Shown: piece after piece, positions 1 through 64,000 of the stretch
How positions within the stretch are numbered: the first letter of the stretch is position 1
How the letters are laid out: each line of letters begins with the position of its first letter
IMG/VR virus record: IMGVR_UViG_3300008110_000030
Coordinates: 1-64,000 of that record
Strand: one strand, 5' to 3'
DNA length: 64,000 bases
Translations under genes and position numbers: made by a program
The notes under the pieces: generated by a model
Told to the model about the DNA's origin: nothing
Databases searched by the model: none
Seen by the model: only the letters and a program-made list of their open reading frames with translations

Positions 1-40
1 GTTTAGCAAACTGCTGCCTTAACCACTCGGCCAACCTTCC
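1..40 (-). tRNA. tRNA-Ser(GCT), truncated at window edge
   Basis: Reverse complement GGAAGGTTGGCCGAGTGGTTAAGGCAGCAGT-TTGCTAA-AC: D-arm plus anticodon loop GCT. Confidence 0.85.
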
Positions 41-206
41 ATTAGTTGATAGTACTCACCGTCTATGACAACGTGTCTATTTAGGAGTCCTGCGCTAACA
101 GTTCCAAAGCATCTAACAACAGTTATATCAGACTTCGCGCCATGCCAGCGGATGTCGTGTAGTATATGCGTCCATATACGATACCTGTCAAGTGCTATCA
201 ACTAAT
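41..206 (-). ncRNA. Candidate structured RNA closed by a 16-bp stem, filling the spacer between tRNA-Leu and tRNA-Ser
   Basis: 41-56 attagttgatagtact and 191-206 agtgctatcaactaat are inverted repeats (15/16); internal hairpin GTATATG-GACG-CATATAC. Confidence 0.5.
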
Positions 207-289
207 GGTGCCCCAACCGAGACTTGAACTCGGACGCACTAGGCACTGGCTTCTAAGACCAGCGTGTCTACCAATTCCACCATCGGGGC
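206..289 (-). tRNA. tRNA-Leu(TAG)
   Basis: Cloverleaf, CTGGT-CTTAGAA-GCCAG, long variable arm, encoded CCA. Confidence 0.95.
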
Positions 290-305
290 AAAAATTTATT
301 AACAG

Positions 306-317
306 TTTTAAAGAACA
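306..317 (-). promoter_or_regulatory. boxA-like antitermination site
   Basis: TGTTCTTTAAAA on minus strand, ~25 nt downstream of a sigma70 -10 box; identical copy at 1901-1912. Confidence 0.6.
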
Positions 318-341
318 ATCGTTAATTGCTTAACGTGCTAT

Positions 342-370
342 ATTATAGCAAGAGTATTTAACTGTGTCAA
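342..370 (-). promoter_or_regulatory. sigma70 promoter
   Basis: TTGACA-17 nt-TATAAT on minus strand. Confidence 0.85.
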
Positions 371-389
371 CAAACTTGACACAGTAATT

Positions 390-464
390 TGGTACACCGT
401 AGGAGAATCGAACTCCTCTTACCTGCGTGAAAGGCGGGTGTCCTAACCGATAGACGAACGGTGC
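390..464 (-). tRNA. tRNA-Glu(TTC)
   Basis: Cloverleaf, CCCGC-CTTTCAC-GCAGG, CCA. Confidence 0.95.
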
Positions 465-465
465 A

Positions 466-618
466 TTAACTTGCTACAATCTTTGGAATATATGGAACTG
501 CTCTTGGTCCACCATACAGTGACTCAAAAAGTTTTTTAGCTTCTTGCGGAGTATCCGCATAGACTCTTTTCTTTTCTTCACCTTGTGGTGTACGCACAGT
601 TGTTTCATACATTGGCAT
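466..618 (-). CDS. Hypothetical protein, 50 aa (MPMYETTVRT...)
   Basis: AAGGAG RBS before ATG at 618; the longer ORF-track start overlaps tRNA-Asp. Confidence 0.75.
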   Translation of the reverse strand: MPMYETTVRTPQGEEKKRVYADTPQEAKKLFESLYGGPRAVPYIPKIVAS

Positions 619-629
619 ATTTTTCTCCT

Positions 630-704
630 TGGCGGTCTCAACGAGAATCGAACTCGTCCCTACGGCGTGACAGGCCATTATACTAACCGATATACTATGA
701 GACC
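630..704 (-). tRNA. tRNA-Asp(GTC)
   Basis: Cloverleaf, ATGGC-CTGTCAC-GCCGT, GCCA end. Confidence 0.95.
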
Positions 705-779
705 ATTCTGAAACACACTACGACAAATGCTATGCACCCTAACTCTATTTGTCTAGGCTGTGGCAATGTGTTTTAGAAT
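705..779 (-). repeat. ACAC/GTGT-stem element, copy 1
   Basis: Arms ATTCTAAAACACAT / GTGTGTTTCAGAAT; related arms at 3471, 4836 and 4884. Confidence 0.6.
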
Positions 780-780
780 A

Positions 781-1665
781 GTGCTAACGCTGAGATTACA
801 CGTTAGCCATAAGCACCTCTAGCATTATAGTTCGCCTTGCGAGCAAACCTTCTCTAGACATCCACTAGGGTCCTTGCGGATCTCCTAGTCTGCTTACAGC
901 ATCGCCGTTTTTAAAGCCAGGCAGTAGGCTTGTCGTCATGTGCTATTCTGCGGATTCCATTCCGTTGACCTTGCGAGCCATTCAAGTGCGCTAACACCTT
1001 ACGAACCCCCCTCCACAAATTAGTGTCACCTTGCGAGCTTCACTAAACTCAATTAGCTTTCGCCTTGAGTATTAGATACTTTTCACACATGACCGAGGCA
1101 GTCTTTGCTTTTTAATGATAGTTGGATTTGAACCAACTGCCGTCTGTTTAACATACAGATGCTCTACCAAATGAGCTATATCGAACCTACCGCGATGAGC
1201 TGCCTCTGTTGCTCCGTAAACTTTTGATCTACGGAATACAACTCACCACATACCTTTTGCCTCGCGAGCTACTCAGTGATGTTTTGCGATCAATGTAGCA
1301 ACGTTTCACAACGTGCCCCACCAACCACTTACATTGCATACGAGCTCTTAGGAGCGACCCTTCGAACCAATACACTACCCTTTCTCATACCAGCTGACTG
1401 ATTGGTTTCGCATGGAAGTCAGCACCACCTGTTACTTTTCATTGCCCCGTGTTCCTTGCGGCACGTCGAACAATGTTCTTTCCCATACATCAGCTTTGCT
1501 GTTACAACCACCGGTCTTATCAGTGATCGCTTCCTCACGGAAGTGAGCAGGCTTGTTTACATGAACCATTGCTGGCGCTAGTATGTAGGCATTCTAGCTT
1601 TGGGTGTATCGCTACACTTATTCTTTGTAAACGGCAAGCCGCCTACAGGACAATAAACTGCCCTT
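781..1665 (-). ncRNA. Giant structured ncRNA (~885 nt), GOLLD-like
   Basis: No ORF >=60 aa on either strand; many GCAA/GAAA tetraloop hairpins (CTCGCAAGG, CCGCAAGG, GGCGAAAGC); embedded tRNA-like domain; 3' hairpin GCTAACG...CGTTAGC; located in a phage tRNA array. Family name is an inference. Confidence 0.7.
1117..1183 (-). tRNA. tRNA-Asn(GTT)-like domain embedded in the giant ncRNA
   Basis: D-arm GCTC-ATTTGGTA-GAGC, anticodon arm TCTGT-ATGTTAA-ACAGA, T-arm GTTGG-TTCAAAT-CCAAC; no CCA. Confidence 0.7.
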
Positions 1666-1886
1666 AATTTATCATATAAAAGTACAACTGGGTATCAGCT
1701 TATGTTGCAAGACCGTCTCTTGCTATTTCCGCTTCTACATTACAGTCCAGTAAACTCCACCGTGCCATACTTGGGTCCCCCCTCAGCTTTCGTGTACGTT
1801 AACCCGAGCTAGTCCGTCGACTAGTTGTACTCTGTTAACGCTACCTAGTGGTACTGGTAACCTTTTGTACTTTTATATGACAAATT
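1666..1886 (-). ncRNA. Candidate ~180 nt RNA enclosed by a 22-bp stalk
   Basis: 1865-1886 pairs with 1666-1687 over 22 bp (one G-U on the minus strand); internal hairpins CTAGTC-GACG-GACTAG and GCAAGA-GACGG-TCTTGC. Confidence 0.6.
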
Positions 1887-1900
1887 GTCATATACCAACT

Positions 1901-1912
1901 TTTTAAAGAACA
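1901..1912 (-). promoter_or_regulatory. boxA-like antitermination site
   Basis: TGTTCTTTAAAA just downstream of the 1938-1966 promoter. Confidence 0.6.
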
Positions 1913-1937
1913 TTTACTATTTGCTTAGTAAGTATCT

Positions 1938-1966
1938 ATTGTAGCAACAATTTGCGACGTTGTCAA
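1938..1966 (-). promoter_or_regulatory. sigma70 promoter for the ncRNA block
   Basis: TTGACA-17 nt-TACAAT. Confidence 0.8.
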
Positions 1967-2049
1967 CAATAATTTTAAATTAATTCGTTGTATTTTTACA
2001 ACAATTATGAATTACTATCATTTTAACATGCCTGTATACTAGTGAAAAT

Positions 2050-2055
2050 TAAATA
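2050..2055 (+). promoter_or_regulatory. T4-like late promoter box
   Basis: TAAATA 10 nt before the ATG at 2065. Confidence 0.5.
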
Positions 2056-2064
2056 AGTTTTACA

Positions 2065-2658
2065 ATGATAACATCAATTTTCCCAATTAACATTTTGGTC
2101 AAAGACTTTGATATGCAAGACTCTTGGACACAAGATATTATTGGTATAGCTAAAGCAGTTTTCGCTAACGATCAAGCAGAAAAAGGATCAGAATCTGCTA
2201 CTGGCAATAACAGAGTCATTTTCTTTACTGAAGAGAATTTATCAACATTCTCAGCAATAGCAGAACTTAGACAAATGTTTGCAGACTCTTTTTATGAACT
2301 TGCATCATCATATCCTAACAATAAATTAACTAAAGATATACTTGAAGAACGCATTAAAAATAATTCAGGTTATCTAAATTTTATGAAAAAAGGTGAACAT
2401 CAATCAGTGCATACACACGATCCTGAAGTGTTTGCTTTTGGTATATTTTACCTAACTGACATTGACAATCACCAATTTGGTGGCGAACTTGTTTTACATA
2501 ATCCTAGCTTTTCAGGAGCTTGGCATTTCAATCATGGACATACGTATAGTGTTCCTACTAAAAAGAACCGTATGGTAATATGTCCCAACACCATATGGCA
2601 TGAAGTCACTCCGTATTCAGGAGAATCAGACCGTATGGCAATTGTAGTAAATCTTTAA
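2065..2658 (+). CDS. 2OG-Fe(II) oxygenase (phage/TIGR02466-like type)
   Basis: HTHD...FYL...WHEVTPY...R facial-triad pattern; paralogous to 5675, 10995 and 15946. Confidence 0.8.
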   Translation: MITSIFPINILVKDFDMQDSWTQDIIGIAKAVFANDQAEKGSESATGNNRVIFFTEENLSTFSAIAELRQMFADSFYELASSYPNNKLTKDILEERIKNNSGYLNFMKKGEHQSVHTHDPEVFAFGIFYLTDIDNHQFGGELVLHNPSFSGAWHFNHGHTYSVPTKKNRMVICPNTIWHEVTPYSGESDRMAIVVNL

Positions 2659-2659
2659 G

Positions 2660-2736
2660 TGGCGCGGCTGGAGAGATTCGAACTCCCGACCCACGAGGTA
2701 GAAGCTCGTTGCTCTAATCCACTGAGCTACAGCCGC
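2660..2736 (-). tRNA. tRNA-Arg(TCT)
   Basis: Cloverleaf, ACGAG-CTTCTAC-CTCGT, CCA. Confidence 0.95.
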
Positions 2737-2739
2737 ATT

Positions 2740-2824
2740 TGGTACCCCTCCTCGGATTCGAACCGAGAAACCTACGGCACTCCTTTTGAGAGAGCTGACT
2801 TTACCAAAATTTGTCTAGAGGGGC
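2740..2824 (-). tRNA. tRNA-Leu(CAA)
   Basis: GCTCT-CTCAAAA-GGAGT, long variable arm, CCA. Confidence 0.92.
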
Positions 2825-2832
2825 AAATTGAA

Positions 2833-3043
2833 TTTGTAAGTAGTTGCCCCATCGTTATAGCAACCATTCACCCGTGTAACAAGCTCGAGCGGGACTCGGT
2901 ACGTCACTTGGGATTCATCCAGTCTGCCTCCTTTACAGGCCTCCGCCGTTCCCGGCAGGTGGGAGTTGAACCCAAAACCTTCTACTGTACAGTACCTTCG
3001 AAGAATACTGAACAGCGTGACTTCACTTGCTGACACTTACAAA
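2833..3043 (-). ncRNA. Candidate ~210 nt structured RNA with a tRNA-type T-loop
   Basis: 9-bp closing stem TTTGTAAGT/ACTTACAAA; GGG-TTCAACT-CCC T-arm; CAGTA...TACTG hairpin; fills the Thr-Leu spacer. Confidence 0.6.
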
Positions 3044-3046
3044 ACT

Positions 3047-3121
3047 TGGTGCCCCAGGATGGAATCGAACCACCACACCCTGCTTACAAAACAGGACCTC
3101 TACCACTAAGGATACAAGGGC
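3047..3121 (-). tRNA. tRNA-Thr(TGT)
   Basis: CCTGT-TTTGTAA-GCAGG, CCA. Confidence 0.93.
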
Positions 3122-3129
3122 AATAACAT

Positions 3130-3224
3130 TGGCGGAAAGCAGAGGAGTCGAACCCCACCCGGCTCGTCACCAGGACCCAGTTTTCAAGGCTGGTCGGGGA
3201 ACCAACTCCCCTGCATTACTTTCC
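3130..3224 (-). tRNA. tRNA-Ser(TGA), atypical 8/4-type fold
   Basis: CCAGC-CTTGAAA-ACTGG; acceptor GGAAAGTA/TGCTTTCC; 4-bp T-stem; extended D-stem; long variable arm. Confidence 0.85.
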
Positions 3225-3230
3225 ATTATT

Positions 3231-3304
3231 TGGCGTACCTCCAGGGACTCGAACCCCGACGAACAGTTTTGGAGACTGTCATGCTGCCATTACATTAGAG
3301 ATAC
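3231..3304 (-). tRNA. tRNA-Trp(CCA)
   Basis: ACAGT-CTCCAAA-ACTGT, GCCA end. Confidence 0.93.
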
Positions 3305-3309
3305 ATATT

Positions 3310-3387
3310 TGGAGTAGCGGGTGAGATTTGAACTCACGGTTTTTCGGATTTGCAATCCGATGCAATGGGCCGCTCTGCCACCGCTAC
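3310..3387 (-). tRNA. tRNA-Cys(GCA)
   Basis: TCGGA-TTGCAAA-TCCGA, TCCA end. Confidence 0.93.
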
Positions 3388-3394
3388 ATTAATT

Positions 3395-3469
3395 TGGTGG
3401 TAATGAGTGGACTTGAACCACTAACAGTCTCCGTATGAAGGAGGTGGACTACCATTGTCCTACATTACC
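3395..3469 (-). tRNA. tRNA with CAT anticodon (elongator Met or Ile2)
   Basis: CTCC-TTCATAC-GGAG; lacks the initiator GGG/CCC pairs; ACCA end. Confidence 0.85.
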
Positions 3470-3470
3470 A

Positions 3471-3555
3471 TATGGAAGCACACTCATCACTTTTCGCAAC
3501 GGTGGTGTGAAGTCCTTACAACCTAAACTATGTTTAGGCAAAGTGTGCTTTCATA
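3471..3555 (-). repeat. ACAC/GTGT-stem element, copy 2
   Basis: Arms TATGAAAGCACACT / AGTGTGCTTCCATA; fills the Lys-Met spacer. Confidence 0.6.
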
Positions 3556-3630
3556 TGGTAGGGGCACAGAGAATCGAACTCTGATTAATAGGTTAAAAGC
3601 CTACTACTTTAGCCGTTAAGTTATACCCCC
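3556..3630 (-). tRNA. tRNA-Lys(TTT)
   Basis: GTAGG-CTTTTAA-CCTAT, CCA. Confidence 0.93.
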
Positions 3631-3680
3631 GACATCTTATCACTCTTGTCACTTGTCATGACAGATCTCCTTTTTAAAAA

Positions 3681-3758
3681 TGGTCTGTGTGGTAGGATTT
3701 GAACCTACGGCCTCCTCGTTCCAAACAAGGCCGTCTACCGGGCTGACATTACACACAG
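3681..3758 (-). tRNA. tRNA-Pro(TGG)
   Basis: CCTTG-TTTGGAA-CGAGG, C1 start, CCA. Confidence 0.93.
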
Positions 3759-3783
3759 ATAAACTTTATTTCATAAATACAAG

Positions 3784-4026
3784 ATGACACGCTTATATGC
3801 ATATTACTGTATAAAGAAATTTATAATCTTCTTCCCTACACCAGTATTTTTAATACTGTCTTTGTGTAGTATTTTTTACTTTAAGTCGCCAATGTGCGGC
3901 GGCTTTTCATATGAAATGTCACTAATGTGGTTTCTTATGGCACTGGCACATTCAAAGCCTTGGATTGAATATATTGAAATCAAACGCTGTCCTAATGGAT
4001 GCGGTTGTGATTGCAATACTAACTAA
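3784..4026 (+). CDS. Small membrane protein with Cys-rich C-terminus
   Basis: Two hydrophobic segments, tail CPNGCGCDC; TAAATA at 3774-3779. Confidence 0.65.
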   Translation: MTRLYAYYCIKKFIIFFPTPVFLILSLCSIFYFKSPMCGGFSYEMSLMWFLMALAHSKPWIEYIEIKRCPNGCGCDCNTN

Positions 4027-4028
4027 CT

Positions 4029-4102
4029 TGGCAGAGGGTACTGGGATCGAACCAGTGATGACAGAGTCAAAGTCTGTAGTGTTACCGCTACACTAACCCC
4101 CA
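4029..4102 (-). tRNA. tRNA-Gln(TTG)
   Basis: ACAGA-CTTTGAC-TCTGT, GCCA end. Confidence 0.93.
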
Positions 4103-4111
4103 ACAAAAACT

Positions 4112-4187
4112 TGGTGCTACCTAGAGGAATCGAACCTCTTTCAACGGTGCTTCAAACCGCCGCTATGACCACATCAGCTAAAGTAGC
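4112..4187 (-). tRNA. tRNA-Phe(GAA)
   Basis: GCGGT-TTGAAGC-ACCGT, CCA. Confidence 0.9.
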
Positions 4188-4189
4188 AT

Positions 4190-4263
4190 TGGGGTGAAGT
4201 GGGGAATCGAACCCTCTCTTACTGTTTCACAGACAGCAGTGCAACCACTACACTAACAACACC
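4190..4263 (-). tRNA. tRNA-His(GTG)
   Basis: GCTGT-CTGTGAA-ACAGT; G-1:C73; two T-T mismatches in acceptor stem. Confidence 0.88.
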
Positions 4264-4269
4264 ATTGTT

Positions 4270-4346
4270 TGGCCGGCCCGGAGAGACTCGAACTCCCAAC
4301 CTCTAGTTTCGAAGACTAGCACTCTAATCCATTGAGTTACGGACCG
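4270..4346 (-). tRNA. tRNA-Arg(TCG)
   Basis: CTAGT-CTTCGAA-ACTAG, GCCA end. Confidence 0.92.
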
Positions 4347-4353
4347 ATAAATT

Positions 4354-4427
4354 TGGTACCTCCACCGGGTAACGATCCCAGGACTGCCGGTTATCAGCCG
4401 ACTGTTATTCCATTTAACTACAGAGGT
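4354..4427 (-). tRNA. tRNA-Ile(GAT) with atypical T-loop
   Basis: GTCGG-CTGATAA-CCGGC; T-loop ATCGTTA; CCA. Confidence 0.85.
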
Positions 4428-4503
4428 AAATTGCTAAGGGACACATTCTAATGTTGTTTGAGACTGAGCTGGGGGTCTGTGTTCAGCAAGTCTCCCATTT
4501 AAT

Positions 4504-4581
4504 TGGCTGTCCGACTAGGGATCGAACCTAGCTCATTCTTCGTTAACAGCGAAGCGCCTACACCATGCTTGCTCTCGGACA
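4504..4581 (-). tRNA. tRNA-Asn(GTT)
   Basis: CTTCG-CTGTTAA-CGAAG, GCCA end. Confidence 0.92.
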
Positions 4582-4588
4582 ATAAAAC

Positions 4589-4663
4589 TGGCGCCGTGGA
4601 CGGGGATCGAACCCGCCTTAATTGGATAGACAATCCAGTGCCCTCCCAGAGGACTACCACGGC
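4589..4663 (-). tRNA. tRNA-Asp(GTC)-like, atypical second copy
   Basis: TGGA-TTGTCTA-TCCA with T37; unusual D-loop; GCCA end. Confidence 0.75.
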
Positions 4664-4667
4664 ATAT

Positions 4668-4743
4668 TGGTATCGCGGACGGGAATCGAACCCGCCTAGT
4701 CACCTTGAAAGGGTGATGACCTAACCCAGAAGTCCACCGCGAT
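4668..4743 (-). tRNA. tRNA-Glu(TTC), second divergent copy
   Basis: TCACC-CTTTCAA-GGTGA, CCA. Confidence 0.9.
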
Positions 4744-4749
4744 GTAATT

Positions 4750-4834
4750 TGGTGGAGTATCCTGGGATCGAACCAGGCGTACCCGAAGGTGGCGGATTTA
4801 CAGTCCACTGCATCACCATTGATGCTTCTACTCC
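4750..4834 (-). tRNA. tRNA-Tyr(GTA)
   Basis: GTGGA-CTGTAAA-TCCGC, long variable arm, ACCA end. Confidence 0.93.
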
Positions 4835-4835
4835 A

Positions 4836-4889
4836 TTAAACACACTGTCTGCGACATTTCAGTCCATACCAGCTCAATGTGTGTATTAA
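4836..4889 (-). repeat. ACAC/GTGT-stem element, copy 3
   Basis: Arms TTAATACACAC / GTGTGTTTAA. Confidence 0.5.
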
Positions 4890-4947
4890 AACATACTAAT
4901 TTACTCTGCACGGCAAATGACTGGCGTTCAAAAAGTATGCTTTAATA
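4884..4947 (-). repeat. ACAC/GTGT-stem element, copy 4 (variant)
   Basis: Arms TATTAAAGCATACT / AGTATGTTTTAATA, 14 bp with one G-U on the minus strand. Confidence 0.55.
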
Positions 4948-4956
4948 CGAACTAAT

Positions 4957-5055
4957 TTTTCCTCCCACACAAGGGATTCCATCCTAGCCGCCGCCCGTTT
5001 GCCCCATGTTTTAAGTGCGGAGCCAGGACCTCGTTTCCTGTATATTCACACTTTG
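4957..5055 (-). ncRNA. Candidate pseudoknotted RNA
   Basis: AAGTGTG/CGCACTT stem, nested CAGG/CCTG, possible GCTCC/GGGGC pairing, TCCC/GGGA hairpin; GC-rich island. Confidence 0.45.
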
Positions 5056-5060
5056 TACTA

Positions 5061-5234
5061 TTAGTCTACACTAAACGTTGGTGCTTTCGCTAACGCTTCG
5101 TGATACTTTCTAGCACGATCGAACTTATCTTGAATAAGTTTTTGAAGTTGTTCTTTAGACATTTCTCCAAGAACAGCTTCATAAGCCTGTTCAACAACAC
5201 GTTCATTTAATTTTGCGTAATCTATCTTTTCCAT
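5061..5234 (-). CDS. Hypothetical helical protein, 57 aa (MEKIDYAKLN...)
   Basis: Translated by hand; AAAGGA RBS; below the ORF-track size cutoff. Confidence 0.7.
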   Translation of the reverse strand: MEKIDYAKLNERVVEQAYEAVLGEMSKEQLQKLIQDKFDRARKYHEALAKAPTFSVD

Positions 5235-5250
5235 TTTTCCTTTCCAAAAA

Positions 5251-5283
5251 CAAAAAACCCTAGGGTTTTTAATCCTAGGGTCC
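5251..5283 (-). terminator. Intrinsic terminator, probable attenuator
   Basis: ACCCTAGG-loop-CCTAGGGT followed by TTTTT. Confidence 0.75.
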
Positions 5284-5314
5284 TTGAAGTTTTGAAATGT
5301 TTCTAAGTTGTTAC

Positions 5315-5461
5315 TTAGTCATCCCAGCCCTCCTGGACCCTGGTAATCTCTGATGTGCGATCATATCCTAGACTCATATTAATCGCAGACCAATAGGCTG
5401 GCAGAAAGCCGCCTACCTGGGGTTTGCAATTATGTTGTCTAAAATTCGATTGCGTTTGCAT
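5315..5461 (-). CDS. Candidate leader peptide (MQTQSNF...QEGWDD)
   Basis: Stop codon lies 32 nt before the terminator; could also start at GTG 5503. Confidence 0.45.
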   Translation of the reverse strand: MQTQSNFRQHNCKPQVGGFLPAYWSAINMSLGYDRTSEITRVQEGWDD

Positions 5462-5521
5462 TTTGATTACCGTCTTAACCTTTTGTTTAAAATTTACACA
5501 CACTTTTAAGTGTATGTTCTA

Positions 5522-5550
5522 ATTGTACATTTTATTTAGTCTTTTGTCAA
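5522..5550 (-). promoter_or_regulatory. sigma70 promoter with an embedded TAAATA late box
   Basis: TTGACA-17 nt-TACAAT; TAAATA at 5533-5538. Confidence 0.75.
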
Positions 5551-5618
5551 CCACTCATTTGTCTTTTGACAAAAACATTTATGACAATTAACAATGATTA
5601 CTTCTACAACTTGTCTCT

Positions 5619-5647
5619 ATTGTATAGCACTTACTTGCAGTTGTCAA
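5619..5647 (-). promoter_or_regulatory. sigma70 promoter (tandem upstream promoter)
   Basis: TTGACA-17 nt-TACAAT. Confidence 0.75.
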
Positions 5648-5674
5648 GAACTTTTTTGTTGTATTTTTACAACA

Positions 5675-6268
5675 CTAGTCGTCTAACAACAAATTGAAGT
5701 CAACTGGGATCGCTAGACGAAATCTGTCATAGTAAGGGGTTACCCAATGATACAGAAAGCAAGGAAAAACTAGTAGGTCACCTGAGTTTGGTTGGTACTC
5801 AATAGACCTAAACATTGGTTGAATTTCTTGTGGATAGCCTCTATTGGCATTCACTCTAGGGTCATCAAAAACTATTGCCCCACCGTCTGCTTGATTGTCT
5901 GCTAATAGATAAAATACTGCTGATATGTGTGATCCAGAATGATTGTGTGTATTCATGTAGTATCCCTTTGAATATCCGGCAATCCAGCCACGAATACTAC
6001 TACCAGGATAATCTTTAATATCTAGTTTAAAAACTTCTTTTAAATATCTTGAAAATGCTGGAATCACCACGTCGTCTTTAAATTTTTGGATAATTTTGGA
6101 ATCAGTATCAAAAATGTTTTCTTGTCGAATATCACTAGGTGGATTTTCTAAATCATACATTGAAAATAACTCATTAATAACATTGCCCAATAATTCTTGA
6201 TCTTTGATTGTATCTTTAATTACAGTCGTAGGCCAAAGAGAATTAATTCCTTCATTTATCAAGATCAA
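5675..6268 (-). CDS. 2OG-Fe(II) oxygenase (TIGR02466-like)
   Basis: HNHSGSHISAVFYL...DPR...HWVTPY...R. Confidence 0.8.
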   Translation of the reverse strand: MILINEGINSLWPTTVIKDTIKDQELLGNVINELFSMYDLENPPSDIRQENIFDTDSKIIQKFKDDVVIPAFSRYLKEVFKLDIKDYPGSSIRGWIAGYSKGYYMNTHNHSGSHISAVFYLLADNQADGGAIVFDDPRVNANRGYPQEIQPMFRSIEYQPNSGDLLVFPCFLYHWVTPYYDRFRLAIPVDFNLLLDD

Positions 6269-6653
6269 ACTCCTTTAAGAAATACATTTTTATATCTGGG
6301 ACAATGCCAATATCTTCATTAAAATTAAAACCCACTGCGTTCAGTATCTTGTTGTATGTATCCTTATCCTGCTCGTAGGGAACATAATATGGATCATTGC
6401 CATGTAGCAAATCAGGATCATTAAGTGATTCATAGAAATCTTCATTAAAATGCTGATTAAGCCAACGAGCATAGCATATGGCAACTACATAACTTTTAGC
6501 AGGGTAAACCCAGCCTAGTTCGTTGGTTGTAAAATACTTGATAGCATTTTCTAAGATATCATCTTTTATTTCAACCGTGTGTAAACTTAAATCATCATCG
6601 TGATCAGTATTAAGCCTGTGAAATATCTCTTGACGTATTTTCCATTCTTTCAT
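6252..6653 (-). CDS. Hypothetical protein in the radical SAM cluster
   Basis: Overlaps both neighbours; PAKSYVVAICYARWL motif. Confidence 0.75.
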   Translation of the reverse strand: MKEWKIRQEIFHRLNTDHDDDLSLHTVEIKDDILENAIKYFTTNELGWVYPAKSYVVAICYARWLNQHFNEDFYESLNDPDLLHGNDPYYVPYEQDKDTYNKILNAVGFNFNEDIGIVPDIKMYFLKEFDLDK

Positions 6654-7551
6654 AATATTCTAATAATCCTCTATAGCCGTTACAACTATTATTTAGATCC
6701 TTGACGTATCTATAATGCTCAGTTAGGCAGTGACCTTTAAACGGGCAACTTTGGCATATTGGGCTTAAACTTTTCTTTTCCTTTTCTGCCCATGTGATGT
6801 AATCGTCAAAGCTATCTAATTCTAAAAAATACTCGTTGTCATTAAGATCAAATTCTAAAACAGCAAATTTTCCGTTAGGAGTAATGTACACATGGTCATC
6901 ACTAAAACTGTTGTATATTTTATCTAAACTATCTTGTATATGATATTCATTAATAAACTCAAACTTTTTATCCACTGGACTCTCTAGCCATTTGATAACA
7001 AAGTTTTCAAAATCTCTGTGTGACACACTATGACAATTAGCTTGGTTGGTACTGTATGGTTTGATCTCAACACTGGTAATAGCAGTACACATGTTTAGTT
7101 CATTGATCATTTCATCAACATCAAGTCCAAGAACATCCTTACTGGCAAGTACCAATACTGATAGATTCTTTCTTGACTGCAACATATTATTGAATACCTG
7201 TCTACTCTTCTCCCTAGCAGTAAAATCATAACTAACACTTAGCGAGATGTCATCATCAAAAAACCAGTCGTGTATCATACTATAATTAGTGATAATGTTT
7301 ATGGCACCTGTATAATATTTTTTAATAACACGTTTGAGATCAAAAAACTCTTCACGTTTTAATACACCAATCTCTCCACCATACAAATCAACATGATCAA
7401 TTTTGGTATGTGTGACTATTTCTAACAGTTTTTCTTCTAGTTGTTTAGATGTAATGGTTTTTCTATCTTTAAGCTGATCTTTTGTCAAATAACAGAAGTT
7501 GCAACTAAAATTACAATAATAAGAAGGGTTAATGGATATGTTAATACTCAT
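6610..7551 (-). CDS. Radical SAM protein with C-terminal SPASM/twitch-type Cys cluster
   Basis: CNFSCNFC; LYGGEI; CQSCPFKGHC...C. Confidence 0.88.
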   Translation of the reverse strand: MSINISINPSYYCNFSCNFCYLTKDQLKDRKTITSKQLEEKLLEIVTHTKIDHVDLYGGEIGVLKREEFFDLKRVIKKYYTGAINIITNYSMIHDWFFDDDISLSVSYDFTAREKSRQVFNNMLQSRKNLSVLVLASKDVLGLDVDEMINELNMCTAITSVEIKPYSTNQANCHSVSHRDFENFVIKWLESPVDKKFEFINEYHIQDSLDKIYNSFSDDHVYITPNGKFAVLEFDLNDNEYFLELDSFDDYITWAEKEKKSLSPICQSCPFKGHCLTEHYRYVKDLNNSCNGYRGLLEYYERMENTSRDISQA

Positions 7552-8024
7552 GACAAATACTTTTTTAATTTTTTTAAACGGGACGTAGTTCGTTTAATGA
7601 AGTAACTTCTAACAAGCCAAGAATTATTGAAAGGAAAGGTGAATTGATTAGGATTATATACCCAAATCATAACACATTTATAATCTGTATATTGGCGAAG
7701 AAATAATTTATTAATCTCTTCAATGCCAAAATGATCAAAAGAGTGATCTATAGTTGATATAATTCTTAACTGACTTAGATCAAACATTAACTTTTTAGCT
7801 GAAGTTGATGAGTCCACTACCACAACAACATTGGCAACTGGATATTCACCGTGTGTCCCTTGACAACTGGAAATAGTCAAATATCCCAATTCTAATAATA
7901 CCTGCACTGTCTCTTTGATGCCGTCTTCTATTTCATCATAAAAATTAGCAAAATAAGGACTAACAACGATGTTGACACCATCGTCTATTTTGATTGATCC
8001 ATCACTATGTCGTTTATTGTACAT
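7548..8024 (-). CDS. Hypothetical protein, weak TYW3-like TISSCQG motif
   Basis: IEDGIKETVQVLLELGYLTISSCQG; translationally coupled to neighbours. Confidence 0.65.
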   Translation of the reverse strand: MYNKRHSDGSIKIDDGVNIVVSPYFANFYDEIEDGIKETVQVLLELGYLTISSCQGTHGEYPVANVVVVVDSSTSAKKLMFDLSQLRIISTIDHSFDHFGIEEINKLFLRQYTDYKCVMIWVYNPNQFTFPFNNSWLVRSYFIKRTTSRLKKLKKYLS

Positions 8025-9087
8025 CTTCGTTAATATACTCGGTGGCGAACATTTTATCAGTCATGCCATTGGCTTCTATAATAGAAGGCGCGAGTGCCTT
8101 CATGCGCACACAATGTGACTCTACTAGGTTAAAATCTTTTAGGTCTTTAATAGTTTTGCGACATCCATTACAAATTTCAAACATTGGACAAGTGTAGCAT
8201 GCCTGTTTTAAACTTTGTAATTCAGGCTGTACTTGTAAAGGGAAAACTTTTTTGCCTTTCATCTCTTCATCAAAATTGATTGAGTACAGTCTGTCATCAC
8301 CAAATGATCCGCAACTGTAATAATCCCCACTTGGCTGTAGTGTTCTAATACCAGCATCACATTTACGATTTTGTGGACATGACGTTGCACTGCCTCGTAA
8401 TCGTTGAACCATTTGTTTGGTATTGTATTCCCAATCAGTCAATCCAAGTTCCCAAATCTTAACATAAATTTCGTAAATCTTTGCCAACATATAAGGTTTG
8501 CCTTCTTGGCCCATTACTATGTTTTTAAATTTAACAGGAGGCCCGCTACTGAATGCGTAATTTAATTTACACTCAACATTCATTTTTTTAGCAAGTTCAA
8601 CGTTCTTAATTGCTAGGTGTTCATTTTCTTCTGAAATAACACTAATAAAATCTGGACGATAGCCAACGTGCTCTAACATAGCATCACTTACGGCCCAAAA
8701 GTCTTCCTCACTAAACTCTGTTAGGTCACCTTTTAGTCTTCCTCCACCATATTGAAAACTTGTAGTAATGCCCATGCGTTCGTGATTGAACAACTCTTTC
8801 CACTTGTTAGGGTTCTTATAAAATGGCCAAAGGTTAGATGTAAAACTTATAGTAGCACTAGACTCAATAGATTCTAAATGTTCAATAATTTTCCAATAAT
8901 AACTAGGATCCATCATTAATGGATCGCCACCATTAACAATGATAGTTTTTGTTTCTGGATATCGTTTTAAAAAGGTATAGACATATTCCAAATCTAATTC
9001 TAAAGATTTGTCTTCAGTAATATGAGTACTGCTACAGAACGTGCATTTAAAATTACATCGCTCTGTTGGTTTAATTATTAAATCCAT
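8014..9087 (-). CDS. Radical SAM/SPASM maturase (anaerobic sulfatase-maturase-like)
   Basis: IIKPTERCNFKCTFC; GGDPL; YYSCG; CYTCPMFEICNGC. Confidence 0.9.
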   Translation of the reverse strand: MDLIIKPTERCNFKCTFCSSTHITEDKSLELDLEYVYTFLKRYPETKTIIVNGGDPLMMDPSYYWKIIEHLESIESSATISFTSNLWPFYKNPNKWKELFNHERMGITTSFQYGGGRLKGDLTEFSEEDFWAVSDAMLEHVGYRPDFISVISEENEHLAIKNVELAKKMNVECKLNYAFSSGPPVKFKNIVMGQEGKPYMLAKIYEIYVKIWELGLTDWEYNTKQMVQRLRGSATSCPQNRKCDAGIRTLQPSGDYYSCGSFGDDRLYSINFDEEMKGKKVFPLQVQPELQSLKQACYTCPMFEICNGCRKTIKDLKDFNLVESHCVRMKALAPSIIEANGMTDKMFATEYINEDVQ

Positions 9088-9088
9088 G

Positions 9089-9382
9089 TTATTTTGACAA
9101 AGGACTGCCTACTTCTAAATTCCCATCGCCTCGTTCTAAACCATTTATTTGACGTATTACATCCATAATTAGATGTTTATACTTTTGTGTAGGACCTTCA
9201 AGTTCTTTAATTTTGGAATCCCAGTAGTCTCTTTTTTCTGGGATCTCCATATCTCGAACACAATTGTTAGCATACACCAAATATTCTTGACAATATATTT
9301 CACGTTGTGCTTCGTACTTTTCTTTTAAAGAAACAAGCTCTTCTGGACTAAGGGTGTCTAAATCTACTCCATGATCAATCAT
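9089..9382 (-). CDS. Hypothetical coiled-coil protein
   Basis: ORF packed within the operon. Confidence 0.65.
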   Translation of the reverse strand: MIDHGVDLDTLSPEELVSLKEKYEAQREIYCQEYLVYANNCVRDMEIPEKRDYWDSKIKELEGPTQKYKHLIMDVIRQINGLERGDGNLEVGSPLSK

Positions 9383-10995
9383 GTTATTCTCCTAAATAAT
9401 TCTGTGTATATTTCTAAATGATTTCTTTCAATAAACTCTGAAATAACTTCATTTCTTTCTCTACCGTTAATTCTCTTAATATTTCTAGCAGTTGTCTTAC
9501 TATTTAAAATATCATAGATGTCATCATATATTATTTTAAATCCGTTAAGTCCTGTAGAAATATCCCAACACATTTTGGTAAATTTCACTACATCAATATG
9601 TGCTTCAACTGCGTCATAATATTTGCCAATAAAGATATTACCTGCTATATTCATAAAAAACATCTCGCAAGCATCATCTATTGAATAAGAATAACAGTGT
9701 GAAATAGTTTTAAAGTGACTCTGACGATTAGAGTATAGCTCTCCCACTTTTACTTCCAACTCGTCAACATTATCAGTATACACGTTTACTAACTCAATGT
9801 CATATAATTTACAATAATCTGGATCATTGGCTGCACTATCTGGTAACACCATATAATCATAGCGCCAAGTTCCATTGTGTGCTTCTAATGTATAGATAAT
9901 TTCCCATTCGGCATAAAAATCTTCTAAGGTACTGCCAGGCATTCCTCGGATCAGTTCTAAAAAAGTTTTGTAACTGTATTTGTCACATTGTGTTTTGATG
10001 TGCTTACCTAACGCAATCTTGTCAGCAACTGACAAGTCTGTTCTCTTGGCCACTTTCATGGCTTCATCACTAATGCTTTGTATTCCAACATTTGGAATCA
10101 ACACTGAGCGTTGAGATTCATAGGGTTTGACTACATCAAACAATCTGTCAATTAGACGTATACGTTTTTTTAAATCTTTAGTTTTTGCTAGACTAGAATC
10201 AACAATGGCTACTCCATTTTCTTTTGCAAATTTTAATATATTAATGTCTCTGTCTTCAAACACACCAAAATTAGCATCAGCACAAACTACTTCTTTGTAT
10301 CCTGCTTGAGACAATGCTAGTAAATCATCATGTACCACTTCAACATCTTTTTTAATAATTTTTGTACCAATGCCGCCACCCCACTCACAAAATACACATG
10401 CAAATGGACAACCACGTGTGGTCTCGATTATAACATAAGGACGCATGTCATTGTCTTCTGCATATTTTTTAAGTTTTGATAGATAATCAAAATTTTGTCT
10501 GTATGCAGATGTCTTGGGAAATACCCAAGGCTTCTTTTTATAACTTCTTACTTCAAAACTAATATCTTCAATAACAGGCTTTTGATTATTTTTAAACCAG
10601 CTGTCAATGAAATCTTCCATAAACAGTTCGCCTGGACATGTAACCTTGCAAAAATAATCATACATTGGTCGTTTGTGTATTTCTTTCTCGCCAAGATGAG
10701 GACCACCAACTACAGTTATTGTTTTTGGGCTAATTTTTTTAACATACGTTGCAAGTTCATCTACTATATGATAATTCCAAATGTAAGAACTAAACATAAT
10801 GACATCAGCAGTTTTCACTTCTTCATAGATATCTTGAATAGTCTTGTATTTGTTGAATTTATATGGTGGTTCCATCCATTCAACTTGATCTTTATGTTGG
10901 CCCACTTCATCATAGTATGTTTTCATAAACATCCATGTAGCAGGATTTGACATTGAAGAATCAATTTGCGGAGGATTCACATAAGCAATACGCAT
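9379..10995 (-). CDS. Cobalamin-binding-domain radical SAM protein (class B type)
   Basis: FSSYIWN and VVGGPH (B12-binding domain); ETTRGCPFACVFCEWG; GIQS; GMPG. Confidence 0.88.
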   Translation of the reverse strand: MRIAYVNPPQIDSSMSNPATWMFMKTYYDEVGQHKDQVEWMEPPYKFNKYKTIQDIYEEVKTADVIMFSSYIWNYHIVDELATYVKKISPKTITVVGGPHLGEKEIHKRPMYDYFCKVTCPGELFMEDFIDSWFKNNQKPVIEDISFEVRSYKKKPWVFPKTSAYRQNFDYLSKLKKYAEDNDMRPYVIIETTRGCPFACVFCEWGGGIGTKIIKKDVEVVHDDLLALSQAGYKEVVCADANFGVFEDRDINILKFAKENGVAIVDSSLAKTKDLKKRIRLIDRLFDVVKPYESQRSVLIPNVGIQSISDEAMKVAKRTDLSVADKIALGKHIKTQCDKYSYKTFLELIRGMPGSTLEDFYAEWEIIYTLEAHNGTWRYDYMVLPDSAANDPDYCKLYDIELVNVYTDNVDELEVKVGELYSNRQSHFKTISHCYSYSIDDACEMFFMNIAGNIFIGKYYDAVEAHIDVVKFTKMCWDISTGLNGFKIIYDDIYDILNSKTTARNIKRINGRERNEVISEFIERNHLEIYTELFRRIT

Positions 10996-11606
10996 TACGA
11001 GTCTCTTACAGTTTTATCTAATACTATATTGTCGCCTAAATATAAATCAATTGGCATAGCAATACGCAGTCTAGATGTGTACCCTTGGACATGATGAAAA
11101 GTGTAGCTGGGAAATATTAGATAATCTCCTGTGCTTGGCATGTGAATCTCAGTATTAAAAAACTTTTGAAAATGATCATCATAGCCTCTATGACTGTTTC
11201 CTCTAGGATCAGTAAACACTATCTCTCCGCCTTGGGCATTATTCTCTGCCATTAGATAATATACTGATCCAATTTGGGATCCGCTATGGCTGTGAGATAC
11301 CATGCCTAGTCCATCTTTGTAACTGGCAATCCAGCTTCTTAGTCTATAGTTAGGATAGTTTTCAAGTGATGTTTCATACACCTTATTCAAATATTCTTCA
11401 AAGTTAGGTATAACAACTTCTTCCCTAAATTTAGTGATAGTTTTATCACTATCATAAATCATATCAACCCAGCCAAGATCGTTTGGGCCTACGTTCAAAT
11501 CATACGTTGAAATAATTTTATCTGCCAAGTCGTTTATTAACGTAGCATTGTCAACATTGCCTACTTGTATAAATGTAGGCCAACAAATGTTTAGGCCCTT
11601 GTTCAT
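10995..11606 (-). CDS. 2OG-Fe(II) oxygenase (TIGR02466-like)
   Basis: HSHSGSQIGSVYYL...DPR...HHV...R. Confidence 0.8.
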   Translation of the reverse strand: MNKGLNICWPTFIQVGNVDNATLINDLADKIISTYDLNVGPNDLGWVDMIYDSDKTITKFREEVVIPNFEEYLNKVYETSLENYPNYRLRSWIASYKDGLGMVSHSHSGSQIGSVYYLMAENNAQGGEIVFTDPRGNSHRGYDDHFQKFFNTEIHMPSTGDYLIFPSYTFHHVQGYTSRLRIAMPIDLYLGDNIVLDKTVRDS

Positions 11607-13234
11607 TTTATTCTTCCAAATAGTTCATTCATTATGAGCAGTTTGTTACTTGCAACCCATCGTGGAATAGCTTCAGTTCTAACTACCCCATTTATAGTGT
11701 TAATATTTCTAGCTGGGGTGTCTGGATTCAGTATATCTTTTACTTCAGCATATATCTCATCAAAGCCATCTACTGTTTTAAGAATTTCCCAACAGTGTTT
11801 GGCAAACTGTGAAACTGTTACTGAATCTTTAAAAAGATCATACATCTCACGTATCAAATTATTACCTGCAAAATTCATAAAAAACATTTCAGCGACGTCT
11901 TCTCTTGAAAAAGAATAGCTACTAGCAACTGTCTTATAGAATGTTCTACGATTTTTAAATAATCCGCCAGTGTTGGCAATGTCTTGTTCATCTACATTAT
12001 CAGTGTAGACATCGACTAATTCAATAGCATAAATTTCTTGATAAACTGGATCGCTGATCTCACTATCAGGTAATGCCATTAAGTCATACCGCCAACTAGA
12101 CCATGCGCCTAAATCATAAAATAGTTCCCACTCGGCATAAAAATCTTCTAAGGTACTCCCAGGCATGGCCATAATCAGTTCCATGCCTGGATGGTAATCA
12201 TATTTGGCGCACAAGTCACGCATGTACTTGCCTAGTTTAATTTTGTCTGATACTTTCATATCAGTCCGCTTGGCCACTTTCATAGCTTCATCACTAATAC
12301 TTTGTATACTAATGTTAGGAACTATGGCAGCTCTATCTTTTCGTCCAAAAGGCTGTATGATTTCAAAGAAGCTATCAACTAGTCTTTTTCTTCTTTCGTA
12401 ATCTTTTGTTTTAACTTGGCTTATATCAATAAAGGTTAGTCCTGCGTCCTTGGCAAACTTTAGAAGTCCTAAATCACGTTCTTCAAAAACCCCAAAATTA
12501 GCGTCAGCACAGATTGCTTCAGTAAACCCTGCTTCTACAATAGCAACACAATCTCGTTGTGCCCACTCTACTTCTTTTTTAATAATCTTGCCACCAATAC
12601 CACCACCCCACTCACAGTAGGTACAACTAAACGGACAGCCTCTGGTAGTTTCAATAACCATCATCAGTTCCATTTCATTTTCTATACCATAGGCACTGAT
12701 CTTTTTTAGATAGTCTAAATTTTCTTCATACGCACTTGCTAGAGGAAACTCCCAACGCTGTTGTTTAGTAGAGCGCACTTCGTAAGTTATATCACTTGCA
12801 TCAAGTTTATTTTCAATAAACAGATCTAGAACGTCCTTAACAAAGAACTCTCCTGGAAACATAGGACGTAATATATAATCGTACATACTACGTTTGATCC
12901 ACAGTGCAGGATCCTTTGCCCCAATCATTGGACCGCCCAACAAATTTATTACAGACGGGTTCTGTTGTTTAGCGTATTGTGCTATTTGATCAACTAGGTC
13001 ATAATTCCAAACATAACTGCTGAACATTATGATATCAGCATCTTTTATCAGTTCATATATTTCTTCAATGCTTTGGTATTCGTTGTACTTGTAAGGAGGC
13101 TCTAACCACTCTACTTGATCAGAGTATTTTCCATTATGTTGGTAGAAACTCTTGCATAGCATCCATGTGACTGGGTTGATTAAACTCCAGTCGGCATGTG
13201 GCGGATTGATAAACGCTATTTTGATTCTTTTCAT
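11603..13234 (-). CDS. Cobalamin-binding-domain radical SAM protein, paralog of 9379
   Basis: FSSYVWN, LLGGPM, ETTRGCPFSCTYCEWG. Confidence 0.88.
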   Translation of the reverse strand: MKRIKIAFINPPHADWSLINPVTWMLCKSFYQHNGKYSDQVEWLEPPYKYNEYQSIEEIYELIKDADIIMFSSYVWNYDLVDQIAQYAKQQNPSVINLLGGPMIGAKDPALWIKRSMYDYILRPMFPGEFFVKDVLDLFIENKLDASDITYEVRSTKQQRWEFPLASAYEENLDYLKKISAYGIENEMELMMVIETTRGCPFSCTYCEWGGGIGGKIIKKEVEWAQRDCVAIVEAGFTEAICADANFGVFEERDLGLLKFAKDAGLTFIDISQVKTKDYERRKRLVDSFFEIIQPFGRKDRAAIVPNISIQSISDEAMKVAKRTDMKVSDKIKLGKYMRDLCAKYDYHPGMELIMAMPGSTLEDFYAEWELFYDLGAWSSWRYDLMALPDSEISDPVYQEIYAIELVDVYTDNVDEQDIANTGGLFKNRRTFYKTVASSYSFSREDVAEMFFMNFAGNNLIREMYDLFKDSVTVSQFAKHCWEILKTVDGFDEIYAEVKDILNPDTPARNINTINGVVRTEAIPRWVASNKLLIMNELFGRIK

Positions 13235-13244
13235 AGATTACACT

Positions 13245-13273
13245 ATTATACAACATAAAGTTAACAATTACAA
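13245..13273 (-). promoter_or_regulatory. Internal sigma70-like promoter before the B12 radical SAM pair
   Basis: TTGTAA-17 nt-TATAAT with TG in the spacer. Confidence 0.5.
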
Positions 13274-13783
13274 GCCTTCTACATTATAAGTGAAACTGGC
13301 AAGTCTTCTTGTGATTTTGCTTTTACTGGCTCTGTGAAAAAAGCCAGGAGTTTGATTTAACAACATCAAGTCACCCTTTTTAGGATAGTACGTGTCAATA
13401 TTGCCTTCCCCAGGCCACTTAAATTGCACTTCACCTCCAGTTGCAGGATGCTGATCATCAAAGTAAAATAAGAAGAAGATATTACCACCTTCAAATCCAT
13501 CGTTGTGCCAAATACTGCTGTCAGCATCTACGCCTTCAGCAATAACGTAATTCATAAAAGTATTCTTTGGAAATGCCTGATTAATATATTTTTCAGTTAT
13601 ATATACCTTGGCTGCTTCCATTTGCAACATCACTTCTTTAGGTAAGTCGTCTTTAAAATTATCACGTAATCGTTCTTCATGATAGTGGAATTCTACACTA
13701 TCAATATCAATCATGTTGGCTAATTCTTCTTCTCTAAAATAAGCATACCCTTTGGTAAGTAAATCATTTTTCCAATCTAACAT
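13268..13783 (-). CDS. 2OG-Fe(II) oxygenase (prolyl-hydroxylase-like)
   Basis: WHND...GGE...FHRA...R. Confidence 0.75.
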   Translation of the reverse strand: MLDWKNDLLTKGYAYFREEELANMIDIDSVEFHYHEERLRDNFKDDLPKEVMLQMEAAKVYITEKYINQAFPKNTFMNYVIAEGVDADSSIWHNDGFEGGNIFFLFYFDDQHPATGGEVQFKWPGEGNIDTYYPKKGDLMLLNQTPGFFHRASKSKITRRLASFTYNVEGL

Positions 13784-13784
13784 C

Positions 13785-14807
13785 TTATTTCTCCAGTTTC
13801 ATTTGTACGTATTTAAACGACTTCTTAAAAACACATTCATCTAAATCTCTAGTTAATTCTTTATAATCACTGCTAATGAAACAACTGAACCCACATTTTT
13901 GATAAAATTCGCAAGTAAAGCAGTTGCGTTCTTTCATAAAGTTTTGAATAATAACTGTACCCTCTAAATTAGATGTGACGTTATTTTTCATCAACACACT
14001 TCCTGAGCACCCTTTAGGTGAAGTGTTATCGTACATAATAGTAAAACTACTACCACGTGTACAAGCCATCTTGTTATTAGGAGCAGTACCTAAGAATGAT
14101 TCTACGTTCATAGTCTCAGGATACTTATCAATCAATATTTTATAAAATTCGTATAACTCTGATTCTTTTGGCATCATTACTTTAAGAGCATTGTGTCCAG
14201 GTAATAAATGATCCCATGTCATAGTAAAATTATTATACAAATAATCGTGGTAGTCGTCACCCTTTAAAAGATTGGCAATATTTTGTTTAGTGATTACTAA
14301 ACTGATAAGTTTAACATAGGGTTTAAACAGTTCAATATTTTGTTTAAATATTTCAAATTGTACAGGATTAAATCTACCAGCTAGATCATAACTAACGCTC
14401 ATGGTCAAGTCGTATTTTTGACAAAACTGTATGACTTGGTCCATTCTGTCATTAACTAAATTTGTAACAAAGTTAAAAATTAAAACTTTATCCTTAGGAA
14501 CCTTATTGCGAACTTGCTCTATAAATTCGCTGTAATACTCAATGAACCCTTGATCAATTAGCTCGTCTTGAAATAGTTCTCCACCCATAATGTGAAGATG
14601 AAATTCTTTATTTTTGCTATTTGCAATCCAATTACATATTGGATCAACTTTCTTTAGAATTTCCTCTCGACTCAACCCAACACGACTATTGTGATCCTGT
14701 GGACAGAATACACAACTCATGTTACAGTGTTCAAAGAAATTAACCACAATTTCAGACCAGTCAATTACTTTGTCCTTTATTACGCCGTAAAAAAATTCAT
14801 CACTCAT
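13785..14807 (-). CDS. Radical SAM protein with C-terminal Cys cluster
   Basis: CNMSCVFC; MGGELF; CFTCEFYQKCGFSC. Confidence 0.87.
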   Translation of the reverse strand: MSDEFFYGVIKDKVIDWSEIVVNFFEHCNMSCVFCPQDHNSRVGLSREEILKKVDPICNWIANSKNKEFHLHIMGGELFQDELIDQGFIEYYSEFIEQVRNKVPKDKVLIFNFVTNLVNDRMDQVIQFCQKYDLTMSVSYDLAGRFNPVQFEIFKQNIELFKPYVKLISLVITKQNIANLLKGDDYHDYLYNNFTMTWDHLLPGHNALKVMMPKESELYEFYKILIDKYPETMNVESFLGTAPNNKMACTRGSSFTIMYDNTSPKGCSGSVLMKNNVTSNLEGTVIIQNFMKERNCFTCEFYQKCGFSCFISSDYKELTRDLDECVFKKSFKYVQMKLEK

Positions 14808-15946
14808 GCGAACACCATTTGTTTTAATCTAGGATCGTTATTATTTTTTAACTCATAAACAAGTTGAAGAATATAATTGTTCCACTTTTGTACGTGTGTT
14901 AGTATATCAAATACAATACTAACATTGTCTTTTTCAAAATCTTTCTTTAGTATGCTGTTTATTTGTTCAGAAGTCATGTTGTCACGATTTTGGATCAGTG
15001 ATCTTAAGGTATCAAAAACAAAATGAGCATGGTTACTTTCAAAATAGTCTTCATCTAGCAGTCTTATTTTGTCATCGATCTGAATATCCTTGAACCAAAA
15101 TTCTTGTAGAAATTTTCCAAGTTCTAATATTTCGTCAATGTGTGCTAAAAAATAAGCACTATCCCTAGTTATAAATTTTAATTCATTATCAAACATCCAA
15201 TATAACTTTGGATGAGCTCTAAGTTTTTCCCTCCAACAATCGTCGTCCCAAGCGATATCTAATTTAAATGCTTCTTTGACATTTGCTTGCATGAAGTACT
15301 TGATAAAATAAAAGTACCATTCACTGACTTCCATTGCTAGTGCTTTTGACAGGACATAGATATATTTGTCTTTAAACACTTCAATATGACTTTCGTCATT
15401 GAAGAAGTTTGCAAGATGCCATTCAATACTAAAGCCTTCAATATGTTGTTTGACCCATTGTTGACGTACTATGTTATCACTCCACGGAGTTAACTGATTA
15501 AATAGCTCAATGAAATCTTTTTTGTTTAGAAACTCTATATCAAGTATGCTAGTCTTATTAAAATCCATGAAGCTACTGTTTAATACTATAGCAGGGAAAT
15601 GTAATTTTGACCTTTGCACTGATGCATTATAACAACAAAATGCCAAGTTAGCATCCATGTTAGGGAATATTGTCTTGATCCAATTTATAAAGACAATGTT
15701 GAATGCATCCATATCAACATAAAAGTTGAGTTTACTTTCATGTTCTAAACTGCATAGCAGTGAATGCCAATCTTTGTAAGCTCCGTTTACTCCCACTAAA
15801 TCTGTATAAGTCGTTGCTTGGTGCTTAATTGGATTTAGTGTAGACTTTTGCGCAACATTGGGGTTTTTACTAATAATGATTCTTTTTTTAGAATTATTAA
15901 CTAGATAGTCTGGGGAAACATATACCTTATTGAACAGATGTAACAT
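14804..15946 (-). CDS. Orphan protein, MLHLF-family paralog 1
   Basis: N-terminus MLHLFNKVYV shared with 16488 and 17478. Confidence 0.75.
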   Translation of the reverse strand: MLHLFNKVYVSPDYLVNNSKKRIIISKNPNVAQKSTLNPIKHQATTYTDLVGVNGAYKDWHSLLCSLEHESKLNFYVDMDAFNIVFINWIKTIFPNMDANLAFCCYNASVQRSKLHFPAIVLNSSFMDFNKTSILDIEFLNKKDFIELFNQLTPWSDNIVRQQWVKQHIEGFSIEWHLANFFNDESHIEVFKDKYIYVLSKALAMEVSEWYFYFIKYFMQANVKEAFKLDIAWDDDCWREKLRAHPKLYWMFDNELKFITRDSAYFLAHIDEILELGKFLQEFWFKDIQIDDKIRLLDEDYFESNHAHFVFDTLRSLIQNRDNMTSEQINSILKKDFEKDNVSIVFDILTHVQKWNNYILQLVYELKNNNDPRLKQMVFA

Positions 15947-16491
15947 TATGTGATCCTATTATATTGGTCTACATAAGATTCGTAACCATCAGTGTTAATA
16001 TACAGATCAAAAGGAAGACATAGTCTTGTTCCTGGACCTTGGTGTGTCAAAACTTCGTGTCCAAGATAACTTGGAAAAATTAAAAGATCGCCTGGCTCTG
16101 GGTGTATTTCAACTGGACTAAACCAGCTTTGATTAATATTGATCTGTTGTGTGGGCGGATGTAAAACAATCTCGCCTCCAGATGCCGTTTGGAGATAAAA
16201 TATCCCTGACAACCAGCCCCAAGGATGCCAATGCCATCGAGCACTATTGCCTGGTTCAATATACAACATGTTGCCGTTTAATTTTACTTCTGCATTTTTT
16301 GGCAACTCTTCCTTCCAGGTTTCAGAAACAGCACTCATGATTTTCTCATAAAGTTTTTCAGTAAACTCATCAGTGTCTTTGAACCATTTATTTTCATGCT
16401 GGCACACAACATTACTTTGAAACATAAGATTTACTAAATCTTCATTCCCGTGTTCATAGTGTATTTTGGTTGGCCAAATTTCTTTTTTCAT
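15946..16491 (-). CDS. 2OG-Fe(II) oxygenase (TIGR02466-like)
   Basis: WHWHP..LSGIFYL...FPSYLGHEV...R. Confidence 0.8.
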   Translation of the reverse strand: MKKEIWPTKIHYEHGNEDLVNLMFQSNVVCQHENKWFKDTDEFTEKLYEKIMSAVSETWKEELPKNAEVKLNGNMLYIEPGNSARWHWHPWGWLSGIFYLQTASGGEIVLHPPTQQININQSWFSPVEIHPEPGDLLIFPSYLGHEVLTHQGPGTRLCLPFDLYINTDGYESYVDQYNRIT

Positions 16492-17471
16492 TTTCTCAAT
16501 ACGTAATGCTGTAGGCTTACGTTTCCTAAGATAGTATTTACTGATATATCTTGATAGGTTTCTAAAATATGGTCCAAGAAGTAGACATTAAAATATTTTC
16601 TACCAAAATCTGAAAATGATGTTTGTCCAAGATTATGCAAATTGTATTGGATAATCGCATTTAAGTCTTCATCACTAATACTATCTTTTCTAATAATTGG
16701 TATCAAATTTAATTTAGTAACACACGGGTTCTCAGAATTAGAATGCACCCAACTGCCTAAAAAGTTAGAGCAATTTTCTACAAAATTAGATGAAAATTTC
16801 TCGTCATCAAAACATTGCCAGCTGAAAGACCCAGTTTTGAATACTTCAAAAAACCATGCTAGATTTGGATCACATATTAAATTCTCTAAATTTTTATATG
16901 TGTATTTTTTTGTTTTCAACAATTGTTGCAATTTTGTCTTAGCAGAATTAAGTAAAATTGTGTCACGTGTTTCTTCTATAAAGTTTTGCATATCCTTTTT
17001 TACAAGTTTATGCAATACGTTTTTTAATTCTTCTTTAAATGATTGGTTATAAAGATAGGAAGTTAATAAAAATTCAAAACTGATATCTTCTAAAAAATCA
17101 CAAGTATCCAATTTTTCTACACTGTCATATATGATGTTGTAGTCATCTTCTTTTATTACAGTGTCTTTTAATACATCAACACTCTTATCTAAACCAATTA
17201 ATTGATTTTCTTTTAATAGATGACATTTTAGAATCGTATAACATGATTCTGAAGTGGGAAATGCAAAAACTGACTTGTGCCATTGTGCTACAAGTTTAAT
17301 GAACAAAGTTTTGTCAGCAACAATGACAAGTTTTTTGTTATTCTTGATACAATTTAATTTAGCAATTAGTAAAAGTTCAAGCAGATCGATATCTTCAGTT
17401 GCAGTAATACTATTGAAATCTGAAGATGGATATTTAAAATCTATATAAACTTTCTTAAAAAGATGTAGCAT
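16488..17471 (-). CDS. Orphan protein, MLHLF-family paralog 2
   Basis: N-terminus MLHLFKKVYI. Confidence 0.75.
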   Translation of the reverse strand: MLHLFKKVYIDFKYPSSDFNSITATEDIDLLELLLIAKLNCIKNNKKLVIVADKTLFIKLVAQWHKSVFAFPTSESCYTILKCHLLKENQLIGLDKSVDVLKDTVIKEDDYNIIYDSVEKLDTCDFLEDISFEFLLTSYLYNQSFKEELKNVLHKLVKKDMQNFIEETRDTILLNSAKTKLQQLLKTKKYTYKNLENLICDPNLAWFFEVFKTGSFSWQCFDDEKFSSNFVENCSNFLGSWVHSNSENPCVTKLNLIPIIRKDSISDEDLNAIIQYNLHNLGQTSFSDFGRKYFNVYFLDHILETYQDISVNTILGNVSLQHYVLRK

Positions 17472-17477
17472 TGCATG

Positions 17478-18662
17478 TTAAATCGGGAGTACGAATCCAT
17501 TTAACTTATTTTTTTCATCTTTCACTACACATCGGGTAATATAGTTTATTAGTGGCATATTAAATTTAGTGAGATCAATTCCCCCGAATTGACAGGCTGG
17601 ATCAGCGATTGGTCCAGATAGTTGTGTTTGTATTACAAAATCAAGATCACTATCTGTAAATTGATTTGAAATAACAATATCAAACATTCTGAATATATCA
17701 TTTTTCCAAATGGTAGCTCTAGGTCCTAGGTTTTCAATGTCGTCAAATAACCATAAACGTTTCCAATGGAATTCTAAATGAGATTTTAATTTTTGGAACT
17801 GGCTCGCAGTCAATTTTTCAAATTGAAATTCTGAATAAGAAGTGTGTGCAACTGGCACACCTTGAACTCCCCAAAGCGTACTATCAAACCAGATGTCAAA
17901 TGCCGGGTCCAAAGCTATTGTGTCTAGATTACCTAGATCATATGAGCCAGTGGGGGTACACTCTTCGGCCATACTGTTGTTGCTCAATAATTGACGCAAC
18001 ATAAATGCCTTTGCCTCATACACATATTGTTGAGCACCAAACTTCAATGTAGTTTTTAAAATATTTTTAATGATATCTTTATGTGTACCATTGACAAAGT
18101 AGGAAGCTAATAGATATTCAAAACTTATTGTAGGTGTAATTAAAGAAACAAACCCATCATAAACACCAGTTTCAACAACAGTGGAGTTATACTGTGCGTG
18201 AAACTCTTGTGGGCTCACATAGTGTTCAATTTGTGTTTGTCTATACGGGCGTGTGAAACTGTTATTGACACTTTGGGTAATACCAAACATTCTAGTCATG
18301 AACATGGAACTTGACACAAGACCATATGCATCATCTGGTGTGGCATTAGGCAAAATTATTTTGATCCACTTGGATGTCAGTTTTAAGTAAGTGTCTCTGT
18401 CACAATAGATAACAATTCTAGAATTGTAGCTGTCAGCTTTTCGATTGACATCATTTAAAAATAATAAAAAATTAGCATATTTTTTATCTGGACCAATCAA
18501 TTCGTCTAAGTTTCTAGCAAATGCGATAAGATCAGAATGTACCACTCCAGCCAGATCATGTAATAGATCAACACCATTTTCTTGTGAAATCACATACCTA
18601 TTGACGTTTAGATCGATTGAATCGTCTAAATCTAAATAAACTCTTTTAAACAAGTGGAACAC
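17478..18662 (-). CDS. Orphan protein, MLHLF-family paralog 3
   Basis: GTG start at 18662 with AAGGAG RBS gives MFHLFKRVYL. Confidence 0.75.
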   Translation of the reverse strand: MFHLFKRVYLDLDDSIDLNVNRYVISQENGVDLLHDLAGVVHSDLIAFARNLDELIGPDKKYANFLLFLNDVNRKADSYNSRIVIYCDRDTYLKLTSKWIKIILPNATPDDAYGLVSSSMFMTRMFGITQSVNNSFTRPYRQTQIEHYVSPQEFHAQYNSTVVETGVYDGFVSLITPTISFEYLLASYFVNGTHKDIIKNILKTTLKFGAQQYVYEAKAFMLRQLLSNNSMAEECTPTGSYDLGNLDTIALDPAFDIWFDSTLWGVQGVPVAHTSYSEFQFEKLTASQFQKLKSHLEFHWKRLWLFDDIENLGPRATIWKNDIFRMFDIVISNQFTDSDLDFVIQTQLSGPIADPACQFGGIDLTKFNMPLINYITRCVVKDEKNKLNGFVLPI

Positions 18663-19359
18663 TTTGAATCTCCTTGATATCTTTTTCCATTGCTTCAACG
18701 AAGGCGTCAGGATTAAACTGATCTGTAACAATTGCCCAAGTTAGAATGAAAATAGGATTGTTTGGGTTGGCCCAGTAATGGTATAAGTTCTTTCCCTTAA
18801 AAATATAATCGTTAAAATATACTTCGTGATACTTAAAACTATTTTGATCTACAGTGGTGTAGAAATCATAAAAATCATCATATTTCAACAAGGATACAAA
18901 ATTAATTCCAATAACCAAGTTGTTATCAAATTTTGGAGCCTGCTTAATTTGTTCTTTATAATTGTCGTCGTTGATTGAATATGTATTAAAATATAACAGA
19001 CTATCTAATATGCTAGCCCATACATTTAATTGTTCTTTGTTAGCACTAATAAACTCAGTATAACCAAAGTCATTTACTCCCTTATATTGGAGTAACATGC
19101 GAATAGCTTCTTTTTCTAAAAAAGGAATATTAACTAAAAATGGTGAATTTAAATAATCAAGTAATAATCCATCAGCTAATTCAGTATGCGCTTCTAATTT
19201 AATGTCAGATGGAATATCTAAATTACTCAAATAGGTCAGTAACTTCGTTCCTTTTAGATCGCTGTTTGCATAATCAATAAGATAAAACGTGTCCTTATCA
19301 GTAAAGTATTTTTTTAATTCTTCAATTTTAATTGGCGCCGTTGTTTCAATAATTTTCAT
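18646..19359 (-). CDS. Hypothetical protein next to the candidate substrate
   Basis: ATGA overlap with the upstream gene. Confidence 0.75.
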   Translation of the reverse strand: MKIIETTAPIKIEELKKYFTDKDTFYLIDYANSDLKGTKLLTYLSNLDIPSDIKLEAHTELADGLLLDYLNSPFLVNIPFLEKEAIRMLLQYKGVNDFGYTEFISANKEQLNVWASILDSLLYFNTYSINDDNYKEQIKQAPKFDNNLVIGINFVSLLKYDDFYDFYTTVDQNSFKYHEVYFNDYIFKGKNLYHYWANPNNPIFILTWAIVTDQFNPDAFVEAMEKDIKEIQSVPLV

Positions 19360-19961
19360 CTTCTACCTCTTGAGTTATGGCAGTTGCTATGACAACTGAC
19401 ATGACAAACTTCTTTATAATATGTGGTTCCATCATCACCTAAAATGTTGGGTCTAAGGGTTTGATATACTTGGCTCATGCTAAGAATAAAATTGTTTAGA
19501 TTTCCTCTAGAAATAATGCTATTTGCTTGTATGTCAAAATAGTTGTTGATCGTTGTAGGTTGTTCACCGTCAGCAGTAATGGCAATTCTAGTTAGGTCAA
19601 CGTTACTAGCAGTTGACGTATATGGACTTCCTGGGGCAGGTCTATTACCACCGCCACCTGTAACTTTCCTAACACATCGTATATTTCTAATTCTAGTATA
19701 ATACTGAATAATTTGACGAACACCTTCAGTTAGTGAATCAGCTTCAATTCGTTCAAGAGAACCATAACCAGCGTCAACTGATACTGGATCTAAACCTGCC
19801 CAGTCAGTACGATGAGCAAACCAGCCAGTATCTGCTTCAGGAAATGGTTTGATGTTTGTGCCCCAAACAATACCGGTTTTGGCAACACCGTTAATTTGTT
19901 CAATTGTACGTTGTACAAGGGTTAATCGTCTAATTGGTCCTGGATTCTCTAATGCTGGCAT
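19356..19961 (-). CDS. Candidate radical SAM substrate with C-terminal (Cys-His-x-x)3 motif
   Basis: Ends CHVSCHSNCHNSRGRR; directly downstream of a SPASM radical SAM gene. Confidence 0.75.
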   Translation of the reverse strand: MPALENPGPIRRLTLVQRTIEQINGVAKTGIVWGTNIKPFPEADTGWFAHRTDWAGLDPVSVDAGYGSLERIEADSLTEGVRQIIQYYTRIRNIRCVRKVTGGGGNRPAPGSPYTSTASNVDLTRIAITADGEQPTTINNYFDIQANSIISRGNLNNFILSMSQVYQTLRPNILGDDGTTYYKEVCHVSCHSNCHNSRGRR

Positions 19962-19962
19962 G

Positions 19963-21018
19963 TTAAATTTCCTTGATTATGAACACTTTGTTGTTCTTTT
20001 TAGTATTTATGTTTTCTAACTCTAGCATCAAACTCTTTGGAGCCCCGCACACTTCCCCTTGCCACTCTAGTTGATGGCAATCTCCACCGCATTTATGAAA
20101 TACTGCACAGTCATAACATCTTGGATCCATGTTGCGTTCACAAGCCATGTTTTCCAATCTGCGCTCGCTAGTTAACAATACAGATAATTCGTCGTTGATA
20201 TGGCCAAACTGTTGCTCAGGAGCACTATTTGGGCATCCAGATATGGTCCCATCAGCGTTTAATGTGAATAATTTTTCTTCGCAATCTCTACAAAAAGTTC
20301 CACCACGAGTAAGATTGTGTTCAAACTTAGAATATACTGTTTCTAAAAACTCATTATTAAACCAAGTTCTGGCATTGTGCTGTTCACTCAAATGGTGCAT
20401 GTTTAAAAACCAAGCATCTTGTTCTTTATTAGTTGGGAATATATCAGGATATAGTCTAGCGTTTCCGTTGTTGGTCAATCGCTCTAAACTCATCTCTTTA
20501 ACACCTAAATCCCTAATCCACTCTAACAAGTCGAACGGATTCATTTTTACTGTTCCACTAGTAACACTTATGAACAGTTTAATTTCAACTCCTAAATCTT
20601 GTAAAGTTTGTAAATTCTTTCGCCATAAGTCATATTGTTTAGGATTGGCAAATCTAATATCTGGATCCCAACTAGTTCCAATTCTATTGCCTAGTGGACC
20701 TTGAATAAATGCAATAATTTCTGGAGTAAGTTTAAAAACTAAATTAGTAGTAACTCCCCAAGTCATATAGGGCCAAATATCTTTACATTGATCGTAAACA
20801 TATTGCATGGTACTTAGGTCAGCTAGAAAAGGTTCTCCACCATGGAATTCACAATGAACGTGTGGACTATCTGGAATTGCTTGTCCAAGCCTACCTAACC
20901 AATCTGCAACCTTGACGTGATCCCAGTAAATCTTTGCTCCGTTGGTTCCGCTAAAACAATGCTTGCAATTTAGGTTGCAAGTTTCTGTTGTTTTAAGGTA
21001 AATGCTTAATTCTTTCAT
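19963..21018 (-). CDS. Radical SAM/SPASM maturase
   Basis: LKTTETCNLNCKHC; FHGGEP; CRDC, GCPN, CYDCAVFHKCGGDC; start moved to ATG 21018 (ATGA overlap). Confidence 0.9.
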   Translation of the reverse strand: MKELSIYLKTTETCNLNCKHCFSGTNGAKIYWDHVKVADWLGRLGQAIPDSPHVHCEFHGGEPFLADLSTMQYVYDQCKDIWPYMTWGVTTNLVFKLTPEIIAFIQGPLGNRIGTSWDPDIRFANPKQYDLWRKNLQTLQDLGVEIKLFISVTSGTVKMNPFDLLEWIRDLGVKEMSLERLTNNGNARLYPDIFPTNKEQDAWFLNMHHLSEQHNARTWFNNEFLETVYSKFEHNLTRGGTFCRDCEEKLFTLNADGTISGCPNSAPEQQFGHINDELSVLLTSERRLENMACERNMDPRCYDCAVFHKCGGDCHQLEWQGEVCGAPKSLMLELENINTKKNNKVFIIKEI

Positions 21019-21473
21019 TGTAACCCAATGCTTATTGCCCACGTGTCCTTTTGATTGAACACACGGTGCTTGTGACCTTTTGGAATAGCCACACTGTCGC
21101 CCGACTTTAAGACGTACGTCTTGTTTTTAATTTGCACTCTTTTATGTCCCCTAATAACATACAGCATTACATTTGTGGTATCATGATGCCAACCAAAACT
21201 ATAATCAGTTTTGGGACTATAAAATAGATGAATATCTTTAATCTTATGTTTACTAAAATACTTTTTAATATGCGGGTTCTTTTCTAACCCTTCAACTTTA
21301 ATAGCAGAGTATTTACTAATACTATCTACATATTGAGAGTATGATAATTTTTGATTGGCATACCAAGACCACATGGTATGACCTGTCCTATCAATAACAA
21401 CGATTTCGTTATTGTCAAAATGCTCAAATGAAATTATTTCTTCTTTGAGCATTTTGTAAAGACTTTTTACCAC
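21015..21473 (-). CDS. JmjC/cupin-like 2OG oxygenase
   Basis: GWHHDTTNV...G.K...L..GD...IPKG..H. Confidence 0.75.
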   Translation of the reverse strand: MVKSLYKMLKEEIISFEHFDNNEIVVIDRTGHTMWSWYANQKLSYSQYVDSISKYSAIKVEGLEKNPHIKKYFSKHKIKDIHLFYSPKTDYSFGWHHDTTNVMLYVIRGHKRVQIKNKTYVLKSGDSVAIPKGHKHRVFNQKDTWAISIGLQ

Positions 21474-22381
21474 TTGATAAAACCTCGACTATACCCTTCA
21501 GGACGATTAACACCATCTTCAAATGCCTGGCGCCATTCTGTATTTCTATCATATCCCTTAGTCCAAAATTGACTAACATCTAAGTCCCCACGCTCAATCC
21601 AACTCACAGCCAGTTTCATACAATTGTGGAATGTTTTAGCACGTGGGCTTGGCATAATGATAGTCACGGCCTTCCAAAGTAAGCTACCAAAGTTTGTTAC
21701 AAGTGCAGGCTTCTTTTCACAAGCCATAATCCAAAGAGCACCTGGAGCAAGTAAATCTTGTTCAATTACTAGATTGTTTTCTCTGATGTCTATAATAACA
21801 TCATACTGTTCATATTGAGGTTTATCAACTAGAACCCCATTGTACTTTTGCCACATGTCTTGATTACTGCTACCAACAACTTCAATACTCGCAAACTCTA
21901 CATGTGTCAAAGATAGTGTATGATAAGCAATCCAAGCAAGAAATCCACTGCCAATAATCAAACAACGACTTTCTGGACCACTACGGTCACACACAGCACG
22001 TAGATCTTGTTCAACTAAATTGATACCGCAAGCAACTGGTTCAATAATGTATTTTGGATCTGCTTCTGGAACACTAACCCATTCATTTATTTTTACATTA
22101 TAAAAGTCTGCATACGCAGGCTCACCACGTGTGGCTATGAAATCGCCTTCTTTGATTCCACCAACGTCTGCACCGACCCTAGTCACTTGACCAAGTCCTT
22201 CATGTCCTTGCATGTGTAATGGCAGTGGTCCAAACTCACCGCGCATCATGGCAATGTCACTACGACAAACGCCGGTCATTACTGCTTTGACTTCAATCTC
22301 GTTTGGTAAAGGTTCGGGCTTCTCCCAAATTTGTTCTTTGAAAGCCCCATTGCTGTCTGTGTAAAGTAGTCTAGTTTTCAA
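21467..22381 (-). CDS. Zn-dependent alcohol dehydrogenase superfamily protein
   Basis: GVCRSD and GHEGLG motifs. Confidence 0.85.
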   Translation of the reverse strand: MKTRLLYTDSNGAFKEQIWEKPEPLPNEIEVKAVMTGVCRSDIAMMRGEFGPLPLHMQGHEGLGQVTRVGADVGGIKEGDFIATRGEPAYADFYNVKINEWVSVPEADPKYIIEPVACGINLVEQDLRAVCDRSGPESRCLIIGSGFLAWIAYHTLSLTHVEFASIEVVGSSNQDMWQKYNGVLVDKPQYEQYDVIIDIRENNLVIEQDLLAPGALWIMACEKKPALVTNFGSLLWKAVTIIMPSPRAKTFHNCMKLAVSWIERGDLDVSQFWTKGYDRNTEWRQAFEDGVNRPEGYSRGFIKW

Positions 22382-23265
22382 AACTTTTCAATCCTTTCAT
22401 GTATCCACATGTCCAATTCATATTGTTTCCCCCAAAAGTCATTATTACCTACATTACTGATAGCAACATCAATCATGTTCTTATATGCTTCTTCTGGGCA
22501 TAAGCCTAATTCAAAACGACGAACAGTTCCGTCTGACATTTCAAATTCTACTGCTCGGTTATCTGCCACACCATCCGCCCAGTTTGCTTCCATTTTCCAA
22601 ATACGACCATTTTGCATGTATTTGATTTTGCAAACGTCATCTACATCATATATACCATCACGTTTAACTACACCATACTCAGTGTCTTCAATTTTATCCA
22701 ATGTGTGTTTTTGTCTTGCTTCATGACCCGTAATAGTAGCAGTTCTCCAATTGTCATTTAGTGCAACATACAGACTAAGCAAGTGTGGCATAAGGTCTCT
22801 GCTGACGCCTCCATAGGATAGTTCTTTAGTTGTGAACCAAGTACCAGGACCTGGGATTCTATTTTTATTAACCCATTTGATTTTCACAGTACGTGCATCT
22901 GCAACACATTTACGCATTTCTTCAATGTTGTCACGGAACATATTGTTCTTGACCATTATGAATCGAGTGTTTGGAAAATCCTCAGTTAAGCACTGCCAGC
23001 ATTTGGCATCTTGCAAACCAGGCTTTTCAATAAAAACAATTTTAGCAACCTTTGCCACTCGCCTTGCTATTTCTTCATGTGTAAAGTTTGGTGTACAGAT
23101 ATGTGCTGTGGCAAATGGGCCATGTGCTAAAAATGCTGATTCAACTGTGGGCAAGTCAGCACGTTTGCCAATATCACTATCTACTGTAACCACATCAATT
23201 TTTAATTCTTCTAGCACTTTCTTATAGAGAGACCCAATTCCCATACCCACCACTAGGCTTTTCAT
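22378..23265 (-). CDS. Gfo/Idh/MocA family oxidoreductase
   Basis: GMGIG Rossmann start, ICTPNFTH, FIEKP. Confidence 0.8.
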   Translation of the reverse strand: MKSLVVGMGIGSLYKKVLEELKIDVVTVDSDIGKRADLPTVESAFLAHGPFATAHICTPNFTHEEIARRVAKVAKIVFIEKPGLQDAKCWQCLTEDFPNTRFIMVKNNMFRDNIEEMRKCVADARTVKIKWVNKNRIPGPGTWFTTKELSYGGVSRDLMPHLLSLYVALNDNWRTATITGHEARQKHTLDKIEDTEYGVVKRDGIYDVDDVCKIKYMQNGRIWKMEANWADGVADNRAVEFEMSDGTVRRFELGLCPEEAYKNMIDVAISNVGNNDFWGKQYELDMWIHERIEKF

Positions 23266-23735
23266 TGTTTATTTTCCTTAGTTAATTCACATACTAGCAT
23301 AAAGTGTTCATATGCTTTACGTACTGCTGGATTACTTAGTAGTATATCTGCTTCTTTCATCATGGCTTTGACTGCTTCTTCTGCGCACTCTCGAGCACTA
23401 GGCCATTCTAGTTGTTTGGCATCAGGACCAAACTCTTCTACAAGTTTATCCCATGCGGCTTTCTGTCCGGGAGTCAAGGGAGTTTCTTTGTTGCGGGTAT
23501 TGCGACGAATCTCAGTAGCATCCATGATGCGCTTAGAAATTATATCTTCTGCAACACGACCTGCGGCAATCATCGGAGCATAAGCCGGATCGATATTAAA
23601 CCTACGGCTACTACCACCAGGATAGCTTTGCACTAAATGAGTACCTTTAGGGAAGCTGTCACAAAACTCACTTGAGTACGTGCTGTGGGGAACGTAACGG
23701 CGACCTTTTTTAATATAAAAAATAATTTCTTTCAT
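23262..23735 (-). CDS. Hypothetical protein
   Basis: ORF coupled to neighbours. Confidence 0.7.
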   Translation of the reverse strand: MKEIIFYIKKGRRYVPHSTYSSEFCDSFPKGTHLVQSYPGGSSRRFNIDPAYAPMIAAGRVAEDIISKRIMDATEIRRNTRNKETPLTPGQKAAWDKLVEEFGPDAKQLEWPSARECAEEAVKAMMKEADILLSNPAVRKAYEHFMLVCELTKENKQ

Positions 23736-24040
23736 AGCAGTCCTGCGGAATCTTCTTTCAGTATCTTTGCATTTTGATTTGGAAATCGTTGTGTGAAAAT
23801 TTTGCTTATCTCTTCTATACTTTCTGCCTGTCCAACGAATTGGTTATCATCTTTTCTATAACAGTATAACACATTACCGTGTTTTTCCAAAGTCAAAAGA
23901 ACTTCTTCTGCTTGTTGCTGTTCTTTAATTTGTTTGACTACTAGATGTGTAATCATTTTGATCATAAGTTTTTGGATGGCCCAAGAAAATAATACCCAAC
24001 ATAGAACTCCTATCCAAAATCCATTCCAAAATTCGTCCAT
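23732..24040 (-). CDS. Hypothetical protein with N-terminal TM helix
   Basis: GGAG RBS before ATG 24040. Confidence 0.7.
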   Translation of the reverse strand: MDEFWNGFWIGVLCWVLFSWAIQKLMIKMITHLVVKQIKEQQQAEEVLLTLEKHGNVLYCYRKDDNQFVGQAESIEEISKIFTQRFPNQNAKILKEDSAGLL

Positions 24041-24067
24041 AAACACTCCAAATTGTTCAGTATCGCT

Positions 24068-24096
24068 ATTATAATATAGTAGACAACTTGTGTCAA
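24068..24096 (-). promoter_or_regulatory. sigma70 promoter (leftward)
   Basis: TTGACA-17 nt-TATAAT. Confidence 0.85.
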
Positions 24097-24138
24097 TCAT
24101 ATAAAAATATTTAACCAAACTGATTTTACCAAAAGGCA

Positions 24139-24167
24139 TTGACAAATGGTTGATATTACCTTATACT
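24139..24167 (+). promoter_or_regulatory. sigma70 promoter (rightward, divergent)
   Basis: TTGACA-17 nt-TATACT. Confidence 0.8.
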
Positions 24168-24216
24168 AGTAAAACGCTTGCAAGGTGCAGGCTTTTACAA
24201 ACTTAGGAGAATAGGC

Positions 24217-24561
24217 ATGAATAAGGCAGAACACGTAATTGAACTTTTTAAAGACCACTGTGTAAAGAGCACTGGCGTTGCTAATCAGTGGATTGGTAAG
24301 AGCAATACGTATCAGTTTGAAATTGGTCGCCCAACAGCAAACGGTACAATTAACGGAGTGATCCGTAAGTTAGCTGGCACTGACGTCAGCGGTAAACAAA
24401 TTTGGGCAGTAGCAGGTTCAATCAAAGTTGACCTAGAAGGCGAGTTCCACCGCGGTACTGGTATCCCACGCAGTTTGATGAAGGATCTTACTTCACAAGC
24501 TGAGTTCTTGTACACACAAGAAAAGGCAGCATCAACCGCTAAAGCAACTGTTACTGTTTAA
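24217..24561 (+). CDS. Hypothetical protein
   Basis: AGGAG RBS, start MNKAEH. Confidence 0.7.
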   Translation: MNKAEHVIELFKDHCVKSTGVANQWIGKSNTYQFEIGRPTANGTINGVIRKLAGTDVSGKQIWAVAGSIKVDLEGEFHRGTGIPRSLMKDLTSQAEFLYTQEKAASTAKATVTV

Positions 24562-24563
24562 CA

Positions 24564-24794
24564 GTGACCTACAGCGTACACAAGAGCCGTGTAAAAACTA
24601 TGCGGCAGGGCGACCCATCATTTATGCTTCAAGATGGGTTGACCCTTGTACCACGTGCCATGTTAGAGATTACTTCAGATTGTCCTACTCAAATTAGAAA
24701 TCATATTGTGTGGGCGTTTGATAAGGGTTATCTAAAATGCATGGCTAACGTATATACTGTAGAACATCTTAGAGACGTTTTGGCAGGAGATTAA
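24564..24794 (+). CDS. Hypothetical protein
   Basis: GTG-start ORF packed between neighbours. Confidence 0.6.
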   Translation: MTYSVHKSRVKTMRQGDPSFMLQDGLTLVPRAMLEITSDCPTQIRNHIVWAFDKGYLKCMANVYTVEHLRDVLAGD

Positions 24795-24795
24795 A

Positions 24796-25188
24796 ATGAG
24801 TATGCATCTTGAAGGTCCTTGGCTTTCTACAAGTGGAAAGAAAAAGGGTAAACAAAAATTCCGTACTGCTGAACAAGCAAGGAAAGCTCGCGAGCAAAAA
24901 GAAAGCTGGCAAGATTTACTGAAACGTTATGATGTCAAACCTGTTACCAAAAAACAGAAGATTGACAGCACGTTGAGTTCGTGTTATAGTTTACAGATAC
25001 CAGAAGGACGTAACACTACTTCTCATATTAAAAGTTTGAACAGTGGCTTGGGTAGTGCTACACTGAAGGCTCCAAAAGTATATACTGGGACTAAGGTAAA
25101 AGGTATTGCTACTATGCACAAGTCAAATGCTGTTCCAGTGTTTAGTGATGAAGAAGCAGTGGAAATAAGTAAAATGCGAAGAGGTTAA
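24796..25188 (+). CDS. Basic hypothetical protein
   Basis: AGGAG RBS; ATMHKSNAVPVF motif. Confidence 0.75.
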   Translation: MSMHLEGPWLSTSGKKKGKQKFRTAEQARKAREQKESWQDLLKRYDVKPVTKKQKIDSTLSSCYSLQIPEGRNTTSHIKSLNSGLGSATLKAPKVYTGTKVKGIATMHKSNAVPVFSDEEAVEISKMRRG

Positions 25189-25189
25189 T

Positions 25190-26146
25190 TTGGAAAATAT
25201 ATCATGCCCGTTATGTGGGTCGAATCATGTGGTAGTGTTAGATACAATTGATAAAAATCTTTTGCGTAATGTTTACCTAAAAGAATACAATACTGATATT
25301 GGTCACATGGTTACCAGTGACATGACTGTGCGTGAATGCCAATCATGCGACTTAAAATGGTTTGACCCAATGTTTACAGGGGATCAAAACTTTTATTCAG
25401 ATTTGCAAAAATTTGATTGGTACTACAAAGATGATAAATTTGAGTACGAACATGTGGCTAACTTTATCAAATCAAAAGATAAAGTATTGGAAGTTGGCTG
25501 TGGTAAGGGAGCCTTCAGCTCACGCATTCCTACTAAAAAATATGTAGGATTGGAATTTAGTGAAACAGCAAGGGACTTGGGCATTGCTTTGGGGAGAGAC
25601 GTTCGAACACAAAGCATTGAAGATCATGCTGTGGAAAATGCAGAAAAGTATGATGTTGTTTGCAGTTTTCAAGTGCTTGAACATGTAACTGATCCCAAAA
25701 GTTTTATTGAAAGTTGTATTAAAACATTGAAGCCAGGTGGTACGTTGATACTAACTACTCCGTCAGAAGATAGTTTTTTACAGCATATTCAAGACTTTGC
25801 ATTGAACATGCCACCGCATCATGTGACCAAATGGAGTGATATGTGCTTGAATAATTTAGAGAAAGAATTTAACATTAAGTGCGTACATTTGTACCATGAG
25901 CCCCTAAATTCTTTCCATATTCGTTGGTTTTTCACCAGTATGGTGGTATACCAGTTAAATAAAACGTTGGGAATTGTTCACAGTCTAATAAAACAACCCA
26001 AACACTGGTTGAGCCATATGGTGGCTGAGTTACTGTATAAATTAATTGGTAACCAAATTCCAGACGCATATCAAGGACACGGCCATACCGTAATTGCCGT
26101 GTATAAAAAATCCGCGAACGGTACACTACCCAGAACAGAGCTATGA
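25190..26146 (+). CDS. Class I SAM-dependent methyltransferase with N-terminal Zn ribbon
   Basis: CPLCG...CQSC; VLEVGCGKG; FQVLEHV..P; LKPGG. Confidence 0.85.
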   Translation: MENISCPLCGSNHVVVLDTIDKNLLRNVYLKEYNTDIGHMVTSDMTVRECQSCDLKWFDPMFTGDQNFYSDLQKFDWYYKDDKFEYEHVANFIKSKDKVLEVGCGKGAFSSRIPTKKYVGLEFSETARDLGIALGRDVRTQSIEDHAVENAEKYDVVCSFQVLEHVTDPKSFIESCIKTLKPGGTLILTTPSEDSFLQHIQDFALNMPPHHVTKWSDMCLNNLEKEFNIKCVHLYHEPLNSFHIRWFFTSMVVYQLNKTLGIVHSLIKQPKHWLSHMVAELLYKLIGNQIPDAYQGHGHTVIAVYKKSANGTLPRTEL

Positions 26147-26185
26147 CAATTTATGTTGTCTAGCCTACTTTAAGGAGAACAAAGT

Positions 26186-26728
26186 ATGGATAAGATTCTT
26201 AGACCAGCAGTGTTATTTTTTGGCTTTTTAATAGCAATATTTTTAGTTCAAAATGTAACAGCTAATAAGATATACAAATTGCAAGATGGGGTGTTAATAT
26301 CTTCCAAAGATATTATTACTATCAAAGATAGAGAGCGCCAATTAGACTGTTTGGCAAAAAATATCTATCATGAAGCCGCAAGTGAGCCTTTTGAAGGCAA
26401 AGTTGCTGTTGCACAAGTAACAATGAACAGAGTTGAAAGTGGCAAGTATCCAGCCGACGTCTGTGGAGTTGTTTACCAAAAGAATGTCTTTATGGAAAAA
26501 GTAGTTTGCCAATTTAGTTGGTACTGCGAAAATGGAGGTAAAGCTCCAATTCGTTCAAACGAAATGTATCAAGAAAGCATGGCAGTAGCTAAAAAGGTTC
26601 TTTTAGAAAATTTTAGATTAGACATACTAAAGGATGCAATGTTTTATCATGCAGACTATGTCAATCCAAATTGGAAGAAAGAAAAAATTGGTAAGATAGG
26701 TCGTCATATTTTTTATAGGGGAAAATAA
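26186..26728 (+). CDS. SleB/Hydrolase_2 family cell wall hydrolase
   Basis: CLAKNIYHEA, VAQVTMNRV, CQFSW, FYHADYVNP, IGRHIFY. Confidence 0.9.
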   Translation: MDKILRPAVLFFGFLIAIFLVQNVTANKIYKLQDGVLISSKDIITIKDRERQLDCLAKNIYHEAASEPFEGKVAVAQVTMNRVESGKYPADVCGVVYQKNVFMEKVVCQFSWYCENGGKAPIRSNEMYQESMAVAKKVLLENFRLDILKDAMFYHADYVNPNWKKEKIGKIGRHIFYRGK

Positions 26729-27055
26729 ATGGAACAAGTTTCATCAAAGATAGCAGTCTTTTTTCAACCAATTATGAAATTCATAAACGAAAAACTAGGT
26801 CATGTTTCAACAGAAGCATTGGGTTGGATGGCAGTTATCATAATTCATGCGGCTACATTGCCAACATTCCTCGCAGTAATGATGGGACTGTCTGACAGAT
26901 TGCCCCCTGTAGATGTAATTCTACTAGTTTGGGCTGGTTTGGCTTTATTGTTCTTTAAAGCAGTATTGCTCAAAGACATGCTGAACGTAGCCACAATTGG
27001 TTTTGGTTTTATGCTTCAGGCCACAATGATGGCTTTGATTTTCTTCAAATCATAA
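26729..27055 (+). CDS. Small multi-pass membrane protein
   Basis: Three hydrophobic helices. Confidence 0.7.
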   Translation: MEQVSSKIAVFFQPIMKFINEKLGHVSTEALGWMAVIIIHAATLPTFLAVMMGLSDRLPPVDVILLVWAGLALLFFKAVLLKDMLNVATIGFGFMLQATMMALIFFKS

Positions 27056-27090
27056 CTAAAAACTAATTTCACCAAAATAAAGGAATAGTG

Positions 27091-27119
27091 TTGACAAAAC
27101 CTATTCCTTCTGTTATTAT
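27091..27119 (+). promoter_or_regulatory. sigma70 promoter
   Basis: TTGACA-17 nt-TATTAT with TG extension. Confidence 0.7.
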
Positions 27120-27150
27120 TACTATACACATTAACACAGAAAGGTATTTT

Positions 27151-27273
27151 ATGAAATTTGCAATAATCACAATTATGGTAGTCATGCTTTCAGCATGTGG
27201 TACTGTTGGTGGTGCAGTAAGTGGCGCTGGACAGGATCTGTCCAAAGCAGGTGATTGGATTAAAAATCGTTAA
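27151..27273 (+). CDS. Entericidin EcnA/B-like small lipoprotein
   Basis: Lipobox LSAC then GTVGGAVSGAGQDLSKAG. Confidence 0.7.
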   Translation: MKFAIITIMVVMLSACGTVGGAVSGAGQDLSKAGDWIKNR

Positions 27274-27291
27274 TAGGCATAGGAGAGGCAA

Positions 27292-27867
27292 ATGAAAAAG
27301 GCACTAGTATTACTTCCAGTTATTGCGGCATTGACCGCTTGTGGTACGTTTAGTTCAAAAGACCCTTATGAACGTAGGGCTGACGAACTTCGTGAACAAC
27401 GAGAAAAACTTGTTGAGCGTAGTTTGGACAAAGCTCCAAAATGGATGACTGAACTCCCAAAAAGTACAGGCGCAGTATATGCCGCAGGTACAGCAGTTAG
27501 TGGCGACTTCAGTATGGCAGATGACAAAGCCAAAACTATTGCACTAGGCAAAATTTGTATTGCCGCAGGTGGTACAGTAGACAAGCAAAGTAAAGTTTTT
27601 ATAATGGATACACAAAACGGTTCTACTGAAGCCAGTGAAATGGCCATCCGTAGCATGTGTAAAAATGTAGACGTTACTGGTGCAGTAGTACACGATATCA
27701 AACGCATGAGTGAAGGCGGTCGTTATCGTAGTTATATTTTGGTTGCATTGCCAATTGGTGAAGCCAATCAACTACGTCAACAACAAGTTAACGAGCAGTT
27801 GTCACGTACATCTGAAGCACGTTCACGTGAAGCTTTCCGTGAGCTTGATGTTAAATCGAAACAATAA
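27292..27867 (+). CDS. Lipoprotein (LPP20-like)
   Basis: Lipobox LTAC; P.WM...P, YAAG.A.S motifs. Confidence 0.7.
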   Translation: MKKALVLLPVIAALTACGTFSSKDPYERRADELREQREKLVERSLDKAPKWMTELPKSTGAVYAAGTAVSGDFSMADDKAKTIALGKICIAAGGTVDKQSKVFIMDTQNGSTEASEMAIRSMCKNVDVTGAVVHDIKRMSEGGRYRSYILVALPIGEANQLRQQQVNEQLSRTSEARSREAFRELDVKSKQ

Positions 27868-27875
27868 GGGAGAAC

Positions 27876-28028
27876 ATGATGTTTGAATCAATTGAAATTA
27901 GAAAAGCTGAAAACGGCATTATTGTGACCATCAAAACAGAAGATGAGGACAAGGATTTTGTTTTTGGTAATATTCCAAAAACTTTGAAGTTTGTTAAAGA
28001 ATATTTAGAAACAAAACCTCAATCATGA
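27876..28028 (+). CDS. Hypothetical protein, 50 aa
   Basis: Translated by hand; GGGAG RBS; ATGA overlap with next gene. Confidence 0.65.
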   Translation: MMFESIEIRKAENGIIVTIKTEDEDKDFVFGNIPKTLKFVKEYLETKPQS

Positions 28029-28501
28029 AATGGCTCCTGGCATTAGTATTGCTCATGCCAGCAGTAGCGTGGGCCAACTGTACTTCTGAAACTACCGAAA
28101 AAACTGTTACAAAAACTATACAGCCAAACGGTAGGGAACTGGTTAATACCGAAAGTACGTATGTTTGCAAAAATGGTAAACGAGAAGTATTTTCCAATTG
28201 CAAAACTTACCAATGGAATACTTTTTTAGGAGAAACTAATTCTTCTAAATCTTGTTCAGAATGGAATGAACGTGAAGCAACTGATACAGCATTGACTTAT
28301 GCCCAAGATGGTGTTATGGTTGAATGGATAGATACTAGGGGTAAATTTAAAGGATCTATCATTGCTTGGACATTGCCAAAGTCGCAAGAAGGATGGTGTA
28401 GACAAATTGTTGTATCCAAAGATTACGGTAGTAGTCTTGATAATACCGTTAGAATAATGTGCTATCAAGAAGGAAGAGGATGGCAGTATTGGCGACGCTA
28501 A
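28025..28501 (+). CDS. Secreted protein with surface-antigen-like C-terminus
   Basis: Signal peptide; WCRQI...C segment. Confidence 0.65.
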   Translation: MKWLLALVLLMPAVAWANCTSETTEKTVTKTIQPNGRELVNTESTYVCKNGKREVFSNCKTYQWNTFLGETNSSKSCSEWNEREATDTALTYAQDGVMVEWIDTRGKFKGSIIAWTLPKSQEGWCRQIVVSKDYGSSLDNTVRIMCYQEGRGWQYWRR

Positions 28502-28531
28502 TAGGCAATAAATATAGATGAGGAAAATTTA

Positions 28532-30103
28532 ATGACGTTAGCTTGGCTATTACTTATTACTGGTTTAACAATTTCAGCAGTGGCGATCTACTATTCTGTA
28601 GTAGGTCTTGCCGCTATTTTTAGTGCGGCAGTTATCCCCATCATAGTTATGGGCAGTGCCTTAGAAGTAGCTAAATTAGTTTGCGCTTCTTGGTTAAAGG
28701 ACAATTGGAGTAGAACTCCAATGTTAATGAAAACATATATGACCGTTGCAGTAATTGTGCTAATGGCCATAACATCAATGGGTATATTTGGATTCCTTTC
28801 AAAAGCCCACAGTGATCAAAGTCTAGTAAGTGGCGATGTAATGGGAAGAATTGCCATTTATGATGAGAAAATTAAAACATCAAAAGAAAATATCGATGCA
28901 AATAGAAAAGCACTTAGACAGATGGACGAAGCCGTTGACCAAAGTATGGCACGTTCTAACGATGAAAAAGGTGCAGACAAAGCCGTTGCCATACGAAGAG
29001 GACAGGCAAAAGAACGTGCTAGACTGCAAAAAGAAATTGCAGATGAACAAGCAACAGTTGCCAAACTCAACGAAGAATCTGCACCCATACGAGCCGAAGT
29101 TAGAAAAGTGGAAGCAGAAGTTGGACCATTAAAGTATATTGCCAAACTTATATACGGCGATGCTGGCGCTGATGAGAACATGCTAGAGCGAGCAGTGACG
29201 TGGGTTATTATTTTAATCGTAGTTGTATTTGATCCACTAGCAGTTATCATGTTGTTAGCCGCACAGATGACATTTGGTTGGAAAAAAGAGGATCCTGTAG
29301 TAGTCAAAGAAGAAGTAGAGAGTGAATCAGCAAAAGAACCATTTGTTGGTGTTATTGCTCAGGAAGTTGCTTCAGTAATTCCTGAAGCTGTAATACAAGA
29401 CTCTGAAAACTCTGTGACTATTTTGAAAGATGCAAAAGAAAAATTAGCACAGTTTGTTGACAAGGTTAGTTTAGACACTGGCAAAACACCACGTATATTT
29501 GAAACAGTAAAGAGCTTTAGTGTTCCTGAAGTAAAAGAAGTTGTTCAACCAGAAAAGTTAGAAACATACATACCAAAAGTCGATACAGATGTTGTCAATC
29601 AAGTGACCGAGACCGCTGATGATATTTCAGGTATTGGACTAGAAGCTTGGAACAAAATGATTGACGAGGCTGAAAAGGCCGCAGAGCTTGAAAAGAAACT
29701 AGCCAATGTGGTTTGGACTGATGCTCTACAATTATGGAGAGAAAAACATCTAGACGCTGACATTTATGAAATACAGAGATCCTATGATGCTGGTGAAATT
29801 AAAATTCTTCCATGGAATGAAGAAGATAAAAAATACAAGATACTTCCAGAGTTAATTAACACTAACTATGTTCAAAATGAAGAGCAAGTGGAAAGTGGTC
29901 TTTGGCAAGAAACTACTCAATCACTAAGTCAAAACGATTATCAACAAAAAGTACTTGAAGCCAATATTCGCACCCTTGTAAACTTAATCAATAACGGTTC
30001 AATTTTAGTCGAACAATTAAGCGAAGAAGAAGCGTTAGCAGTTGAAGAATATTTGAAAAAGGAAAGCAATGACGGGAAAGATAACGATAGTAAGTCCGCC
30101 TGA
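28532..30103 (+). CDS. Membrane-anchored coiled-coil protein
   Basis: N-terminal TM helices, coiled coil, further TM at VVVFDPLA; TAAATA at 28509-28514. Confidence 0.75.
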   Translation: MTLAWLLLITGLTISAVAIYYSVVGLAAIFSAAVIPIIVMGSALEVAKLVCASWLKDNWSRTPMLMKTYMTVAVIVLMAITSMGIFGFLSKAHSDQSLVSGDVMGRIAIYDEKIKTSKENIDANRKALRQMDEAVDQSMARSNDEKGADKAVAIRRGQAKERARLQKEIADEQATVAKLNEESAPIRAEVRKVEAEVGPLKYIAKLIYGDAGADENMLERAVTWVIILIVVVFDPLAVIMLLAAQMTFGWKKEDPVVVKEEVESESAKEPFVGVIAQEVASVIPEAVIQDSENSVTILKDAKEKLAQFVDKVSLDTGKTPRIFETVKSFSVPEVKEVVQPEKLETYIPKVDTDVVNQVTETADDISGIGLEAWNKMIDEAEKAAELEKKLANVVWTDALQLWREKHLDADIYEIQRSYDAGEIKILPWNEEDKKYKILPELINTNYVQNEEQVESGLWQETTQSLSQNDYQQKVLEANIRTLVNLINNGSILVEQLSEEEALAVEEYLKKESNDGKDNDSKSA

Positions 30104-30482
30104 TATCTATATTAATCGAACATCCAGTATCATTCTTGTTAACACCACTGAAGCAGAACAAGAGCAGGTTAGTGAATGGTTTAATCAAAATCAACTAGCA
30201 CAAGAGCTTTCAATTTATTTTTACAACAACGAACGAAATCTTCAGTGGTTGGTGATGTCATTTGCTGTGGCACAATATCGATACATTAACTTAGACAACA
30301 CTCAAGATCAAAGTGGCTTGTTAGCAGGACATTTTTTAAGTTCTGATAACTGTTATTACACTCTATCAGATGCTAACTTATATGAGGTATACAGATTAGT
30401 AAATACTTCACGGTTAGAATCAATAACTGAATTTTTAGATAAGGTAATATCAATTGAGCACCCTGAAACATCAGAACTGTGA
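30069..30482 (+). CDS. Hypothetical protein
   Basis: ORF overlapping both neighbours. Confidence 0.7.
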
Positions 30483-31674
30483 TTTTTGCGGCAAGGGCAA
30501 AGAAGACGTTGAAAAACTAGTCGTTGGATCTAACGGGTCTATATGCAATGAGTGTGTAACTCTGTGTGATAGGATCTTAAAAGATCAAAAGGGCAAGGTC
30601 AAAAATGACCACCTTAATCAATTCAATCCTGTCAGAATAAAAGAATATTTGGATGAGTTTATTGTAGGACAAGATGAAGCCAAAATATCTGTTTGTGTTG
30701 GAGTAAGTCAACACTATAAAAGAATTAGCAGTTATACCAGTTACGTTGATTTGGACAAAAGCAATGTGATGCTAATGGGTCCAACAGGGTGTGGGAAAAC
30801 TCTCATGGTAAAGAAGATTGCAGAGTTCATTGATGTTCCTTTCGCACACTGTGATGCAAACACACTGACTGAAGCAGGTTATGTTGGTGATGATGTAGAA
30901 ACAATAATTCAACAATTACTGCTCAGAGCTGACGGCGATATAGAAGCAGCCAGTCGTGGCATCATATATATTGATGAGATAGACAAAATAAGTAGGAAAG
31001 GCGAAGCCAATACTGCAACTAAAGATGTTGGCGGAGAAGGAGTACAGCAAAGTCTATTAAAAATGATTGAAGGTACTGTACTTAAAATACAGGTTGGCAA
31101 AAAACGTGAAGAAGTAGAAATAGATACTAAAAATATCTTGTTCATTGTTGGGGGTAGTTTTGTTGGACTTGAAAAAATTATTAATGATAGATTGAATCAT
31201 ACTGGGATTGGATTTAATAGTGCGTTAAAAAAGTCTTCGCAAACTAATTTGTTTTCCAAAGTGGATCAAAAGGATTTAATCACATATGGACTGATCCCAG
31301 AGTTTGTAGGTAGATTTAGTATCTTGACCACAGTTGATGATTTGACCAAAGAGGACTTAATCAAGATTTTGACAGTGCCTCGTAATAATCTAATTAATCA
31401 GTATAAGTATTTGTTTGATATGGATGGTTTAGAATTAGATTTTGAACCAGAAGCTCTAGAAGCAATTGCAGATAAAAGTATAGAATCTAAAACAAACGCT
31501 CGTGGCTTGAGAAGTACTTTAGAAAAATTATTAATACCTTATCAATTTGAAGCTCAAGAATTGGTCAAAAAAGGTCTAAAGAAAATATTGATAAGTAAAA
31601 ACACTGTGATTAAAGGAGAACTACCAATTTTTATGTTTAACCAGAGAAAGAAAGAAAATGCCAAAACAATATAA
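30454..31674 (+). CDS. clpX: ClpX ATP-dependent unfoldase
   Basis: CDFC/CNEC Zn domain, [26 protein letters not shown] loop. Confidence 0.95.
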
Positions 31675-31906
31675 TTCATCTTCTCGAAATGGTATCAGAG
31701 GCAACTCTGTTACAGTTGACGGGGATTTTAATAAAGCACTTAGAAAATTCAAAAAACGTGTAGAAGAAAGTGGTATCTTAGAAGCAGTAAAGGCAAAGAT
31801 GTTTTACGAAAAACCAACCACTAGTCGCAAACGTGCTAAAGGAGCCGCAAGGGCTCGCTGGCTTAAAAAAGTCAGAAACGAACAACTTCCTAAAAAACTC
31901 TATTGA
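31658..31906 (+). CDS. rpsU: Ribosomal protein bS21
   Basis: [15 protein letters not shown]...[11 protein letters not shown]. Confidence 0.92.
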
Positions 31907-31931
31907 CATAAGTCTACAGTTTTGTTATAAT
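31903..31931 (+). promoter_or_regulatory. sigma70 promoter
   Basis: TTGACA-17 nt-TATAAT. Confidence 0.85.
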
Positions 31932-31938
31932 ATGTATT

Positions 31939-32478
31939 ATGGCAAAACACTTAATGGTAGATTTAGAAACAATGGCGACAGGTCCCAACTCTGTCATTCT
32001 TACAATCGGCGCGGTTAAGTTTGATCCTTGGGGTCCAAATGTAGACCGTAGCACACACAATATCTTTTATCGAAGAGTTGACACAGAGACTTGTGAAAAC
32101 TTAGGCATGGTCATTGATCCCGCCACATTAGACTGGTGGGGTAAACAAGCACCAGAAATTATTGAAGAAGCATTTCATCCAGACGACCGTATTTCTATTG
32201 AACAAACGATTGAGGAGTTCCATAAGTTTGCATGGAACTGTGAAGCATTTTGGAGTCATGGTGCTATTTTTGATATTGTAATTTTAGAAGAGTACTATCG
32301 AAGACTTAAAAAGGCTCTGCCATGGAACTTTTGGCAGATCCGTGATACACGCACAATTTTTGATTTAGGCTATGATCCTGAAATGCCTAAGGACGCTAAA
32401 CACAATGCATTGGAAGACGCATATCGTCAAGCAGTAGGCGTACAAAATATGTATAAAAAGGTTGCTAGACAAAAATGA
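31939..32478 (+). CDS. DEDDh 3'-5' exonuclease (Rv2179c-like)
   Basis: MVDLET, FDIVIL, RDTRT, HNALEDA. Confidence 0.85.
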   Translation: MAKHLMVDLETMATGPNSVILTIGAVKFDPWGPNVDRSTHNIFYRRVDTETCENLGMVIDPATLDWWGKQAPEIIEEAFHPDDRISIEQTIEEFHKFAWNCEAFWSHGAIFDIVILEEYYRRLKKALPWNFWQIRDTRTIFDLGYDPEMPKDAKHNALEDAYRQAVGVQNMYKKVARQK

Positions 32479-32651
32479 ACGATCAATTAAGAGAACTAAT
32501 GTTAGAGGCGGGATATGCCGCACCTGAGATTGCCAAACGTGCCCATGTGTTGGCCGAATTAATTATTAGAAAATGTGCTGACGTTGCCGCTGAGCATGGT
32601 GCATTAGACATTTATGAAGAGATTCGAGAACATTTCGGAGTTGAAGAATGA
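32475..32651 (+). CDS. Small hypothetical protein (...EHFGVEE)
   Basis: Translated by hand; overlaps both neighbours. Confidence 0.65.
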   Translation: MNDQLRELMLEAGYAAPEIAKRAHVLAELIIRKCADVAAEHGALDIYEEIREHFGVEE

Positions 32652-32884
32652 GCGGCACACCAGCAAGCTCTAGTCCGGGCATAACGGGATTTATTGAAAT
32701 ATTCGAGGGTCGCTTGAACAAAATGAAGCTACACCTTAAAGAAGAACTGGGTAAAGCCAAAAGCGATAGGGACCGTAAAGCCATACGTAGGCTTACTGCT
32801 GATGCTCGTAAACTAAACAAGACACTGAAAGAGATGCGTAATGCGTCAGCTAGGCTGTGTCCGCACTGTGGAGAAAAGCTATGA
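32648..32884 (+). CDS. Hypothetical protein with CPHC tail
   Basis: ORF with overlapping start and stop. Confidence 0.65.
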   Translation: MSGTPASSSPGITGFIEIFEGRLNKMKLHLKEELGKAKSDRDRKAIRRLTADARKLNKTLKEMRNASARLCPHCGEKL

Positions 32885-32931
32885 CTGAAGGAGAACGAGC
32901 AGGATGCCACAATGTTTGCCCTTAAATGGGT

Positions 32932-32960
32932 TTGACTTTTTTTAAATTTGGTGCTATACT
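32932..32960 (+). promoter_or_regulatory. sigma70 promoter
   Basis: TTGACT-17 nt-TATACT. Confidence 0.7.
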
Positions 32961-32993
32961 ATATAGACACTAACACACTAAGGAGTGGTTTTT

Positions 32994-33254
32994 ATGAACG
33001 AACCTTTCTACATCACATACAAACTAGTTGAAGAGATACTACAAAAGCACGATGTCCACTGTGTGTTTGAACTAGATGCGCCCATGCAAATCTTTACCAG
33101 GGCCCACGATGCTTCTTGCGGTTTACCTACACCCAGAAAAACGGCAAGGCCATGTTCTCACATGTTGTTAGGTGTAAAGAATGACCGAAGGAGAACGAGC
33201 AGGACGCTGGGCTATGCTGTATCTCTATACAGTGTTGTTTGCGTTATGGTTTAA
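32994..33254 (+). CDS. Hypothetical protein, possibly frameshifted
   Basis: AAGGAG RBS; 3' part runs over the start of the 33181 gene. Confidence 0.4.
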   Translation: MNEPFYITYKLVEEILQKHDVHCVFELDAPMQIFTRAHDASCGLPTPRKTARPCSHMLLGVKNDRRRTSRTLGYAVSLYSVVCVMV

Positions 33255-33300
33255 TATTGTTGCCATTGCGGCCTGGCACATTAAGGAGTGGTTTTTATGA
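33181..33300 (+). CDS. 39 aa membrane peptide (MTEGERAGRW...)
   Basis: Translated by hand; one TM helix; ATGA overlap with next gene. Confidence 0.55.
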   Translation: MTEGERAGRWAMLYLYTVLFALWFNIVAIAAWHIKEWFL

Positions 33301-33509
33301 ACGACCGAATTATAGAAATGGCGATTGAGGCTGGATTTAATCCTGTAAATTGTACGGGAAGTAATGTGCCGTTATTTGAAAAGTTCGCCGAGTTGATTGT
33401 GAGAGAATGTATGGCATGTTCTACTTGGGTTGGTAAGGTGAATAACTATGCGATAGAACCAGTGCATACTGCTCACACTATTAATCAGCGTGAGAAAGCG
33501 GTCGTGTAG
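33297..33509 (+). CDS. Small hypothetical protein (FAELIVREC motif)
   Basis: AAGGAG RBS; resembles the 32475 protein. Confidence 0.6.
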   Translation: MNDRIIEMAIEAGFNPVNCTGSNVPLFEKFAELIVRECMACSTWVGKVNNYAIEPVHTAHTINQREKAVV

Positions 33510-33597
33510 AAGGTGCTGATCGTTCAAACATGTGGGGTGCTAAAAAAGCTGGTAGACCGCCTGCCGCAACTGTTGTTGAAATTGATGAGGACGATGA

Positions 33598-34617
33598 ATG
33601 AGAATTGAAGACGAAGTCAAACTTGATTTTAAAGATGTATTAATTCGTCCTAAACGAAGTACCTTAAGTAGTCGTAAAGAAGTAGATTTAACTCGCAACT
33701 ATAAATTCAAACATAGTGGTACAGAATGGCACGGCGTTCCTATTATGGCATCAAACATGGACGGTGTTGGTACGCTGACCATGGCAGAAGCATTGTACGA
33801 ACACAGGATGTTTACCTGTTTGATCAAAAACTATGACGAAGATGATTTGGGCAGTACAGTAGGAAATATTGGTGGTAACTATTTTGCTATAAGCACTGGT
33901 ACTAGTGACAGTGACTTTTTAAAGTTACGACGAATTATCAATGCCTATCCAGAAATACATGTTATCTGTATTGATGTTGCTAATGGTTATCAAGAACGCT
34001 TTGGGGATTATGTGCAAAAAGTTAGAGAAACATTACTCCATTGTACAATTATTGCTGGTAACGTAGTTACAGCAGACATGACACAGGAGTTAATTTTACG
34101 TGGCGCAGATATTATTAAAGTTGGGATTGGGCCTGGCAGCGTTTGTACTACTCGTATCCAAACTGGTGTTGGGTACCCTCAGCTTAGTGCAATTATTGAG
34201 TGTGCCGATGCCGCTCATGGTCTTGGCGGTCATATTATTGCTGACGGCGGATGTACTTGCCCTGGTGATGTTGCTAAGGCTTTTGGGGCTGGTGCGGACT
34301 TTGTAATGCTAGGCGGTATGTTAGCAGGACATGATGAGGGTGGTGGTGAAATTAAAGATGGTAACGTTACATTCTACGGAATGAGTTCAGATACTGCTAT
34401 GGAAAAGCATCATGGAGGTGTTGCTAGTTATCGTAGTTCAGAAGGACGTACAGTAACCGTGCCACATCGAGGTGCTGTTGAAAATACAGTGTTAGATTTG
34501 CTTGGCGGAATAAGAAGCACTTGTACTTACGTAGGTGCCAATTCACTCAAACAACTGTCAAAGTGTACTACTTTTATCAAAGTAGGTAGACAAATAAATG
34601 ATATCTTTGTAAAATAA
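33598..34617 (+). CDS. guaC: GMP reductase
   Basis: [18 protein letters not shown]; [11 protein letters not shown]; IIADGG; FYGMSS. Confidence 0.95.
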
Positions 34618-34636
34618 AACATAAACAGGAAATACT

Positions 34637-35155
34637 ATGATTACTCTAAAAGAATTTTTTGAAGTTACTAATTACCGTATTAGTGAAGGTAGCGATTACC
34701 TTTGGGAATGTTACGGATCGAATGCATACAGGCTAGATGCATGGAATGGTGATCAAAATGGTCATAGCCACAGTATTGTGTTTGACACAAAGACACAAGA
34801 AGTTTATGAAGTTACATCTTACGATTATCGAAACAGTCGTGCATATCGTTTGTTGAATCCCAATTTTGTTAAAAAACATAAGAAAGAATCCAAACGTCGA
34901 GATGTTAATTTTGATGAAGCATGGGACGAAGTTAACTATATTGATCTAGAAGTTGATGACGATTGGATTCAAAAAGCATTGTCAATTGAAGCTGGTGAAG
35001 TGGACTATGATACTCGTGTGTCAGTTCCTTTGACTCTAGATCGTGACCAAATGTATGAACTAATGAGTATGGCACATGAACGTGACATGACTTTAAATCA
35101 GTTGGTTGAATTTGTTATTAGACAAGAAATTAAAAGGATTGAAAATGGACTATAA
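34637..35155 (+). CDS. Hypothetical protein
   Basis: AGGA RBS; possible ribbon-helix-helix-like tail. Confidence 0.75.
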   Translation: MITLKEFFEVTNYRISEGSDYLWECYGSNAYRLDAWNGDQNGHSHSIVFDTKTQEVYEVTSYDYRNSRAYRLLNPNFVKKHKKESKRRDVNFDEAWDEVNYIDLEVDDDWIQKALSIEAGEVDYDTRVSVPLTLDRDQMYELMSMAHERDMTLNQLVEFVIRQEIKRIENGL

Positions 35156-35435
35156 ACCAGGCGTTGGAAAAGTTGTAGTAAAATTAACGAATCCAGAAAA
35201 AACAACCGCTGGTGGACTTATACTTGCGGAGACTGCGGTTGACCAAACAAATCGAGGAACCGTAATGGCAGTGGGGAAAGGCAAGACGTCAGATGCAGGT
35301 GTGGTTATTGATATTCCTGTTAGTGTAAATGATGTAGTAATGTTCAGTACAGGTGCTGGAGTTGTGGTTGCCATTGACAGTGAAGAAATGCTAGTTCTTA
35401 GAGAAGAAGATATCTTCGCTATTGTTGAGGAATAA
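35145..35435 (+). CDS. groS: Co-chaperonin GroES
   Basis: TAGGLIL mobile loop, GTVMAVGKG, LREEDIFAIVE. Confidence 0.9.
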   Translation: MDYKPGVGKVVVKLTNPEKTTAGGLILAETAVDQTNRGTVMAVGKGKTSDAGVVIDIPVSVNDVVMFSTGAGVVVAIDSEEMLVLREEDIFAIVEE

Positions 35436-35437
35436 TC

Positions 35438-35692
35438 GTGACCTATAATTTTAACTTTGATGTCAGCGCACAAATTTCTGCCAAGACCGTAGAAGAAATG
35501 ATTAAGAAGGTTGTGGAAGAACAAACTGGAAAAAAGGTTACACGCATTGAAATGAAAATGCAAAATGTAACCAAAGGTCTTCAAACAAATGAATATACAG
35601 AAACAACATTTAACGGTTGTAGTGTATATTTTGAAAGTAGTAACACTGACATTGTTTATAATAACTCTTTTAAAAAGGAGACGTACAAATAA
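35438..35692 (+). CDS. Hypothetical protein
   Basis: Packed ORF. Confidence 0.65.
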   Translation: MTYNFNFDVSAQISAKTVEEMIKKVVEEQTGKKVTRIEMKMQNVTKGLQTNEYTETTFNGCSVYFESSNTDIVYNNSFKKETYK

Positions 35693-36597
35693 TGGCCACT
35701 TTAGAACAACAACAAGAGTTAATTGAAACTCTAAAATTTACACCACGCACTTACAAAATCTATATTGGCGGATATGGTGGAGAATCATATGCCGGCACTG
35801 TGAGCAAAGAAATATACGAGTTTTTCAAAGAAAAGAAAATTAATATTGAACAGTACGCTACGGACTGGGATAACTTGTTTGGTGATGTTCCTAGAGAATT
35901 GCAACCATATAGTCCTGGTAGCCCTTACGACTGTGGCAACTTGTTTCATGCAAGTGGCGCAGAGATGTCCAACTCAAACGAAATTCAAATTATAGATGAA
36001 AATGGTAACGATCATTGGTCTTGTGCCGCAGGTTTAAACGAACTTGAAGATGCTGGTGTTACTGTGAACGAATGGGGTGGATGTAATTTAGATGATTTGC
36101 CTGAAGACACTATTGTACACTGGGGTGGTCAAGGTGAGAAGGGCACATTCTTTGATGGGGAATTTGAACTAACACAACCTTTTAATCCAAAGCTCTTAAC
36201 AGTTAGCTATGAAAATTGTGATGGGTGGTGGATCATTAATGGTGTCGAATATGATGGTGTTGAAATTGATGGCTCAAACGGATATTCAACTACTGGCAAA
36301 TGGAATGAAACTAAATGGATCCTTTGCAACGGTGATGAACCATACGAAGGTGAAGAGCGAGATGAAGACTATGTTGCTGAACCTAATGAACAAACATTTC
36401 ATGCTGAAACAACAGAATGGTTTGATAAAGCAGTAAAGCCTACACACAAGGGCAACTATGAAGTTATGATAGATGCCGCTTGGCCTAATGGTGGTGTAGG
36501 AATGGTAGAATGGACTGGCCGAGGTTGGAAACAAGATGGAAAGAAAGTTGCTATAGTTCAATGGCGTGGACTAAAATTTAAACCAAGTAGTGAATAA
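35692..36597 (+). CDS. Acidic hypothetical protein
   Basis: AAGGAG RBS, 301 aa. Confidence 0.75.
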   Translation: MATLEQQQELIETLKFTPRTYKIYIGGYGGESYAGTVSKEIYEFFKEKKINIEQYATDWDNLFGDVPRELQPYSPGSPYDCGNLFHASGAEMSNSNEIQIIDENGNDHWSCAAGLNELEDAGVTVNEWGGCNLDDLPEDTIVHWGGQGEKGTFFDGEFELTQPFNPKLLTVSYENCDGWWIINGVEYDGVEIDGSNGYSTTGKWNETKWILCNGDEPYEGEERDEDYVAEPNEQTFHAETTEWFDKAVKPTHKGNYEVMIDAAWPNGGVGMVEWTGRGWKQDGKKVAIVQWRGLKFKPSSE

Positions 36598-36729
36598 CAA
36601 TGTTAAATCTTCGTGAAATGATGATTGAATATATTTGTTTTGCTTTTGAAGAACAAGAGCTTATGACAAAGTTTCATGTGAGTAAAAATGAATTGTCTGA
36701 TTTATGTGATCTCGATTTGTTAGAGATTT

Positions 36730-36993
36730 ATGACCAAACCATACTTTCCCCAATTCAAGAATAAAGAAGCAGCCATTGCTTTCATACGCAAAGTAATGGG
36801 TCCACCTAAGGCTACATTGGACGGCAAACAAAAAAGTGATATTCTTTTGCTCATAGCCATGATGGAGCCTTTTCGTGCAACAAACAATCAGCACAGTTTT
36901 ACAGAATATTATCGTATAGGCGATACTGAATATCATGTGACTACATTTCCAGACGGAGACATAGTTGTAGACAAGATGTTAAAGGATGACTAA
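36730..36993 (+). CDS. Hypothetical protein
   Basis: Packed ORF. Confidence 0.6.
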   Translation: MTKPYFPQFKNKEAAIAFIRKVMGPPKATLDGKQKSDILLLIAMMEPFRATNNQHSFTEYYRIGDTEYHVTTFPDGDIVVDKMLKDD

Positions 36994-37232
36994 TGGCAAG
37001 TCTGGCTGAATGGTTTGAAAAGCAAGAACGATACAAACCCAAATGGGAATACGGTACCCGTGTATTTGGCTACTGGAATAAAATTCCGTTCGTTGGTATG
37101 ATAATTGCTGATAGAGAAAAGGATCATATCCTAGTTCACGCAGACTTGCCAATTAAGTTTGATAACAAATTACACAATGTCATAGTGGTTAAACATAGAG
37201 ACATCAAATCAAAGTTACAGCCTCTTTTGTAA
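36993..37232 (+). CDS. Hypothetical protein
   Basis: TAATG overlap. Confidence 0.65.
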   Translation: MASLAEWFEKQERYKPKWEYGTRVFGYWNKIPFVGMIIADREKDHILVHADLPIKFDNKLHNVIVVKHRDIKSKLQPLL

Positions 37233-37280
37233 CCATAAATAGATTGTTGGATTTTCTTCCAACATTTTTAAGGAGAAAAG

Positions 37281-38321
37281 ATGGACTTTGTATTAAACGT
37301 TCTGTTAAAGAACATGTCATACCTATGGATGATATTCTTCATTATGATCACTGCTGGACTAGCTAAAGAGTACGCTCTTTTTGCCCCAGCATTTGCCTAT
37401 GTAAGAAACACATTCCGTAGCAATAAGTTCGTAGTAGTTCTCCTAAGCGCAATTGGCGGAGTATTGCCAATTGAAGGTCGAGTCACTGTGTCAGCAGGTC
37501 TGCTTGATACAGTAGCGCCAAAAGATGGACCAGGCCGTGAAAAGTTAGGTATTGTTGATTACTTGAGTACGCACCACTATTATTTGTGGAGCCCTCTTGA
37601 GAAAACAGTAATCCTACCAATTGCGGCATTTGGTTTAACTTATGGTGCATGGCTTGGTCTGGTTGCACCGTTGTTGATTGTTAGTTTTGCTTTTATTACT
37701 TGGTATATATGGAGTCAAGTACATAACGAGCAAATAGTGATCACACCAGGAAACTTTAAACTATCATCAGTCTTACGCAATGTTATTCCAATGTTTGTGG
37801 CCATTGGTCTTTACATTTACAATGACAAGTGGATGGTTGGTTGTTTTGGTTTCCTAACCCTGTACTACATTATCATTAGCCAACAGTGGAACATTAAGAA
37901 ATTATTAGGCTACGTTCGATGGGATGTATTGGCATGGGTTGGTGCAGTTATTATGCTAGGAAACTACATGAAAACTTATGATGCCGCATGGCAAACAATG
38001 CTAAAGACAAGTGTGCTTGATCCGCATACTTTTGTTGGCATGGTTGCTATATCAGCAATTGGTTTCATAGCCAGCTTCTTAATGGGTAGTAGTGGAAAGT
38101 TTATAGCAATCGCTGTATTGATGTCTCAAGTCTTTGGAGTTGAGTATTTCTTATGGTTCTTTGCTATCGACTTTGCAGGCTATCTCATTAGCCCTACGCA
38201 TAAGTGCGTTATGATTGGAAACAAATATTTTGGAACTCCAGTCGGCACTTATTATAAGGCATTAGGAGCATGGGGTGGATTAATGCTGATAACGGCAGGT
38301 TTGATTACTTTTGTAATCTAA
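37281..38321 (+). CDS. Polytopic membrane transporter (ion-transporter-superfamily-like)
   Basis: About 10 TM segments with re-entrant GGVLP and GSSG motifs; AAGGAG RBS; TAAATA at 37236-37241. Confidence 0.7.
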   Translation: MDFVLNVLLKNMSYLWMIFFIMITAGLAKEYALFAPAFAYVRNTFRSNKFVVVLLSAIGGVLPIEGRVTVSAGLLDTVAPKDGPGREKLGIVDYLSTHHYYLWSPLEKTVILPIAAFGLTYGAWLGLVAPLLIVSFAFITWYIWSQVHNEQIVITPGNFKLSSVLRNVIPMFVAIGLYIYNDKWMVGCFGFLTLYYIIISQQWNIKKLLGYVRWDVLAWVGAVIMLGNYMKTYDAAWQTMLKTSVLDPHTFVGMVAISAIGFIASFLMGSSGKFIAIAVLMSQVFGVEYFLWFFAIDFAGYLISPTHKCVMIGNKYFGTPVGTYYKALGAWGGLMLITAGLITFVI

Positions 38322-38326
38322 GCATT

Positions 38327-38350
38327 AGAGGGGCTCAATGCCCCTCTTCT
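38327..38350 (+). terminator. Hairpin after the transporter
   Basis: AGAGGGGC-TCAAT-GCCCCTCT, weak U tail. Confidence 0.55.
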
Positions 38351-38432
38351 TAACTAAAAATTATCGACTTGGTATAACCAGTCGCTTGAGAATCGGAAGA
38401 CGGCTCTCAACTTAAATCTTAAAGGTGATTAT

Positions 38433-39326
38433 ATGAAACAAATAGCAATACTAGCTATACTGTTGGCTACCACGTCAATAGCTATGGCACAAAGTAGAGT
38501 TGGCACCATAGCCGACGAAGCAGTTAAAGAAATGTCAGCAAAACAAAATCTTCCAGACCTGTCTGGAGAGTCGCAGACATTACCTCCCGTAACAGTTACA
38601 GCAGAAAAAATTGATCAATTTGATCGAGTTGGACCATACAATCAACCAGTGTGGACTACTGGTAGAATGTTTCCTAGTACTAGAACTTATGTTATGACCC
38701 CACCAGGGACAATGATGTACGAAAAATGGTTTGACTTTAGAAATAGACGTAATGGCCCAACCCAAATTCGTATGCGAGATGAGTTTGCGTTTGGTCTTGG
38801 AAATAGGTTAGAGTTAGACCTATATGCACACACAGTTTATGACGGCCCGTCAGAACAAAAAGAGTTCAATTGGCGAGGCTTTAGTTGGGAGATACGATAT
38901 GCTCTAGCTGATTGGGGTAAAATTCCTGGTAACCCCACTTTGTACTTTGAGCACAAATTAATTAACGGTCGTCAAGGAATTGAACCTAAATTATTACTAG
39001 GAGATAGAATTGGGGAGACAGATTATATCTGGAGTGCAAACTTCATATATGAAGCCAATCTCGCCAAAGCTAATGCTGACAAAGAACGAGAGTACGCCGC
39101 TACATTTAGTTTAGGCAAGATTATTGATAATGATCTCATGCTTGGTTTCTCGTCTATGTATCGTTATCATAACTATGATCAAAACATTCAAGAGCTTTAT
39201 GCTGGTCCCGTAGTAAATTGGCGGATCAATAAAAAGGCTAGACTTAGTTTTGAACACATGCCTAGATTAAGCGACGACGGATATAACGACAGCAGAAGTT
39301 TGTTTATTTTTGGTTGGACTTTATAA
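38433..39326 (+). CDS. Exported, probably outer-membrane beta-barrel protein
   Basis: Signal peptide; alternating beta-strand pattern; C-terminal FIFGWTL. Confidence 0.65.
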   Translation: MKQIAILAILLATTSIAMAQSRVGTIADEAVKEMSAKQNLPDLSGESQTLPPVTVTAEKIDQFDRVGPYNQPVWTTGRMFPSTRTYVMTPPGTMMYEKWFDFRNRRNGPTQIRMRDEFAFGLGNRLELDLYAHTVYDGPSEQKEFNWRGFSWEIRYALADWGKIPGNPTLYFEHKLINGRQGIEPKLLLGDRIGETDYIWSANFIYEANLAKANADKEREYAATFSLGKIIDNDLMLGFSSMYRYHNYDQNIQELYAGPVVNWRINKKARLSFEHMPRLSDDGYNDSRSLFIFGWTL

Positions 39327-39339
39327 AATTGTTTTGCTA

Positions 39340-39368
39340 TTGACTTATGAAATAAATATCATTATAAT
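39340..39368 (+). promoter_or_regulatory. sigma70 promoter
   Basis: TTGACT-17 nt-TATAAT. Confidence 0.75.
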
Positions 39369-39417
39369 AGCATATTATACACTATTCAGAGCATAGCTCT
39401 TATATTATAAAGAAAGC

Positions 39418-39449
39418 AGTGGGGGCATTATTATTCAGCCCCCACTTTT
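39418..39449 (+). terminator. Intrinsic terminator
   Basis: AGTGGGGGC/GCCCCCACT 9-bp stem plus TTT. Confidence 0.75.
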
Positions 39450-39473
39450 ATTAGCACTGTGGCATTCTTGATG

Positions 39474-39481
39474 TATAAATA
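39474..39481 (+). promoter_or_regulatory. T4-type late promoter for dnaK
   Basis: TATAAATA exact T4 late consensus. Confidence 0.7.
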
Positions 39482-39538
39482 ATTATACACTGATGCACCT
39501 AATGGGCACAGTAAACGGGCAAAGCCCAAATATAAAGA

Positions 39539-39557
39539 TCTTACTTTAAAAGGAGAT
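39539..39557 (+). promoter_or_regulatory. 19-nt RBS-containing motif shared by dnaK and hsp20
   Basis: TCTTACTTTAAAAGGAGAT, identical at 41477-41495. Confidence 0.7.
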
Positions 39558-39561
39558 AAAA

Positions 39562-41451
39562 ATGTCAAAGATCATCGGTATCGACCTCGGTACAACAAAC
39601 TCATGCGTAGCCGTTATAGAAAACGGAATCCCCAAAGTTATTGAAAATAGTGAAGGTGCTAGAACTACACCCTCAATTGTTGCCTACGCCAACAATGAAA
39701 TCTTAGTAGGTGCTACTGCAAAACGTCAAGCAGTAACAAATCCTAAAAATACAATCTATGCTAGTAAGCGTTTGATTGGACGTAAGTTTGAAGAACAAGC
39801 TGTACAAAAAGATATTGACCTAATGCCTTACAAAATTGTTCGAGCAGACAATGGTGATGCATGGATTGAAGCTAACAACGACAAACTTGCCCCACCACAG
39901 ATTTCGGCAGAAGTACTCCGCAAGATGAAAAAAACTGCGGAAGACTATCTTGGAGAAACTGTAACACAGGCAGTTATTACAGTCCCAGCTTACTTTAACG
40001 ACAGTCAACGTCAAGCAACAAAAGATGCAGGCAAAATTGCTGGCTTAGAAGTTCTACGTATTATTAATGAACCAACAGCGGCTGCACTTAGTTATGGTGT
40101 TGACAAAGCTGATAAAGCTGACAGGAAAATTGCTGTTTACGACCTTGGTGGTGGTACATTTGACGTAAGCATTATTGACATTGCTGATGTTGATGGTGAC
40201 AAGCAAATTGAAGTGTTATCAACCAACGGTGACACATTCTTAGGCGGTGAAGATTTTGACCAACGTATTATGGATTACTTGGTTGACGAATTTAAGAAAG
40301 AGCAAGGTGTTGATCTAAAGAAAGACATGTTGGCTCTACAACGTCTTAAAGAAGCAAGTGAAAAAGCTAAAATTGAATTATCAAGTTCAGCACAAACAGA
40401 TGTTAACTTGCCATACATTACAGCAGATGCAAGTGGTCCTAAACACATGGCAATTAAGTTGACTCGTGCTAAATTTGAATCAATGGTTGATGACCTAATT
40501 CAACGCAGTTTAGATCCATGCCGTCAAGCTATGAAAGATGCTAGTGTTACTGCCGCAGACATTGACGAAGTTATCTTGGTTGGTGGTCAAACACGTATGC
40601 CTAAGGTACAAGAAGAAGTTGAAAAACTTTTTGGTAAAGCTCCACGTCGTGATGTAAATCCGGACGAAGCTGTAGCAGTTGGTGCGGCAATTCAAGGTGC
40701 TGTTTTAGGTGGTGATCGTAAAGATGTTCTACTACTTGACGTTACTCCATTAAGTCTTGGTATTGAAACACTGGGCGGCGTAATGACCAAGATCATCCAG
40801 AAGAATACAACTATTCCTTCTAAAGGACAGCAAACATTCTCAACAGCTGAAGATAACCAGCCTGCGGTTACTATTAAAGTATTCCAAGGTGAGCGTGAAC
40901 TTTGCCAGCATAATAAAATGTTGGGAGAGTTTAATCTTGAAGGCATTGCTCCAGCTCGTCGTGGTCAGCCACAGATTGAAGTTACCTTTGACATTGACGC
41001 TAACGGCATCATGAACATTAGTGCTAAGGACAAGTCAACTGGAAAAGAAAACAAGATTACTATCAAATCAGATAGCGGTCTTAGCAAAGAAGAAATTGAA
41101 AAAATGATTCAAGAAGCTGAAGCAAATGCCGAAGCAGATAAAAAAGCACGTGAACTAATTGATTCTCGCAACAACGCAGAATCACAAGTACACTCTGTTA
41201 AGAAAGACTTAACAGAGTATGGTAGTAAAATCACTGAAGATGACAAGTCTAAAATAGAAACTGCTATTAAAACTGTAGAAGATTCTATTAAGGGCGACGA
41301 CACTGAAGTGATTACTAAATCAGTGACAGCATTGTTTGAAGCAATGACACCACTGATTCAAGCAAAGACTAGTACTGCTTCAGAAAGCAACAACAATAAT
41401 CAAGACGATGTTGTTGATGCTCAATACACTGAAACACCTAAGTCTGAATAA
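39562..41451 (+). CDS. dnaK: DnaK (Hsp70)
   Basis: [28 protein letters not shown]; full length. Confidence 0.98.
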
Positions 41452-41499
41452 GGCACCGTTAAGGGCCTAATTTGATTCTTACTTTAAAAGGAGATTATC

Positions 41500-41934
41500 A
41501 TGAATCAACTAAGAACTATAGATGCAGATACACTAACAAAAGCTCTAATTGGATTTGACACAATGTTTGACCAATTTGAACGTAGGTTTTCTAATTCAAT
41601 GAGTAATACATATCCTCCTCATAATGTTATCAAAATTGATGACAACAATTATGAGATTCAAGTGGCTGTAACTGGTTTTGGAAAAGATGATGTTACTGTT
41701 GAACTTGATCAGAACGTGTTAATTGTGACTGCTGGTAGAGATGTTGTTGAAGATGAAAAAACATATCTACACCGTGGACTTGCACAACGCAATTTTGTTC
41801 GCAACTTCCCACTTGCTGAGCATATTGAGGTTAAAGGTGCAGAACAAAAGAACGGCATCTTGTCTATTAGACTAGAGCGCATTGTTCCAGAAGCACTCAA
41901 GCCACGTCGAATTAACGTCACGTATTCAGAGTAA
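41500..41934 (+). CDS. Small heat shock protein (Hsp20/IbpA-like)
   Basis: YPPHNV, YLHRGLAQRNF.R.F.L, NGILSI.L. Confidence 0.92.
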   Translation: MNQLRTIDADTLTKALIGFDTMFDQFERRFSNSMSNTYPPHNVIKIDDNNYEIQVAVTGFGKDDVTVELDQNVLIVTAGRDVVEDEKTYLHRGLAQRNFVRNFPLAEHIEVKGAEQKNGILSIRLERIVPEALKPRRINVTYSE

Positions 41935-41939
41935 TTGGC

Positions 41940-41965
41940 AAAGGGGCCACTTGTGCCCCTTTGTT
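41940..41965 (+). terminator. Intrinsic terminator
   Basis: AAAGGGGC/GCCCCTTT stem followed by T-rich tract. Confidence 0.75.
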
Positions 41966-42006
41966 ATTTGTAGTATAATAAGTAAAAATAATATTTAGGA
42001 ACTTAA

Positions 42007-42309
42007 ATGGGTGAAATTGCTACCAAACAAAAAAGTCTAGTAACTACAGATCTAATTGAACCTAGAAAGTTCAAAGTGATTTTCTTTAATGATGATAAAA
42101 CTCCAATGGATTTTGTTATAGATTTGTTGATTAATTTATTCAATCATGACCAAACTAGTAGCAGTAAACTAACAATGGAAATTCACAATGAAGGGTCAGC
42201 AGTAGTTGGGATTTACCCTTATGAAATCGCCGAGCAAAAAGGAATTGAATCCACACACATTGCTCGTCAAGCAGGCTACCCATTATTGATTAAAGTTGAA
42301 TCGGAGTAA
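42007..42309 (+). CDS. clpS: ClpS N-degron adaptor
   Basis: KVIFFNDDKTPMDFV...IH.EG..VVG..P.EIAE.K...YPL. Confidence 0.92.
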   Translation: MGEIATKQKSLVTTDLIEPRKFKVIFFNDDKTPMDFVIDLLINLFNHDQTSSSKLTMEIHNEGSAVVGIYPYEIAEQKGIESTHIARQAGYPLLIKVESE

Positions 42310-42311
42310 CG

Positions 42312-42857
42312 ATGAGTTTACGAGAAATTACTAAAGATTTACATCACGAAGCAGAAATAACAAAATTTGCCAAGTTATTGCTAAGTGGAAAAATTGAAAA
42401 ATCTGATTATAAGAATTATCTATATAATCTAATGGCAGTATACGATCCAATCGAGTGGTACTGCAAACGTCAAGGTTTCCTTGACACAATGCCTACACTG
42501 CCAAGACTACATGCTATCCATGCAGACTTTGTAGAATTAGATGATGGCACATATTGTTATCTAACGCCAGCGGCTTTAGAATATCAAGCATACTTACATA
42601 AACTAGGCAATGATCCAGAACGTAAACATTTGGTTAAGGCGCATTTATATTGCCGCCATATGGGCGACCTATTCGGTGGTCAAATCATTAAGAAACAAGT
42701 AGCACACATTTCAAGTGGTAAATTTTACGACTTTGAAAATGCTGATGCTATGAAGATGTCTATTCGAGAAACACTCACAGATGATCTAGGAGATGAAGCT
42801 CGTGTGGCATTTGAATTTGCTATTAAGATGATGCGTGACTTATATGCAGGAGAGTAA
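42312..42857 (+). CDS. hemO: Heme oxygenase
   Basis: LRE.T...H..AE (axial His); AHLYCRHMGDLFGGQII. Confidence 0.9.
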   Translation: MSLREITKDLHHEAEITKFAKLLLSGKIEKSDYKNYLYNLMAVYDPIEWYCKRQGFLDTMPTLPRLHAIHADFVELDDGTYCYLTPAALEYQAYLHKLGNDPERKHLVKAHLYCRHMGDLFGGQIIKKQVAHISSGKFYDFENADAMKMSIRETLTDDLGDEARVAFEFAIKMMRDLYAGE

Positions 42858-43533
42858 AGTATGGGACACACTAATTGAGATCCAAGCTCTACTTGAGGAG
42901 TCGTTTGAAAAAACAGGAGTCGAAGTATTCGAACCTGGAATGGATCGTTTTAATCAACCTGGTTGGGTTAATCGTGTATGGTCTAGTGATAAGTATCGCC
43001 GGGCCCACGTTGATGTCGTTGATGCTAGGCTGACCAAAGGTCTTTGGATGATGCACTGTTGCATCTTCCCTCATACACACAATCCAGCACCAATTTACGG
43101 CTTTGATGTTATTGCTGGTAAGAACAAAATTACTGGTTGTTTCCACGACTATAGTCCTGCTGGCGACAAAAATCATCCTATGATAGAATGGTTTGGTCAA
43201 GAAGTTAGCAAGTTAGAGTGGCGCAGAGAACGAGCACTTCCTGATTGGGCTCAGCGTATTTTTACCAAGCACATGGTGGCGGCAGGCAATGTTCAAGATG
43301 AAACTGAGTTACAACAAATTACAGATCTTGCTAAAACTACAGTAGAACACTATCTCAGTACTGTTGCAGAAACTAATAATACAGTGCCTGATACTACATT
43401 TGAGCAAGACTACTACGCACAAAATCAAAAACAAAACCCACATACTCCTAGAGTTATGGTTAGTTTAGGGCTTTCAGAGGACGATGTCAAGCATTTCATA
43501 CAAGAATGTCTATTTCCCGAAATTGGTAAATAA
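42844..43533 (+). CDS. pcyX: Ferredoxin-dependent bilin reductase, PcyA/PcyX type
   Basis: RAHVDVVDAR..KGLWMMHCCIFP...PIYGFDVIAG..KITGCFHDYSP; LPDWAQRIF; QKQNPHT. Confidence 0.8.
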   Translation: MQESKVWDTLIEIQALLEESFEKTGVEVFEPGMDRFNQPGWVNRVWSSDKYRRAHVDVVDARLTKGLWMMHCCIFPHTHNPAPIYGFDVIAGKNKITGCFHDYSPAGDKNHPMIEWFGQEVSKLEWRRERALPDWAQRIFTKHMVAAGNVQDETELQQITDLAKTTVEHYLSTVAETNNTVPDTTFEQDYYAQNQKQNPHTPRVMVSLGLSEDDVKHFIQECLFPEIGK

Positions 43534-43539
43534 TACATT

Positions 43540-45315
43540 ATGCGTTTAGATGAATTTCAATTAGCAGGGCAAATGCCCTCCAATATACAAAGAGCTGTTC
43601 CTGTAACAGCTCAACCTTCTCAACCAGCAGTTGGTTCAGCTGGCGGTAACTCTTTAGAAGATAGCTTGGTAAAATTCGTTGATAAGGCTGACGATTTTCC
43701 AGATGACTCACCTGTTCATGCTTATGTAAACAGCGTACTTAAAACAATTTTATCTTACATTCCAGATATTACGATACGTGAGAATTCAGCAACAAATCAA
43801 TCATCTTTAGATGACACTAATCGTTCGTTATTGGAAGACCTCTTTCCTTATCTATCACAACTTAGTGAAGATTCTAGAAATACCCTTAAGGACTCGATTG
43901 ACGGTGCAATACTTACATTAGAGCAAAAACAAAAACTTAGCGGTGAACTTTATAAGATTAAGGGTGCTAAAAAAGCCTTTACTAAACAGAATGTAACAAT
44001 TCAATTAGACACCAAAGGCAACATTGCAAAGATGGATGCTGATATTGAAGCAACTGCTAGACAATTTGCCAAAGACTTTAAACTACCATTAAAATGGGCA
44101 CGTAACTTAATTGGCATGTTTGAGGTCAATATCACTAGAGAACAAAGAAAAGAATTCTTAATAGCCTGTAGAGCTGGTACTGCGCTTGATGTTGGTAAAA
44201 TGATCAATGACGGCGAAGGTCGTGTTGAAGACTATGTTTTGTTAGAACAGCCAGAACTTAAGGAAGTTTATAACAGTGTTAAAGACACGCTCCTAGACAT
44301 CAGTTTAAGTACAGGTCAACGCGGAGCAACTGGTCCATTTGAAGCCATGATGGCCATCATGGGCGGATGTAAAAAACCTGGTATAAACGAGGGTGGTGAT
44401 TTAAAGTATAAAGATTTAAAACTTGAAGTTAAAGCAACCTCAATTAGTGCTGTAACTGAATCTGCTACAGCAGGTAAAGCTAATTCTGCTTGGTTAGATT
44501 CTACAGCAGGTAAAGAAATATCAGGATCAACACTGAGAAGTGTGGCAAATGATTGGTTAGATAATTATGCTACAGAAGCAAGAACAAACAAAGCATTCCA
44601 AGATTCTTGGAAGAAAGCTGATTTCAGACCAGCAGGTCTTGAAAGTTTAAAACAGTGTTTAGTTGATCTTAGAAGTGTAGAAGGAGTTCCTGTTGCTCCA
44701 GCTAAGAAATTAATCAAATATATGATGGGAACTATGTTTCCAAGTATAGTGAAATTACAAAATGAAGGTTATGATTTTGACGCATCTTGTATGAGAATAC
44801 TAACTGCAATTGGTAAGTTAGATACAAGCTCTATTGCTAAAGAACAAGGAGTTATGGCTTTATTAGAATATATAACTGGAAAAGGAAATGACGGTTTTGT
44901 ATTCTTTAATCCATCAACTCAGAAATTCAAAATTGTTATGGGAGTAAAAGGTGTACTAGAAGAACTCAAATCAAAAAACGGTTCCAACCTACATTTTGAT
45001 AGTACCATGACCATGGGTAAGTCTGCAAAAGCCAGTCCAGGAATATATTATGGTGCAAAACCAAACTCGCCCGAAGGTATAGAATATCTAAAGAAATTTA
45101 ATTCAAGTCCAGAACGTGTAGCTCAATTAAAACAAATAGAAGCAGATAAAGCAGCCGCAAGAGAAAATAAATCATTAGCCATGATTCAAGCCGCCAAAGA
45201 AGGCGAGTCAGAATTTGAATTTGATGGTAAAATGTATGCTGTTTCTAAAGCCGCTTTAAAGAAGTATTTTGAGCCTGACATGCCAATCTCCAGAACCAAA
45301 AAGAAAACCCGTTAA
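43540..45315 (+). CDS. Large hypothetical protein with a PD-(D/E)xK-like motif
   Basis: GPFE...GGDL.....LEVK; starts MRLDEF; TAAATA at 43527-43532. Confidence 0.65.
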   Translation: MRLDEFQLAGQMPSNIQRAVPVTAQPSQPAVGSAGGNSLEDSLVKFVDKADDFPDDSPVHAYVNSVLKTILSYIPDITIRENSATNQSSLDDTNRSLLEDLFPYLSQLSEDSRNTLKDSIDGAILTLEQKQKLSGELYKIKGAKKAFTKQNVTIQLDTKGNIAKMDADIEATARQFAKDFKLPLKWARNLIGMFEVNITREQRKEFLIACRAGTALDVGKMINDGEGRVEDYVLLEQPELKEVYNSVKDTLLDISLSTGQRGATGPFEAMMAIMGGCKKPGINEGGDLKYKDLKLEVKATSISAVTESATAGKANSAWLDSTAGKEISGSTLRSVANDWLDNYATEARTNKAFQDSWKKADFRPAGLESLKQCLVDLRSVEGVPVAPAKKLIKYMMGTMFPSIVKLQNEGYDFDASCMRILTAIGKLDTSSIAKEQGVMALLEYITGKGNDGFVFFNPSTQKFKIVMGVKGVLEELKSKNGSNLHFDSTMTMGKSAKASPGIYYGAKPNSPEGIEYLKKFNSSPERVAQLKQIEADKAAARENKSLAMIQAAKEGESEFEFDGKMYAVSKAALKKYFEPDMPISRTKKKTR

Positions 45316-45390
45316 GTATTAATTTACTAAGCATTTAATTTATCGCTCTACTACCGTTAAATAATAATGACGGTAATCGGAGAGCGAGCA

Positions 45391-45936
45391 ATGAAAAAAC
45401 AAATGTATGCCTTTATGCTATTGGCATGGGTAAGTGCTATTCATTCGGCACCATTGAATGACTTTCAATTTAAAAGTCCTGCATTCAATGGAGTTGGTTA
45501 TAGTTCACATGTACTAACCATAGAAAATCAAGAACGTACACGTCAAAACGAACGTGCAGATAAACTACAGGCTGAAATTGACAAAGCAATTTCAGATAAG
45601 AAAAACACGAATCTTGCTAAGTTTGTTAGTAACTTAGAATCGCGTATCTACGCACAGATTAGCCAAAACGTAGCAACTGCTATGTTTGCCAATAATAATT
45701 GTACAGCAAGTAGCAACACAAACTGTTCAGGGAATATTGATTTCCAAGGAAACTATATTAGTTGGAGCAAGGTATTAAGCTCTGATGATTCAAACTGTTC
45801 TACAGCATATGGTTCTTGCATCATGTTGAGAATAGCAGATCCTACAGCAACGAACCCAACAACAGCACCTTGTAATTCTGATGGTGTATCTTGTATCTAT
45901 GTGCCACTAAGTTCATTCCAAATGCCAGGGAATTAA
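45391..45936 (+). CDS. csgF: Curli assembly protein CsgF-like
   Basis: Signal peptide then FQFKSPAFNG; F...LESRIYAQISQ; adjacent to csgG. Confidence 0.75.
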   Translation: MKKQMYAFMLLAWVSAIHSAPLNDFQFKSPAFNGVGYSSHVLTIENQERTRQNERADKLQAEIDKAISDKKNTNLAKFVSNLESRIYAQISQNVATAMFANNNCTASSNTNCSGNIDFQGNYISWSKVLSSDDSNCSTAYGSCIMLRIADPTATNPTTAPCNSDGVSCIYVPLSSFQMPGN

Positions 45937-45939
45937 CCC

Positions 45940-47190
45940 ATGAAAAAGACTATTATATCTTTGGCAATCGTAAGTATGCTTTCTGGCTGTGCAATTTTGC
46001 AGTCAACAGGAGAGTTTGATAAAACTCCAGAACTGACTACTCAGATGAAAGGTGTTAAGAAAGAGTTTGACACCATTCCAAGTCCATCAGCTGGTAGACC
46101 ATTAAGTGTTGCTGTATACAGTTTTACTGATAAAACGGGTCAACGTAGACCACAGGCTAATATTGCCAGTTTAAGTTCAGCAGTTACACAAGGCGCAGAA
46201 TCTTTTCTAATTCAAGCACTACAAAATGTAGGTCAAGGACAATGGTTTGATGTTGTAGAAAGAGTAGGCATTGATAACCTGACTAAAGAACGATTAATTA
46301 TTCGCCAGATGCGTGAAGCATACGAAGGTAAAGATGCTAAACCATTACTACCAATGCAGTTTGCAGGCATTATTATTGAAGGCGGCATTGTAGGCTATGA
46401 CTCTAGCACAACTAGTGGTGGTGTTGGACAACGTATTTTTGGTATTGGAAAACAAACACAATGGTCCACTGATAGGGTTACCGTAAGTTTACGAGCAGTT
46501 AGCGTAAACACTGGCAAAGTATTAGCCACAGTGACTACTCAAAAGACTATAATGAGTTCAGCAGACAGTGTGTCTGCATTAAAATTCTTTGATGCTGGAA
46601 CACAGGCGTTTGAAGCTGAGGCAGGTTTAACCATAAACGAGCCAGGTACATACGCTGTAAAGGCAACAATTGAAATGGCAGTAGTTGAATTAATTAAAGA
46701 AGGACAACGCAAGGGAGTATGGGATTACAAGACAGTGGTTAAAGAATCACCACCTGTATCAATCGCACCACCCCCACAGGCAGCTCCAGTGATTAGCAGT
46801 GAAGTAAGACAGAAAGAAGAAATTAAAGTAGAGGAGAAGAAAGATGTCGTGGTTCAATCACAAACCCAATCCGAAACGAAAACAGAAGCCGCACCCAGTG
46901 CCTCCACAGAAGTAAAAAAAGAGACACTTAAGGACGGTGCAGAACTAAAAGTAACAGCAATGCAAACTGGGGTAAAACCAACAATAGATCTTTTTGGTGC
47001 TAGGTATTTAAAAGAAGATTCATTTGTATATAAAGAAGCAAACGAAAAAAGTCAGCGAACTTGGCTATTAAAGAAAGGCACTGAATTATACATTATTACT
47101 CCAGGACCAGAAGGTTGGCACCAAGTAAGAGACGCAGAGAAGCGTAAAGGTTTTGTCAAGAATTCAGTACTCGGAACTGACAAACCATAA
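45940..47190 (+). CDS. csgG: Curli secretion channel CsgG with C-terminal extension
   Basis: Lipobox LSGC; AVYSF.DKTGQ; SAVTQGA; WFDVVER.G..NL..ER.IIR. Confidence 0.92.
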   Translation: MKKTIISLAIVSMLSGCAILQSTGEFDKTPELTTQMKGVKKEFDTIPSPSAGRPLSVAVYSFTDKTGQRRPQANIASLSSAVTQGAESFLIQALQNVGQGQWFDVVERVGIDNLTKERLIIRQMREAYEGKDAKPLLPMQFAGIIIEGGIVGYDSSTTSGGVGQRIFGIGKQTQWSTDRVTVSLRAVSVNTGKVLATVTTQKTIMSSADSVSALKFFDAGTQAFEAEAGLTINEPGTYAVKATIEMAVVELIKEGQRKGVWDYKTVVKESPPVSIAPPPQAAPVISSEVRQKEEIKVEEKKDVVVQSQTQSETKTEAAPSASTEVKKETLKDGAELKVTAMQTGVKPTIDLFGARYLKEDSFVYKEANEKSQRTWLLKKGTELYIITPGPEGWHQVRDAEKRKGFVKNSVLGTDKP

Positions 47191-47288
47191 AGATAGCGAG
47201 TACGGAGGAACGTAGAGGTAAACTTAATTTAATGGCCGTAGGCCAAGGAGCGTGGTTGGAGAATATATAATCCAATCGTGTATAAAAG

Positions 47289-48263
47289 ATGGACAAAAGA
47301 AACAAAGGCGTTGGTAAGTTGTCGAGAAAATTACTTACAATTCTGGTGTTGTCTGGAATGGCAACATTGGGTCATGCGGCTGATAACAGCATCTACATTG
47401 ATCAAGCAGGTGACAACAGCACAATTACTATGACACAAGATGGTGCTGGTAATAAAGTAAAAGGCATTTTGTCAAGCGGTGTTGCTGGAGGTACTACAGA
47501 TCCTGCTAAACTTACTGGCAATGCTCAAACAGTTAACATTGAGCAAACTGGTGCAACCAACGTCTTGGCATTGGGAGTTAATTCAACGCAAGGTGGTTTA
47601 GTACAAGGATATGCTAACATAGGTGTGAATTTAAACTATCAAGTAAGTGGTGGTGGAAACACTGGTTATATTAACATTAATAACAATGGTCAAGGAACTG
47701 CAATTGGTAATGTGGTCAGTATTATACAAAGTGGTGGCGGTGGAACAGCAACACTTAACATGACTGGAACTAGTAATCAATTGACTGTTGGTCAGAGTGG
47801 TGGTGCTAACAATACATTTATAGGCACAATCAATGCTGACGAAACTGTAGCAACTGTAAGTAACACACTAGGTGGTGGTAATACTACAACATTAGACATG
47901 ACTGGAAATAAAGGTCAAGTTAGTGTTACAACAACAGGCACTACAAATACAACAAGCGTGACACAAAGCGCATTTGGATCAACTGGTGCGCAAGTACTAG
48001 TTAACATTGATGGTTCAGGCAATAATACAACTGTTACACAAAGTGGTATGTATGATCACTATGCTAGTCTAAGTGTAGTTGGCAGTGGTAATAACTTTAC
48101 AATAGCACAGTCTGGTGGTTCTGCAACTGGACATTCTGCTACATTGTCTGTAACTGGAAGTACAAACACTGTTGGTATCACACAGCAAGGATCAGTTGCC
48201 AATCTAACCAACATGGCAGTAAATGGTAGTAATAATACATACACTATACTACAGAAAAATTAA
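47289..48263 (+). CDS. Curlin-repeat protein (CsgA/CsgB-like)
   Basis: Signal peptide; many Q-x-G-x-x-N repeats. Confidence 0.8.
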   Translation: MDKRNKGVGKLSRKLLTILVLSGMATLGHAADNSIYIDQAGDNSTITMTQDGAGNKVKGILSSGVAGGTTDPAKLTGNAQTVNIEQTGATNVLALGVNSTQGGLVQGYANIGVNLNYQVSGGGNTGYININNNGQGTAIGNVVSIIQSGGGGTATLNMTGTSNQLTVGQSGGANNTFIGTINADETVATVSNTLGGGNTTTLDMTGNKGQVSVTTTGTTNTTSVTQSAFGSTGAQVLVNIDGSGNNTTVTQSGMYDHYASLSVVGSGNNFTIAQSGGSATGHSATLSVTGSTNTVGITQQGSVANLTNMAVNGSNNTYTILQKN

Positions 48264-48272
48264 GAGGTTGGA

Positions 48273-49379
48273 ATGAACGTATGGCTAGCAATATTACTTG
48301 TTTCGTTACTGCACACATCAAATGCTCAAGCGGCAATTGGTAAAGTAACGGAACAGGTAAACATACCTCCTACAATTCAACGAGATAAATCAACCCTAAC
48401 TGGCAGCAAAGGTACAGGTGTTGAGATGAATGACTCAATTAAAACTTCTCAAGGCAAAGTGGGCATTACCTTTGAAGATGATACCCGTGTACAAGTAAAC
48501 GAAAACAGTAAACTGGTTATTGATGACTTTGTTTATGATCCAAAAACCAAAGCAGGTAAACTAGGTGCTAAGATTGCACTAGGTACTGTACGCTATGCTA
48601 GTGGACAGATTGCTAAGAATAGTCCACAGAGTGTAAACCTTAATACACCTAGTGCTACTGTAGCAGTTCGTGGTACGGACTTTACAGCCACAGTAGACGA
48701 ACTTGGTGAGAGTACAATTATTCTACTACCTAGTTGTCCTAACGATAGACCTACACGTACAGTAAAAGACATTGAAGCAAGTTGTAAAACTGGTGTAATT
48801 GAAGTCAGCAATGACGTGGGCACTGTAATATTAAATCAACCGTTCCAAGTAACTAAAGTACAGAGCAGAACACAACCTCCTACTCCACCTAAAACACTGG
48901 AGTTATCTGAAATGGCTATCAGTAACTTGATAATTTTGAGTCCTCCAAAAGAAGTTAAGCAAGCTCAAGAAGAACAGCGTAAAGTGTTTAATCCTTTAGA
49001 CATAGATTTTCTAAAAGAAAAAGGATTAGAGAACTGGCTTGATATGCAAGCTGGAGTTATCTACGAAGACAAACTAAAGAAAAACTTTTTGGATAACGAT
49101 TTCCTAGCCAGCTTATTTGACATTATTGGTAATCAATTGGATCAAAAATTCTTAGACCCAGTAGATCCTGTACTACCTGACTACAAGAGAGCTACTGGTA
49201 TCGTTGCCTACAAAGATGATACGAGTATTGAATTGTGTAGAGATAGTGGTGCTGACATACAGTGTGTTAAAACTCCTTTAACACAGAACAGTACAATCTT
49301 CCAAACACAAGGTAGTTTAGAGTTTAAGAATCGTGTTAATCAAGGCGGTAATACTATCATTACCTTAATACAAAGATGA
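48273..49379 (+). CDS. FecR-domain periplasmic protein
   Basis: ITFEDDTRVQVNENSKLVI; TPSATVAVRGTDF. Confidence 0.85.
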   Translation: MNVWLAILLVSLLHTSNAQAAIGKVTEQVNIPPTIQRDKSTLTGSKGTGVEMNDSIKTSQGKVGITFEDDTRVQVNENSKLVIDDFVYDPKTKAGKLGAKIALGTVRYASGQIAKNSPQSVNLNTPSATVAVRGTDFTATVDELGESTIILLPSCPNDRPTRTVKDIEASCKTGVIEVSNDVGTVILNQPFQVTKVQSRTQPPTPPKTLELSEMAISNLIILSPPKEVKQAQEEQRKVFNPLDIDFLKEKGLENWLDMQAGVIYEDKLKKNFLDNDFLASLFDIIGNQLDQKFLDPVDPVLPDYKRATGIVAYKDDTSIELCRDSGADIQCVKTPLTQNSTIFQTQGSLEFKNRVNQGGNTIITLIQR

Positions 49380-50644
49380 AACGTTTTATTTTAGGATTTG
49401 TAATCTTGTGGTGTGTATGTTTGAGTGCAATTGCTCAAGCCACGTCTTTTACTGATTTAAAATTTGGTCAATATCAGATTGCAGATTCTCAATGGGACGT
49501 TGGGGCATGTTTGTATACAAATACTTGTAATATTTACAGTACTCAACCAGGAACAATGTATCAAATACCTTGGTGGAACGGACAGTGGAACTGGCAATCT
49601 GGTCAGTATGTTAAATTTTTATTAAGTGGAATCTCTGGATATCCTTACACCGCAAATGTTTACAATAGTGACGGCAGTCTAGCAGGTAGTATAGGTAGTG
49701 GTAAAATTATTAACATGGGTGTTGATGCAAATGGTTATGCATTATTTTTCTTTGTAGGGACAGATGATAATACTGGACAACTTTTTAGTACAAATTACGG
49801 ATTTACAGGTACGGGCGGATATTCTTGGACTGGTACATTAAATCCAACAATTTCACAAGTTGACTCATTTTCTGTAAGTTACGGATCAACGACACCATTA
49901 AGTCCTGGTCAAACATTTACTGCTACCAGTTCAACTCCATCTGGACCAACAGTCTCAGGCGGAACTATAACACAGTCTAACGCTCCAAATAATCAAATTA
50001 TAGGCAGTGGAAGTGGTATTGGAATCAGCAACAATCAACAAAGTCGTGTAAACACTTGGAATAACGGTAGCAATCAAAATGCCAATAACTATTTGTATAT
50101 TGATCAAGTAAGTGGTTCCTACAATGACGTAACTATTACACAAACAACTAGTACAGGTAAGAACAAAATAGAAGCGACAATAGGCGGAACTGGAAATAAT
50201 GTTATTAACGCAACACAATCTGGTACTAACTATCTTAAGTTAGATGTCACTGGTAATAACAACAATGTAACAAGTCAACAGTCTAATAATAGTTTGACTA
50301 GCAATTATAAAGAAACTACAGTTAATGGTAATAGTAATATTATTAGTACTAACCAAAAAGACAATTCTAATCACATAATGTTTACCACAGTAACTGGTAA
50401 CAGTAATAGTGTGACAGCAGTACAAGAAGGCACAGGTGGTCACTATTTAGAAAATAAACTTACTGGCAACAATAATAGTGTACTTGCTAATCAGAGCGGA
50501 AATACAAAAAATAACGCCACTATAGATTTAACTAATAATGGCGGAGCCGCCAGTGTTGATTTACAACAATCTGGCGGGAAATCTTTTAGTATTATTCAAA
50601 GTTGTACCAATCCTGCAGGATGTAGTACTGTGGTAAGACAATAA
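49376..50644 (+). CDS. Secreted protein with C-terminal curlin repeats
   Basis: Signal peptide; G-N-x-N / Q repeats from about residue 240. Confidence 0.78.
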   Translation: MKRFILGFVILWCVCLSAIAQATSFTDLKFGQYQIADSQWDVGACLYTNTCNIYSTQPGTMYQIPWWNGQWNWQSGQYVKFLLSGISGYPYTANVYNSDGSLAGSIGSGKIINMGVDANGYALFFFVGTDDNTGQLFSTNYGFTGTGGYSWTGTLNPTISQVDSFSVSYGSTTPLSPGQTFTATSSTPSGPTVSGGTITQSNAPNNQIIGSGSGIGISNNQQSRVNTWNNGSNQNANNYLYIDQVSGSYNDVTITQTTSTGKNKIEATIGGTGNNVINATQSGTNYLKLDVTGNNNNVTSQQSNNSLTSNYKETTVNGNSNIISTNQKDNSNHIMFTTVTGNSNSVTAVQEGTGGHYLENKLTGNNNSVLANQSGNTKNNATIDLTNNGGAASVDLQQSGGKSFSIIQSCTNPAGCSTVVRQ

Positions 50645-51334
50645 TTATACCTTAAATAACCATTTCTTTGTTATGTGTAATCTTGCCTTGTTGTACTGAA
50701 CAGCAGTAATAACTAGAGCAACTGCCCAAGGTACAATAGTAGCGGCCCAAGGAACTAATCCTGCCCACCACGTAGCCATTAATGGTTCTTTCATCAACAT
50801 TAACATAGCCACGGCAAACAAGACAAACGATCCTACAAATACTGTGTCAGGATATTTTTCTAGTATCTTACTAACTAGGCCAGCACCAAACAAAATAATT
50901 GGCACACTGATTAACAAGCCAGCAATTACTAAAACAAAACTTCCATTAGCGGCTGCGGCAATACCTAGTGCGTTGTCTATGCCCATAACAGCATCGGCAA
51001 CTACGATAGTACCAATAGCACCCCAAAAGGTGTCCTTGGCTTCTATGTTATGCTCGTCATGTGTAAATGCTAACTTCCAACCAATCCATAACAATGCAAG
51101 AGCACCTATTGCTCTAAGTCCAGGAATTAGTAATAGGTAAGTTAATGCGGCTACAGATATGAAGCGTATTGCGATGGCACCAAAGGTACCCCAAAAGATT
51201 GCTTTCTTGCGCAAGTGATCTGGTAGTTTATTAGCTGCCATTCCAATAACAAGAGCGTTATCGCCAGCTAATACAATGTCTATCAAAATGATAGCTAAAA
51301 ATGCCCAAAGGGCCTGAAGCGTAAAGAGTTCCAT
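50645..51334 (-). CDS. TerC/Alx family membrane protein (YjbE type)
   Basis: DIVLAGDNALVIGMA; ADAVMGIDNAL; GLLISVPII. Confidence 0.92.
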   Translation of the reverse strand: MELFTLQALWAFLAIILIDIVLAGDNALVIGMAANKLPDHLRKKAIFWGTFGAIAIRFISVAALTYLLLIPGLRAIGALALLWIGWKLAFTHDEHNIEAKDTFWGAIGTIVVADAVMGIDNALGIAAAANGSFVLVIAGLLISVPIILFGAGLVSKILEKYPDTVFVGSFVLFAVAMLMLMKEPLMATWWAGLVPWAATIVPWAVALVITAVQYNKARLHITKKWLFKV

Positions 51335-51348
51335 AATTTACCTTAAAG

Positions 51349-51441
51349 TTATGGTCTCACCTCTTTGTCCATGCACCGGATACTGTTGTATCGTGTTGAC
51401 GGCACATAAAACCAACACCAGTTGGTTAGTTACTCCCCAAA
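51349..51441 (-). promoter_or_regulatory. yybP-ykoY (Mn2+) riboswitch
   Basis: TTTGGGGAGTA...CGTCAACACG...GGTGAGACCAT in the TerC 5' UTR. Confidence 0.82.
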
Positions 51442-51443
51442 GA

Positions 51444-51456
51444 TATTTAGTAAATA
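51444..51456. promoter_or_regulatory. Back-to-back late promoter boxes
   Basis: tatttagtaaata gives TAAATA on both strands. Confidence 0.55.
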
Positions 51457-51460
51457 CAAT

Positions 51461-52006
51461 ATGCGAGCAAAAGAATTCATTATAGAAGCAGAAGCTAGCG
51501 ATGCTGAGTTAACGCAACGTTACGGCAAGTTTGAACCCGAAGATAAACCAATGTTACCAACCACAAGAGTTGGTGGTGCGCCTTCCCCAACTTTATGGAC
51601 AGCCTACGAAGTAATTCGAAATATTTTAGGCAAAGATAAAGTTACAGACGACGATGATGAATTAGCTCCTGGAATGTACTATGTGTATCAAAGCTTAGGC
51701 TCTCCTATGTTTAAAGACACAGGTGATGGAGTAGGTAGTATCAATCTTCCCAACTTAGATAGTACTAGTGCTCGAGATGTTGCCATGGCTGCTCACGAAG
51801 CATACCATGCTTATGTACACAATAAAAGTCTTGGCGGAGTTGCTTATGCCAATGAAAAGATTATTAACAAACTAGCAGAAAAGTGGTTGAGAAATCACTT
51901 GTCAGGACCAGCATTACACACTGCACTAGAAAAAATAGTGGGCAGTAGAATCAGTTATGGTCCAAACCATATGCCTAACAGTTCAACAATAGATAAAAGA
52001 AAATGA
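51461..52006 (+). CDS. Hypothetical protein with HExxH motif
   Basis: Starts MRAKEF; AAHEAYHA. Confidence 0.7.
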   Translation: MRAKEFIIEAEASDAELTQRYGKFEPEDKPMLPTTRVGGAPSPTLWTAYEVIRNILGKDKVTDDDDELAPGMYYVYQSLGSPMFKDTGDGVGSINLPNLDSTSARDVAMAAHEAYHAYVHNKSLGGVAYANEKIINKLAEKWLRNHLSGPALHTALEKIVGSRISYGPNHMPNSSTIDKRK

Positions 52007-52299
52007 TTAAGAAAATCTTATTAATTCTATTGGTCTGCTTACCCAGTCTAGTTAACGCCCAATTCCAATACGATTATCCATTGTTGTGCGACCGCACTGC
52101 AAAGATCATACAAAGTCTCGGGGACGACTGGAAAGAAACGCTGACTTGGAGTGGAAAACACATCAGTGACAACAGTGTCTACAGTCTGTGGACCAATGAA
52201 AAAAATGGATCATGGACCCTATTAAAGATGACTTCAGAAGTTTCGTGTATACTTGGAACGGGTAGCGAATCAAAAGTAAACTTAGGAATGCCTATATAA
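52003..52299 (+). CDS. Small secreted protein
   Basis: Signal peptide, two Cys. Confidence 0.7.
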   Translation: MIKKILLILLVCLPSLVNAQFQYDYPLLCDRTAKIIQSLGDDWKETLTWSGKHISDNSVYSLWTNEKNGSWTLLKMTSEVSCILGTGSESKVNLGMPI

Positions 52300-54341
52300 T
52301 GATTAAGAAAATTTTATTAAGCCCTTGGACTGCTCTATTAACACTGGCGTTAGTAGTGGGCATACGTGCGGCAGACCCCACATTCGTTGAAAGCGTAAGA
52401 CTACGCTACTTTGATACCTTAATTACTGCTAAGGAACCAACATTCAACAATATTGTAACAGTAAATATTGATGAAGCTAGCTTGGACAAGTATGGACAAT
52501 GGCCATTGCCAAGGACTGAATATGCCAAAATTATACGAGATCTATATCAGAGGGGAGCAGGACTTGTTGTACTTAATGTGCTCATGCCAGAGTCAGACCG
52601 TACAGGTGGCGACAGTGCGTTGGGTCAAACTCTAAAAGAATTTCCAGTAGTGCTAGGGTCAGTTCCTAGCAACAAAACAAAAAATACTCCACGTGCCCCA
52701 GGGTCAGCAGTATTAGGCCCAGAGCATTTGGATCAAATTATTCGGTATCCAGGTCTAATTGCCAATGTGCCATTGCTAGAAAATTCGGCGGCAGGAGTTG
52801 GCATAGTTTCAACACTACCTGAAGTAGACGGTGTTAATCGTAGATTACCTCTTATCGTCACTGTTGATGGTAAATTATATCCAAGCATAGCTATGGAAAC
52901 GCTCCGCATTGCGGCTGGCGATAGCACCTTTCAAGTAAAACTATTTGAGGGCGGTGTTGAAAAAATGCGTATACCTAAATTTGGTCCTGTTACTACAGAC
53001 AATTTGGGTCGTATATGGATTGACTGGAGTCAGCAAAATAGAAACTTTAGTTTAACTACATTACCAAAAGATTTAGAAGGTGCAATTGTCATCGTAGGCC
53101 CAACAGCCGCAGGTATTAGTAATCCAGTACCAACAAGTAAAGGGGCAGTATTTCCACACGAAGTACAAGCCGCAGTTATTGGTACAATGGTAAACGGAGT
53201 TGTAATTGAACGTCCTGATTATGCAGATGGCGCAGAGATTATAGCATTATTAGCATTTGGTTTATTATTAATTTTCTTATCGAGGTGGACTTATGTTGGC
53301 ATTTGTGCTACTGTGGTTATTGTTGGTGCCGTCGTTCCTGGTACTATGTACGCTTTCACTAATTGGCTCATCCTATCAGACGCGACTGCAATCACGTTTG
53401 GGCTTATTATCGTTGCTCTTCATACTTATGGCGTTAAGTTTGTAAGCGAGTTCTTACAGAAGCAGGCAATTAAGAAACAATTTGAGGGATATGCAAGTCC
53501 TACAGTAGTTAAACTACTACAAGAAAATCCAGACATCATCAAGAACGGAACTAAACGTGAAGTATCTATAGTGTTTTCAGACCTACGTGGATTTACTCCA
53601 TTAGGTGAAAGTTTTGGTGATGACGTTAAAGGTCTAACTGAAGTTATGAACGGCTACATGGATGCTATTACACAACCTGTACTAGATGCAGATGGTATGA
53701 TTATCAAGTACATTGGTGATGCAAGTATGCATATTCATAATGCACCTATTGATGATCCTGACCATGCTAAGACAGCAGTAGCTACTGGACTTAAAATGTT
53801 GAAAGCTGTTAAAAAGTTCAGCATTGAATTAGAGGCTAAAGGACGTCCAGGAGTCAAGATGGGTGCTGGTATCAATACTGGTTTAGGTTATATTGGCGAG
53901 ATGGGATCAACTCGTCGTCATTCATATGATGTACTAGGTGATGCAGTGTCAACAGCCGCACGTATTGAAAGCAAGTGTAAAGAATATGGATGCGTATTAT
54001 TAGTTGGCGGTGCAACTGTGGAACAATGTGGTGATGATTTCTTCTTCTTAAAAGTAGATGACCTGGCTGTTAAGGGTAAGAGTGTGGGAGTTGCTATCTA
54101 TACAGTATTAGATGATGTTACTGCTGAGTATCATGTGAGTAAAAAGATACATGATGCTATGCATAATGCATATAGATCACAAAAATTTAACATGGCTATC
54201 AGTATGTGCAAACAACTTAGAGATCAGTTTGACAGTAGATTGACTGGTTACTATGACATGTGGATAGAACGTTGCGAGTTCCAATTAACACAAACATTGC
54301 CTGAGGATTGGAACGGCGTGTTTATAGCAACTTCTAAATAA
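52299..54341 (+). CDS. CHASE2-domain class III adenylate/guanylate cyclase
   Basis: V.IDEASL..YGQWP.PR (CHASE2); TM helices; FSDLRGFT, KYIGDA, GINTG, DVLGDAVSTAAR. Confidence 0.92.
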   Translation: MIKKILLSPWTALLTLALVVGIRAADPTFVESVRLRYFDTLITAKEPTFNNIVTVNIDEASLDKYGQWPLPRTEYAKIIRDLYQRGAGLVVLNVLMPESDRTGGDSALGQTLKEFPVVLGSVPSNKTKNTPRAPGSAVLGPEHLDQIIRYPGLIANVPLLENSAAGVGIVSTLPEVDGVNRRLPLIVTVDGKLYPSIAMETLRIAAGDSTFQVKLFEGGVEKMRIPKFGPVTTDNLGRIWIDWSQQNRNFSLTTLPKDLEGAIVIVGPTAAGISNPVPTSKGAVFPHEVQAAVIGTMVNGVVIERPDYADGAEIIALLAFGLLLIFLSRWTYVGICATVVIVGAVVPGTMYAFTNWLILSDATAITFGLIIVALHTYGVKFVSEFLQKQAIKKQFEGYASPTVVKLLQENPDIIKNGTKREVSIVFSDLRGFTPLGESFGDDVKGLTEVMNGYMDAITQPVLDADGMIIKYIGDASMHIHNAPIDDPDHAKTAVATGLKMLKAVKKFSIELEAKGRPGVKMGAGINTGLGYIGEMGSTRRHSYDVLGDAVSTAARIESKCKEYGCVLLVGGATVEQCGDDFFFLKVDDLAVKGKSVGVAIYTVLDDVTAEYHVSKKIHDAMHNAYRSQKFNMAISMCKQLRDQFDSRLTGYYDMWIERCEFQLTQTLPEDWNGVFIATSK

Positions 54342-54743
54342 TTAACCTTCGCCTGCAGCCGCAGTTTTTACATCATCAGGATCAATGTCATCTCTGCGTT
54401 TGATAGTTTTAGGTTGTTCTTTTTTACCGTCATGTGCAACTGCTTCTTGAAATTTTTCAGAAGCTTCACGCTCAACTTTAACACCTTCCATAACACGATC
54501 ACTTTCAATCATCTTACCACGTAGGTGTAACACAGTATTAACTTTTTGGTTTAAACGAATCAAATCGTTGTCCAACATACGGATACGATCTATTAGAGCG
54601 ATAAGAACTGTATTGGCTTCTGAGATGACTGGTTTAACTTCTTTGGTTGACCATTCCCATACATATTTGATAATATAACCCATTCCCACTGCCATGACAA
54701 TGGGAAATCCATATTTGTTTACTAACTCTACTATTTCAGTCAT
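54342..54743 (-). CDS. Membrane-anchored hypothetical protein
   Basis: GFPIVMA...DNDLIRL; resembles the 55216 protein. Confidence 0.7.
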   Translation of the reverse strand: MTEIVELVNKYGFPIVMAVGMGYIIKYVWEWSTKEVKPVISEANTVLIALIDRIRMLDNDLIRLNQKVNTVLHLRGKMIESDRVMEGVKVEREASEKFQEAVAHDGKKEQPKTIKRRDDIDPDDVKTAAAGEG

Positions 54744-54873
54744 TTATTACTCCTTATTCCAAAATCCCCAAGGGTTATATATTTTCTTTACTTGTTTTTT
54801 TGGTTCATAATGATACCAAAAAGCTACTGCTACTAACATTAGTATCTCTAAAAGATAAAATACTAGAAATGAT

Positions 54874-55032
54874 TCAAAGAGCAAGCCCAATTAATGTTCC
54901 TAAAAATACACCAAACAATCCCGCTCGCCACATGTCACTATCATACCATATAGCCTGAGGTTGATCCATCCAGTCTTTGATATGTTGCGGTTGTGCATCA
55001 TACCACGCTTCCCATTTATTTTTCTTGAACAT
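54874..55032 (-). CDS. 52 aa membrane peptide
   Basis: Translated by hand (MFKKNKWEAW...). Confidence 0.5.
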   Translation of the reverse strand: MFKKNKWEAWYDAQPQHIKDWMDQPQAIWYDSDMWRAGLFGVFLGTLIGLAL

Positions 55033-55219
55033 TTGGTTTATATCCCCTAACAAAAGCTTCTATTGGTTCTATTTTCTGTAATATTTGTTTACCGTTAACA
55101 TTGGTAAACTTAAATAGATCCCCTGCTCGCCAACCCAATTTATCAGAATTAAATTCTTCATCTAATATAATACCGTTAGGTGAACAATCCCAATTATAAT
55201 CAAAGTGTAGCATTATCAA
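55016..55219 (-). CDS. Hypothetical protein
   Basis: Packed ORF. Confidence 0.6.
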   Translation of the reverse strand: MIMLHFDYNWDCSPNGIILDEEFNSDKLGWRAGDLFKFTNVNGKQILQKIEPIEAFVRGYKPNVQEK

Positions 55220-55497
55220 TCCCTTCTTGCATCATTCTTTCCGTCTGCTCGAGCAATACGATCAGCATCCGGACGTAGACCTAGCGCATTAGATACGATA
55301 GTATCAATACGAATAACGTCGTGATTCATTGTTTTAACACGATTATCTAATGCTACGATAATACCTGCCATACCTTTGATACTGCCCAAAACTCCCTGTA
55401 ACAGAAGTTTGATAGTCAAATATACAAAGTACCCGCCCGCAAACGCAACAGCTATAGGGAACCCTAAATCACCAATTAATTTAAAAATTTCGTTCAT
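55216..55497 (-). CDS. Membrane-anchored hypothetical protein
   Basis: GFPIAVA...LDNRV..MNHDVIRID. Confidence 0.7.
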   Translation of the reverse strand: MNEIFKLIGDLGFPIAVAFAGGYFVYLTIKLLLQGVLGSIKGMAGIIVALDNRVKTMNHDVIRIDTIVSNALGLRPDADRIARADGKNDARRD

Positions 55498-55534
55498 AAT
55501 CGCTCCATTTTTTACTATATCCATATTTATGGTG

Positions 55535-55563
55535 TTGACAAATATATCGTTAGAGCATATAAT
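55535..55563 (+). promoter_or_regulatory. sigma70 promoter
   Basis: TTGACA-17 nt-TATAAT. Confidence 0.85.
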
Positions 55564-55569
55564 ACATGT

Positions 55570-55809
55570 ATGAACACTATTGATAAAGCACTAATTGAGC
55601 TGAAATGCCAAATCTTGGACATTTTGTTTGTTAAACGACTTCAAGGAAAAACCGAAATTCCTGTACAAGAACTGCTTGAAGAATTGGGTATGGATGAAGA
55701 TACCAATCTAACAGGGCTTAATCCCAATGACACTATTGAATTGAACAGTAAGACACTTGATGATATAGAGCAGGCGAAACGTCGAATTCGCTCGTCTATG
55801 TTTCATTAA
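55570..55809 (+). CDS. Hypothetical protein
   Basis: Directly after the promoter. Confidence 0.65.
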   Translation: MNTIDKALIELKCQILDILFVKRLQGKTEIPVQELLEELGMDEDTNLTGLNPNDTIELNSKTLDDIEQAKRRIRSSMFH

Positions 55810-55818
55810 ATATCATAA

Positions 55819-55893
55819 CTGGCGATAGTTCAACGGATAGAACAGTAGCCTTCTAAGCTATTAATCCAGGTTCGATTCCTGGTCGCCGGACCA
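55819..55893 (+). tRNA. tRNA-Arg(TCT)
   Basis: GTAGC-CTTCTAA-GCTAT, CCA; TAAATA at 55807-55812. Confidence 0.93.
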
Positions 55894-55910
55894 CTTTTAG
55901 AAAGTTTGAA

Positions 55911-56744
55911 ATGAAAATCAATCTAGTCAGCGACATGCACATCAACTTCCAGGACATTAATTTGCCAGGCGGTGATGTACTCATTATGGCTGGGGATATC
56001 ATGGAAGCTGGTCACCTACGTTTGGCTGACAATGCTAAACAAAATACATTTATTGCTGATAGATATCGTAGATTCATCAATGAAGAATTGTGCAAGTATC
56101 GTCATGTGATTTATATTGCAGGCAATCATGAGCACTATAGCAACAGCTATGACGACACACATATTCGAATAGGTCGTGAACTGCCAGACAACGTACACTT
56201 CTTAGAAGCAGAATCAATCAAGATTGATGACGTGTGGTTCTTTGGTGGCACATTTTGGACTGATATGAACAAAGGCGATCCTATCACTGCCAGTGTGCTT
56301 AAACAACGCATGGCTGATTTTAGTGGTTCAATTAAATTTGGTAACAGTATCAAAGTTGATACCGCTTGGGGAGACAGTTATTACACTAGTAAGTTCACTC
56401 CTGCTTATGCTAAAGGCGTGTTTCACGAAACAATGGAAAAATTAAAAACTTTTTTAGAAGCTCATCCTGATGAAAAAGTTGTTGTAGTAAGTCATCACGC
56501 ACCAACTGAGTTGAGTGTTAATGAATATTACAAAAATGAATTTCATATGAATGGTGGATATCACAGCAGACTAGGTGATTTTATTTTAGACCATCCCAAC
56601 ATTAAGGTATGGTGTCATGGTCACATGCACGATCCAGTTGACTACACTATTGGAACTACTCGTGTACTGAGTAACCCACGTGGTTACAAAGGATATGAAC
56701 ACCAAGCTGAAGTGTTTGATCCTAATTTTAGTTTTGACGTATAA
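55911..56744 (+). CDS. Calcineurin-like metallophosphoesterase
   Basis: SDMH, AGD, GNHE, SHHAP, HGHMH. Confidence 0.92.
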   Translation: MKINLVSDMHINFQDINLPGGDVLIMAGDIMEAGHLRLADNAKQNTFIADRYRRFINEELCKYRHVIYIAGNHEHYSNSYDDTHIRIGRELPDNVHFLEAESIKIDDVWFFGGTFWTDMNKGDPITASVLKQRMADFSGSIKFGNSIKVDTAWGDSYYTSKFTPAYAKGVFHETMEKLKTFLEAHPDEKVVVVSHHAPTELSVNEYYKNEFHMNGGYHSRLGDFILDHPNIKVWCHGHMHDPVDYTIGTTRVLSNPRGYKGYEHQAEVFDPNFSFDV

Positions 56745-56755
56745 AGGCAACAGAC

Positions 56756-57385
56756 ATGGGATTTGTTACTGACGGAGATTTATCTAAAATATTTGGACGT
56801 ATTGACAAAAAACTGTCTGTTGTTCATGACAAGGACAAGTCTTTAGTTGAAATACTTGATCTTGATATCGCTAGCGGGCCTTGGCTTGCTGGCGGTGCTG
56901 TACTTACTTGGCTTAGTGGTAACCCAGTTGGCGACAGTGACTTTGATATATTTTTCAAAGATTTGCGACAGTTTGATGAAGTGTTTGGCAGACTCATGCG
57001 CAACCATGCTAGTATCATCTACACCAGTGAAAACGCATTGACCTTGCATCTTGTTATTGATGACGATCTCAAACGAATCCAATTGATTCGAAAAAATTAT
57101 TTTGATTCTGCAAAAGATGTAATTGATCATTTTGACTTTACTATTTGTCAACTGGTAACTGATGGCTACCAAATAGTTGGTGCTGACCACACATTTGAAC
57201 ATATAAAAGAAAAACGAATTGTATCTGTTGGACCTGCCAAACGATCTATTGTAAAAAGAATTGTCAAATATGTTAGTTATGGATACACTGTTGATTGTGA
57301 TTTAATGCAATCAATTCTCGACAATCCTGAAGAGTATGATTGGTCATTTAATAACATAGATGAAAATTATGAAAACGCATTCTAA
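56756..57385 (+). CDS. Nucleotidyltransferase (poly(A) polymerase/CCA head-domain-like)
   Basis: WLAGGAV...DSDFDIFF; FDFTIC. Confidence 0.78.
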   Translation: MGFVTDGDLSKIFGRIDKKLSVVHDKDKSLVEILDLDIASGPWLAGGAVLTWLSGNPVGDSDFDIFFKDLRQFDEVFGRLMRNHASIIYTSENALTLHLVIDDDLKRIQLIRKNYFDSAKDVIDHFDFTICQLVTDGYQIVGADHTFEHIKEKRIVSVGPAKRSIVKRIVKYVSYGYTVDCDLMQSILDNPEEYDWSFNNIDENYENAF

Positions 57386-57752
57386 TTACCACAGTTGGAG
57401 TTTGCTAGATCCACGTCCAGTATTTTATCTAGACGAAAAGACACATACTGAATTGTGCGTATGGAATGGCATTTACATGACCAAAAAACAAGCTCTGCTG
57501 ATTGCTTGTGAAAAGTATTTGTCAATTTGGCCCACCCCAACGATGAAAAATCGTAGTTATCAAGAGTTTATTACTGCATATTTTAGTAATGCATTTGGTC
57601 ACAGAGAGTGGGACGGCATTATTTCTAAACTAAACAACGGACAAGATCATTACAATCTTTTGGTAAAAATGCTAAAACCTCATACACAAAAGATGGCAAC
57701 ATACTCTGGTCCAGAGGTTTTATCTTGGTTCAATCTTCATAAACAAAAATAG
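57360..57752 (+). CDS. Hypothetical protein
   Basis: Packed ORF. Confidence 0.6.
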   Translation: MKIMKTHSNYHSWSLLDPRPVFYLDEKTHTELCVWNGIYMTKKQALLIACEKYLSIWPTPTMKNRSYQEFITAYFSNAFGHREWDGIISKLNNGQDHYNLLVKMLKPHTQKMATYSGPEVLSWFNLHKQK

Positions 57753-57760
57753 ACTATATT

Positions 57761-57979
57761 ATGACTCGTTATACAGCAGAAGTTAAATACGACAAAGAGA
57801 CAGACGAACACTACTTGCAATTTGATCCAGAAGTTCTATCTCAAATGGGTTGGGACTTTGGCGATACCATAATTTGGAAGGATAATAATGATGGGTCATT
57901 CACGCTTACGAAAAAAGTGGATAACCACCCCAGTGACCAGACTTCAAATGTTCCAACTGATGGAGCCTCTGAAGAGTAA
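57761..57979 (+). CDS. AbrB/MazE-like DNA-binding protein
   Basis: LQFDPEVLSQMGWDFGDTIIW. Confidence 0.65.
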   Translation: MTRYTAEVKYDKETDEHYLQFDPEVLSQMGWDFGDTIIWKDNNDGSFTLTKKVDNHPSDQTSNVPTDGASEE

Positions 57980-58574
57980 ACTAATTGGTTTTCCTTTGTA
58001 TAAAGGAGAAATTAGTTCTATAATTGGTGAATTGATTAGTAGTAAATTTAGAGCAGATATTATACAAGCTGAAGCAAGTCAAGTAGACATTGGCGATTTA
58101 AATGTAAGTGCTTGTTATGATCCAGAATTGGATAGTATGGATCGTCCTTGTATTGAAATTGTACTAGTTTATAATCCTTACGATAATTTTTTAATTTTTG
58201 ATCAAGAATTATTTTCCACAATAACCAAAAGACTTTGTGATGCTCTATCACATGAGCAAATTCATCAACAACAGCACAGAGCAAGATTTTGGGAAGATGT
58301 AGACTATGATGATCCAGATGATGATGAAGCATATTTGGCTAACAAAGATGAGATTGATGCTTATAGTCACAACATTGCTAACGAACTTTTGGACTTTGCA
58401 GACCTAAATCAGGTATTGACATTAATACAATATCCAAGTAAAATAAAGATTGAACACAGCGTAAACCTTTGGGTTTACATGCAGACATTTAACAACGATA
58501 CAAATCATCCAGTAATCAAAAGATTACTAAAAAAAGTTACAAAAATACTACCTAAGGTAGTTTTACAAAGATAA
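57948..58574 (+). CDS. Hypothetical protein with HExxH motif
   Basis: SHEQIHQQQ...Y....DEIDAY; start uncertain. Confidence 0.65.
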   Translation: MFQLMEPLKSKLIGFPLYKGEISSIIGELISSKFRADIIQAEASQVDIGDLNVSACYDPELDSMDRPCIEIVLVYNPYDNFLIFDQELFSTITKRLCDALSHEQIHQQQHRARFWEDVDYDDPDDDEAYLANKDEIDAYSHNIANELLDFADLNQVLTLIQYPSKIKIEHSVNLWVYMQTFNNDTNHPVIKRLLKKVTKILPKVVLQR

Positions 58575-58691
58575 ATAGAGTACTATGAAGACAACAGCAT
58601 ATCAATTTGCATCCAGTAAGAAGATTCCTTCTTCAGTTGTCTACTTGTCTTTAATCCCACGAATACGATTACAACACTCTTAAAAAGTTAA

Positions 58692-58792
58692 GGGAGTGTT
58701 GCTAATATTGGCCTAAGGGCAGAGCTTATACCTCTGTAAGCACCGTCTAGATAAGGCGGCGAATGTGGGTTCGATTCCCGCCACTCCTACCA
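58692..58792 (+). tRNA. tRNA-Ile(TAT) with very long variable arm
   Basis: CAGAG-CTTATAC-CTCTG; extra arm CCGTCT/AGGCGG; acceptor GGGAGTG/CACTCCT; CCA. Confidence 0.82.
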
Positions 58793-58798
58793 AAAATT

Positions 58799-58883
58799 GC
58801 CTGCATGGTGAAATCGGTAAACACAGCAGACTTAAAATCTGCCGGAGAAATCCTTCCCAGTTCGATTCTGGGTGCAGGCACCA
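58799..58883 (+). tRNA. tRNA-Leu(TAA)
   Basis: GCAGA-CTTAAAA-TCTGC, CCA. Confidence 0.93.
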
Positions 58884-58893
58884 AAATACATAG

Positions 58894-58922
58894 TTGACAA
58901 AAATAACAAACACATATATAAT
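58894..58922 (+). promoter_or_regulatory. sigma70 promoter
   Basis: TTGACA-17 nt-TATAAT. Confidence 0.85.
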
Positions 58923-58945
58923 ATAGAACACTTTACAAGGACATT

Positions 58946-59030
58946 GCGACTGTGGTGAAATAGGTAGACACAAGAGACTTAAAATCTCTCGCCCACAGGC
59001 ATCCCGGTTCGATTCCGGGCAGTCGCACCA
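58946..59030 (+). tRNA. tRNA-Leu(TAA), second copy
   Basis: AGAGA-CTTAAAA-TCTCT, CCA. Confidence 0.93.
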
Positions 59031-59036
59031 AACATT

Positions 59037-59870
59037 ATGAGAAATCACTATTGGACATGTAGCAAATTTGCAGACTGGGTTCGCGGTACTAAGAAACTAG
59101 AAGCCGGTACAGCCGAACAATGGGATGAATGGACTACCACAGCACAAATGAAACACAATTTTCGTTACTGGTTGGCTGAAGAAGGTCTGGACATTTTGCA
59201 ACGTATTGTCTACTGGCCCACTGATAAACTTTATGAAATCAAATACTACATCAACAATCGGTTTGTCACTCGCACTCACAGTCTTACTGCTCATCCCAGA
59301 GACATTAAGCCTGGTCAGTGGTGCGATGTTGGTAACCGCTTTCTTCCTTGTTTGTTTAATGAGCTTGTGGATTTTGTGGAAGTAGAACTAGCATGGTGGC
59401 ATATTGTATGGGACGAAGAAGCACGTAAACAATTTAAGAGTCCATGGTATGCTACAGGATGGTTCCGTTGGCGTACATGGCGTAATGCAGAGTGTGGACT
59501 TGCTAACTTAGAGTGGCAACGTCAACTTCGTTGGAAAGAAGAAGAAGTTGGTGCAGACTTTAAAGGTCTAGGCGAACTTACTCCGCAAGCCGTTAAGGCA
59601 CAAGAGATTTTGGACTTGTATACTTGGTGGACGCAAACATATCGCAATCGTCCGGACCCTTACGAAGCAAGTGGTTGGACAGCGGCATGTGAAGCACAGC
59701 GTATTGCTAACGGTGGTAAACTAAGTTGGAAAACTCCTAAAGATCCTGTGCTCAAAAAACAAAGTGATAAAGCGCATAAGCTACTTCAAAAGATTGAAGC
59801 AGACTATGAGAAGGAAGATGAACAAATGATGATTCGTCTCATTAAAGTTAGAGATGGACTTTGGACGTAA
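59037..59870 (+). CDS. Trp-rich hypothetical protein
   Basis: 277 aa ORF. Confidence 0.75.
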   Translation: MRNHYWTCSKFADWVRGTKKLEAGTAEQWDEWTTTAQMKHNFRYWLAEEGLDILQRIVYWPTDKLYEIKYYINNRFVTRTHSLTAHPRDIKPGQWCDVGNRFLPCLFNELVDFVEVELAWWHIVWDEEARKQFKSPWYATGWFRWRTWRNAECGLANLEWQRQLRWKEEEVGADFKGLGELTPQAVKAQEILDLYTWWTQTYRNRPDPYEASGWTAACEAQRIANGGKLSWKTPKDPVLKKQSDKAHKLLQKIEADYEKEDEQMMIRLIKVRDGLWT

Positions 59871-59888
59871 TAAACTAGGAGAACTAAA

Positions 59889-60068
59889 ATGGCAGGTGTA
59901 GCGAAAAGTAATTATCTCACAGTGACAGAAGTAATTGACGGTAAACATGTCACAGTGTTTAACAAAATGTTCTTCAATGCTGGTGATATGAACAAGTACA
60001 TTAAAGAAGAAAAGTTTTTAGAAAAATATCCAAAACCTCAATATACCATTTATAAGGAATGTTACTAA
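59889..60068 (+). CDS. Hypothetical protein, 59 aa
   Basis: Translated by hand; AGGAG RBS; TAATG overlap with next gene. Confidence 0.65.
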   Translation: MAGVAKSNYLTVTEVIDGKHVTVFNKMFFNAGDMNKYIKEEKFLEKYPKPQYTIYKECY

Positions 60069-60271
60069 TGAGTGATCCGTTAGACGAAGCAGAAAGATTC
60101 ACCAATTTGTTCTTGCAAGAAGGGCTAGCCAAAAGAGCAGCCGTTCCTGAGAAAACTGGTTTTTGTTTAGTCGCAGATTGTGGTGAACCTACTGAAGGAT
60201 CTTTTTGTTCAAAAGAATGTCGTGAAGATTATGAGAAGATTGAGCGGCTTCGTAAAATTCGTGGCTATTAA
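60068..60271 (+). CDS. TraR/DksA-like C4 zinc-finger protein
   Basis: MSDPLDEA N-terminal acidic pair; CLVADC...CSKEC. Confidence 0.55.
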   Translation: MSDPLDEAERFTNLFLQEGLAKRAAVPEKTGFCLVADCGEPTEGSFCSKECREDYEKIERLRKIRGY

Positions 60272-60275
60272 TCAG

Positions 60276-60304
60276 TTGACACTGCCCAGCGTAGTTGTTA
60301 CAAT
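60276..60304 (+). promoter_or_regulatory. sigma70 promoter
   Basis: TTGACA-17 nt-TACAAT. Confidence 0.8.
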
Positions 60305-60341
60305 CAAGTATAGTTAAACAAAGACACACTAAAGGATTTAC

Positions 60342-61430
60342 ATGTCTTACTTTTTAAAATCTGGTAACACGTTCCGAGTTTCTACCAAAGAAGCAATGGA
60401 TCTACATGAAATGTTGCCAGCAGGCAACTACGTGGTCAAAGAGATGCCTATGGACGGGCCTTTGTACCTTGAACACATTGAGTCGTTTGAAATTAAAGGT
60501 AAGCGTTATGGAGACCTTGATAAAAATACAGACCGTATCTTGAATACGTTTATGGATCGTAGTTCGTCAACTGGCGTAATGTTGGCTGGCGAAAAAGGTT
60601 CTGGTAAATCATTGCTGGCTAAAAACTTGGCAATTGAAGCTGCCAAACGTATGGAGATTCCATGTATTGTTATCAATGCCCCATGGGTTGGTGACAAGTT
60701 CAATGCGTTCATGCAAATGATTGAACAACCATGTATGGTTCTGTTTGATGAGTTTGAAAAGGTCTACGATAGCGATGATCAAGAGAAAGCATTGACTCTG
60801 TTGGATGGTGTGTTCCCTAGCAAGAAGTTGTTTGTCTTGACTTGCAACGACAAGTGGCGTATTGACCAACACATGCGGAATCGTCCAGGACGTTTGTACT
60901 ACATGTTGGACTACAAAGGTTTGGATGCCAATTTTATTGTTGAATACTGTAACGATAACTTAAAGCCGGCCTTGTTGGAGCACACTGAAAAGTTGTGCCA
61001 AATTGCATCATTGTTTGCTCAGTTTAACTTTGACATGTTGAAAGCAACTGTTGAAGAAATGAATCGTTATAATGAAGGTCCTGAAGATGCTCTGCGTATG
61101 CTGAACGTCAAGCCAGAATTTGACAGTGGTAATAACTTTGAGATTAAACTTCAAATTAATGGCGAAGATTTGCAGGATACTGATTTGGAAAGCCAACAAT
61201 GGAAGGGTAATCCACTGCAAAGTCAAGTTCAAATACACTACAAAAACTTTGCTGAACAGCAAGGTGATGAAGGAGATTTGGATTGGGACTGGGAACGTTT
61301 GCGGTTTGAAGCAGTTGACTTGAAGAAGATTGATAGTCAAACTGGAAAATTTGTTTTCGTCAAAGGTGGCGCTGTTTTAACCTTGAATAAAATCAAGGAA
61401 AAGAGTTACAACTATTACGATGCATTTTAA
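60342..61430 (+). CDS. AAA+ ATPase
   Basis: GEKGSGKS, VLFDEFEK, TCN, RPGR. Confidence 0.9.
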   Translation: MSYFLKSGNTFRVSTKEAMDLHEMLPAGNYVVKEMPMDGPLYLEHIESFEIKGKRYGDLDKNTDRILNTFMDRSSSTGVMLAGEKGSGKSLLAKNLAIEAAKRMEIPCIVINAPWVGDKFNAFMQMIEQPCMVLFDEFEKVYDSDDQEKALTLLDGVFPSKKLFVLTCNDKWRIDQHMRNRPGRLYYMLDYKGLDANFIVEYCNDNLKPALLEHTEKLCQIASLFAQFNFDMLKATVEEMNRYNEGPEDALRMLNVKPEFDSGNNFEIKLQINGEDLQDTDLESQQWKGNPLQSQVQIHYKNFAEQQGDEGDLDWDWERLRFEAVDLKKIDSQTGKFVFVKGGAVLTLNKIKEKSYNYYDAF

Positions 61431-61473
61431 ATAACTGTTGTAGAAATACAACACTTTACAGTAACAGGACTAG

Positions 61474-61502
61474 TTGACAAAACCATCTAGTCCTGTTATA
61501 AT
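61474..61502 (+). promoter_or_regulatory. sigma70 promoter inside a 12-bp inverted repeat
   Basis: TTGACA-17 nt-TATAAT; TAACAGGACTAG/CTAGTCCTGTTA arms. Confidence 0.85.
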
Positions 61503-61508
61503 TTGAAC

Positions 61509-62075
61509 ATGACAAAAACATATATAACATCAGATTTGCATTTTGGACATAGAAACATTATGAATTTCTGTCCAGTTAGCCGAGCACGATATAACGGCGA
61601 TGTAGATTACATGAACGAAGCTATGGTAAAAGAATGGAACGAAATAGTCGAACCTGAAGATACAGTTTATATTTTGGGTGATGTTGCATTCTTGCCCACT
61701 GACAAAGCAGTTAAAATTATGCGCCGTTTGAATGGCACAAAGATTTTGATTGAAGGCAATCATGACCGTAAGGCATTGCACGATCCAGTATTTCGTAGTT
61801 GTTTTGCAGAAGTACACAAGTACCTTTGGATTGACTATAAGGGCACACAGGTAATAATGTTTCACTATCCTATTGCAGAGTGGGATCAGATGCATAGAGG
61901 CAGTGTACACTTTCACGGACATTTGCACGGAAACACAAGCGGTATGGAAAAATATCGTTGTATTGATGTAGGCATGGACGCTACTGGTTGGATAGTAATT
62001 GAAATGGAAGACGCTATTCAAAGAGCCTTGAAGGGCGAAGTTAAAGGTCATCATAAGAAGGAAGAAAATGCCTAA
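61509..62075 (+). CDS. Metallophosphoesterase
   Basis: SDLHFGH, GDV, GNHD, HYP, HGHLH, DVGMD. Confidence 0.9.
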   Translation: MTKTYITSDLHFGHRNIMNFCPVSRARYNGDVDYMNEAMVKEWNEIVEPEDTVYILGDVAFLPTDKAVKIMRRLNGTKILIEGNHDRKALHDPVFRSCFAEVHKYLWIDYKGTQVIMFHYPIAEWDQMHRGSVHFHGHLHGNTSGMEKYRCIDVGMDATGWIVIEMEDAIQRALKGEVKGHHKKEENA

Positions 62076-62532
62076 GTGTTATCAATTAATTGGTGTTCCA
62101 GCTTCAGGAAAAAGTACCTGGGTTAAAAATCAAGATTGGGCAGTTGACTGTGTAGTAGTTTCTACAGATGAATTTGTTGAAGATTATGCCAAAGAGTGTG
62201 GCTTAACTTATAGTGAAGTATTTGACGACTACATGCCAACTGCTGTTGATTTGATGGCTGAGAAAGTTATTCGTGCTCGAGAAGCAGGCAAAGATATTAT
62301 TTGGGACCAAACTAGTACATCGTGGACCAGTCGTCGACGTAAATTTAATATGTTGCCTGACTATGAACATATTGCTGTAGTGTTTCAAACTCCTGATGAA
62401 GAAGAACATCTACGTCGGTTAAAAACACGTCCAGGAAAAGTTATTCCAGAAGCAGTATTGTTTGACATGGTTTGGAATTTTGAAATGCCTACTGAGGAAG
62501 AAGGCTTTAAAGAAATTTGGAGAGTATCATGA
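62068..62532 (+). CDS. P-loop kinase (polynucleotide kinase/AAA_33-like)
   Basis: GVPASGKST, STD, WDQT...R, R.G..IPE. Confidence 0.85.
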   Translation: MPKCYQLIGVPASGKSTWVKNQDWAVDCVVVSTDEFVEDYAKECGLTYSEVFDDYMPTAVDLMAEKVIRAREAGKDIIWDQTSTSWTSRRRKFNMLPDYEHIAVVFQTPDEEEHLRRLKTRPGKVIPEAVLFDMVWNFEMPTEEEGFKEIWRVS

Positions 62533-62969
62533 AAGAAGAATTTGATAAAAATCTAGTAGAAAAATATCCTAAGATATTTGCTAATCGTAATGGTGATCCT
62601 AAAGAAACATTAATGTGTTGGGGTTTTGAATGTGGTGATGGTTGGTATCCTATCATTAATACTCTTTGTAGTGAAATACAATCTCGAATTGATTGGAATA
62701 ATAAAAACGTAGATAACGGATATGGAAACTACAAAGAGATCAAACAGGTAGTAGCTGTACAGATTAAAGAAAAGTTTGGTGGACTTCGTTTTTATTACGA
62801 AGGCGGTGATGATCATATTCACGGCATGGTCCGTATGGCAGAAAATTGGGCAAGCACTACCTGTGAAATATGTGGGAATCCTGGACAAACAAGACATGGG
62901 TTTTGGATTAAAACATTGTGTGACGAACATGAAGCAGAACGACAAGAGAGATATAAGGACAGGTCATAA
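62529..62969 (+). CDS. Hypothetical protein
   Basis: ECGDGW, QIKEKFGGLRFY, CEICG...C..H. Confidence 0.75.
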   Translation: MKEEFDKNLVEKYPKIFANRNGDPKETLMCWGFECGDGWYPIINTLCSEIQSRIDWNNKNVDNGYGNYKEIKQVVAVQIKEKFGGLRFYYEGGDDHIHGMVRMAENWASTTCEICGNPGQTRHGFWIKTLCDEHEAERQERYKDRS

Positions 62970-63160
62970 TGAAAGACGAAAGTCAACTACCAGTGTCTGC
63001 GCAAAGTCTAGTATATCGTTTACGTAAGCGGGCAGAGATTCGGCGACAAATCAAAGACCGAAAGAGTGTTCAAGAAGGTGCGCCAGATCGTATTGCAGAT
63101 CTCTTAGAAGAGGCGGCTGACGAGATTGAACGCCTTCAAATTGGTAAAATCAGTGGTTGA
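62969..63160 (+). CDS. Hypothetical protein
   Basis: TAATG overlap. Confidence 0.65.
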   Translation: MKDESQLPVSAQSLVYRLRKRAEIRRQIKDRKSVQEGAPDRIADLLEEAADEIERLQIGKISG

Positions 63161-63185
63161 CTGCCACTGGTTTTTCCTATATAAT
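63157..63185 (+). promoter_or_regulatory. sigma70 promoter
   Basis: TTGACT-17 nt-TATAAT; CAGTGG/CCACTG arms flank the -35. Confidence 0.8.
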
Positions 63186-63220
63186 TTACACATACACTAA
63201 CAAACACAGAAAGGTTTTCT

Positions 63221-64000
63221 ATGCTTCTTAATCTTGCTCCTAACAACGAAGCTATTTTGAGCAATGTTGGCCAAATTGGCGAATTCCGTATTCGCAACAG
63301 TGCTAAAGCATTTAACATTTTGAGCTCAGGCTTGTATGCTAACAAGATCCGTGCTATTGTACGTGAGCTGTCATGTAACGCAGTGGATAGTCATGTAGCG
63401 GCAGGTCGTAGTGAAACTCCTTTTGATATCCATCTTCCAAATCAATTAGAGCCTTGGTTTGCTATTCGCGACTACGGTACTGGCTTGTCACATGATCAAG
63501 TGACTAACATCTACACCACTTACTTTGAGTCTACTAAAACTAATAGTAACGACTTTATTGGTGCGTTGGGTTTGGGTTCTAAGAGCCCATTCAGCTACAC
63601 TGATAACTTTACCGTAACTGCTATCAAAGATGGCATTAAAGGTATCTACAGTGCTTTCATTAATGCTGAAGGTGTTCCTTCTATTGCTAAGATGGGCGAG
63701 GAAGAAACTACAGAACCTTCAGGTGTTGAAGTTAAATTTAGTGTTAATGACCGTTGGGACTTTTCAAAGTTCCACGACGAAGCACGTCAAGTTTTTACTT
63801 ACTTTAAACTTCGTCCTGTTATTGGCGGTGTGAGTGATTTTAAGTTTCGTGATGTTGAATACGAAACTGAAAACATCATTCCTGGTGTACATTCAACAAC
63901 AAATCGCCATAGTGTTGCTATCATGGGTAATATTGCCTACCCTGTGCAAGTTCCAGAAGCTAACCAAAAGGACTTGGGCGATGTTGCAGTATTGTTGAAC
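63221..64000 (+). CDS. rIIA: rIIA-like GHKL ATPase, truncated at window end
   Basis: LYANKIRAIVRELSCNAVDSH, IRDYGTGL, YFESTK, GLGSK; missing from the ORF track because there is no stop in the window. Confidence 0.88.
   Translation, partial: MLLNLAPNNEAILSNVGQIGEFRIRNSAKAFNILSSGLYANKIRAIVRELSCNAVDSHVAAGRSETPFDIHLPNQLEPWFAIRDYGTGLSHDQVTNIYTTYFESTKTNSNDFIGALGLGSKSPFSYTDNFTVTAIKDGIKGIYSAFINAEGVPSIAKMGEEETTEPSGVEVKFSVNDRWDFSKFHDEARQVFTYFKLRPVIGGVSDFKFRDVEYETENIIPGVHSTTNRHSVAIMGNIAYPVQVPEANQKDLGDVAVLLN

Follow-up and report, generated by a model that had tools for sequence, protein, structure and literature searches.

A predicted haem-to-phycoerythrobilin gene pair in a giant freshwater phage without photosynthesis genes, and candidate pigment-binding repeats in its tail-fibre-like proteins

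The window analysed comprises 64,000 nucleotides and is the start of a 214.6-kb contig of a freshwater jumbo myovirus (IMGVR_UViG_3300008110_000030), for which a complete relative of 383 kb was identified. The core of the locus is a haem oxygenase gene, hemO (42312-42857, +, 181 aa), overlapping a bilin reductase gene, pcyX (42844-43533, +, 229 aa from the ATG, or 232 aa from an alternative GTG at 42835). The ATG is the start used by gene callers elsewhere, as P0001, a protein of 229 aa, is 100% identical. The two genes overlap by 14 nt (ATG start) or 23 nt (GTG start), and hemO starts 2 nt after clpS (42007-42309, +), a Clp protease adaptor gene (PF02617, E 3.9e-25; NCBIfam ClpS models match below their cut-offs) that is the first of the tightly packed clpS-hemO-pcyX-ORF591 run. 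The observation in the earlier note, an overlapping haem oxygenase and bilin reductase directly after clpS with no photosynthesis genes in the window, is confirmed.

HemO matches Pfam Heme_oxygenase PF01126 at E 3.2e-22 (79.8 bits against a cut-off of 23), covering profile positions 6-203 of 204, although the protein is short and has no NCBIfam match. HO-1 and HO-2 structures in the PDB match at 1e-11 to 1e-10, with His11 aligned to the proximal His of Synechocystis HO-1 and the G-D-L-x-G-G-Q motif conserved. His11, Arg115 and the G118-D-x-x-G-G-Q124 motif are invariant in 79 homologues. The predicted reaction is haem to biliverdin IXalpha plus Fe2+ plus CO, the alpha regiospecificity being inferred from sequence alone.

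The reductase matches Fe_bilin_red PF05996 at 54 bits against a cut-off of 31. The solved marine enzyme PcyX_EBK42635 (PDB 5OWG) is matched at E 6.8e-68 with about 55% identity, whereas the best PcyA reaches only 3.4e-15 and no PebS, PebA or HY2 was hit at E<0.01. Asp57, His71 and Asp88 correspond to PcyX Asp55, His69 and Asp86, residues defined in PMC13446030 (Table 2) and PMC11480375; the D/H/D pattern is conserved in 81 of 81 PcyX-clade sequences, whereas three cyanophage PcyAs have E/H/D, with Glu (PcyA Glu76) at the first site. The score on the NCBIfam PcyA equivalog (NF002760) is 87 bits against a cut-off of 206. The phylogeny proposed as a check in the earlier note places the reductase with pelagiphage PcyX (Mosig), apart from cyanophage PcyA, with support 100. 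The predicted reaction is a 4-electron reduction of biliverdin to phycoerythrobilin; this product is predicted from residues, and rests on 55% identity and one diagnostic residue. No close relative was identified in one genome for each of 185,579 prokaryote species, in a pattern-based search that reaches close relatives only, and a nucleotide search of 41400-45400 against 50,697 phage records returned no match.

Upstream of clpS lie dnaK (39562-41451, +; Hsp70, phrog_22485 at E 1.9e-279), which begins the conserved block, and hsp20 (41500-41934, +; PF00011 at E 2.2e-18, phrog_432 at E 7.9e-37). A sigma-70-like promoter was identified upstream of dnaK at 39340-39368 (+; TTGACT, 17-nt spacer, TATAAT; 11 of 12 positions) and a terminator-like hairpin between hsp20 and clpS at 41936-41966 (+; 12-pair stem with 6 G-C pairs followed by a T-rich tail). 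Both are consensus matches only, although the hairpin suggests that clpS-hemO-pcyX-ORF591 is a separate transcription unit from dnaK-hsp20. Downstream, CsgF-like, CsgG-like and curlin-repeat genes (45367-48263, +; PF10614 at 7e-07, PF03783 at 2.7e-46 and PF07012 at 8.9e-07) form the end of the block and imply a diderm host.

ORF591 (43540-45315, +) starts 6 nt after pcyX and is a fast-evolving gene without Pfam, PHROG or NCBIfam match; a 325-650 aa ORF fills this slot in most loci. It was considered as a bilin-binding candidate and rejected, since it has no conserved Cys and its invariant E268, D287, E296 and K298 (an E...D...E-x-K pattern) look nuclease-like, suggesting a PD-(D/E)xK-like core. 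Its AF2 model (pLDDT 72) gave no informative match: Foldseek found nothing and a structure search (VIA) matched only a generic N-terminal helix bundle at Z about 8.

The block DnaK-Hsp20-ClpS-HemO-PcyX recurs in about 75 of 79 related viral contigs: dnaK in 73 of 79 loci (74-97% identity), hsp20 in 74, clpS upstream of hemO in 76, and the Csg-type genes in 42-54. Among loci where both genes could be read, hemO and pcyX overlap by 4-59 nt (typically 8-29) in 77 related loci plus the window, a pairing that is not chance; the single exception is L068, a related locus where an inserted ORF separates them. PcyX is highly conserved, with a median pairwise identity of 80% (range 69-100), as high as DnaK, whereas HemO has a median of 45% (range 32-99) and falls into discrete types about 40% identical to each other. 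Between two of the related loci, L002 and L003, nucleotide similarity disappears exactly over hemO. Incongruence between HemO type and the PcyX tree is suggestive only, because this tree is poorly resolved. The pathway was identified in 314 IMG/VR contigs and more than 6,000 protein clusters, and is a strongly conserved core feature of an abundant freshwater jumbo-phage lineage.

The element is a phage, with portal, baseplate hub and tail-fibre genes. No Photo_RC match was found in the whole contig, in ten related contigs or in the complete 383-kb relative. Fer2, GAF, CpeT, CpeS, AmoC/PmoC and AlaS-type aminotransferase were also absent from the contig, and those of them searched in relatives, including the complete genome, were absent there too. 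The search for GAF and lyase genes suggested in the earlier note therefore found none, and a methanotroph-phage (pmoC) identity is not supported. The closest bacterial DnaKs are from Burkholderiales (70-76% identity), with which this phage's DnaK groups, the phage copies forming one clade with support 100; the closest cultured carrier of a PcyX pair infects Pelagibacter. A cyanobacterial host, which would have contradicted the earlier note, is thus not indicated, and the host is probably a betaproteobacterium.

Outside the window, two giant tail-fibre-like genes of the same genome, gp2853 (contig positions 80381-88942) and gp3381 (203788-213933), together carry nine tandem helical units of about 120 residues, six of them with a C-x-R-D motif and three lacking the Cys. 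C, R and D are invariant in 12 of 12 aligned units; the motif is present in 22 of 29 distinct units and in 20 of 21 well-scoring ones, although Cys makes up only 0.35-0.44% of these proteins. A profile of 12 units searched against 177,635 PDB sequences gave phycocyanin alpha as the top 16 hits (best E 0.0015), aligning the motif to the K-C-A-R-D-I-G-Y-Y region and its Cys to Cys84. This similarity is marginal (E 0.0015-0.02) and concentrated in one helix; a single-sequence PDB search with two units found nothing at E<=10, and an ESM Atlas feature search gave recognition below threshold and mixed hits. Pfam Phycobilisome PF00502 scored 27.6 bits (cut-off 22.2, E 3e-6) on a relative's 3225-aa protein, but gave no hit at E<=1 on gp2853 and does not detect the domain in this genome's own proteins. 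In six-frame searches single units scored 13.8-19.3 bits in two relatives (G004 and G006), and the only hit in this genome, 13.8 bits in an unrelated 82-aa ORF at contig positions 182610-182738, was not reproduced by hmmscan and is taken as chance.

The fold of the unit, known from a predicted AF2 model only (pLDDT 77, pTM 0.74), matches phycobiliproteins. The top ~50 Foldseek hits are all phycobiliproteins (probability 0.84-1.0 in the rows shown, TM 0.65-0.70 for the better-aligned half, about 3 A over about 110 residues), and the top 10 hits of an exhaustive structure search (VIA) are bilin-binding globins (photocobilin, phycoerythrin, allophycocyanin and the ApcE bilin domain; Z 8.4-10.5), although helical bundles give middling Z scores easily. 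The units begin at about phycocyanin residue 39 in profile and structure alignments; the N-terminal X-Y helices for alpha-beta heterodimer formation are lacking, and the units are modules inside giant proteins rather than stand-alone subunits of about 160-170 aa.

Units were identified in 7 of 7 large PcyX-bearing contigs, and the one complete genome found through the motif with a degenerate DNA pattern also carries the FDBR block. Of 50 IMG/VR contigs tested for co-occurrence, 48 are fragments estimated at 9-49% complete, and the 12 largest contigs with units but no FDBR also lack clpS, so they do not cover the region. Among 50,697 cultured phage records the unit hits 100 records, 99 of them cyanophages by name and one an unclassified marine virus record, in proteins annotated as tail fibre or virion structural protein. 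In S-PM2, Sf-CH3 and ACG-2014j, three of the five examined, the giant gene sits just downstream of cpeT and/or pcyA. Literature searches for phycobiliprotein-like domains in phage tail fibres returned nothing relevant.

The interpretation in the earlier note is supported: the genes are a phage HemO/PcyX-type pair, and the role of such pairs in phages of non-cyanobacterial hosts is unresolved in the literature (PMC11480375). Its two functional suggestions, iron release from haem for Fe-S and 2OG enzymes or a chromophore for an unidentified bilin-binding protein, remain inferences; the second gains concrete candidates from the C-x-R-D units, the first only circumstantial support. What the sequence shows or strongly supports is a translationally coupled phage gene pair, in a block conserved across the lineage (dnaK-hsp20 | clpS-hemO-pcyX-variable ORF-csgF-csgG) of a freshwater jumbo myovirus of about 350-380 kb, the products of the pair being predicted to open haem and reduce biliverdin by four electrons, most likely to phycoerythrobilin, with electrons from a host ferredoxin because the lineage encodes none of the plant type. 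What is inferred is the purpose, together with any bilin binding: the pigment itself, not only the iron, would be made as a chromophore or cofactor for the giant tail-fibre-like proteins of the phage, a reading to which a probability of about 0.4 is given. In phycobiliproteins Cys84 of the C-x-R-D motif makes the thioether, and Arg86 and Asp87 contact the chromophore. No bilin lyase is encoded, so attachment would be autocatalytic, as reported for bacterial BBAG globins (PMC10151467), or non-covalent. As speculation, the neighbouring chaperone and Clp genes may serve the folding and quality control of these 2,800-4,700-residue proteins.

Several points weigh against this reading. No experiment shows bilin binding, and hemO-pcyX is not adjacent to the giant genes, which lie about 40 kb and 160 kb away. 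Pelagibacter phage Mosig has hemO-pcyX but no such unit, therefore the link is not universal and marine PcyX must have another use or another target. The units could also be a lineage-specific structural module shared with cyanomyoviruses by descent, which would explain the distribution without any bilin.

The iron (and haem) economy explanation remains a live rival, although a less likely one. In this view host haem is degraded to free Fe2+ for the iron enzymes of the phage, and PcyX only pulls the reaction by removing biliverdin, which inhibits haem oxygenase turnover, the bilin being a by-product. The window encodes at least six radical-SAM / [4Fe-4S] enzymes, two of them B12-binding, in a cluster at 6610-21042 (-), with PF04055, PF13353 and PF02310 matches at 6610-7551, 8014-9087, 9379-10995, 11603-13234, 13785-14807 and 19963-21042. 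In Mosig the pair sits directly after four 2OG-Fe(II) oxygenase genes and a putative ferrochelatase gene, and 2OG-Fe(II) oxygenases also lie next to pcyA and the giant genes in cyanophages. An iron-supply role has been discussed (PMC11480375), and this reading explains Mosig. However, if iron were the point HemO should be the constrained partner, whereas HemO is replaced or diverged to about 40% identity while PcyX stays at about 80% with the PEB-type Asp invariant. A two-electron or any other bilin reductase, or none, would serve to clear biliverdin, and no ferritin or Fe-S assembly link was found in a non-exhaustive search.

A host-directed effect is doubtful. The pathway could load or starve a host bilin or haem sensor (such as a bacteriophytochrome, which uses biliverdin), produce CO or supply an antioxidant bilin during infection. 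The likely host group, Burkholderiales, includes photoheterotrophs and bacteria with bacteriophytochromes, a freshwater phage PcyA can load a phytochrome in E. coli (PMC11480375), and the pair lies among genes that manipulate host proteostasis and signalling (ClpS, ClpX, ClpP, DnaK and a CHASE2 cyclase). Nevertheless no host target is known for this phage, whose host is only inferred, phycoerythrobilin lacks the C15=C16 double bond and cannot support phytochrome photoconversion, the phage encodes no GAF/PHY protein, and this reading gives no reason for the C-x-R-D units. Least likely is a reductase that is functionally a PcyA (a blue product, phycocyanobilin, rather than the pink phycoerythrobilin) or of another regiospecificity, as the 'PcyA/X' of freshwater jumbo phage CB_2 proved to be a true PcyA and the present enzyme is also from a freshwater phage and only 55% identical to the characterised PcyX, since the activity of CB_2 was attributed to its lacking the PcyX-specific Asp55 (PMC11480375), which is present here and invariant in 80 relatives, the equivalog score is far below the cut-off and PcyX is the best solved relative by more than 50 orders of magnitude in E-value.

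Why phages of non-photosynthetic bacteria make a light-harvesting pigment has been open since PcyX was described, and recent papers still list iron supply, phytochromes or unknown globins (PMC11480375). In this locus selection falls on the reductase and its PEB-type active site rather than on the iron-releasing enzyme, and the same genomes encode, inside tail-fibre-like proteins, repeated domains with the sequence motif and predicted fold of the bilin-binding core of phycobiliproteins, which gives the pigment a testable phage-encoded target. A wider reading, unlikely on present evidence but not excluded, is that giant tail-fibre proteins of this lineage and of marine cyanomyoviruses are biliproteins, with arrays of truncated phycobiliprotein-like globin domains covalently binding phage-made (or host-made) bilin at the C-x-R-D cysteine. 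If so, the phage bilin genes (hemO/pcyX here; ho1, pebS, pcyA and cpeT in cyanophages) would serve, at least partly, to pigment the virion rather than to support host light harvesting, and a chromophore in the fibre could give a physical basis, and a candidate photoreceptor, for the unexplained light-dependent adsorption of cyanophages (10.1101/167650). If the units do not bind bilin, the locus simply extends the already known HemO-PcyX cassette family to a further freshwater case.

Among the closest known systems is the marine viral HemO-PcyX cassette (PcyX_EBK42635; also in cultured Pelagibacter phage Mosig EXVC030M, MT647606), with the same two-gene overlapping arrangement, reductases 51-55% identical to the present one, the same Asp/His/Asp residues and neither host nor phage with phycobiliproteins. 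The present example differs in coming from fresh water, in a jumbo phage rather than a T4-like pelagiphage of about 140 kb, with dnaK-hsp20-clpS as neighbours instead of 2OG-Fe(II) oxygenases and a ferrochelatase, and with C-x-R-D units. The ho1 and 'pcyX-like' (PcyA/X) genes, with or without vAlaS, of large freshwater phages (Chen et al. 2020, 10.1101/2020.02.13.942896; PMC11480375) also belong to jumbo phages of non-cyanobacterial hosts with adjacent haem oxygenase and FDBR genes and with B12/radical-SAM genes in the same genomes; here no pmoC and no AlaS-type gene was found in the 214.6-kb contig, and the characterised CB_2 enzyme lacks the PcyX Asp and makes phycocyanobilin whereas the present one keeps the Asp.

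Cyanomyoviruses carry phage-encoded bilin genes (ho1, pebS, pcyA, cpeT), found only in myoviruses (PMC10452541), and the same C-x-R-D globin units in their giant tail-fibre-like proteins. Their hosts have phycobilisomes, so the accepted view is that these genes support host light harvesting; their FDBRs are PcyA (Glu) or PebS, only 22-29% identical to this one, and they carry psbA and ferredoxin, which this phage lacks. Finally, the pre-PcyA / BBAG (bilin biosynthesis-associated globin) clusters of heterotrophic bacteria (PMC10151467) combine a haem oxygenase and an FDBR of the PcyA/PcyX branch with phycobiliprotein-like globins carrying a CXRD motif, in non-photosynthetic organisms, and those globins bind bilin without a lyase. 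There the globins are small stand-alone proteins encoded next to the FDBR, whereas here the globin-like units are truncated, tandemly repeated inside 2,800-3,400-residue tail-fibre-like proteins and unlinked to hemO-pcyX.

Two overlapping genes were identified on the + strand. The first (42312-42857, 181 aa) encodes a haem oxygenase, matching Pfam PF01126 at E 3.2e-22 over almost the whole profile. The second runs from 42844 (ATG; an upstream GTG at 42835 is also open) to 43533 and encodes a ferredoxin-dependent bilin reductase (FDBR), matching PF05996 at 54 bits against a cut-off of 31. ClpS (42007-42309) ends 2 nt before hemO. The observation of the earlier note, an overlapping haem oxygenase and bilin reductase directly after clpS with no photosynthesis genes in the window, is therefore confirmed as written.

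The window is the first 64 kb of an IMG/VR virus record of 214,617 bp, estimated 61% complete and with 37% G+C. The organism is a tailed phage, with a portal (phrog_213 at E 1e-106), a baseplate hub, several tail-fibre genes, an SbcC-like nuclease and ORFs of 2,853, 3,381 and 4,747 codons. The window alone contains 23 tRNA genes, 20 of them in a dense array at the contig start (206-4743, - strand) and three more at 55819-55893 and 58799-59030, which fits an AT-rich phage infecting a host with different codon usage. The portal is closest (47-50% identity) to those of jumbo myoviruses of Proteobacteria: Sinorhizobium Phosso, Pseudomonas PA5oct, Agrobacterium Atu_ph07 and Serratia BF. Near-identical DNA was identified in lake and other freshwater metagenomes from 16 studies. 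Contigs from river and freshwater RNA libraries include a 275-nt piece identical to hemO (42388-42662) and pieces of relatives across hemO-pcyX, which shows presence in RNA libraries but does not prove transcription. The phage DnaK is 70-76% identical to that of Burkholderiales (Rhodoferax, Limnohabitans, Rubrivivax and Polynucleobacter) and the phage copies form one clade next to that order, so that a betaproteobacterial host is a lead and no more. The curli-secretion-like genes at 45367-49379 (CsgF-like, CsgG-like with a C-terminal SH3 domain, and a curlin-repeat protein, followed by a FecR-domain protein) are conserved downstream of pcyX in most relatives and fit a diderm host. A 128.8-kb relative carrying the same DnaK-to-PcyX block (G056, the record behind locus L292) is classed as 'provirus' by IMG/VR, and host flanks, if they exist in the source contig, could identify the host. 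Other cell-like genes in the window are a TerC-family membrane protein (50645-51334, -), a CHASE2-sensor adenylate/guanylate cyclase (52299-54341, +) and a GMP reductase/IMPDH-family enzyme (33598-34617, +).

The best solved relative of the reductase is PcyX_EBK42635 (5OWG), at E 6.8e-68 and about 55% identity over the full length, while PcyA structures reach only E 3e-15 and no PebS, PebA/B or HY2 appears. PcyX is distinguished from PcyA by Asp in place of Glu76 (PcyX Asp55), together with the shared His and Asp (PMC13446030, Table 2; PMC11480375). The window protein has Asp57/His71/Asp88 at these positions, as do all 79 related viral loci and Pelagibacter phage Mosig, whereas three cyanophage PcyAs have Glu. 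The NCBIfam PcyA equivalog scores 87 bits against a cut-off of 206, and in a tree the freshwater sequences and Mosig PcyX separate from cyanophage PcyA with support 100. The enzyme was therefore filed as PcyX-type, with phycoerythrobilin as its predicted product. This prediction is an inference, and a freshwater phage enzyme (CB_2) that lacks the Asp turned out to be a true PcyA (PMC11480375). The haem oxygenase is short, but keeps the proximal His (His11) and the distal G-D-x-x-G-G-Q motif, both invariant in 79 homologues.

PcyX relatives at 78-89% identity occur on 314 IMG/VR contigs, and the protein database holds more than 6,000 clusters. In the 79 best loci the order DnaK-Hsp20-ClpS-HemO-PcyX-(variable ORF)-CsgF-CsgG-curlin is kept, with ClpS present in 76, Hsp20 in 74 and DnaK in 73. 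More distant members keep the same order, including a complete 383,411-bp genome whose PcyX is 69% identical. Overlap of hemO with pcyX, by 4-59 nt, was identified in 77 related loci as well as in the window, which argues for translational coupling; the exception is locus L068, a relative in which a 515-codon ORF (4503-6050) is inserted between the two genes. A terminator-like hairpin (41936-41966) separates dnaK-hsp20 from the tightly packed clpS-hemO-pcyX-ORF591 run. The last of these, ORF591 (43540-45315), occupies a slot filled in most loci by a fast-evolving ORF of 325-650 aa that always starts a few bases after pcyX. Its only invariant residues (G265, E268, G286, D287, E296, K298 and Y444) suggest a PD-(D/E)xK-like core, but it matches no family and no informative fold match was found.

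PcyX is as conserved as DnaK (pairwise median 80%, minimum 69%), whereas HemO is not (median 45%, minimum 32%). In the related loci L002-L080, HemO occurs as at least four sequence types (clusters of 35, 18, 3 and 2 distinct sequences) that are only about 35-45% identical to each other and are scattered over the PcyX tree, an incongruence that is suggestive only because that tree is poorly resolved. All of them sit in the same slot (about 5450-6010 in each locus; 42312-42857 in the window) and keep the catalytic residues, while the flanking ClpS and PcyX genes stay collinear. Between loci L002 and L003, DNA similarity of 67-84% on both sides vanishes exactly over hemO, which looks like cassette replacement by recombination, and both HemO types keep the catalytic residues. 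This is read, by inference, as stronger constraint on the reductase, and hence on the final bilin, than on the iron-releasing step.

The whole contig lacks photosystem reaction-centre genes, plant-type [2Fe-2S] ferredoxin, GAF domains, CpeT and CpeS lyases, PmoC and AlaS-type aminotransferases. Ten related contigs of up to 280 kb lack Photo_RC, Fer2 and GAF, and the complete 383-kb relative lacks Photo_RC, Fer2, CpeT and CpeS. No close PcyX was found in one genome for each of 185,579 prokaryote species. The closest cultured carrier of the pair is Pelagibacter phage Mosig (51% identity), whose host is a heterotroph and in which the pair follows four 2OG-Fe(II) oxygenase genes and a putative ferrochelatase gene. 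A cyanobacterial host with phycobiliproteins, named beforehand as a condition that would refute the earlier note, is thus not indicated. The note's interpretation of the genes as a phage HemO/PcyX pair is supported, whereas its two proposed functions, iron release from haem or a chromophore for a bilin-binding protein, remain inferences.

A candidate acceptor was identified outside the window. In a search of relatives for phycobiliprotein-like genes, sub-threshold Pfam Phycobilisome matches were found inside giant ORFs, and on the full 3,225-residue protein of one relative (G006; locus L180, 4243-13920, -) the family scores 27.6 bits, above its gathering score of 22.2 (E 3e-6). This fibre-like protein has six CBM_5_12 carbohydrate-binding modules at its N-terminus, ahead of six C-x-R-D units, and BFVD relatives combine the unit with collagen repeats, ChiC_BD or ConA-like lectin domains. 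The matched stretches are tandem all-helical units of about 120 residues with the core motif C-x-R-D-[VI]-G-x-[IL]-x-D-A-x-x-Y-D-L-x-x-G-G. The phage studied here has two units in gp2853 (contig 80381-88942, Cys1433 and Cys1552) and seven in gp3381 (contig 203788-213933), four of the latter with C-x-R-D. Pfam does not see the domain in these proteins of its own genome, and an 82-aa ORF at contig 182502-182750 gives only a weak, sub-threshold Phycobilisome match (13.8 bits) that hmmscan did not reproduce and that is probably chance. Both gp2853 and gp3381 match giant tail-fibre PHROG families (phrog_9851 at E 7e-195, plus phrog_5342 and phrog_4527), and gp3381 ends in a domain like the long-tail-fibre distal subunit.

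A profile of 12 units searched against all PDB sequences returned phycocyanin alpha chains as the top 16 hits (best E 0.0015), with the Cys-x-Arg-Asp of the unit lying on Cys84-x-Arg86-Asp87, the bilin attachment site, and with allophycocyanin hits extending through the following helices. This similarity is marginal by E-value and strongest over one helix. An AlphaFold2 model of one unit (29-sequence alignment, pLDDT 77, pTM 0.74) found only phycobiliproteins among the top ~50 Foldseek matches, with probability 0.84-1.0 in the rows shown and, for the better-aligned half, TM 0.65-0.70 and about 3 A over about 110 residues. In an exhaustive alignment against 48,161 chains the ten best are all bilin-binding globins (photocobilin, phycoerythrin, allophycocyanin and the ApcE bilin domain, Z 8.4-10.5), although the fold is a prediction and helical domains easily reach middling Z scores. 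C-x-R-D is present in 20 of 21 well-scoring units, while cysteine makes up only 0.35-0.44% of these proteins.

The unit profile hits all seven large PcyX-bearing contigs, with 3-12 units each and always in ORFs of 2,200-4,400 codons, but does not hit Mosig. A degenerate DNA pattern for the motif, with about 0.001 matches expected by chance, finds at least 120 stretches in IMG/VR. Most of these lie on fragments of jumbo phages estimated at 9-49% complete, on which co-occurrence cannot be scored, and the single complete genome among them carries the hemO-pcyX block. No contig was found that covers the clpS region yet lacks the pair; the 12 largest contigs with units but no FDBR also lack clpS. 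Among 50,697 cultured phage records a two-unit query hits 100, of which 99 are by name cyanophages (Synechococcus and Prochlorococcus myoviruses) and one is an unclassified marine virus record. The hits fall in proteins annotated as tail fibre, short tail fibre or virion structural protein, and BFVD fold matches show the same picture. This restricted distribution could reflect shared ancestry of a structural module with cyanomyoviruses rather than bilin use. The cyanophage units keep C-x-R-D. Of five cyanophage giant genes inspected, three lie just downstream of a cpeT-like bilin-lyase homologue (S-PM2, Sf-CH3 and ACG-2014j), one of these (Sf-CH3) lies directly after pcyA, and four lie after a 2OG-Fe(II) oxygenase gene. 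Genes of the latter family recur immediately next to phage bilin genes and immediately upstream of the giant C-x-R-D proteins in marine myoviruses (loci of Mosig, Sf-CH3, S-PM2, S-H9-1 and S-RIM32). A review notes that among cyanophages only myoviruses carry HO, PcyA and CpeT, and PebS with a single podovirus exception (PMC10452541).

What the sequence shows is a coupled HemO/PcyX pair of a kind that can convert haem to a reduced bilin using host reductant; the activity of these two proteins, the identity of the product and its binding are inferred. In the preferred reading, to which a probability of about 0.4 is given, the bilin, probably phycoerythrobilin, is the selected product and is bound by the C-x-R-D globin units of the giant fibre proteins of the phage. 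Binding would be autocatalytic or non-covalent, since no lyase is encoded. Caveats are that the giant genes are 40 kb and 160 kb away from hemO-pcyX and that the contig is incomplete. The role of the pigment there (structural cofactor, light absorption, photoprotection or sensing) would be a matter of conjecture; phycoerythrobilin is fluorescent and cannot photoisomerise at C15. The phage carries a full proteostasis set, with ClpX (30454-31674), DnaK, Hsp20 and ClpS (39562-42309) and ClpP (contig 71898-72545), and as a speculation the chaperone and protease genes adjacent to the pair could serve maturation of these very large proteins.

The rival that survives best, although considered less likely, is iron release for the many Fe enzymes of the phage. 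An operon-like run at 6610-21042 (- strand) holds at least six radical-SAM / 4Fe-4S enzymes, two of them with B12-binding domains (the best NCBIfam match is KedN5-type C-methyltransferase, far below its cut-off), and is possibly a modification or natural-product pathway. Together with the oxygenase-rich context in Mosig this gives the iron reading circumstantial support. That reading is the better explanation for Mosig, which lacks the units, but it does not explain why PcyX, and not HemO, is the conserved partner. A host-directed effect of bilin, CO or biliverdin is more doubtful. A PcyA-like product instead of phycoerythrobilin is the least likely, and concerns the colour of the product and not its purpose.

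The hemO-pcyX cassette, its occurrence in phages of heterotrophs and in large freshwater phages, and the open question of its role are all published (PMC11480375, PMC13446030, PMC10151467). No report was found in the searchable literature, where absence does not prove novelty, of the conserved dnaK-hsp20-clpS-hemO-pcyX block of this abundant freshwater lineage, of the contrast between conserved PcyX and exchanged HemO types, or of the phycobiliprotein-like C-x-R-D repeat units in giant tail-fibre-like proteins of these phages and of cyanomyoviruses, with cpeT or pcyA next door in the latter. A parallel that also supports the relationship of the units to phycobiliproteins is found in bacteria: CXRD is the chromophore-binding motif of phycobiliproteins and of the bacterial BBAG-1/-3 globins, and those BBAGs bind bilins without lyases and are encoded with pre-PcyA reductases and haem oxygenases in non-photosynthetic bacteria (PMC10151467).

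What the first reader, a model, noticed from the sequence alone, without database searches (positions are those of the whole stretch)
45358..54341. Phage curli secretion operon coupled to a FecR / CHASE2 adenylate cyclase signalling module
Seen: late box, csgF, csgG with a Pro-rich linker and extra C-terminal domain, a curlin protein, a FecR protein, a second curlin-repeat protein, then a CHASE2 cyclase; no csgE. Known: csgF/csgG occur in some T4-like marine phages, and CHASE2 cyclases pair with FecR-type proteins in proteobacteria. Inference: the phage builds an amyloid surface structure on the infected cell, wired to cAMP signalling across the envelope, perhaps for aggregation, grazer defence or superinfection sensing.
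Basis: partly seen in the sequence, partly recalled or inferred. Interest (0 to 1): 0.72.

Follow-up and report, generated by a model that had tools for sequence, protein, structure and literature searches.

The report
Phage curli operon with cAMP sensor
A freshwater giant phage carries a complete-looking kit for secreting curli amyloid fibres joined to a periplasmic sensor that makes cAMP; the same gene kit was already described in marine SAR11 phages in 2020-2022, so this is a new host lineage and habitat for a known but functionally unsolved phage module.

Summary
Window 45.4-54.3 kb encodes, on the + strand, CsgF, a CsgG lipoprotein with a C-terminal linker and SH3-like domain, a secreted curlin-repeat protein, a secreted FecR-domain protein, a second curlin-repeat protein with a foreign N-terminal domain, and a CHASE2 class III adenylate cyclase. 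No CsgE was found.

The kind is not new. The csgF-csgG-curlin-FecR-curlin-cyclase cassette is annotated in Pelagibacter phage HTVC008M and Methylophilales phage Melnitz, and was discussed for pelagiphages in 2020 and 2022.

New here:
- The contig is a freshwater jumbo myophage of the Rak2/PA5oct type, not a T4-like marine phage.
- 286 IMG/VR contigs encode relatives of the cyclase; of the 80 fetched, most that reach far enough upstream keep the gene order.
- The whole cassette also sits in a Caulobacteraceae chromosome.
- FecR-CHASE2 pairs without csg genes occur in several bacterial phyla.

All cassette genes are under purifying selection, and a T4-late-type motif precedes csgF. Fibre formation, cAMP output and the biological purpose remain untested.

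The parts
45358..45390 (+). Late-type promoter-like motif TTAAATAATA, followed by a GGAG Shine-Dalgarno, ahead of csgF
   Evidence: TAAATAAT is 12-fold enriched upstream of genes in this genome, and the related ATAAATAT precedes genes in the structural-gene region of the contig. A TAAATA[CTA]TA motif is conserved about 25-30 nt before the csgF ATG in relatives. HTVC008M and several contigs have an exact TATAAATA.
45391..45936 (+). CsgF homologue (181 aa from ATG 45391; the ORF is open from 45367). Has a signal peptide and the conserved N-terminal motif F-x-F-x-x-P-x-F-x-G.
   Evidence: PF10614 E=7e-7 and phrog_35372 E=1e-41. The N-terminal motif is conserved in 58 homologues. dN/dS 0.10-0.18.
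45940..47190 (+). CsgG outer-membrane channel lipoprotein (lipobox LSGC) with a Pro-rich linker (about residues 270-340) and a C-terminal SH3-like domain (about 345-416)
   Evidence: PF03783 E=3e-46. E. coli CsgG 6LQH E=5.5e-44 over residues 7-268. SH3_4 23.7 bits against a cut-off of 24.1. The extension is present in about 26 of 61 viral copies, all but one (L045) in the window's subclade. It is absent from Melnitz, HTVC008M and the Caulobacteraceae copy.
47289..48263 (+). Curlin-1: a secreted curlin-repeat protein of 324 aa, the likely major fibre subunit
   Evidence: Curlin_rpt E=9e-7. Its profile hits 8C50 at E=4e-17 and CsgA 8ENQ at E=7e-4. Repeat units recur every 23-25 residues. The AF2 model is all-beta with 26 strands, pLDDT 79.9, pTM 0.80. 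Fragments 100% identical to its 5' part occur in 3 riverine metatranscriptome assemblies, but those runs were chosen with this gene.
48273..49379 (+). Secreted FecR-domain protein of 368 aa with no membrane anchor: an N-terminal domain like the cell-surface-signalling domain of anti-sigma factors, a low-confidence linker, and a small C-terminal beta domain
   Evidence: PF04773 E=4e-10 and phrog_37870 E=2e-121. AF2 model pLDDT 73.8; residues about 20-210 match PupR 6OVK and 4M0N at probability 1.0. dN/dS 0.06-0.14.
49376..50644 (+). Curlin-2: a secreted 422-aa protein with an unrelated N-terminal domain (about 23-215) and C-terminal curlin repeats (about 235-400). It is the fastest-evolving cassette gene.
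   Evidence: hhalign to the curlin-1 profile: probability 89%, E=2e-6. Repeat spacing 20-26 residues. 49-62% amino-acid identity to relatives and dN/dS 0.20-0.31. No fold or family was found for the N-terminal domain.
50645..51334 (-). TerC-family membrane protein, an opposite-strand insertion that is not a core cassette part
   Evidence: PF03741 E=4e-40. Present at this place only in the window and its 94%-identical relative L005.
51461..52006 (+). Accessory ORF o194 (about 181 aa) with an invariant HExxH motif; possibly a metallopeptidase. No family assigned.
   Evidence: HEAYH is invariant in 7 homologues. No Pfam, PHROG or NCBIfam family. Present in a subset of related loci at the same position.
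52003..52299 (+). Accessory ORF o98: a small secreted protein with two conserved Cys
   Evidence: Signal peptide. 10 homologues at the same position. No family.
52299..54341 (+). CHASE2 class III adenylate cyclase of 680 aa: TM1, a periplasmic CHASE2 domain, three further TM segments, then a cytoplasmic cyclase domain
   Evidence: CHASE2 E=3e-39 and Guanylate_cyc E=6e-18. Nearest solved structures are Cya2 2W01 and 6FHT. D428, D474, K470, R555 and K592 are invariant in 69 homologues, and D544 is kept in 67. The Lys/Asp pair specifies ATP. The transition-state Asn is Ser in 67 of 69.
54342..54743 (-). Small membrane protein dn133 (phrog_18771): one N-terminal TM segment plus a conserved amphipathic helix. 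Cassette-specific in phages.
   Evidence: In 50,697 phage records, homologues occur only in the 6 cassette-bearing records, always adjacent to the cassette. It lies beside the cyclase in jumbo-phage loci and directly upstream of csgF in Melnitz and HTVC008M. The family is virus-only. dN/dS 0.04-0.09.
55216..55524 (-). Second phrog_18771 paralogue (102 aa), with an ATAAATAT motif 6 nt before its start
   Evidence: phrog_18771 E=1e-29. 31% identity to dn133, E=8e-13. Motif position.

Best explanation
This is a late-expressed, self-contained type VIII (curli) secretion cassette of the CsgE-less, alphaproteobacterial type, carried by a freshwater jumbo myophage that must infect a Gram-negative (diderm) host.

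Steps read from the sequence and by homology (none shown experimentally here):
- After Sec export, the CsgG lipoprotein would form the outer-membrane channel.
- CsgF would dock into the channel through its conserved N-terminal peptide.
- Two secreted curlin-repeat proteins are the substrates. Curlin-1 is a plain repeat protein. Curlin-2 carries a fast-evolving, non-curlin N-terminal domain.

Inferred:
- The substrates polymerise into amyloid-type fibres on the infected cell, and curlin-2 displays its N-terminal domain on them.
- The soluble periplasmic FecR-domain protein and the periplasmic CHASE2 domain of the cyclase form a two-part envelope sensor. Bacteria pair the same two parts with cyclase, histidine-kinase or PP2C outputs. 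The sensor converts a periplasmic or surface cue into cytoplasmic cAMP.
- The most likely purpose is to change the surface of the infected cell late in infection. Options are adhesion or aggregation with neighbouring hosts, and masking of receptors on the cell and its debris.
- The cAMP branch reports secretion or envelope state, and may act on timing through the two cassette-specific small membrane proteins.
For: - All parts have the right targeting signals: signal peptides on CsgF, both curlins, FecR and o98; a lipobox on CsgG; and a 1+3 TM topology that puts CHASE2 outside and the cyclase domain inside.
- CsgG is a close homologue of the solved E. coli channel. Curlin-1 hits solved curli subunits, and curlin-2 shares its repeats.
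- Lack of CsgE is normal for alphaproteobacterial curli operons (PMC3521004).
- The gene order is kept in most of the 80 fetched loci that extend far enough upstream, out of 286 viral contigs with a cyclase relative. It is also kept in HTVC008M and Melnitz.
- All cassette genes have dN/dS of 0.04-0.31.
- The cyclase metal, substrate and phosphate residues are conserved in all or nearly all of 69 homologues.
- The FecR N-terminal domain matches the PupR and 4M0N cell-surface-signalling domain at probability 1.0.
- FecR lies next to CHASE2 proteins in many bacteria that have no csg genes (PMC5192318, PMC5498481).
- In S. meliloti, CHASE2 cyclases act downstream of an outer-membrane protein, and loss of CHASE2 makes CyaD1 constitutive (PMC7529298, PMC5498481).
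- A conserved late-type promoter motif precedes csgF.
- Marine versions are reported as expressed in metatranscriptomes (PMC9599517).
Against: - No fibres, secretion or cAMP have been measured for any phage copy.
- Buchholz et al. saw no clumping of Melnitz-infected cells by flow cytometry or TEM (PMC9004378).
- The residues aligned with the E. coli CsgG constriction (Y51/N55/F56) differ: YPASNF reads QANIASL.
- The cyclase family has Ser in place of the transition-state Asn, which may lower activity.
- The FecR-CHASE2 complex prediction gave no verdict.
- No cNMP-binding protein was found on the 214 kb held, so the receiver of cAMP is unknown.
- The RNA evidence for this window is weak and selection-biased.
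- Foldseek gave no significant match for the curlin model.
Confidence: 0.55

Rival explanations
1. The CsgG-CsgF pore has been repurposed as a gated outer-membrane pore or pinholin-like device that times lysis, not as a fibre exporter (the proposal of Buchholz et al. 2022). On this view the cyclase and the small membrane proteins would be part of a lysis clock.
For: - A late-type promoter motif precedes csgF.
- Two cassette-specific small TM proteins travel with it, and one has a weak N-terminal match to a holin PHROG (E=7e-5 over 22 residues).
- The CsgG constriction residues are altered.
- No clumping was seen in Melnitz infections (PMC9004378).
Against: - Two secreted curlin-repeat substrates are conserved under purifying selection in nearly all copies. 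A pure pore function would not need them, and Buchholz et al. wrote that csgA/csgB were missing.
- An outer-membrane pore cannot depolarise the inner membrane.
- The same six genes sit in a Caulobacteraceae chromosome that has no phage lysis context.
Confidence: 0.12
2. The cassette is mainly a sensory device. The FecR-CHASE2 cyclase is the functional core and raises cAMP to reprogram host metabolism through the host CRP. The curli genes are a co-transferred bacterial operon neighbour with little role in infection.
For: - FecR-CHASE2 pairs are widespread in bacteria without csg genes.
- The cyclase and FecR are the most conserved cassette genes (dN/dS 0.05-0.06 against L005).
- Some fetched viral contig fragments show the cyclase with no csg genes in the stretch held.
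Against: - The csg genes are also under purifying selection and keep their order across phage lineages that share little else.
- Wittmers et al. report podophage cassettes with csgF, csgG, curlin and FecR but often without the cyclase (PMC9599517). That makes the csg genes, not the cyclase, the constant part.
- No phage-encoded cAMP receiver was found.
Confidence: 0.13
3. The CsgG channel is used as an ungated import or export route for small molecules or cofactors (one of the alternatives raised by Zaragoza-Solas 2020 and Wittmers 2022).
For: There is no CsgE gate. FecR family members are historically linked to iron-citrate signalling (PMC9599517).
Against: - The conserved curlin substrates and CsgF are unexplained by this model.
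- The FecR domain here lacks the anti-sigma and TM parts of true FecR, so an iron link is unsupported.
- CsgE is absent from all alphaproteobacterial curli systems anyway (PMC3521004).
Confidence: 0.05

Closest known systems
Viral T8SS (curli) cassette of pelagiphages: Pelagibacter phage HTVC008M, Methylophilales phage Melnitz, and uncultured pelagimyophages and HTVC023P-type podophages (PMC7029224, PMC9004378, PMC9599517)
   Same: The genes and their order are the same: csgF, csgG, curlin, FecR, second curlin, CHASE2 cyclase, plus the small phrog_18771 protein. Amino-acid identity to Melnitz and HTVC008M is 31-52% by tblastn and 25-52% across both phages. There is no CsgE. A T4-late-type motif precedes csgF.
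   Different: - The carrier is a freshwater jumbo myophage of about 350 kb of the Rak2/PA5oct type, not a Kyanoviridae phage or a podophage.
- CsgG has an added linker and SH3-like domain.
- TerC, o194 and o98 are inserted between curlin-2 and the cyclase.
- The phrog_18771 genes lie after the cyclase on the opposite strand, not before csgF.
E. coli/Salmonella curli system (csgBAC-csgDEFG)
   Same: A CsgG channel homologue (E=5.5e-44 to 6LQH), a CsgF with the N-terminal docking motif, and curlin-repeat substrates that hit CsgA 8ENQ.
   Different: There is no CsgE, CsgC or CsgD. The constriction-loop residues differ. The curlins are longer, with more repeats. The cassette is a single unit with FecR and a cyclase. 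Control appears to be by a phage late-type promoter.
Caulobacteraceae chromosomal cassette (MAG contigs L094 and L096)
   Same: csgF, csgG, two secreted curlin-repeat genes, FecR and a CHASE2 cyclase in the same order. 38-44% identity by tblastn for csgG, FecR and the cyclase, and about 30% for csgF. The cyclase lies in the same clade as the viral ones.
   Different: - It is flanked by bacterial housekeeping genes, and its GC (52%) is close to that of its flanks.
- It has no phrog_18771 gene and no CsgG extension.
- It was found in only 2 of 201 Caulobacteraceae genomes and 1 of 8 alphaproteobacterial csgF loci sampled.
Bacterial FecR-domain protein + CHASE2 sensor pairs: S. meliloti CyaD1/SMc02177 with outer-membrane NsrA; Burkholderia and P. 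aeruginosa LysM-FecR + CHASE2 histidine kinase; Pelagibacter CHASE2-PP2C + FecR
   Same: A secreted FecR-domain protein is encoded beside a membrane sensor with a periplasmic CHASE2 domain. In S. meliloti the output is cAMP and an outer-membrane protein acts upstream (PMC5498481, PMC7529298, PMC5192318).
   Different: Those loci have no csg genes. The outputs vary (cyclase, kinase, phosphatase). The bacterial FecR proteins have other added domains (LysM, or long C-terminal regions). The ligand is unknown in every case.
FecA-FecR-FecI / PupB-PupR cell-surface signalling
   Same: The N-terminal half of the phage FecR model matches the periplasmic signalling domain of PupR, which binds an outer-membrane transducer.
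   Different: There is no transmembrane helix, no cytoplasmic anti-sigma domain, and no TonB-dependent transducer or ECF sigma factor in the cassette. It is not an anti-sigma factor.

Membership tests
Curli / type VIII secretion system | CsgG-family outer-membrane lipoprotein channel | tested here: met
   PF03783 E=3e-46. E. coli CsgG 6LQH E=5.5e-44 over residues 7-268. Lipobox LSGC.
Curli / type VIII secretion system | CsgF accessory protein with an N-terminal CsgG-docking peptide | tested here: met
   PF10614 at 29.9 bits, above the 25.8 cut-off. F-x-F-x-x-P-x-F-x-G is conserved in 58 homologues. phmmer found no match to solved CsgF.
Curli / type VIII secretion system | Secreted curlin-repeat subunit(s), the CsgA/CsgB class | tested here: met
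   Curlin_rpt at 29.2 bits, above the 20.7 cut-off. The profile hits 8C50 at E=4e-17 and CsgA 8ENQ at E=7e-4. The second protein aligns to the first. Both have signal peptides.
Curli / type VIII secretion system | CsgE periplasmic specificity factor or gate | tested here: not met
   No PF10627 match on the 214 kb contig. CsgE is also absent from all alphaproteobacterial curli operons (PMC3521004), so it is not defining outside the Gammaproteobacteria.
Curli / type VIII secretion system | Formation of extracellular amyloid fibres (Congo red/ThT binding, SDS-insoluble) | not testable with these tools
   This needs expression and microscopy. The AF2 model of curlin-1 is a confident all-beta repeat, but Foldseek gave no significant match.
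Viral T8SS-FecR-cyclase cassette (Wittmers et al. 2022) | Gene order csgF-csgG-curlin-FecR-(curlin)-adenylate cyclase in a phage genome | tested here: met
   The window's cyclase lies inside the clade that holds HTVC008M and Melnitz.
Viral T8SS-FecR-cyclase cassette (Wittmers et al. 2022) | A small gene, called 'histidine kinase' in the paper, next to the cassette, sometimes in two copies | tested here: inconclusive
   Two phrog_18771 paralogues flank the cassette, and their homologues precede csgF in Melnitz and HTVC008M. Pfam and NCBIfam find no kinase domain. Identity with the paper's 'HK' is inferred from position only.
Class III adenylate cyclase | Two metal-binding Asp, the Lys/Asp adenine-specifying pair, and the transition-state Asn and Arg | tested here: inconclusive
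   D428, D474, K470, R555 and K592 are invariant, and D544 is kept in 67 of 69. The Asn position is Ser in 67 of 69 homologues (alignment to Cya2). Activity was not measured.
CHASE2 sensor | A periplasmic CHASE2 domain between TM1 and a three-helix TM block | tested here: met
   PF05226 E=3e-39 over residues 15-323. Hydrophobic segments at 2-30 and 308-382.
FecR-type anti-sigma factor | N-terminal cytoplasmic anti-sigma domain and a single TM helix, with a periplasmic FecR domain that signals from a TonB-dependent transducer | tested here: not met
   Only the periplasmic domain is present, behind a cleavable signal peptide. There is no TM anchor. It has the FecR domain but is not a FecR anti-sigma factor.
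   The major capsid gene is 69-71% identical in nucleotides to Yersinia fHe-Yen9-04, Serratia BF and Pseudomonas PA5oct-like jumbo phages. The contig is 214.6 kb at an estimated 61% completeness. The sequence is held by lake and freshwater metagenomes.

The most novel reading that the evidence does not exclude
The cassette is a trans-envelope relay built like cell-surface signalling. The soluble FecR-domain protein would couple the periplasmic face of the CsgG channel (in this lineage through the added SH3-like tail) to the CHASE2 domain of the inner-membrane cyclase. Fibre export, contact with a neighbouring cell, or material released by lysed neighbours would then be reported as cAMP. The two virus-only phrog_18771 membrane proteins would use that signal to set the time of lysis. 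That would be a curli-based counterpart of T4 lysis inhibition.
Probability: 0.1. Interest if true: 0.8.

Novelty: new member of a known kind. Interest (0 to 1): 0.45.

Why it matters
Phage-encoded curli systems are widespread in the ocean. Wittmers et al. estimate about 0.1% of assembled viral proteins (PMC9599517). Their function has been an open question since 2020.

This window shows three things:
- The module is not a peculiarity of SAR11 and OM43 phages in the sea. A large clade of freshwater jumbo phages keeps it under purifying selection.
- The whole module exists in a bacterial chromosome.
- The FecR-CHASE2 half is a generic bacterial envelope sensor.

This gives experimenters more tractable entry points than SAR11: a Caulobacteraceae operon, and cassettes that can be expressed in laboratory Gram-negative strains. 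It also corrects two published statements. Phages do not lack the fibre genes, and FecR and the cyclase are not entirely absent from bacterial T8SS operons.

If fibres are made, phages would be remodelling the surface and aggregation state of abundant planktonic bacteria, with consequences for particle formation and phage-host encounter rates.

Tried and rejected
1. Complex prediction of the FecR mature protein with the periplasmic CHASE2 domain: no verdict (score 0.00, folded without alignments). This is not evidence either way.
2. Near-identity DNA searches of the cassette and of 6-24 kb against 50,697 phage records: no match.
3. psbA, as a test for a cyanophage: not found. The cyanophage idea, prompted by Hsp20 and the bilin-reductase homologue, was dropped after the capsid result.
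4. cNMP-binding domain on the contig: none. The contig is only about 61% of the genome.
5. Sigma-70 promoter and terminator scans of 45.0-55.2 kb: not above shuffled expectation.
6. N-terminal domain of curlin-2: no Pfam or PDB sequence match, and Atlas structural neighbours all have TM below 0.5.
7. Foldseek of the curlin-1 model against PDB and Swiss-Prot: only non-significant beta-helix hits. The profile search answered the question instead.
8. Metallophosphoesterase 55911-56744 as a cAMP phosphodiesterase partner: it is unrelated to the phosphoesterase beside the Caulobacteraceae cassette (E=2.1), and it occurs in only 14 of 82 related loci. Rejected.
9. phrog_18771 proteins as histidine kinases: no kinase domain in Pfam or NCBIfam, and Atlas neighbours are virus-only with no family.
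10. RNA evidence: identical 151-213 nt contigs over 47303-47649 in three riverine metatranscriptomes. The runs were chosen with that gene and DNA carry-over cannot be excluded. This is treated as weak.
11. Direction of transfer between bacteria and phages: the basal branch of the csg-linked cyclase clade holds both a phage contig (L095) and the Caulobacteraceae copies. The direction is unresolved.

Full report
**What is in the sequence.** Between 45.4 and 54.3 kb the + strand carries a tight run of ORFs. Pfam assigns them as follows:
- CsgF, 45367-45936
- CsgG, 45940-47190
- a curlin-repeat protein, 47289-48263
- a FecR-domain protein, 48273-49379
- a 422-aa ORF with no family, 49376-50644
- a CHASE2 + class III cyclase protein, 52299-54341

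TerC (50645-51334) is on the minus strand. Two small + strand ORFs lie at about 51461-52006 and 52003-52299.

**Targeting signals and topology.** The translations show cleavable signal peptides on CsgF, both curlin-like proteins, FecR and the 98-aa ORF. CsgG has a lipobox (LSGC). The cyclase has one TM segment before CHASE2 and a block of three after it, which places CHASE2 in the periplasm and the catalytic domain in the cytoplasm.

**CsgG.** CsgG aligns to the solved E. coli channel over residues 7-268 (E=5.5e-44). The constriction-loop residues differ. Residues 270-416 are a Pro/Glu/Lys/Thr-rich linker followed by a domain that matches bacterial SH3 just under threshold.

**The two curlins.**
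- The curlin-1 profile hits solved curli subunits: 8C50 at E=4e-17 and E. coli CsgA at E=7e-4.
- Its AF2 model is a confident all-beta repeat (pTM 0.80).
- The 422-aa ORF is a second curlin. Residues 235-395 align to the curlin-1 repeats, starting at the same N-x-x-Y-I-D-Q-x-G motif. They sit behind an unrelated N-terminal domain of about 190 residues, for which I found no family or fold.

CsgE was not found on the contig. That is normal for alphaproteobacterial curli operons (PMC3521004).

**The 'late box'.** The sequence before csgF is TTAAATAATA, not the exact T4 consensus. But TAAATAAT and ATAAATAT are 12- and 24-fold enriched upstream of genes in this genome. The related ATAAATAT form precedes genes in the structural region of the contig. 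In relatives, a TAAATA[C/T/A]TA motif sits about 25-30 nt before a conserved GGGAGCGAA-ATG, and HTVC008M and several contigs have an exact TATAAATA. The real csgF start in the window is therefore probably ATG 45391. Late expression is a reasonable inference, not a measurement.

**What kind of genome this is.** The window is the first 64 kb of a 214,617-bp linear IMG/VR viral contig that CheckV rates 61% complete.
- Its major capsid gene is 69-71% identical in nucleotides to Yersinia phage fHe-Yen9-04, Serratia phage BF, Erwinia phages and PA5oct-like Pseudomonas phages, all of 286-358 kb. It is a jumbo myophage, not a Kyanoviridae pelagiphage or cyanophage. No psbA was found.
- The cassette sequence is held, at 30-87% of its sampled words, by about twenty lake-water, freshwater and related metagenome runs from at least 14 studies. 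The habitat is fresh water.
- Because the cassette needs Sec, Lol and an outer membrane, the host must be Gram-negative (inference).

**It is already known as a kind.** tblastn finds the cyclase, CsgG, FecR and the small downstream protein in only two cultured phage species, Pelagibacter phage HTVC008M and Methylophilales phage Melnitz. In both, the GenBank records annotate csgF, csgG, curlin, FecR (or a hypothetical protein), a second curlin (or a hypothetical protein) and the cyclase in the same order.

The literature on the cassette is as follows:
- Zaragoza-Solas et al. 2020 reported the curli cluster in pelagimyophages and proposed 'sibling capture' (PMC7029224).
- Buchholz et al. 2022 proposed a lysis-timing pore and saw no clumping (PMC9004378).
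- Wittmers et al. 2022 identified the curlins, FecR and the adenylate cyclase in both myo- and podo-pelagiphages. They reported expression in marine metatranscriptomes and proposed aggregation, superinfection defence or import (PMC9599517).

**What is added here.**

1. *Distribution in viruses.* 286 IMG/VR contigs encode relatives of the cyclase. In the 80 fetched, most that reach far enough upstream keep the order csgF-csgG-curlin-FecR-[variable]-cyclase. Many are 100-364 kb and also share the upstream dnaK-hsp20-bilin-reductase-like genes. The region between FecR and the cyclase is the variable part. It holds curlin-2 variants, o194, o98 and, only in the window and its closest relative, TerC.

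2. *A seventh gene family.* The 133-aa minus-strand gene next to the cyclase and its 102-aa paralogue (both phrog_18771) have homologues in 50,697 phage records only in the six cassette-bearing ones. There they lie directly upstream of csgF. The family is virus-only and has no known domain. By position it is probably the gene Wittmers et al. call a histidine kinase. I found no kinase domain.

3. *Bacterial side.* A scan of one genome per species with a FecR profile gave three classes of hit:
   - Phage contigs binned into MAGs, for example L091 and L095, whose flanks are phage genes.
   - Genuine bacterial loci in which a FecR gene lies within about 1-3 kb of a full-length CHASE2 cyclase with no csg genes, in Alpha- and Deltaproteobacteria, Omnitrophota and Spirochaetota MAGs.
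   - Pelagibacter genomes with an IalB, CHASE2-PP2C, 465-aa, FecR(874 aa) cluster.

   Published loci add a CHASE2 histidine kinase with LysM-FecR in Burkholderia and P. aeruginosa (PMC5192318). They also add S. meliloti CyaD1 with the FecR-domain SMc02177, where an outer-membrane protein, NsrA, acts upstream of the CHASE2 cyclases and deletion of CHASE2 makes the cyclase constitutive (PMC5498481, PMC7529298). FecR-domain protein plus CHASE2 sensor is therefore a generic two-part periplasmic sensor with interchangeable outputs.

4. *A bacterial copy of the whole cassette.* Two Caulobacteraceae MAGs carry csgF, csgG, two secreted curlin-repeat genes, FecR and the CHASE2 cyclase.
   - The cassette sits between methylmalonyl-CoA mutase, acyl-CoA dehydrogenase, DsbA and amidohydrolase genes.
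   - Its GC is 52%, against 55-56% in the L096 flanks and 39% in the phage copy.
   - It is rare: 2 of 201 Caulobacteraceae genomes.
   - Seven other alphaproteobacterial csgF-csgG loci have no FecR or CHASE2 within 10 kb.

   In a cyclase tree, the csg-less bacterial cyclases fall outside and all csg-linked ones form a single clade (support 98). Its basal branch holds the Caulobacteraceae copies together with one phage contig. The two modules were therefore joined once, but the direction of transfer is unresolved.

5. *Selection.* Against three relatives, all cassette genes have dN/dS of 0.04-0.31. Curlin-2 is the fastest, and FecR, the cyclase and dn133 are the slowest against L005. Identities are mosaic along the cassette, which indicates recombination between cassettes.

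6. *The cyclase.* The metal-binding Asps, the adenine-specifying Lys, and the Arg and Lys are invariant in 69 homologues, and the partner Asp is kept in 67. The transition-state Asn is Ser in 67 of 69.

7. *FecR.* The AF2 model (pLDDT 73.8) has an N-terminal beta domain that matches the periplasmic signalling domain of PupR and a Parabacteroides anti-sigma factor at probability 1.0. A low-confidence linker and a small C-terminal beta domain follow. It has no TM helix or anti-sigma domain, so it is not a FecR-type anti-sigma factor.

**How it most likely works.**
- *Shown by sequence:* a complete minimal curli export set with correct targeting signals, plus a periplasmic sensor pair with an apparently competent adenylate cyclase, all conserved and probably expressed late.
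- *Inferred:* fibres of curlin-1 form on the infected cell. Curlin-2 contributes a variable displayed domain. FecR and CHASE2 together sense a periplasmic or surface cue and set cAMP.
- *Not known:* the cue, the cAMP receiver (none was found on the 214 kb), the role of the phrog_18771 proteins, and the benefit to the phage.

I put the fibre-plus-sensor model at 0.55. The pore-for-lysis, sensor-only and import models are weaker. Each leaves the conserved curlins unexplained, or, for the sensor-only model, conflicts with the reported podophage cassettes that lack the cyclase.

**Limits.**
- The complex prediction gave no verdict.
- The RNA evidence for this window is weak and selection-biased.
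- Foldseek did not place the curlin model.
- The contig is incomplete.
- The MAG origin of the bacterial cassette rests on two independent assemblies with the same context.

**Verdict.** This instance is a new member of a known kind, in a new phage lineage and habitat, with some lineage-specific additions: the CsgG SH3-like tail, o194, o98 and the TerC insertion.

Noticed in passing
window 206-4743 (minus strand); 55819-55893; 58799-59030: A dense array of 20 tRNA genes lies at the start of the window. There are three more downstream, including two adjacent tRNA-Leu(taa) copies. This fits a jumbo phage with its own translation support.
   Followed up: no
window 39562-41451, 41500-41934: The phage encodes a DnaK (65-68% amino-acid identity to proteobacterial-type DnaK sequences) and an Hsp20 a few kb upstream of the curli cassette. 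The dnaK-hsp20 ... csgF synteny is kept in many IMG/VR relatives. Cytoplasmic chaperones beside an amyloid-export operon may not be a coincidence.
   Followed up: partly
window 42835-43533: A ferredoxin-dependent bilin reductase homologue (PF05996 E=2e-14) occurs in a phage with no psbA on the 214 kb held. It is conserved upstream of the cassette in many relatives, sometimes in two copies.
   Followed up: partly
window 50645-51334 (minus strand): A TerC-family membrane protein is inserted inside the cassette on the opposite strand. It is there only in the window and its 94%-identical relative L005.
   Followed up: yes
window 51461-52006 and 52003-52299: Two accessory ORFs lie between curlin-2 and the cyclase: one with an invariant HExxH motif (possibly a metallopeptidase) and one small secreted two-Cys protein. 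Both recur at this position in a subset of relatives, and neither has a family.
   Followed up: partly
L102 6022-13286 (Candidatus Pelagibacter ubique HIMB4) and about 13 other Pelagibacter loci: SAR11 genomes have their own cluster of IalB, a CHASE2-SpoIIE(PP2C) sensor phosphatase, a 465-aa protein and an 874-aa FecR-domain protein. The host of the marine cassette-bearing phages thus already has a FecR/CHASE2 sensor that a phage FecR could in principle talk to.
   Followed up: partly
L094 and L096 (Caulobacteraceae MAG contigs), about 7050-13091: The full csgF-csgG-curlin-curlin-FecR-CHASE2 cyclase cassette sits in a bacterial chromosomal context, contrary to the published statement that FecR and the cyclase are not in bacterial T8SS operons.
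   Followed up: yes
window 45391-54743 compared with L005, L017 and L012: Identity is mosaic along the cassette. Against L005 the cyclase is 94% identical but csgF 73% and curlin-2 59%. Against L017 csgF is 82% and the cyclase 72%. This indicates recombination between cassettes of related phages.
   Followed up: partly
L040 10001-15970: In one 149-kb viral contig the csgF-csgG-curlin-FecR block is inverted and placed after the cyclase and the phrog_18771 genes. The two halves of the cassette can therefore be rearranged and still stay adjacent.
   Followed up: no
window about 24000: GC skew and gene orientation switch sign near 24 kb. Genes are on the minus strand from 5.6 to 24.1 kb and on the plus strand after that, marking a divergent module boundary.
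   Followed up: no

What the first reader, a model, noticed from the sequence alone, without database searches (positions are those of the whole stretch)
50645..51456. Mn2+ riboswitch-controlled TerC cassette inside a phage, under a late promoter box
Seen: clear yybP-ykoY motifs in the 5' UTR, a TAAATA box 2 nt upstream, back-to-back with an opposite TAAATA, and a stop codon abutting the convergent curlin gene with zero gap. Known: yybP-ykoY senses Mn2+ and regulates TerC/Alx genes; TerC proteins are linked to Mn export and metalation of secreted proteins. Inference: a metal-sensing viral gene, possibly supporting the neighbouring secretion system.
Basis: partly seen in the sequence, partly recalled or inferred. 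Interest (0 to 1): 0.65.

Follow-up and report, generated by a model that had tools for sequence, protein, structure and literature searches.

The report
Phage manganese riboswitch lacking one stem
A giant T4-like freshwater phage carries a host-derived TerC metal-exporter gene behind a conserved RNA leader that is a trimmed version of the bacterial manganese riboswitch, apparently letting the virus make the exporter only when manganese is high.

Summary
Rfam's Mn2+ riboswitch model (RF00080) gives no hit in the window at any threshold.

The 90-nt leader at 51352-51441 (-) is nonetheless a real, conserved structured RNA. 62 distinct homologues from viral contigs keep 94% of its base pairs. 19 of 28 pairs show compensatory changes.

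It has the L1 (GGGGAGUA ... GAGACC) and L3 (CG-UCAACAC) signatures of the yybP-ykoY riboswitch, plus helices P1.1, P1.2, P2 and P3. Stem P4 is replaced by a conserved 7-nt linker, which makes a three-way junction.

Sister phages and the likely host genus Polynucleobacter carry the four-stem form upstream of the same TerC. RF00080 recognises those at E = 1e-5 to 3e-8, below its cut-off. A model built from the phage three-way form finds the host leaders as single genome-wide hits.

The 3' strand of P1.1 (CCAUAA) can instead pair with UUAUGG, which includes the start codon. This predicts a translational ON switch.

A conserved TAAATA box lies 4-7 nt upstream, and the genome encodes T4-type gp23 and gp55 homologues. 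Late timing and a functional link to the neighbouring curli genes remain unproven. Mn2+ binding is untested.

The parts
51444..51449 (-). TAAATA box, candidate T4-type (gp55-dependent) promoter core for the TerC leader; 5 nt upstream of GGGG
   Evidence: Present 4-7 nt upstream of GGGG in all 42 distinct phage leaders, whatever the upstream gene. Host Polynucleobacter leaders have TATAGAAT further upstream instead. A gp55 homologue is in the genome. There is no sigma-70-type site here. Function as a promoter is inferred.
51451..51456 (+). Opposite-strand TAAATA box, 4 nt before the ATG (51461) of the divergent gene 51461-52006
   Evidence: 14 of 236 ORFs in the genome have a TAAATA ending 0-10 nt before the start codon.
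51352..51441 (-). Aptamer: P4-less (three-way-junction) variant of the yybP-ykoY Mn2+ riboswitch
   Evidence: Model R1, built from 35 other phage loci, scores 94.5 bits, E=2e-25, with one copy per genome.
51431..51438 (-). GGGGAGUA: first two G = 5' strand of switch helix P1.1 (pair with C51354/C51353); remainder = L1 5' strand
   Evidence: Invariant in all aligned leaders. It matches the upper-case Rfam consensus GGGGAGUAG.
51410..51427 (-). P2 hairpin (7 bp, loop UGGU)
   Evidence: 5 of 7 pairs show compensatory changes; 97.6-99.1% of cells are paired.
51369..51409 (-). P3: P3.1 (10 bp), asymmetric loop L3 (UCAACAC, 51399-51393), P3.2 hairpin (5 bp, loop AACA)
   Evidence: 7 of 10 P3.1 pairs and 4-5 of 5 P3.2 pairs covary. 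CGUCA, C and G of L3 and its flanks are invariant.
51362..51368 (-). ACAAAGA linker that stands where stem P4 lies in canonical riboswitches
   Evidence: The four-stem relatives (L030, L045, L069, Polynucleobacter) have a hairpin here. C, A, A and G of the linker are invariant in the three-way form.
51355..51361 (-). P1.2 3' strand (GGU, pairs with ACU 51430-51428) and L1 3' strand (GAGA)
   Evidence: P1.2 covaries: AU/GC and CG/UA swaps.
51331..51354 (-). Expression platform: CCAUAA (3' strand of P1.1 and extension) pairs with UUAUGG (start codon 51334-51332 plus G); the SD AAGG (51344-51341) lies inside the hairpin
   Evidence: The hairpin is predicted in 26 of 27 distinct leaders, with compensating variants such as CCAUUUUAA/UUAAAAUGG and CUGUAAU/AUUAUGG. 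ON and OFF folds score -23.5 and -24.0 kcal/mol. There is no terminator in the leader.
50645..51334 (-). TerC-family membrane protein, YjbE subfamily, 229 aa
   Evidence: Pfam PF03741 E=4e-40. TIGR03717 191.5 bits, above its cut-off. Both DN motifs are invariant. RNA-library contigs 100% identical lie at 50666-50871 and 51158-51368.
49376..50644 (+). Convergent neighbour: N/Q/T-rich repeat protein, curlin-like; its stop abuts the TerC stop

Best explanation
The TerC gene and its leader were most likely shared by horizontal transfer between this T4-like freshwater phage lineage and Polynucleobacter. The leader is a yybP-ykoY-type Mn2+ riboswitch that has lost stem P4 in most phage copies, giving a three-way junction. 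It keeps the two metal-pocket loops, L1 and L3.

Proposed mechanism:
1. Transcription starts a few nucleotides downstream of the phage TAAATA box, at or just before GGGG (inferred).
2. At low Mn2+, the weak P1.1 helix (two G:C pairs plus a variable extension) is open. Its 3' strand CCAUAA pairs with UUAUGG, burying the start codon and holding the Shine-Dalgarno inside the hairpin. TerC is not translated.
3. When Mn2+ docks L1 against L3, P1.1 is stabilised. CCAUAA is withdrawn from the sequestering hairpin, and TerC is translated.
4. TerC then exports Mn2+ from the infected cell's cytoplasm.

Shown here: the RNA structure, its homology, the alternative pairing, and the TerC family assignment.
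Inferred: metal binding, the direction of the switch, the transcription start, and the benefit to the phage.
For: Structure:
- 36 leaders: 90.5% of cells paired, 18 pairs with compensatory changes, 0 of 500 shuffles as good, 27-41% paired when the partners are slid.
- 62 distinct leaders: 94% paired, 19 of 28 pairs compensatory, 0 of 500 shuffles. This alignment was fitted to the model, which favours the structure.

Homology chain:
- RF00080 hits the four-stem phage leaders: L069 at 42.9 bits (E=3e-8), L061 at 23.1, L058 at 22.3, L045 at 18.3.
- RF00080 has a single genome-wide match in three Polynucleobacter genomes, exactly upstream of the TerC homologue: 26-32 bits, E=2e-5 to 4e-7.
- Model R1, built from three-way phage leaders, gives best genome-wide hits on those same Polynucleobacter sites at 46-53 bits, E=1e-9 to 6e-12 (one genome also had a chance-level hit, E=0.07). 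It hits the window at 94.5 bits.

Gene association:
- The TerC is TIGR03717. That is one of the two domains most commonly regulated by Mn2+ riboswitches (PMC5737381).
- The closest cellular TerC is from Polynucleobacter, at 63% identity. Phage and Polynucleobacter TerC form one clade with support 98.

Switch:
- The start-codon-sequestering hairpin shares its 5' strand with P1.1 in 26 of 27 distinct leaders, with compensatory variants.
- The two folds are near-isoenergetic.
- There is no terminator in the leader.
- P1.1, nucleated by two G:C pairs, is the known switch helix of this class. L1 and L3 form the metal pockets (PMC11087558).

Loss where unneeded: L038-L040 have most of the aptamer deleted. 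This shows the element decays when not maintained.

Expression hint: contigs from two RNA libraries, 100% identical to the window, cover only TerC within the 3 kb laid. One extends 34 nt into the leader.
Against: - RF00080 gives no hit on the window even at E<=10.
- Stem P4 is missing. In solved structures P4 stacks under P3 (PMC11087558), so the docking geometry may differ.
- R1 did not find the RF00080-passing riboswitch in a Pigmentiphaga genome. The link to canonical members therefore runs through intermediates that score below Rfam's cut-off.
- The minimum-free-energy fold of the leader alone is unremarkable (z = -1.4).
- The outer part of P1.1 is poorly paired: 59-78% of cells.
- No ligand, reporter or transcription-start data exist.
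- Contigs in RNA libraries can derive from DNA.
Confidence: 0.66

Rival explanations
1. The leader is a conserved structured RNA descended from the Mn2+ riboswitch but it now senses something else: another divalent cation (Fe2+, Co2+, Ni2+, Cd2+), or pH as in the E. coli alx leader. Loss of P4 would have changed the pocket geometry.
For: P4 is absent and is replaced by a linker with invariant bases. That could mean a new tertiary contact. RF00080 scores the window at nothing. The alx member of the family is also reported to respond to alkaline pH (PMC9603457 abstract).
Against: The L1 and L3 sequences that build the metal pockets are invariant and match the canonical consensus. The regulated genes are still TerC-family proteins of both YjbE and Alx type. 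Four-stem and three-way leaders are interchangeable on near-identical TerC genes.
Confidence: 0.15
2. The leader is a ligand-blind relic. After losing P4 it no longer switches and serves only as a fixed 5' structure, for mRNA stability or a constant damping of translation.
For: A defining stem is missing. P1.1 is very short if transcription starts at GGGG. Many phage TerC genes work without any riboswitch: 17 of the 80 IMG/VR loci, and cultured Pseudomonas, Rhizobium and Acinetobacter phages.
Against: A relic would not keep L1 and L3 invariant while the helices change by compensation across TerC identities of 54-93%. Nor would it keep the mutually exclusive P1.1/start-codon pairing with compensating variants. 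Where the element really was abandoned, it was deleted (L038-L040).
Confidence: 0.12
3. Regulation is mainly transcriptional, through Rho-dependent or other premature termination within the leader or early coding region. Ligand binding would act by exposing or hiding the ribosome site only indirectly.
For: The E. coli mntP riboswitch combines translational control with Rho-dependent termination (PMC11647493 abstract).
Against: There is no intrinsic terminator in the leader. The conserved alternative helix involves the start codon itself. Whether host Rho acts on T4-type late transcripts here is unknown.
Confidence: 0.05
4. The resemblance is chance and there is no RNA element, as the negative Rfam result would suggest.
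For: Searches are negative. The fold z-score is -1.4.
Against: Covariation in 19 of 28 pairs, 0 of 500 shuffles as good, and collapse of pairing on sliding. R1 hit at 94.5 bits. The three-way-specific pattern occurs in 69 viral contigs.
Confidence: 0.01

Closest known systems
yybP-ykoY (Mn2+) riboswitch, Rfam RF00080; structurally characterised in L. lactis yoaB, X. oryzae and E. coli mntP
   Same: - L1 (GGGGAGUA ... GAGACC) and L3 (CG-UCAAnAC) signatures.
- The P1.1 switch helix nucleated by two G:C pairs.
- The order of helices P1.2, P2, P3.1 and P3.2.
- Position in the 5' UTR of a TerC-family gene.
- ON-switch logic, in which the 3' strand of P1.1 is shared with a repressing helix.
   Different: - No P4 stem: a three-way instead of a four-way junction, with a conserved 7-nt linker in its place.
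- No score against RF00080.
- Carried by a virus and preceded by a phage TAAATA box instead of a host promoter.
- The aptamer begins within about 5 nt of the predicted transcription start.
Polynucleobacter yjbE/terC leader (loci L081-L088, L102)
   Same: The downstream TerC is 63% identical. The leader is recognised by the same models. Its L1, P2, P3 and L3 layout is nearly identical to phage leaders L045, L061 and L069.
   Different: It has the P4 hairpin and a host TATAGAAT-type -10 element about 16 nt upstream instead of TAAATA. The three-way-specific pattern was not found in 401 genomes of the host's GTDB family.
E. coli mntP and alx translational Mn2+ riboswitches
   Same: Control at the level of translation initiation rather than by an intrinsic terminator (PMC11647493 and PMC9603457 abstracts).
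   Different: Those leaders are much longer and are four-way junctions. Here the start codon itself pairs directly with the P1.1 3' strand, within a 24-nt platform.
Riboswitches already reported in T4-like aquatic phages (glutamine riboswitch upstream of ssrA in Methylophilales phage Melnitz, PMC9004378)
   Same: A riboswitch carried by a T4-like aquatic myophage that also carries csgF/csgG curli genes.
   Different: Different class and ligand. My literature searches found no report of a metal-sensing riboswitch in a phage. That absence is only as good as the library searched.
terC RNA motif (RF03067)
   Same: It lies upstream of TIGR03717/TIGR03718 genes (PMC5737381).
   Different: No match at E<=10. 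It is an unrelated structure.

Membership tests
yybP-ykoY Mn2+ riboswitch (RF00080) | Scores at or above Rfam's gathering threshold (45 bits) with the family covariance model | tested here: not met
   No hit at gathering score, at E<=10 on 301 nt, or genome-wide. The model is also sub-threshold on the four-stem host leaders (26-32 bits) and passes its cut-off in only 2 of the 9 control genomes in which it registers a hit.
yybP-ykoY Mn2+ riboswitch (RF00080) | Conserved L1 internal loop (5' GGGGAGUAG, 3' A/G-AGACC) | tested here: met
   GGGGAGUA at 51438-51431 and GAGACC at 51358-51353. Both are invariant across the aligned leaders and match the Rfam consensus.
yybP-ykoY Mn2+ riboswitch (RF00080) | Conserved asymmetric L3 loop (CG-UCAAnAC) between P3.1 and P3.2, holding the adenine that contacts Mn2+ | tested here: met
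   UCAACAC at 51399-51393. CGUCA is invariant. Which adenine corresponds to A41 was not established.
yybP-ykoY Mn2+ riboswitch (RF00080) | Helices P1.2, P2, P3.1 and P3.2 supported by covariation | tested here: met
   19 of 28 pairs have compensatory changes, 94% of cells are paired, and 0 of 500 shuffles do as well.
yybP-ykoY Mn2+ riboswitch (RF00080) | Four-way junction with P3 stacked on P4 | tested here: not met
   Only 7 nt (ACAAAGA, 51368-51362) lie between P3.1 and P1.2, so no hairpin is possible. Four-stem relatives have one there.
yybP-ykoY Mn2+ riboswitch (RF00080) | P1.1 switch helix whose 3' strand is shared with a repressing structure | tested here: met
   G51438/G51437 pair with C51353/C51354, and these are invariant. 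CCAUAA can pair instead with UUAUGG in 26 of 27 leaders.
yybP-ykoY Mn2+ riboswitch (RF00080) | Homology to accepted members | tested here: inconclusive
   The chain through sub-threshold intermediates is strong. However, R1 does not reach the one RF00080-passing example tested, from Pigmentiphaga.
yybP-ykoY Mn2+ riboswitch (RF00080) | Selective Mn2+ binding and Mn2+-dependent gene control | not testable with these tools
   Needs biochemistry or reporter assays.
TerC family, YjbE subfamily (PF03741 / TIGR03717) | Profile score above the curated cut-off over the full domain | tested here: met
   PF03741: 137.8 bits against a cut-off of 27.8. TIGR03717: 191.5 bits against 134.8.
T4-type late promoter (TATAAATA at -10, no -35, gp55-dependent) | TATAAATA octamer about 6 nt upstream of the transcription start, and gp55 encoded by the phage | tested here: inconclusive
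   Only the TAAATA core is conserved, and the two bases before it vary. A gp55 homologue is present (E=1.3e-7), as is gp23. No sigma-70 site is found. The gp23 gene itself is preceded by CTAAAATAAT, not TAAATA. The transcription start and timing are unknown.
terC RNA motif (RF03067) | Match to the family model | tested here: not met
   No match at E<=10.

The most novel reading that the evidence does not exclude
This may be a virus-borne, naturally minimised class of Mn2+ riboswitch. It is a P4-less three-way junction found in 69 viral contigs and in none of 401 sampled genomes of the host's GTDB family. It would be transcribed from a phage TAAATA promoter so that the RNA begins at the aptamer's first nucleotides. 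It gates translation of two different TerC-family exporters, of YjbE and Alx type. If it binds Mn2+, it would be the first metal-sensing riboswitch shown in a virus. It would also be a natural experiment showing that the P3-P4 coaxial stack is dispensable for Mn2+ sensing.
Probability: 0.5. Interest if true: 0.75.

Novelty: new variant of a known kind. Interest (0 to 1): 0.62.

Why it matters
- **Phage biology.** Riboswitch-controlled auxiliary genes in phages are rare, and I found no report of a metal-sensing one. Here a phage appears to have taken both a host metal exporter and its sensor. It swapped the host promoter for its own and trimmed the sensor. That would mean the virus reads the infected cell's Mn2+ status directly.
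- **RNA structure.** The four-way junction is treated as the architecture of this riboswitch class. A widespread, strongly conserved three-way form offers a ready-made minimal aptamer for testing what P4 contributes.
- **Annotation.** The current Rfam model misses this form entirely. It also under-scores the host's canonical-looking leaders. Mn2+ riboswitches are therefore probably under-counted in freshwater bacteria and their phages.

Tried and rejected
- **Rfam.** Three searches over the window and genome were all negative for RF00080 and RF03067. I treat this as a limit of the model, not as absence, because.
- **Cultured phages, DNA level.** A DNA search of the region against 50,697 cultured phage records found no match.
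- **Cultured phages, TerC genes.** Four cultured phages with TerC (Pyxpy02, REC1, RHph_I1_18, vB_AciJM_313) have the gene packed in an operon. The upstream gaps are 3-78 nt and there is no Rfam hit at E<=1. The riboswitch is not a general feature of phage TerC genes.
- **TAAATA as an enriched hexamer.** Rejected: there are 45 copies against 89 expected. Only its position is informative.
- **Pairing of the 5' spacer with the linker.** In the window, CUUUG could pair with CAAAG of the linker, and this appears in the minimum-free-energy fold. It is not conserved in other loci, so I dropped it.
- **Second covariance model.** I aligned bacterial four-stem leaders (A4) but did not build a model. MAFFT could not align P2-P4 between the two genera. 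A Polynucleobacter-only model would merely repeat in reverse.
- **Single loss of P4 on the TerC tree.** Not supported. Three-way and four-stem leaders are interleaved on a quick tree. This suggests either repeated loss or exchange of leaders by recombination. The shared linker sequence favours one origin plus recombination, but I did not test that.
- **TerC as a dedicated helper of the curli genes.** The context is shared by only about 12-14 of 80 loci.
Full report
**1. What is at the coordinates**

The minus strand carries a 229-aa ORF at 50645-51334.
- It matches Pfam TerC at E=4e-40.
- It matches NCBIfam TIGR03717, the 'R_switched_YjbE' subfamily, at 191.5 bits against a cut-off of 134.8.
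- Its stop codon (50647-50645) touches the stop of the convergent + strand ORF 49376-50644 with no gap.

Upstream of the ATG lies a 109-nt untranslated stretch, followed by TAAATA at 51449-51444. One base further on, the opposite strand reads TAAATA at 51451-51456. That copy is 4 nt before the ATG of the divergent gene at 51461.

**2. The proposed check fails, and why that is not the end of the matter**

Rfam 15 finds GOLLD RNA and 23 tRNAs in the window, but no Mn2+ riboswitch.
- A permissive scan of 301 nt around the leader, at E<=10, reports neither RF00080 nor the terC motif RF03067.
- A whole-genome scan is also empty.
- The leader's minimum-free-energy fold is not exceptional on its own (z = -1.4).

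The same model is weak elsewhere too.
- In the tool's 14 control genomes it 'rings' in nine but passes its own cut-off in only two.
- In three Polynucleobacter genomes its single hit, exactly upstream of the TerC homologue, scores only 26-32 bits against a cut-off of 45.

I therefore turned to comparative evidence.

**3. Comparative evidence for a structured RNA**

The TerC protein retrieves 80 IMG/VR loci at 63-93% identity.
- 42 distinct leaders carry GGGGAGTA about 100 nt upstream of the ATG, once per locus.
- 35 are of the window's short type.
- Seven are longer.

I aligned the window with the 35 short leaders (A1) and scored this structure: P1.1, P1.2, P2, P3.1, a 7-nt asymmetric loop, and P3.2.
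- 90.5% of cells are paired.
- 18 pairs carry compensatory changes.
- 0 of 500 column shuffles do as well.
- Pairing collapses to 27-41% when the 3' partners are slid by 1-3 columns.

A covariance model (R1) built from the 35 loci, without the window, scores the window at 94.5 bits (E=2e-25). It finds no second copy in the 214.6 kb genome.

Run over 77 sources, R1 gives 70 three-way-type hits at 69-103 bits. Of these, 62 rows are distinct.
- 94% of cells are paired.
- 19 of 28 pairs are compensatory.
- 0 of 500 shuffles do as well.

That alignment was fitted to the model, which favours the structure. The MAFFT-based result does not have this bias.

**4. What kind of RNA it is**

The invariant blocks are:
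- GGGGAGUA;
- CG-UCAACAC, followed by a hairpin and CGG;
- GAGACC.

These correspond to the upper-case consensus blocks of RF00080 (GGGGAGUAG and CGUCAACAUAC). They also fit the published architecture: two helical stacks whose internal loops L1 and L3 form the Mg2+ and Mn2+ pockets, and a P1.1 switch helix nucleated by two G:C pairs (PMC11087558).

The seven long phage leaders and the bacterial leaders have one more hairpin, P4, between the 3' strand of P3.1 and the 3' strand of P1.2. The window and its 34 short-type kin have only ACAAAGA there. This is too short to fold, and four of its bases are invariant. The element is therefore a three-way-junction derivative of a four-way-junction riboswitch.

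**5. Linking it to the known family**

- RF00080 recognises four-stem phage leaders: L069 at 42.9 bits (E=3e-8), then L061, L058 and L045 at 18-23 bits.
- The closest cellular TerC proteins are from Polynucleobacter, at 63% identity over the full length.
- Polynucleobacter leaders are nearly identical in layout to the phage four-stem leaders.
- RF00080's only match in each of three Polynucleobacter genomes is that leader, at E=2e-5 to 4e-7.
- R1, built from three-way phage leaders, finds the same sites as its best genome-wide hits at 46-53 bits. One of those genomes also gave a chance-level second hit (E=0.07).

Limitation: R1 does not reach the RF00080-passing riboswitch of a Pigmentiphaga genome. 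Membership therefore rests on a chain of intermediates, not on a direct match.

Loss of a peripheral stem has a bacterial precedent. One Burkholderiales hit (L293) appears to lack P2 while keeping P4.

**6. Expression platform**

The leader has no intrinsic terminator and no sigma-70-type promoter.

The 3' strand of P1.1 continues as CCAUAA (51354-51349). This is complementary to UUAUGG (51336-51331), which includes the start codon. The Shine-Dalgarno AAGG lies inside the hairpin.
- The hairpin is predicted in 26 of 27 distinct leaders.
- It is kept by matching changes such as CCAUUUUAA/UUAAAAUGG, CUGUAAU/AUUAUGG and CCAUUU/AAAUGG.
- With the aptamer core held fixed, the fold with P1.1 scores -23.5 kcal/mol and the fold with the sequestering hairpin scores -24.0 kcal/mol. 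A modest ligand-dependent stabilisation of P1.1 could tip this balance.

This is the logic of the known ON-switches of this class, applied to translation.

**7. Promoter box**

Every phage leader, three-way or four-stem, has TAAATA 4-7 nt before GGGG. This holds whether the upstream gene is divergent or co-directional. The Polynucleobacter leaders instead have a TATAGAAT-type element further upstream.

The genome encodes a T4-type major capsid protein (PF07068, 274.8 bits). It also encodes a homologue of T4 gp55, the late sigma factor (E=1.3e-7).

From general knowledge, T4 late promoters are TATAAATA at -10 with no -35 element. TAAATA is the core of that octamer. A start about 6 nt downstream would put the RNA's 5' end at the GGGG.

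This reading is plausible but unproven.
- The two bases before TAAATA vary.
- The hexamer is depleted overall: 45 copies against 89 expected.
- The capsid gene itself is preceded by CTAAAATAAT rather than TAAATA.

Across the genome, 14 of 236 ORFs have TAAATA ending 0-10 nt before the start codon. This suggests many near-leaderless messages. TerC, with its 109-nt leader, is an exception.

**8. Is it a phage, and which host?**

- The record is an IMG/VR virus contig of 214.6 kb, estimated at about 61% complete.
- Related contigs reach 357-364 kb.
- It carries gp23 and gp55 homologues.
- The 3-kb stretch occurs in lake and freshwater metagenomes from at least 14 studies.
- TerC of the phages and of Polynucleobacter forms one clade with support 98 on a quick tree. 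The direction of transfer is not resolved.

**9. Distribution**

- A pattern specific to the three-way form matches 69 viral contigs. It matches none of 401 sampled genomes of the host's GTDB family.
- A general Mn2+-riboswitch pattern matches 171 of those 401 genomes.
- Some viral contigs put the same three-way leader, TAAATA box and start-codon hairpin in front of a different TerC-family gene: a 313-317-aa Alx-type protein.
- 17 of the 80 TerC loci have no riboswitch at all.
- Three loci (L038-L040) have most of the aptamer deleted.
- TerC genes of cultured phages of Pseudomonas, Rhizobium and Acinetobacter lie inside operons without room for a riboswitch and give no Rfam hit.

**10. Relation to the curli genes**

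The window does encode several curli-related proteins:
- CsgF (45367-45936);
- CsgG (45940-47190);
- a Pfam curlin-repeat protein (47289-48263);
- a FecR-domain protein;
- a curlin-like repeat protein next to TerC.

Curli csgGF genes are already known in T4-like aquatic myophages (PMC7029224, PMC9004378).

Only about 12-14 of 80 related TerC loci share the CHASE2-cyclase/FecR/curlin-like neighbourhood. TerC proteins of B. subtilis metalate secreted Mn2+ enzymes at the Sec translocon (PMC12096827). A link to secretion is therefore conceivable, but nothing here shows it.

**11. Expression**

Within the 3 kb laid, contigs from two metatranscriptome libraries match at 100% identity.
- One lies at 50666-50871.
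- The other lies at 51158-51368.
- Both are in TerC, and the second reaches 34 nt into the leader.
- Neither run covers the neighbouring genes.

The tool warns that RNA libraries can contain DNA and that contigs cannot show transcript ends. This is only a hint.

**12. Verdict**

The leader is a genuine, selectively maintained riboswitch-like RNA homologous to the yybP-ykoY Mn2+ riboswitch. It differs in a defining structural feature and escapes the family's Rfam model. The best reading is a Mn2+-activated translational switch on a phage TerC exporter.

Ligand binding, transcription start, timing and benefit to the phage all remain to be tested. No alternative genetic code was used. Read laying was given 3,001 bases.

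Noticed in passing
window 787-1249 (-), with tRNA arrays at 209-4834 (-) and 55819-59027 (+): A GOLLD RNA (RF02032, 213.5 bits) has a tRNA embedded at 1117-1182. It sits in an array of about 20 tRNA genes. The window has 23 tRNA hits in all.
   Followed up: no
window 45367-50644 (+): A curli (type VIII secretion) module sits in a T4-like phage. It comprises CsgF, CsgG, a Pfam curlin-repeat protein, a FecR-domain protein and a second curlin-like N/Q-rich repeat protein. Published pelagimyophage and Melnitz modules were reported to lack identifiable fibre subunits (PMC7029224, PMC9004378). This one seems to have them.
   Followed up: partly
window 52299-54341 (+): A phage-encoded CHASE2 sensor fused to an adenylate/guanylate cyclase domain lies two small ORFs downstream of the gene divergent from TerC. 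It recurs next to TerC and the FecR-domain gene in about 12 related loci.
   Followed up: partly
window 39562-43533 (+): Hsp70/DnaK (865 bits), heme oxygenase and a ferredoxin-dependent bilin reductase are encoded in the same phage. The bilin genes are typical of cyanophages, although TerC points to Polynucleobacter.
   Followed up: no
whole genome G000; e.g. window 2050, 3774, 43527, 45358, 51451, 55524: TAAATA ends 0-10 nt before the start codon of 14 of 236 ORFs, with a peak at 5 nt. The hexamer is two-fold depleted overall. This suggests near-leaderless messages from a phage promoter.
   Followed up: partly
L030-L035, L047, L051, L056, L058 (long four-stem leaders): In these leaders the sequestered AUG opens an upstream ORF instead of TerC. 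It has 19 codons in L030 and 17 in L047, and it runs into the TerC start region in L056 and L058. In L030 its stop lies directly before the TerC ATG, which suggests coupling through a leader peptide.
   Followed up: partly
L038-L040, about 70 nt upstream of TerC: Most of the aptamer is deleted. TAAATA, the 3' part of the linker and the start-codon hairpin remain. These are natural riboswitch-loss derivatives.
   Followed up: no
L181:1892-1977, L244:2604-2687, also L194, L208, L235: The same three-way leader with its TAAATA box precedes a 313-317-aa Alx-type TerC-family gene in other large viral contigs. The leader is used as a module on two different genes.
   Followed up: partly
L293 (Burkholderiales genome G072:C3:3444-3515): This bacterial Mn2+-riboswitch-like leader seems to lack P2, with only a 4-nt linker, but keeps P4. 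It is the mirror image of the phage variant.
   Followed up: no
window 55911-56744 (+): A calcineurin-like metallophosphoesterase, a family that commonly uses Mn2+, is encoded 4.5 kb from TerC. No link was tested.
   Followed up: no
window 8014-9087 (-) and 13785-14807 (-): Two radical SAM domain proteins match phrog_1802.
   Followed up: no
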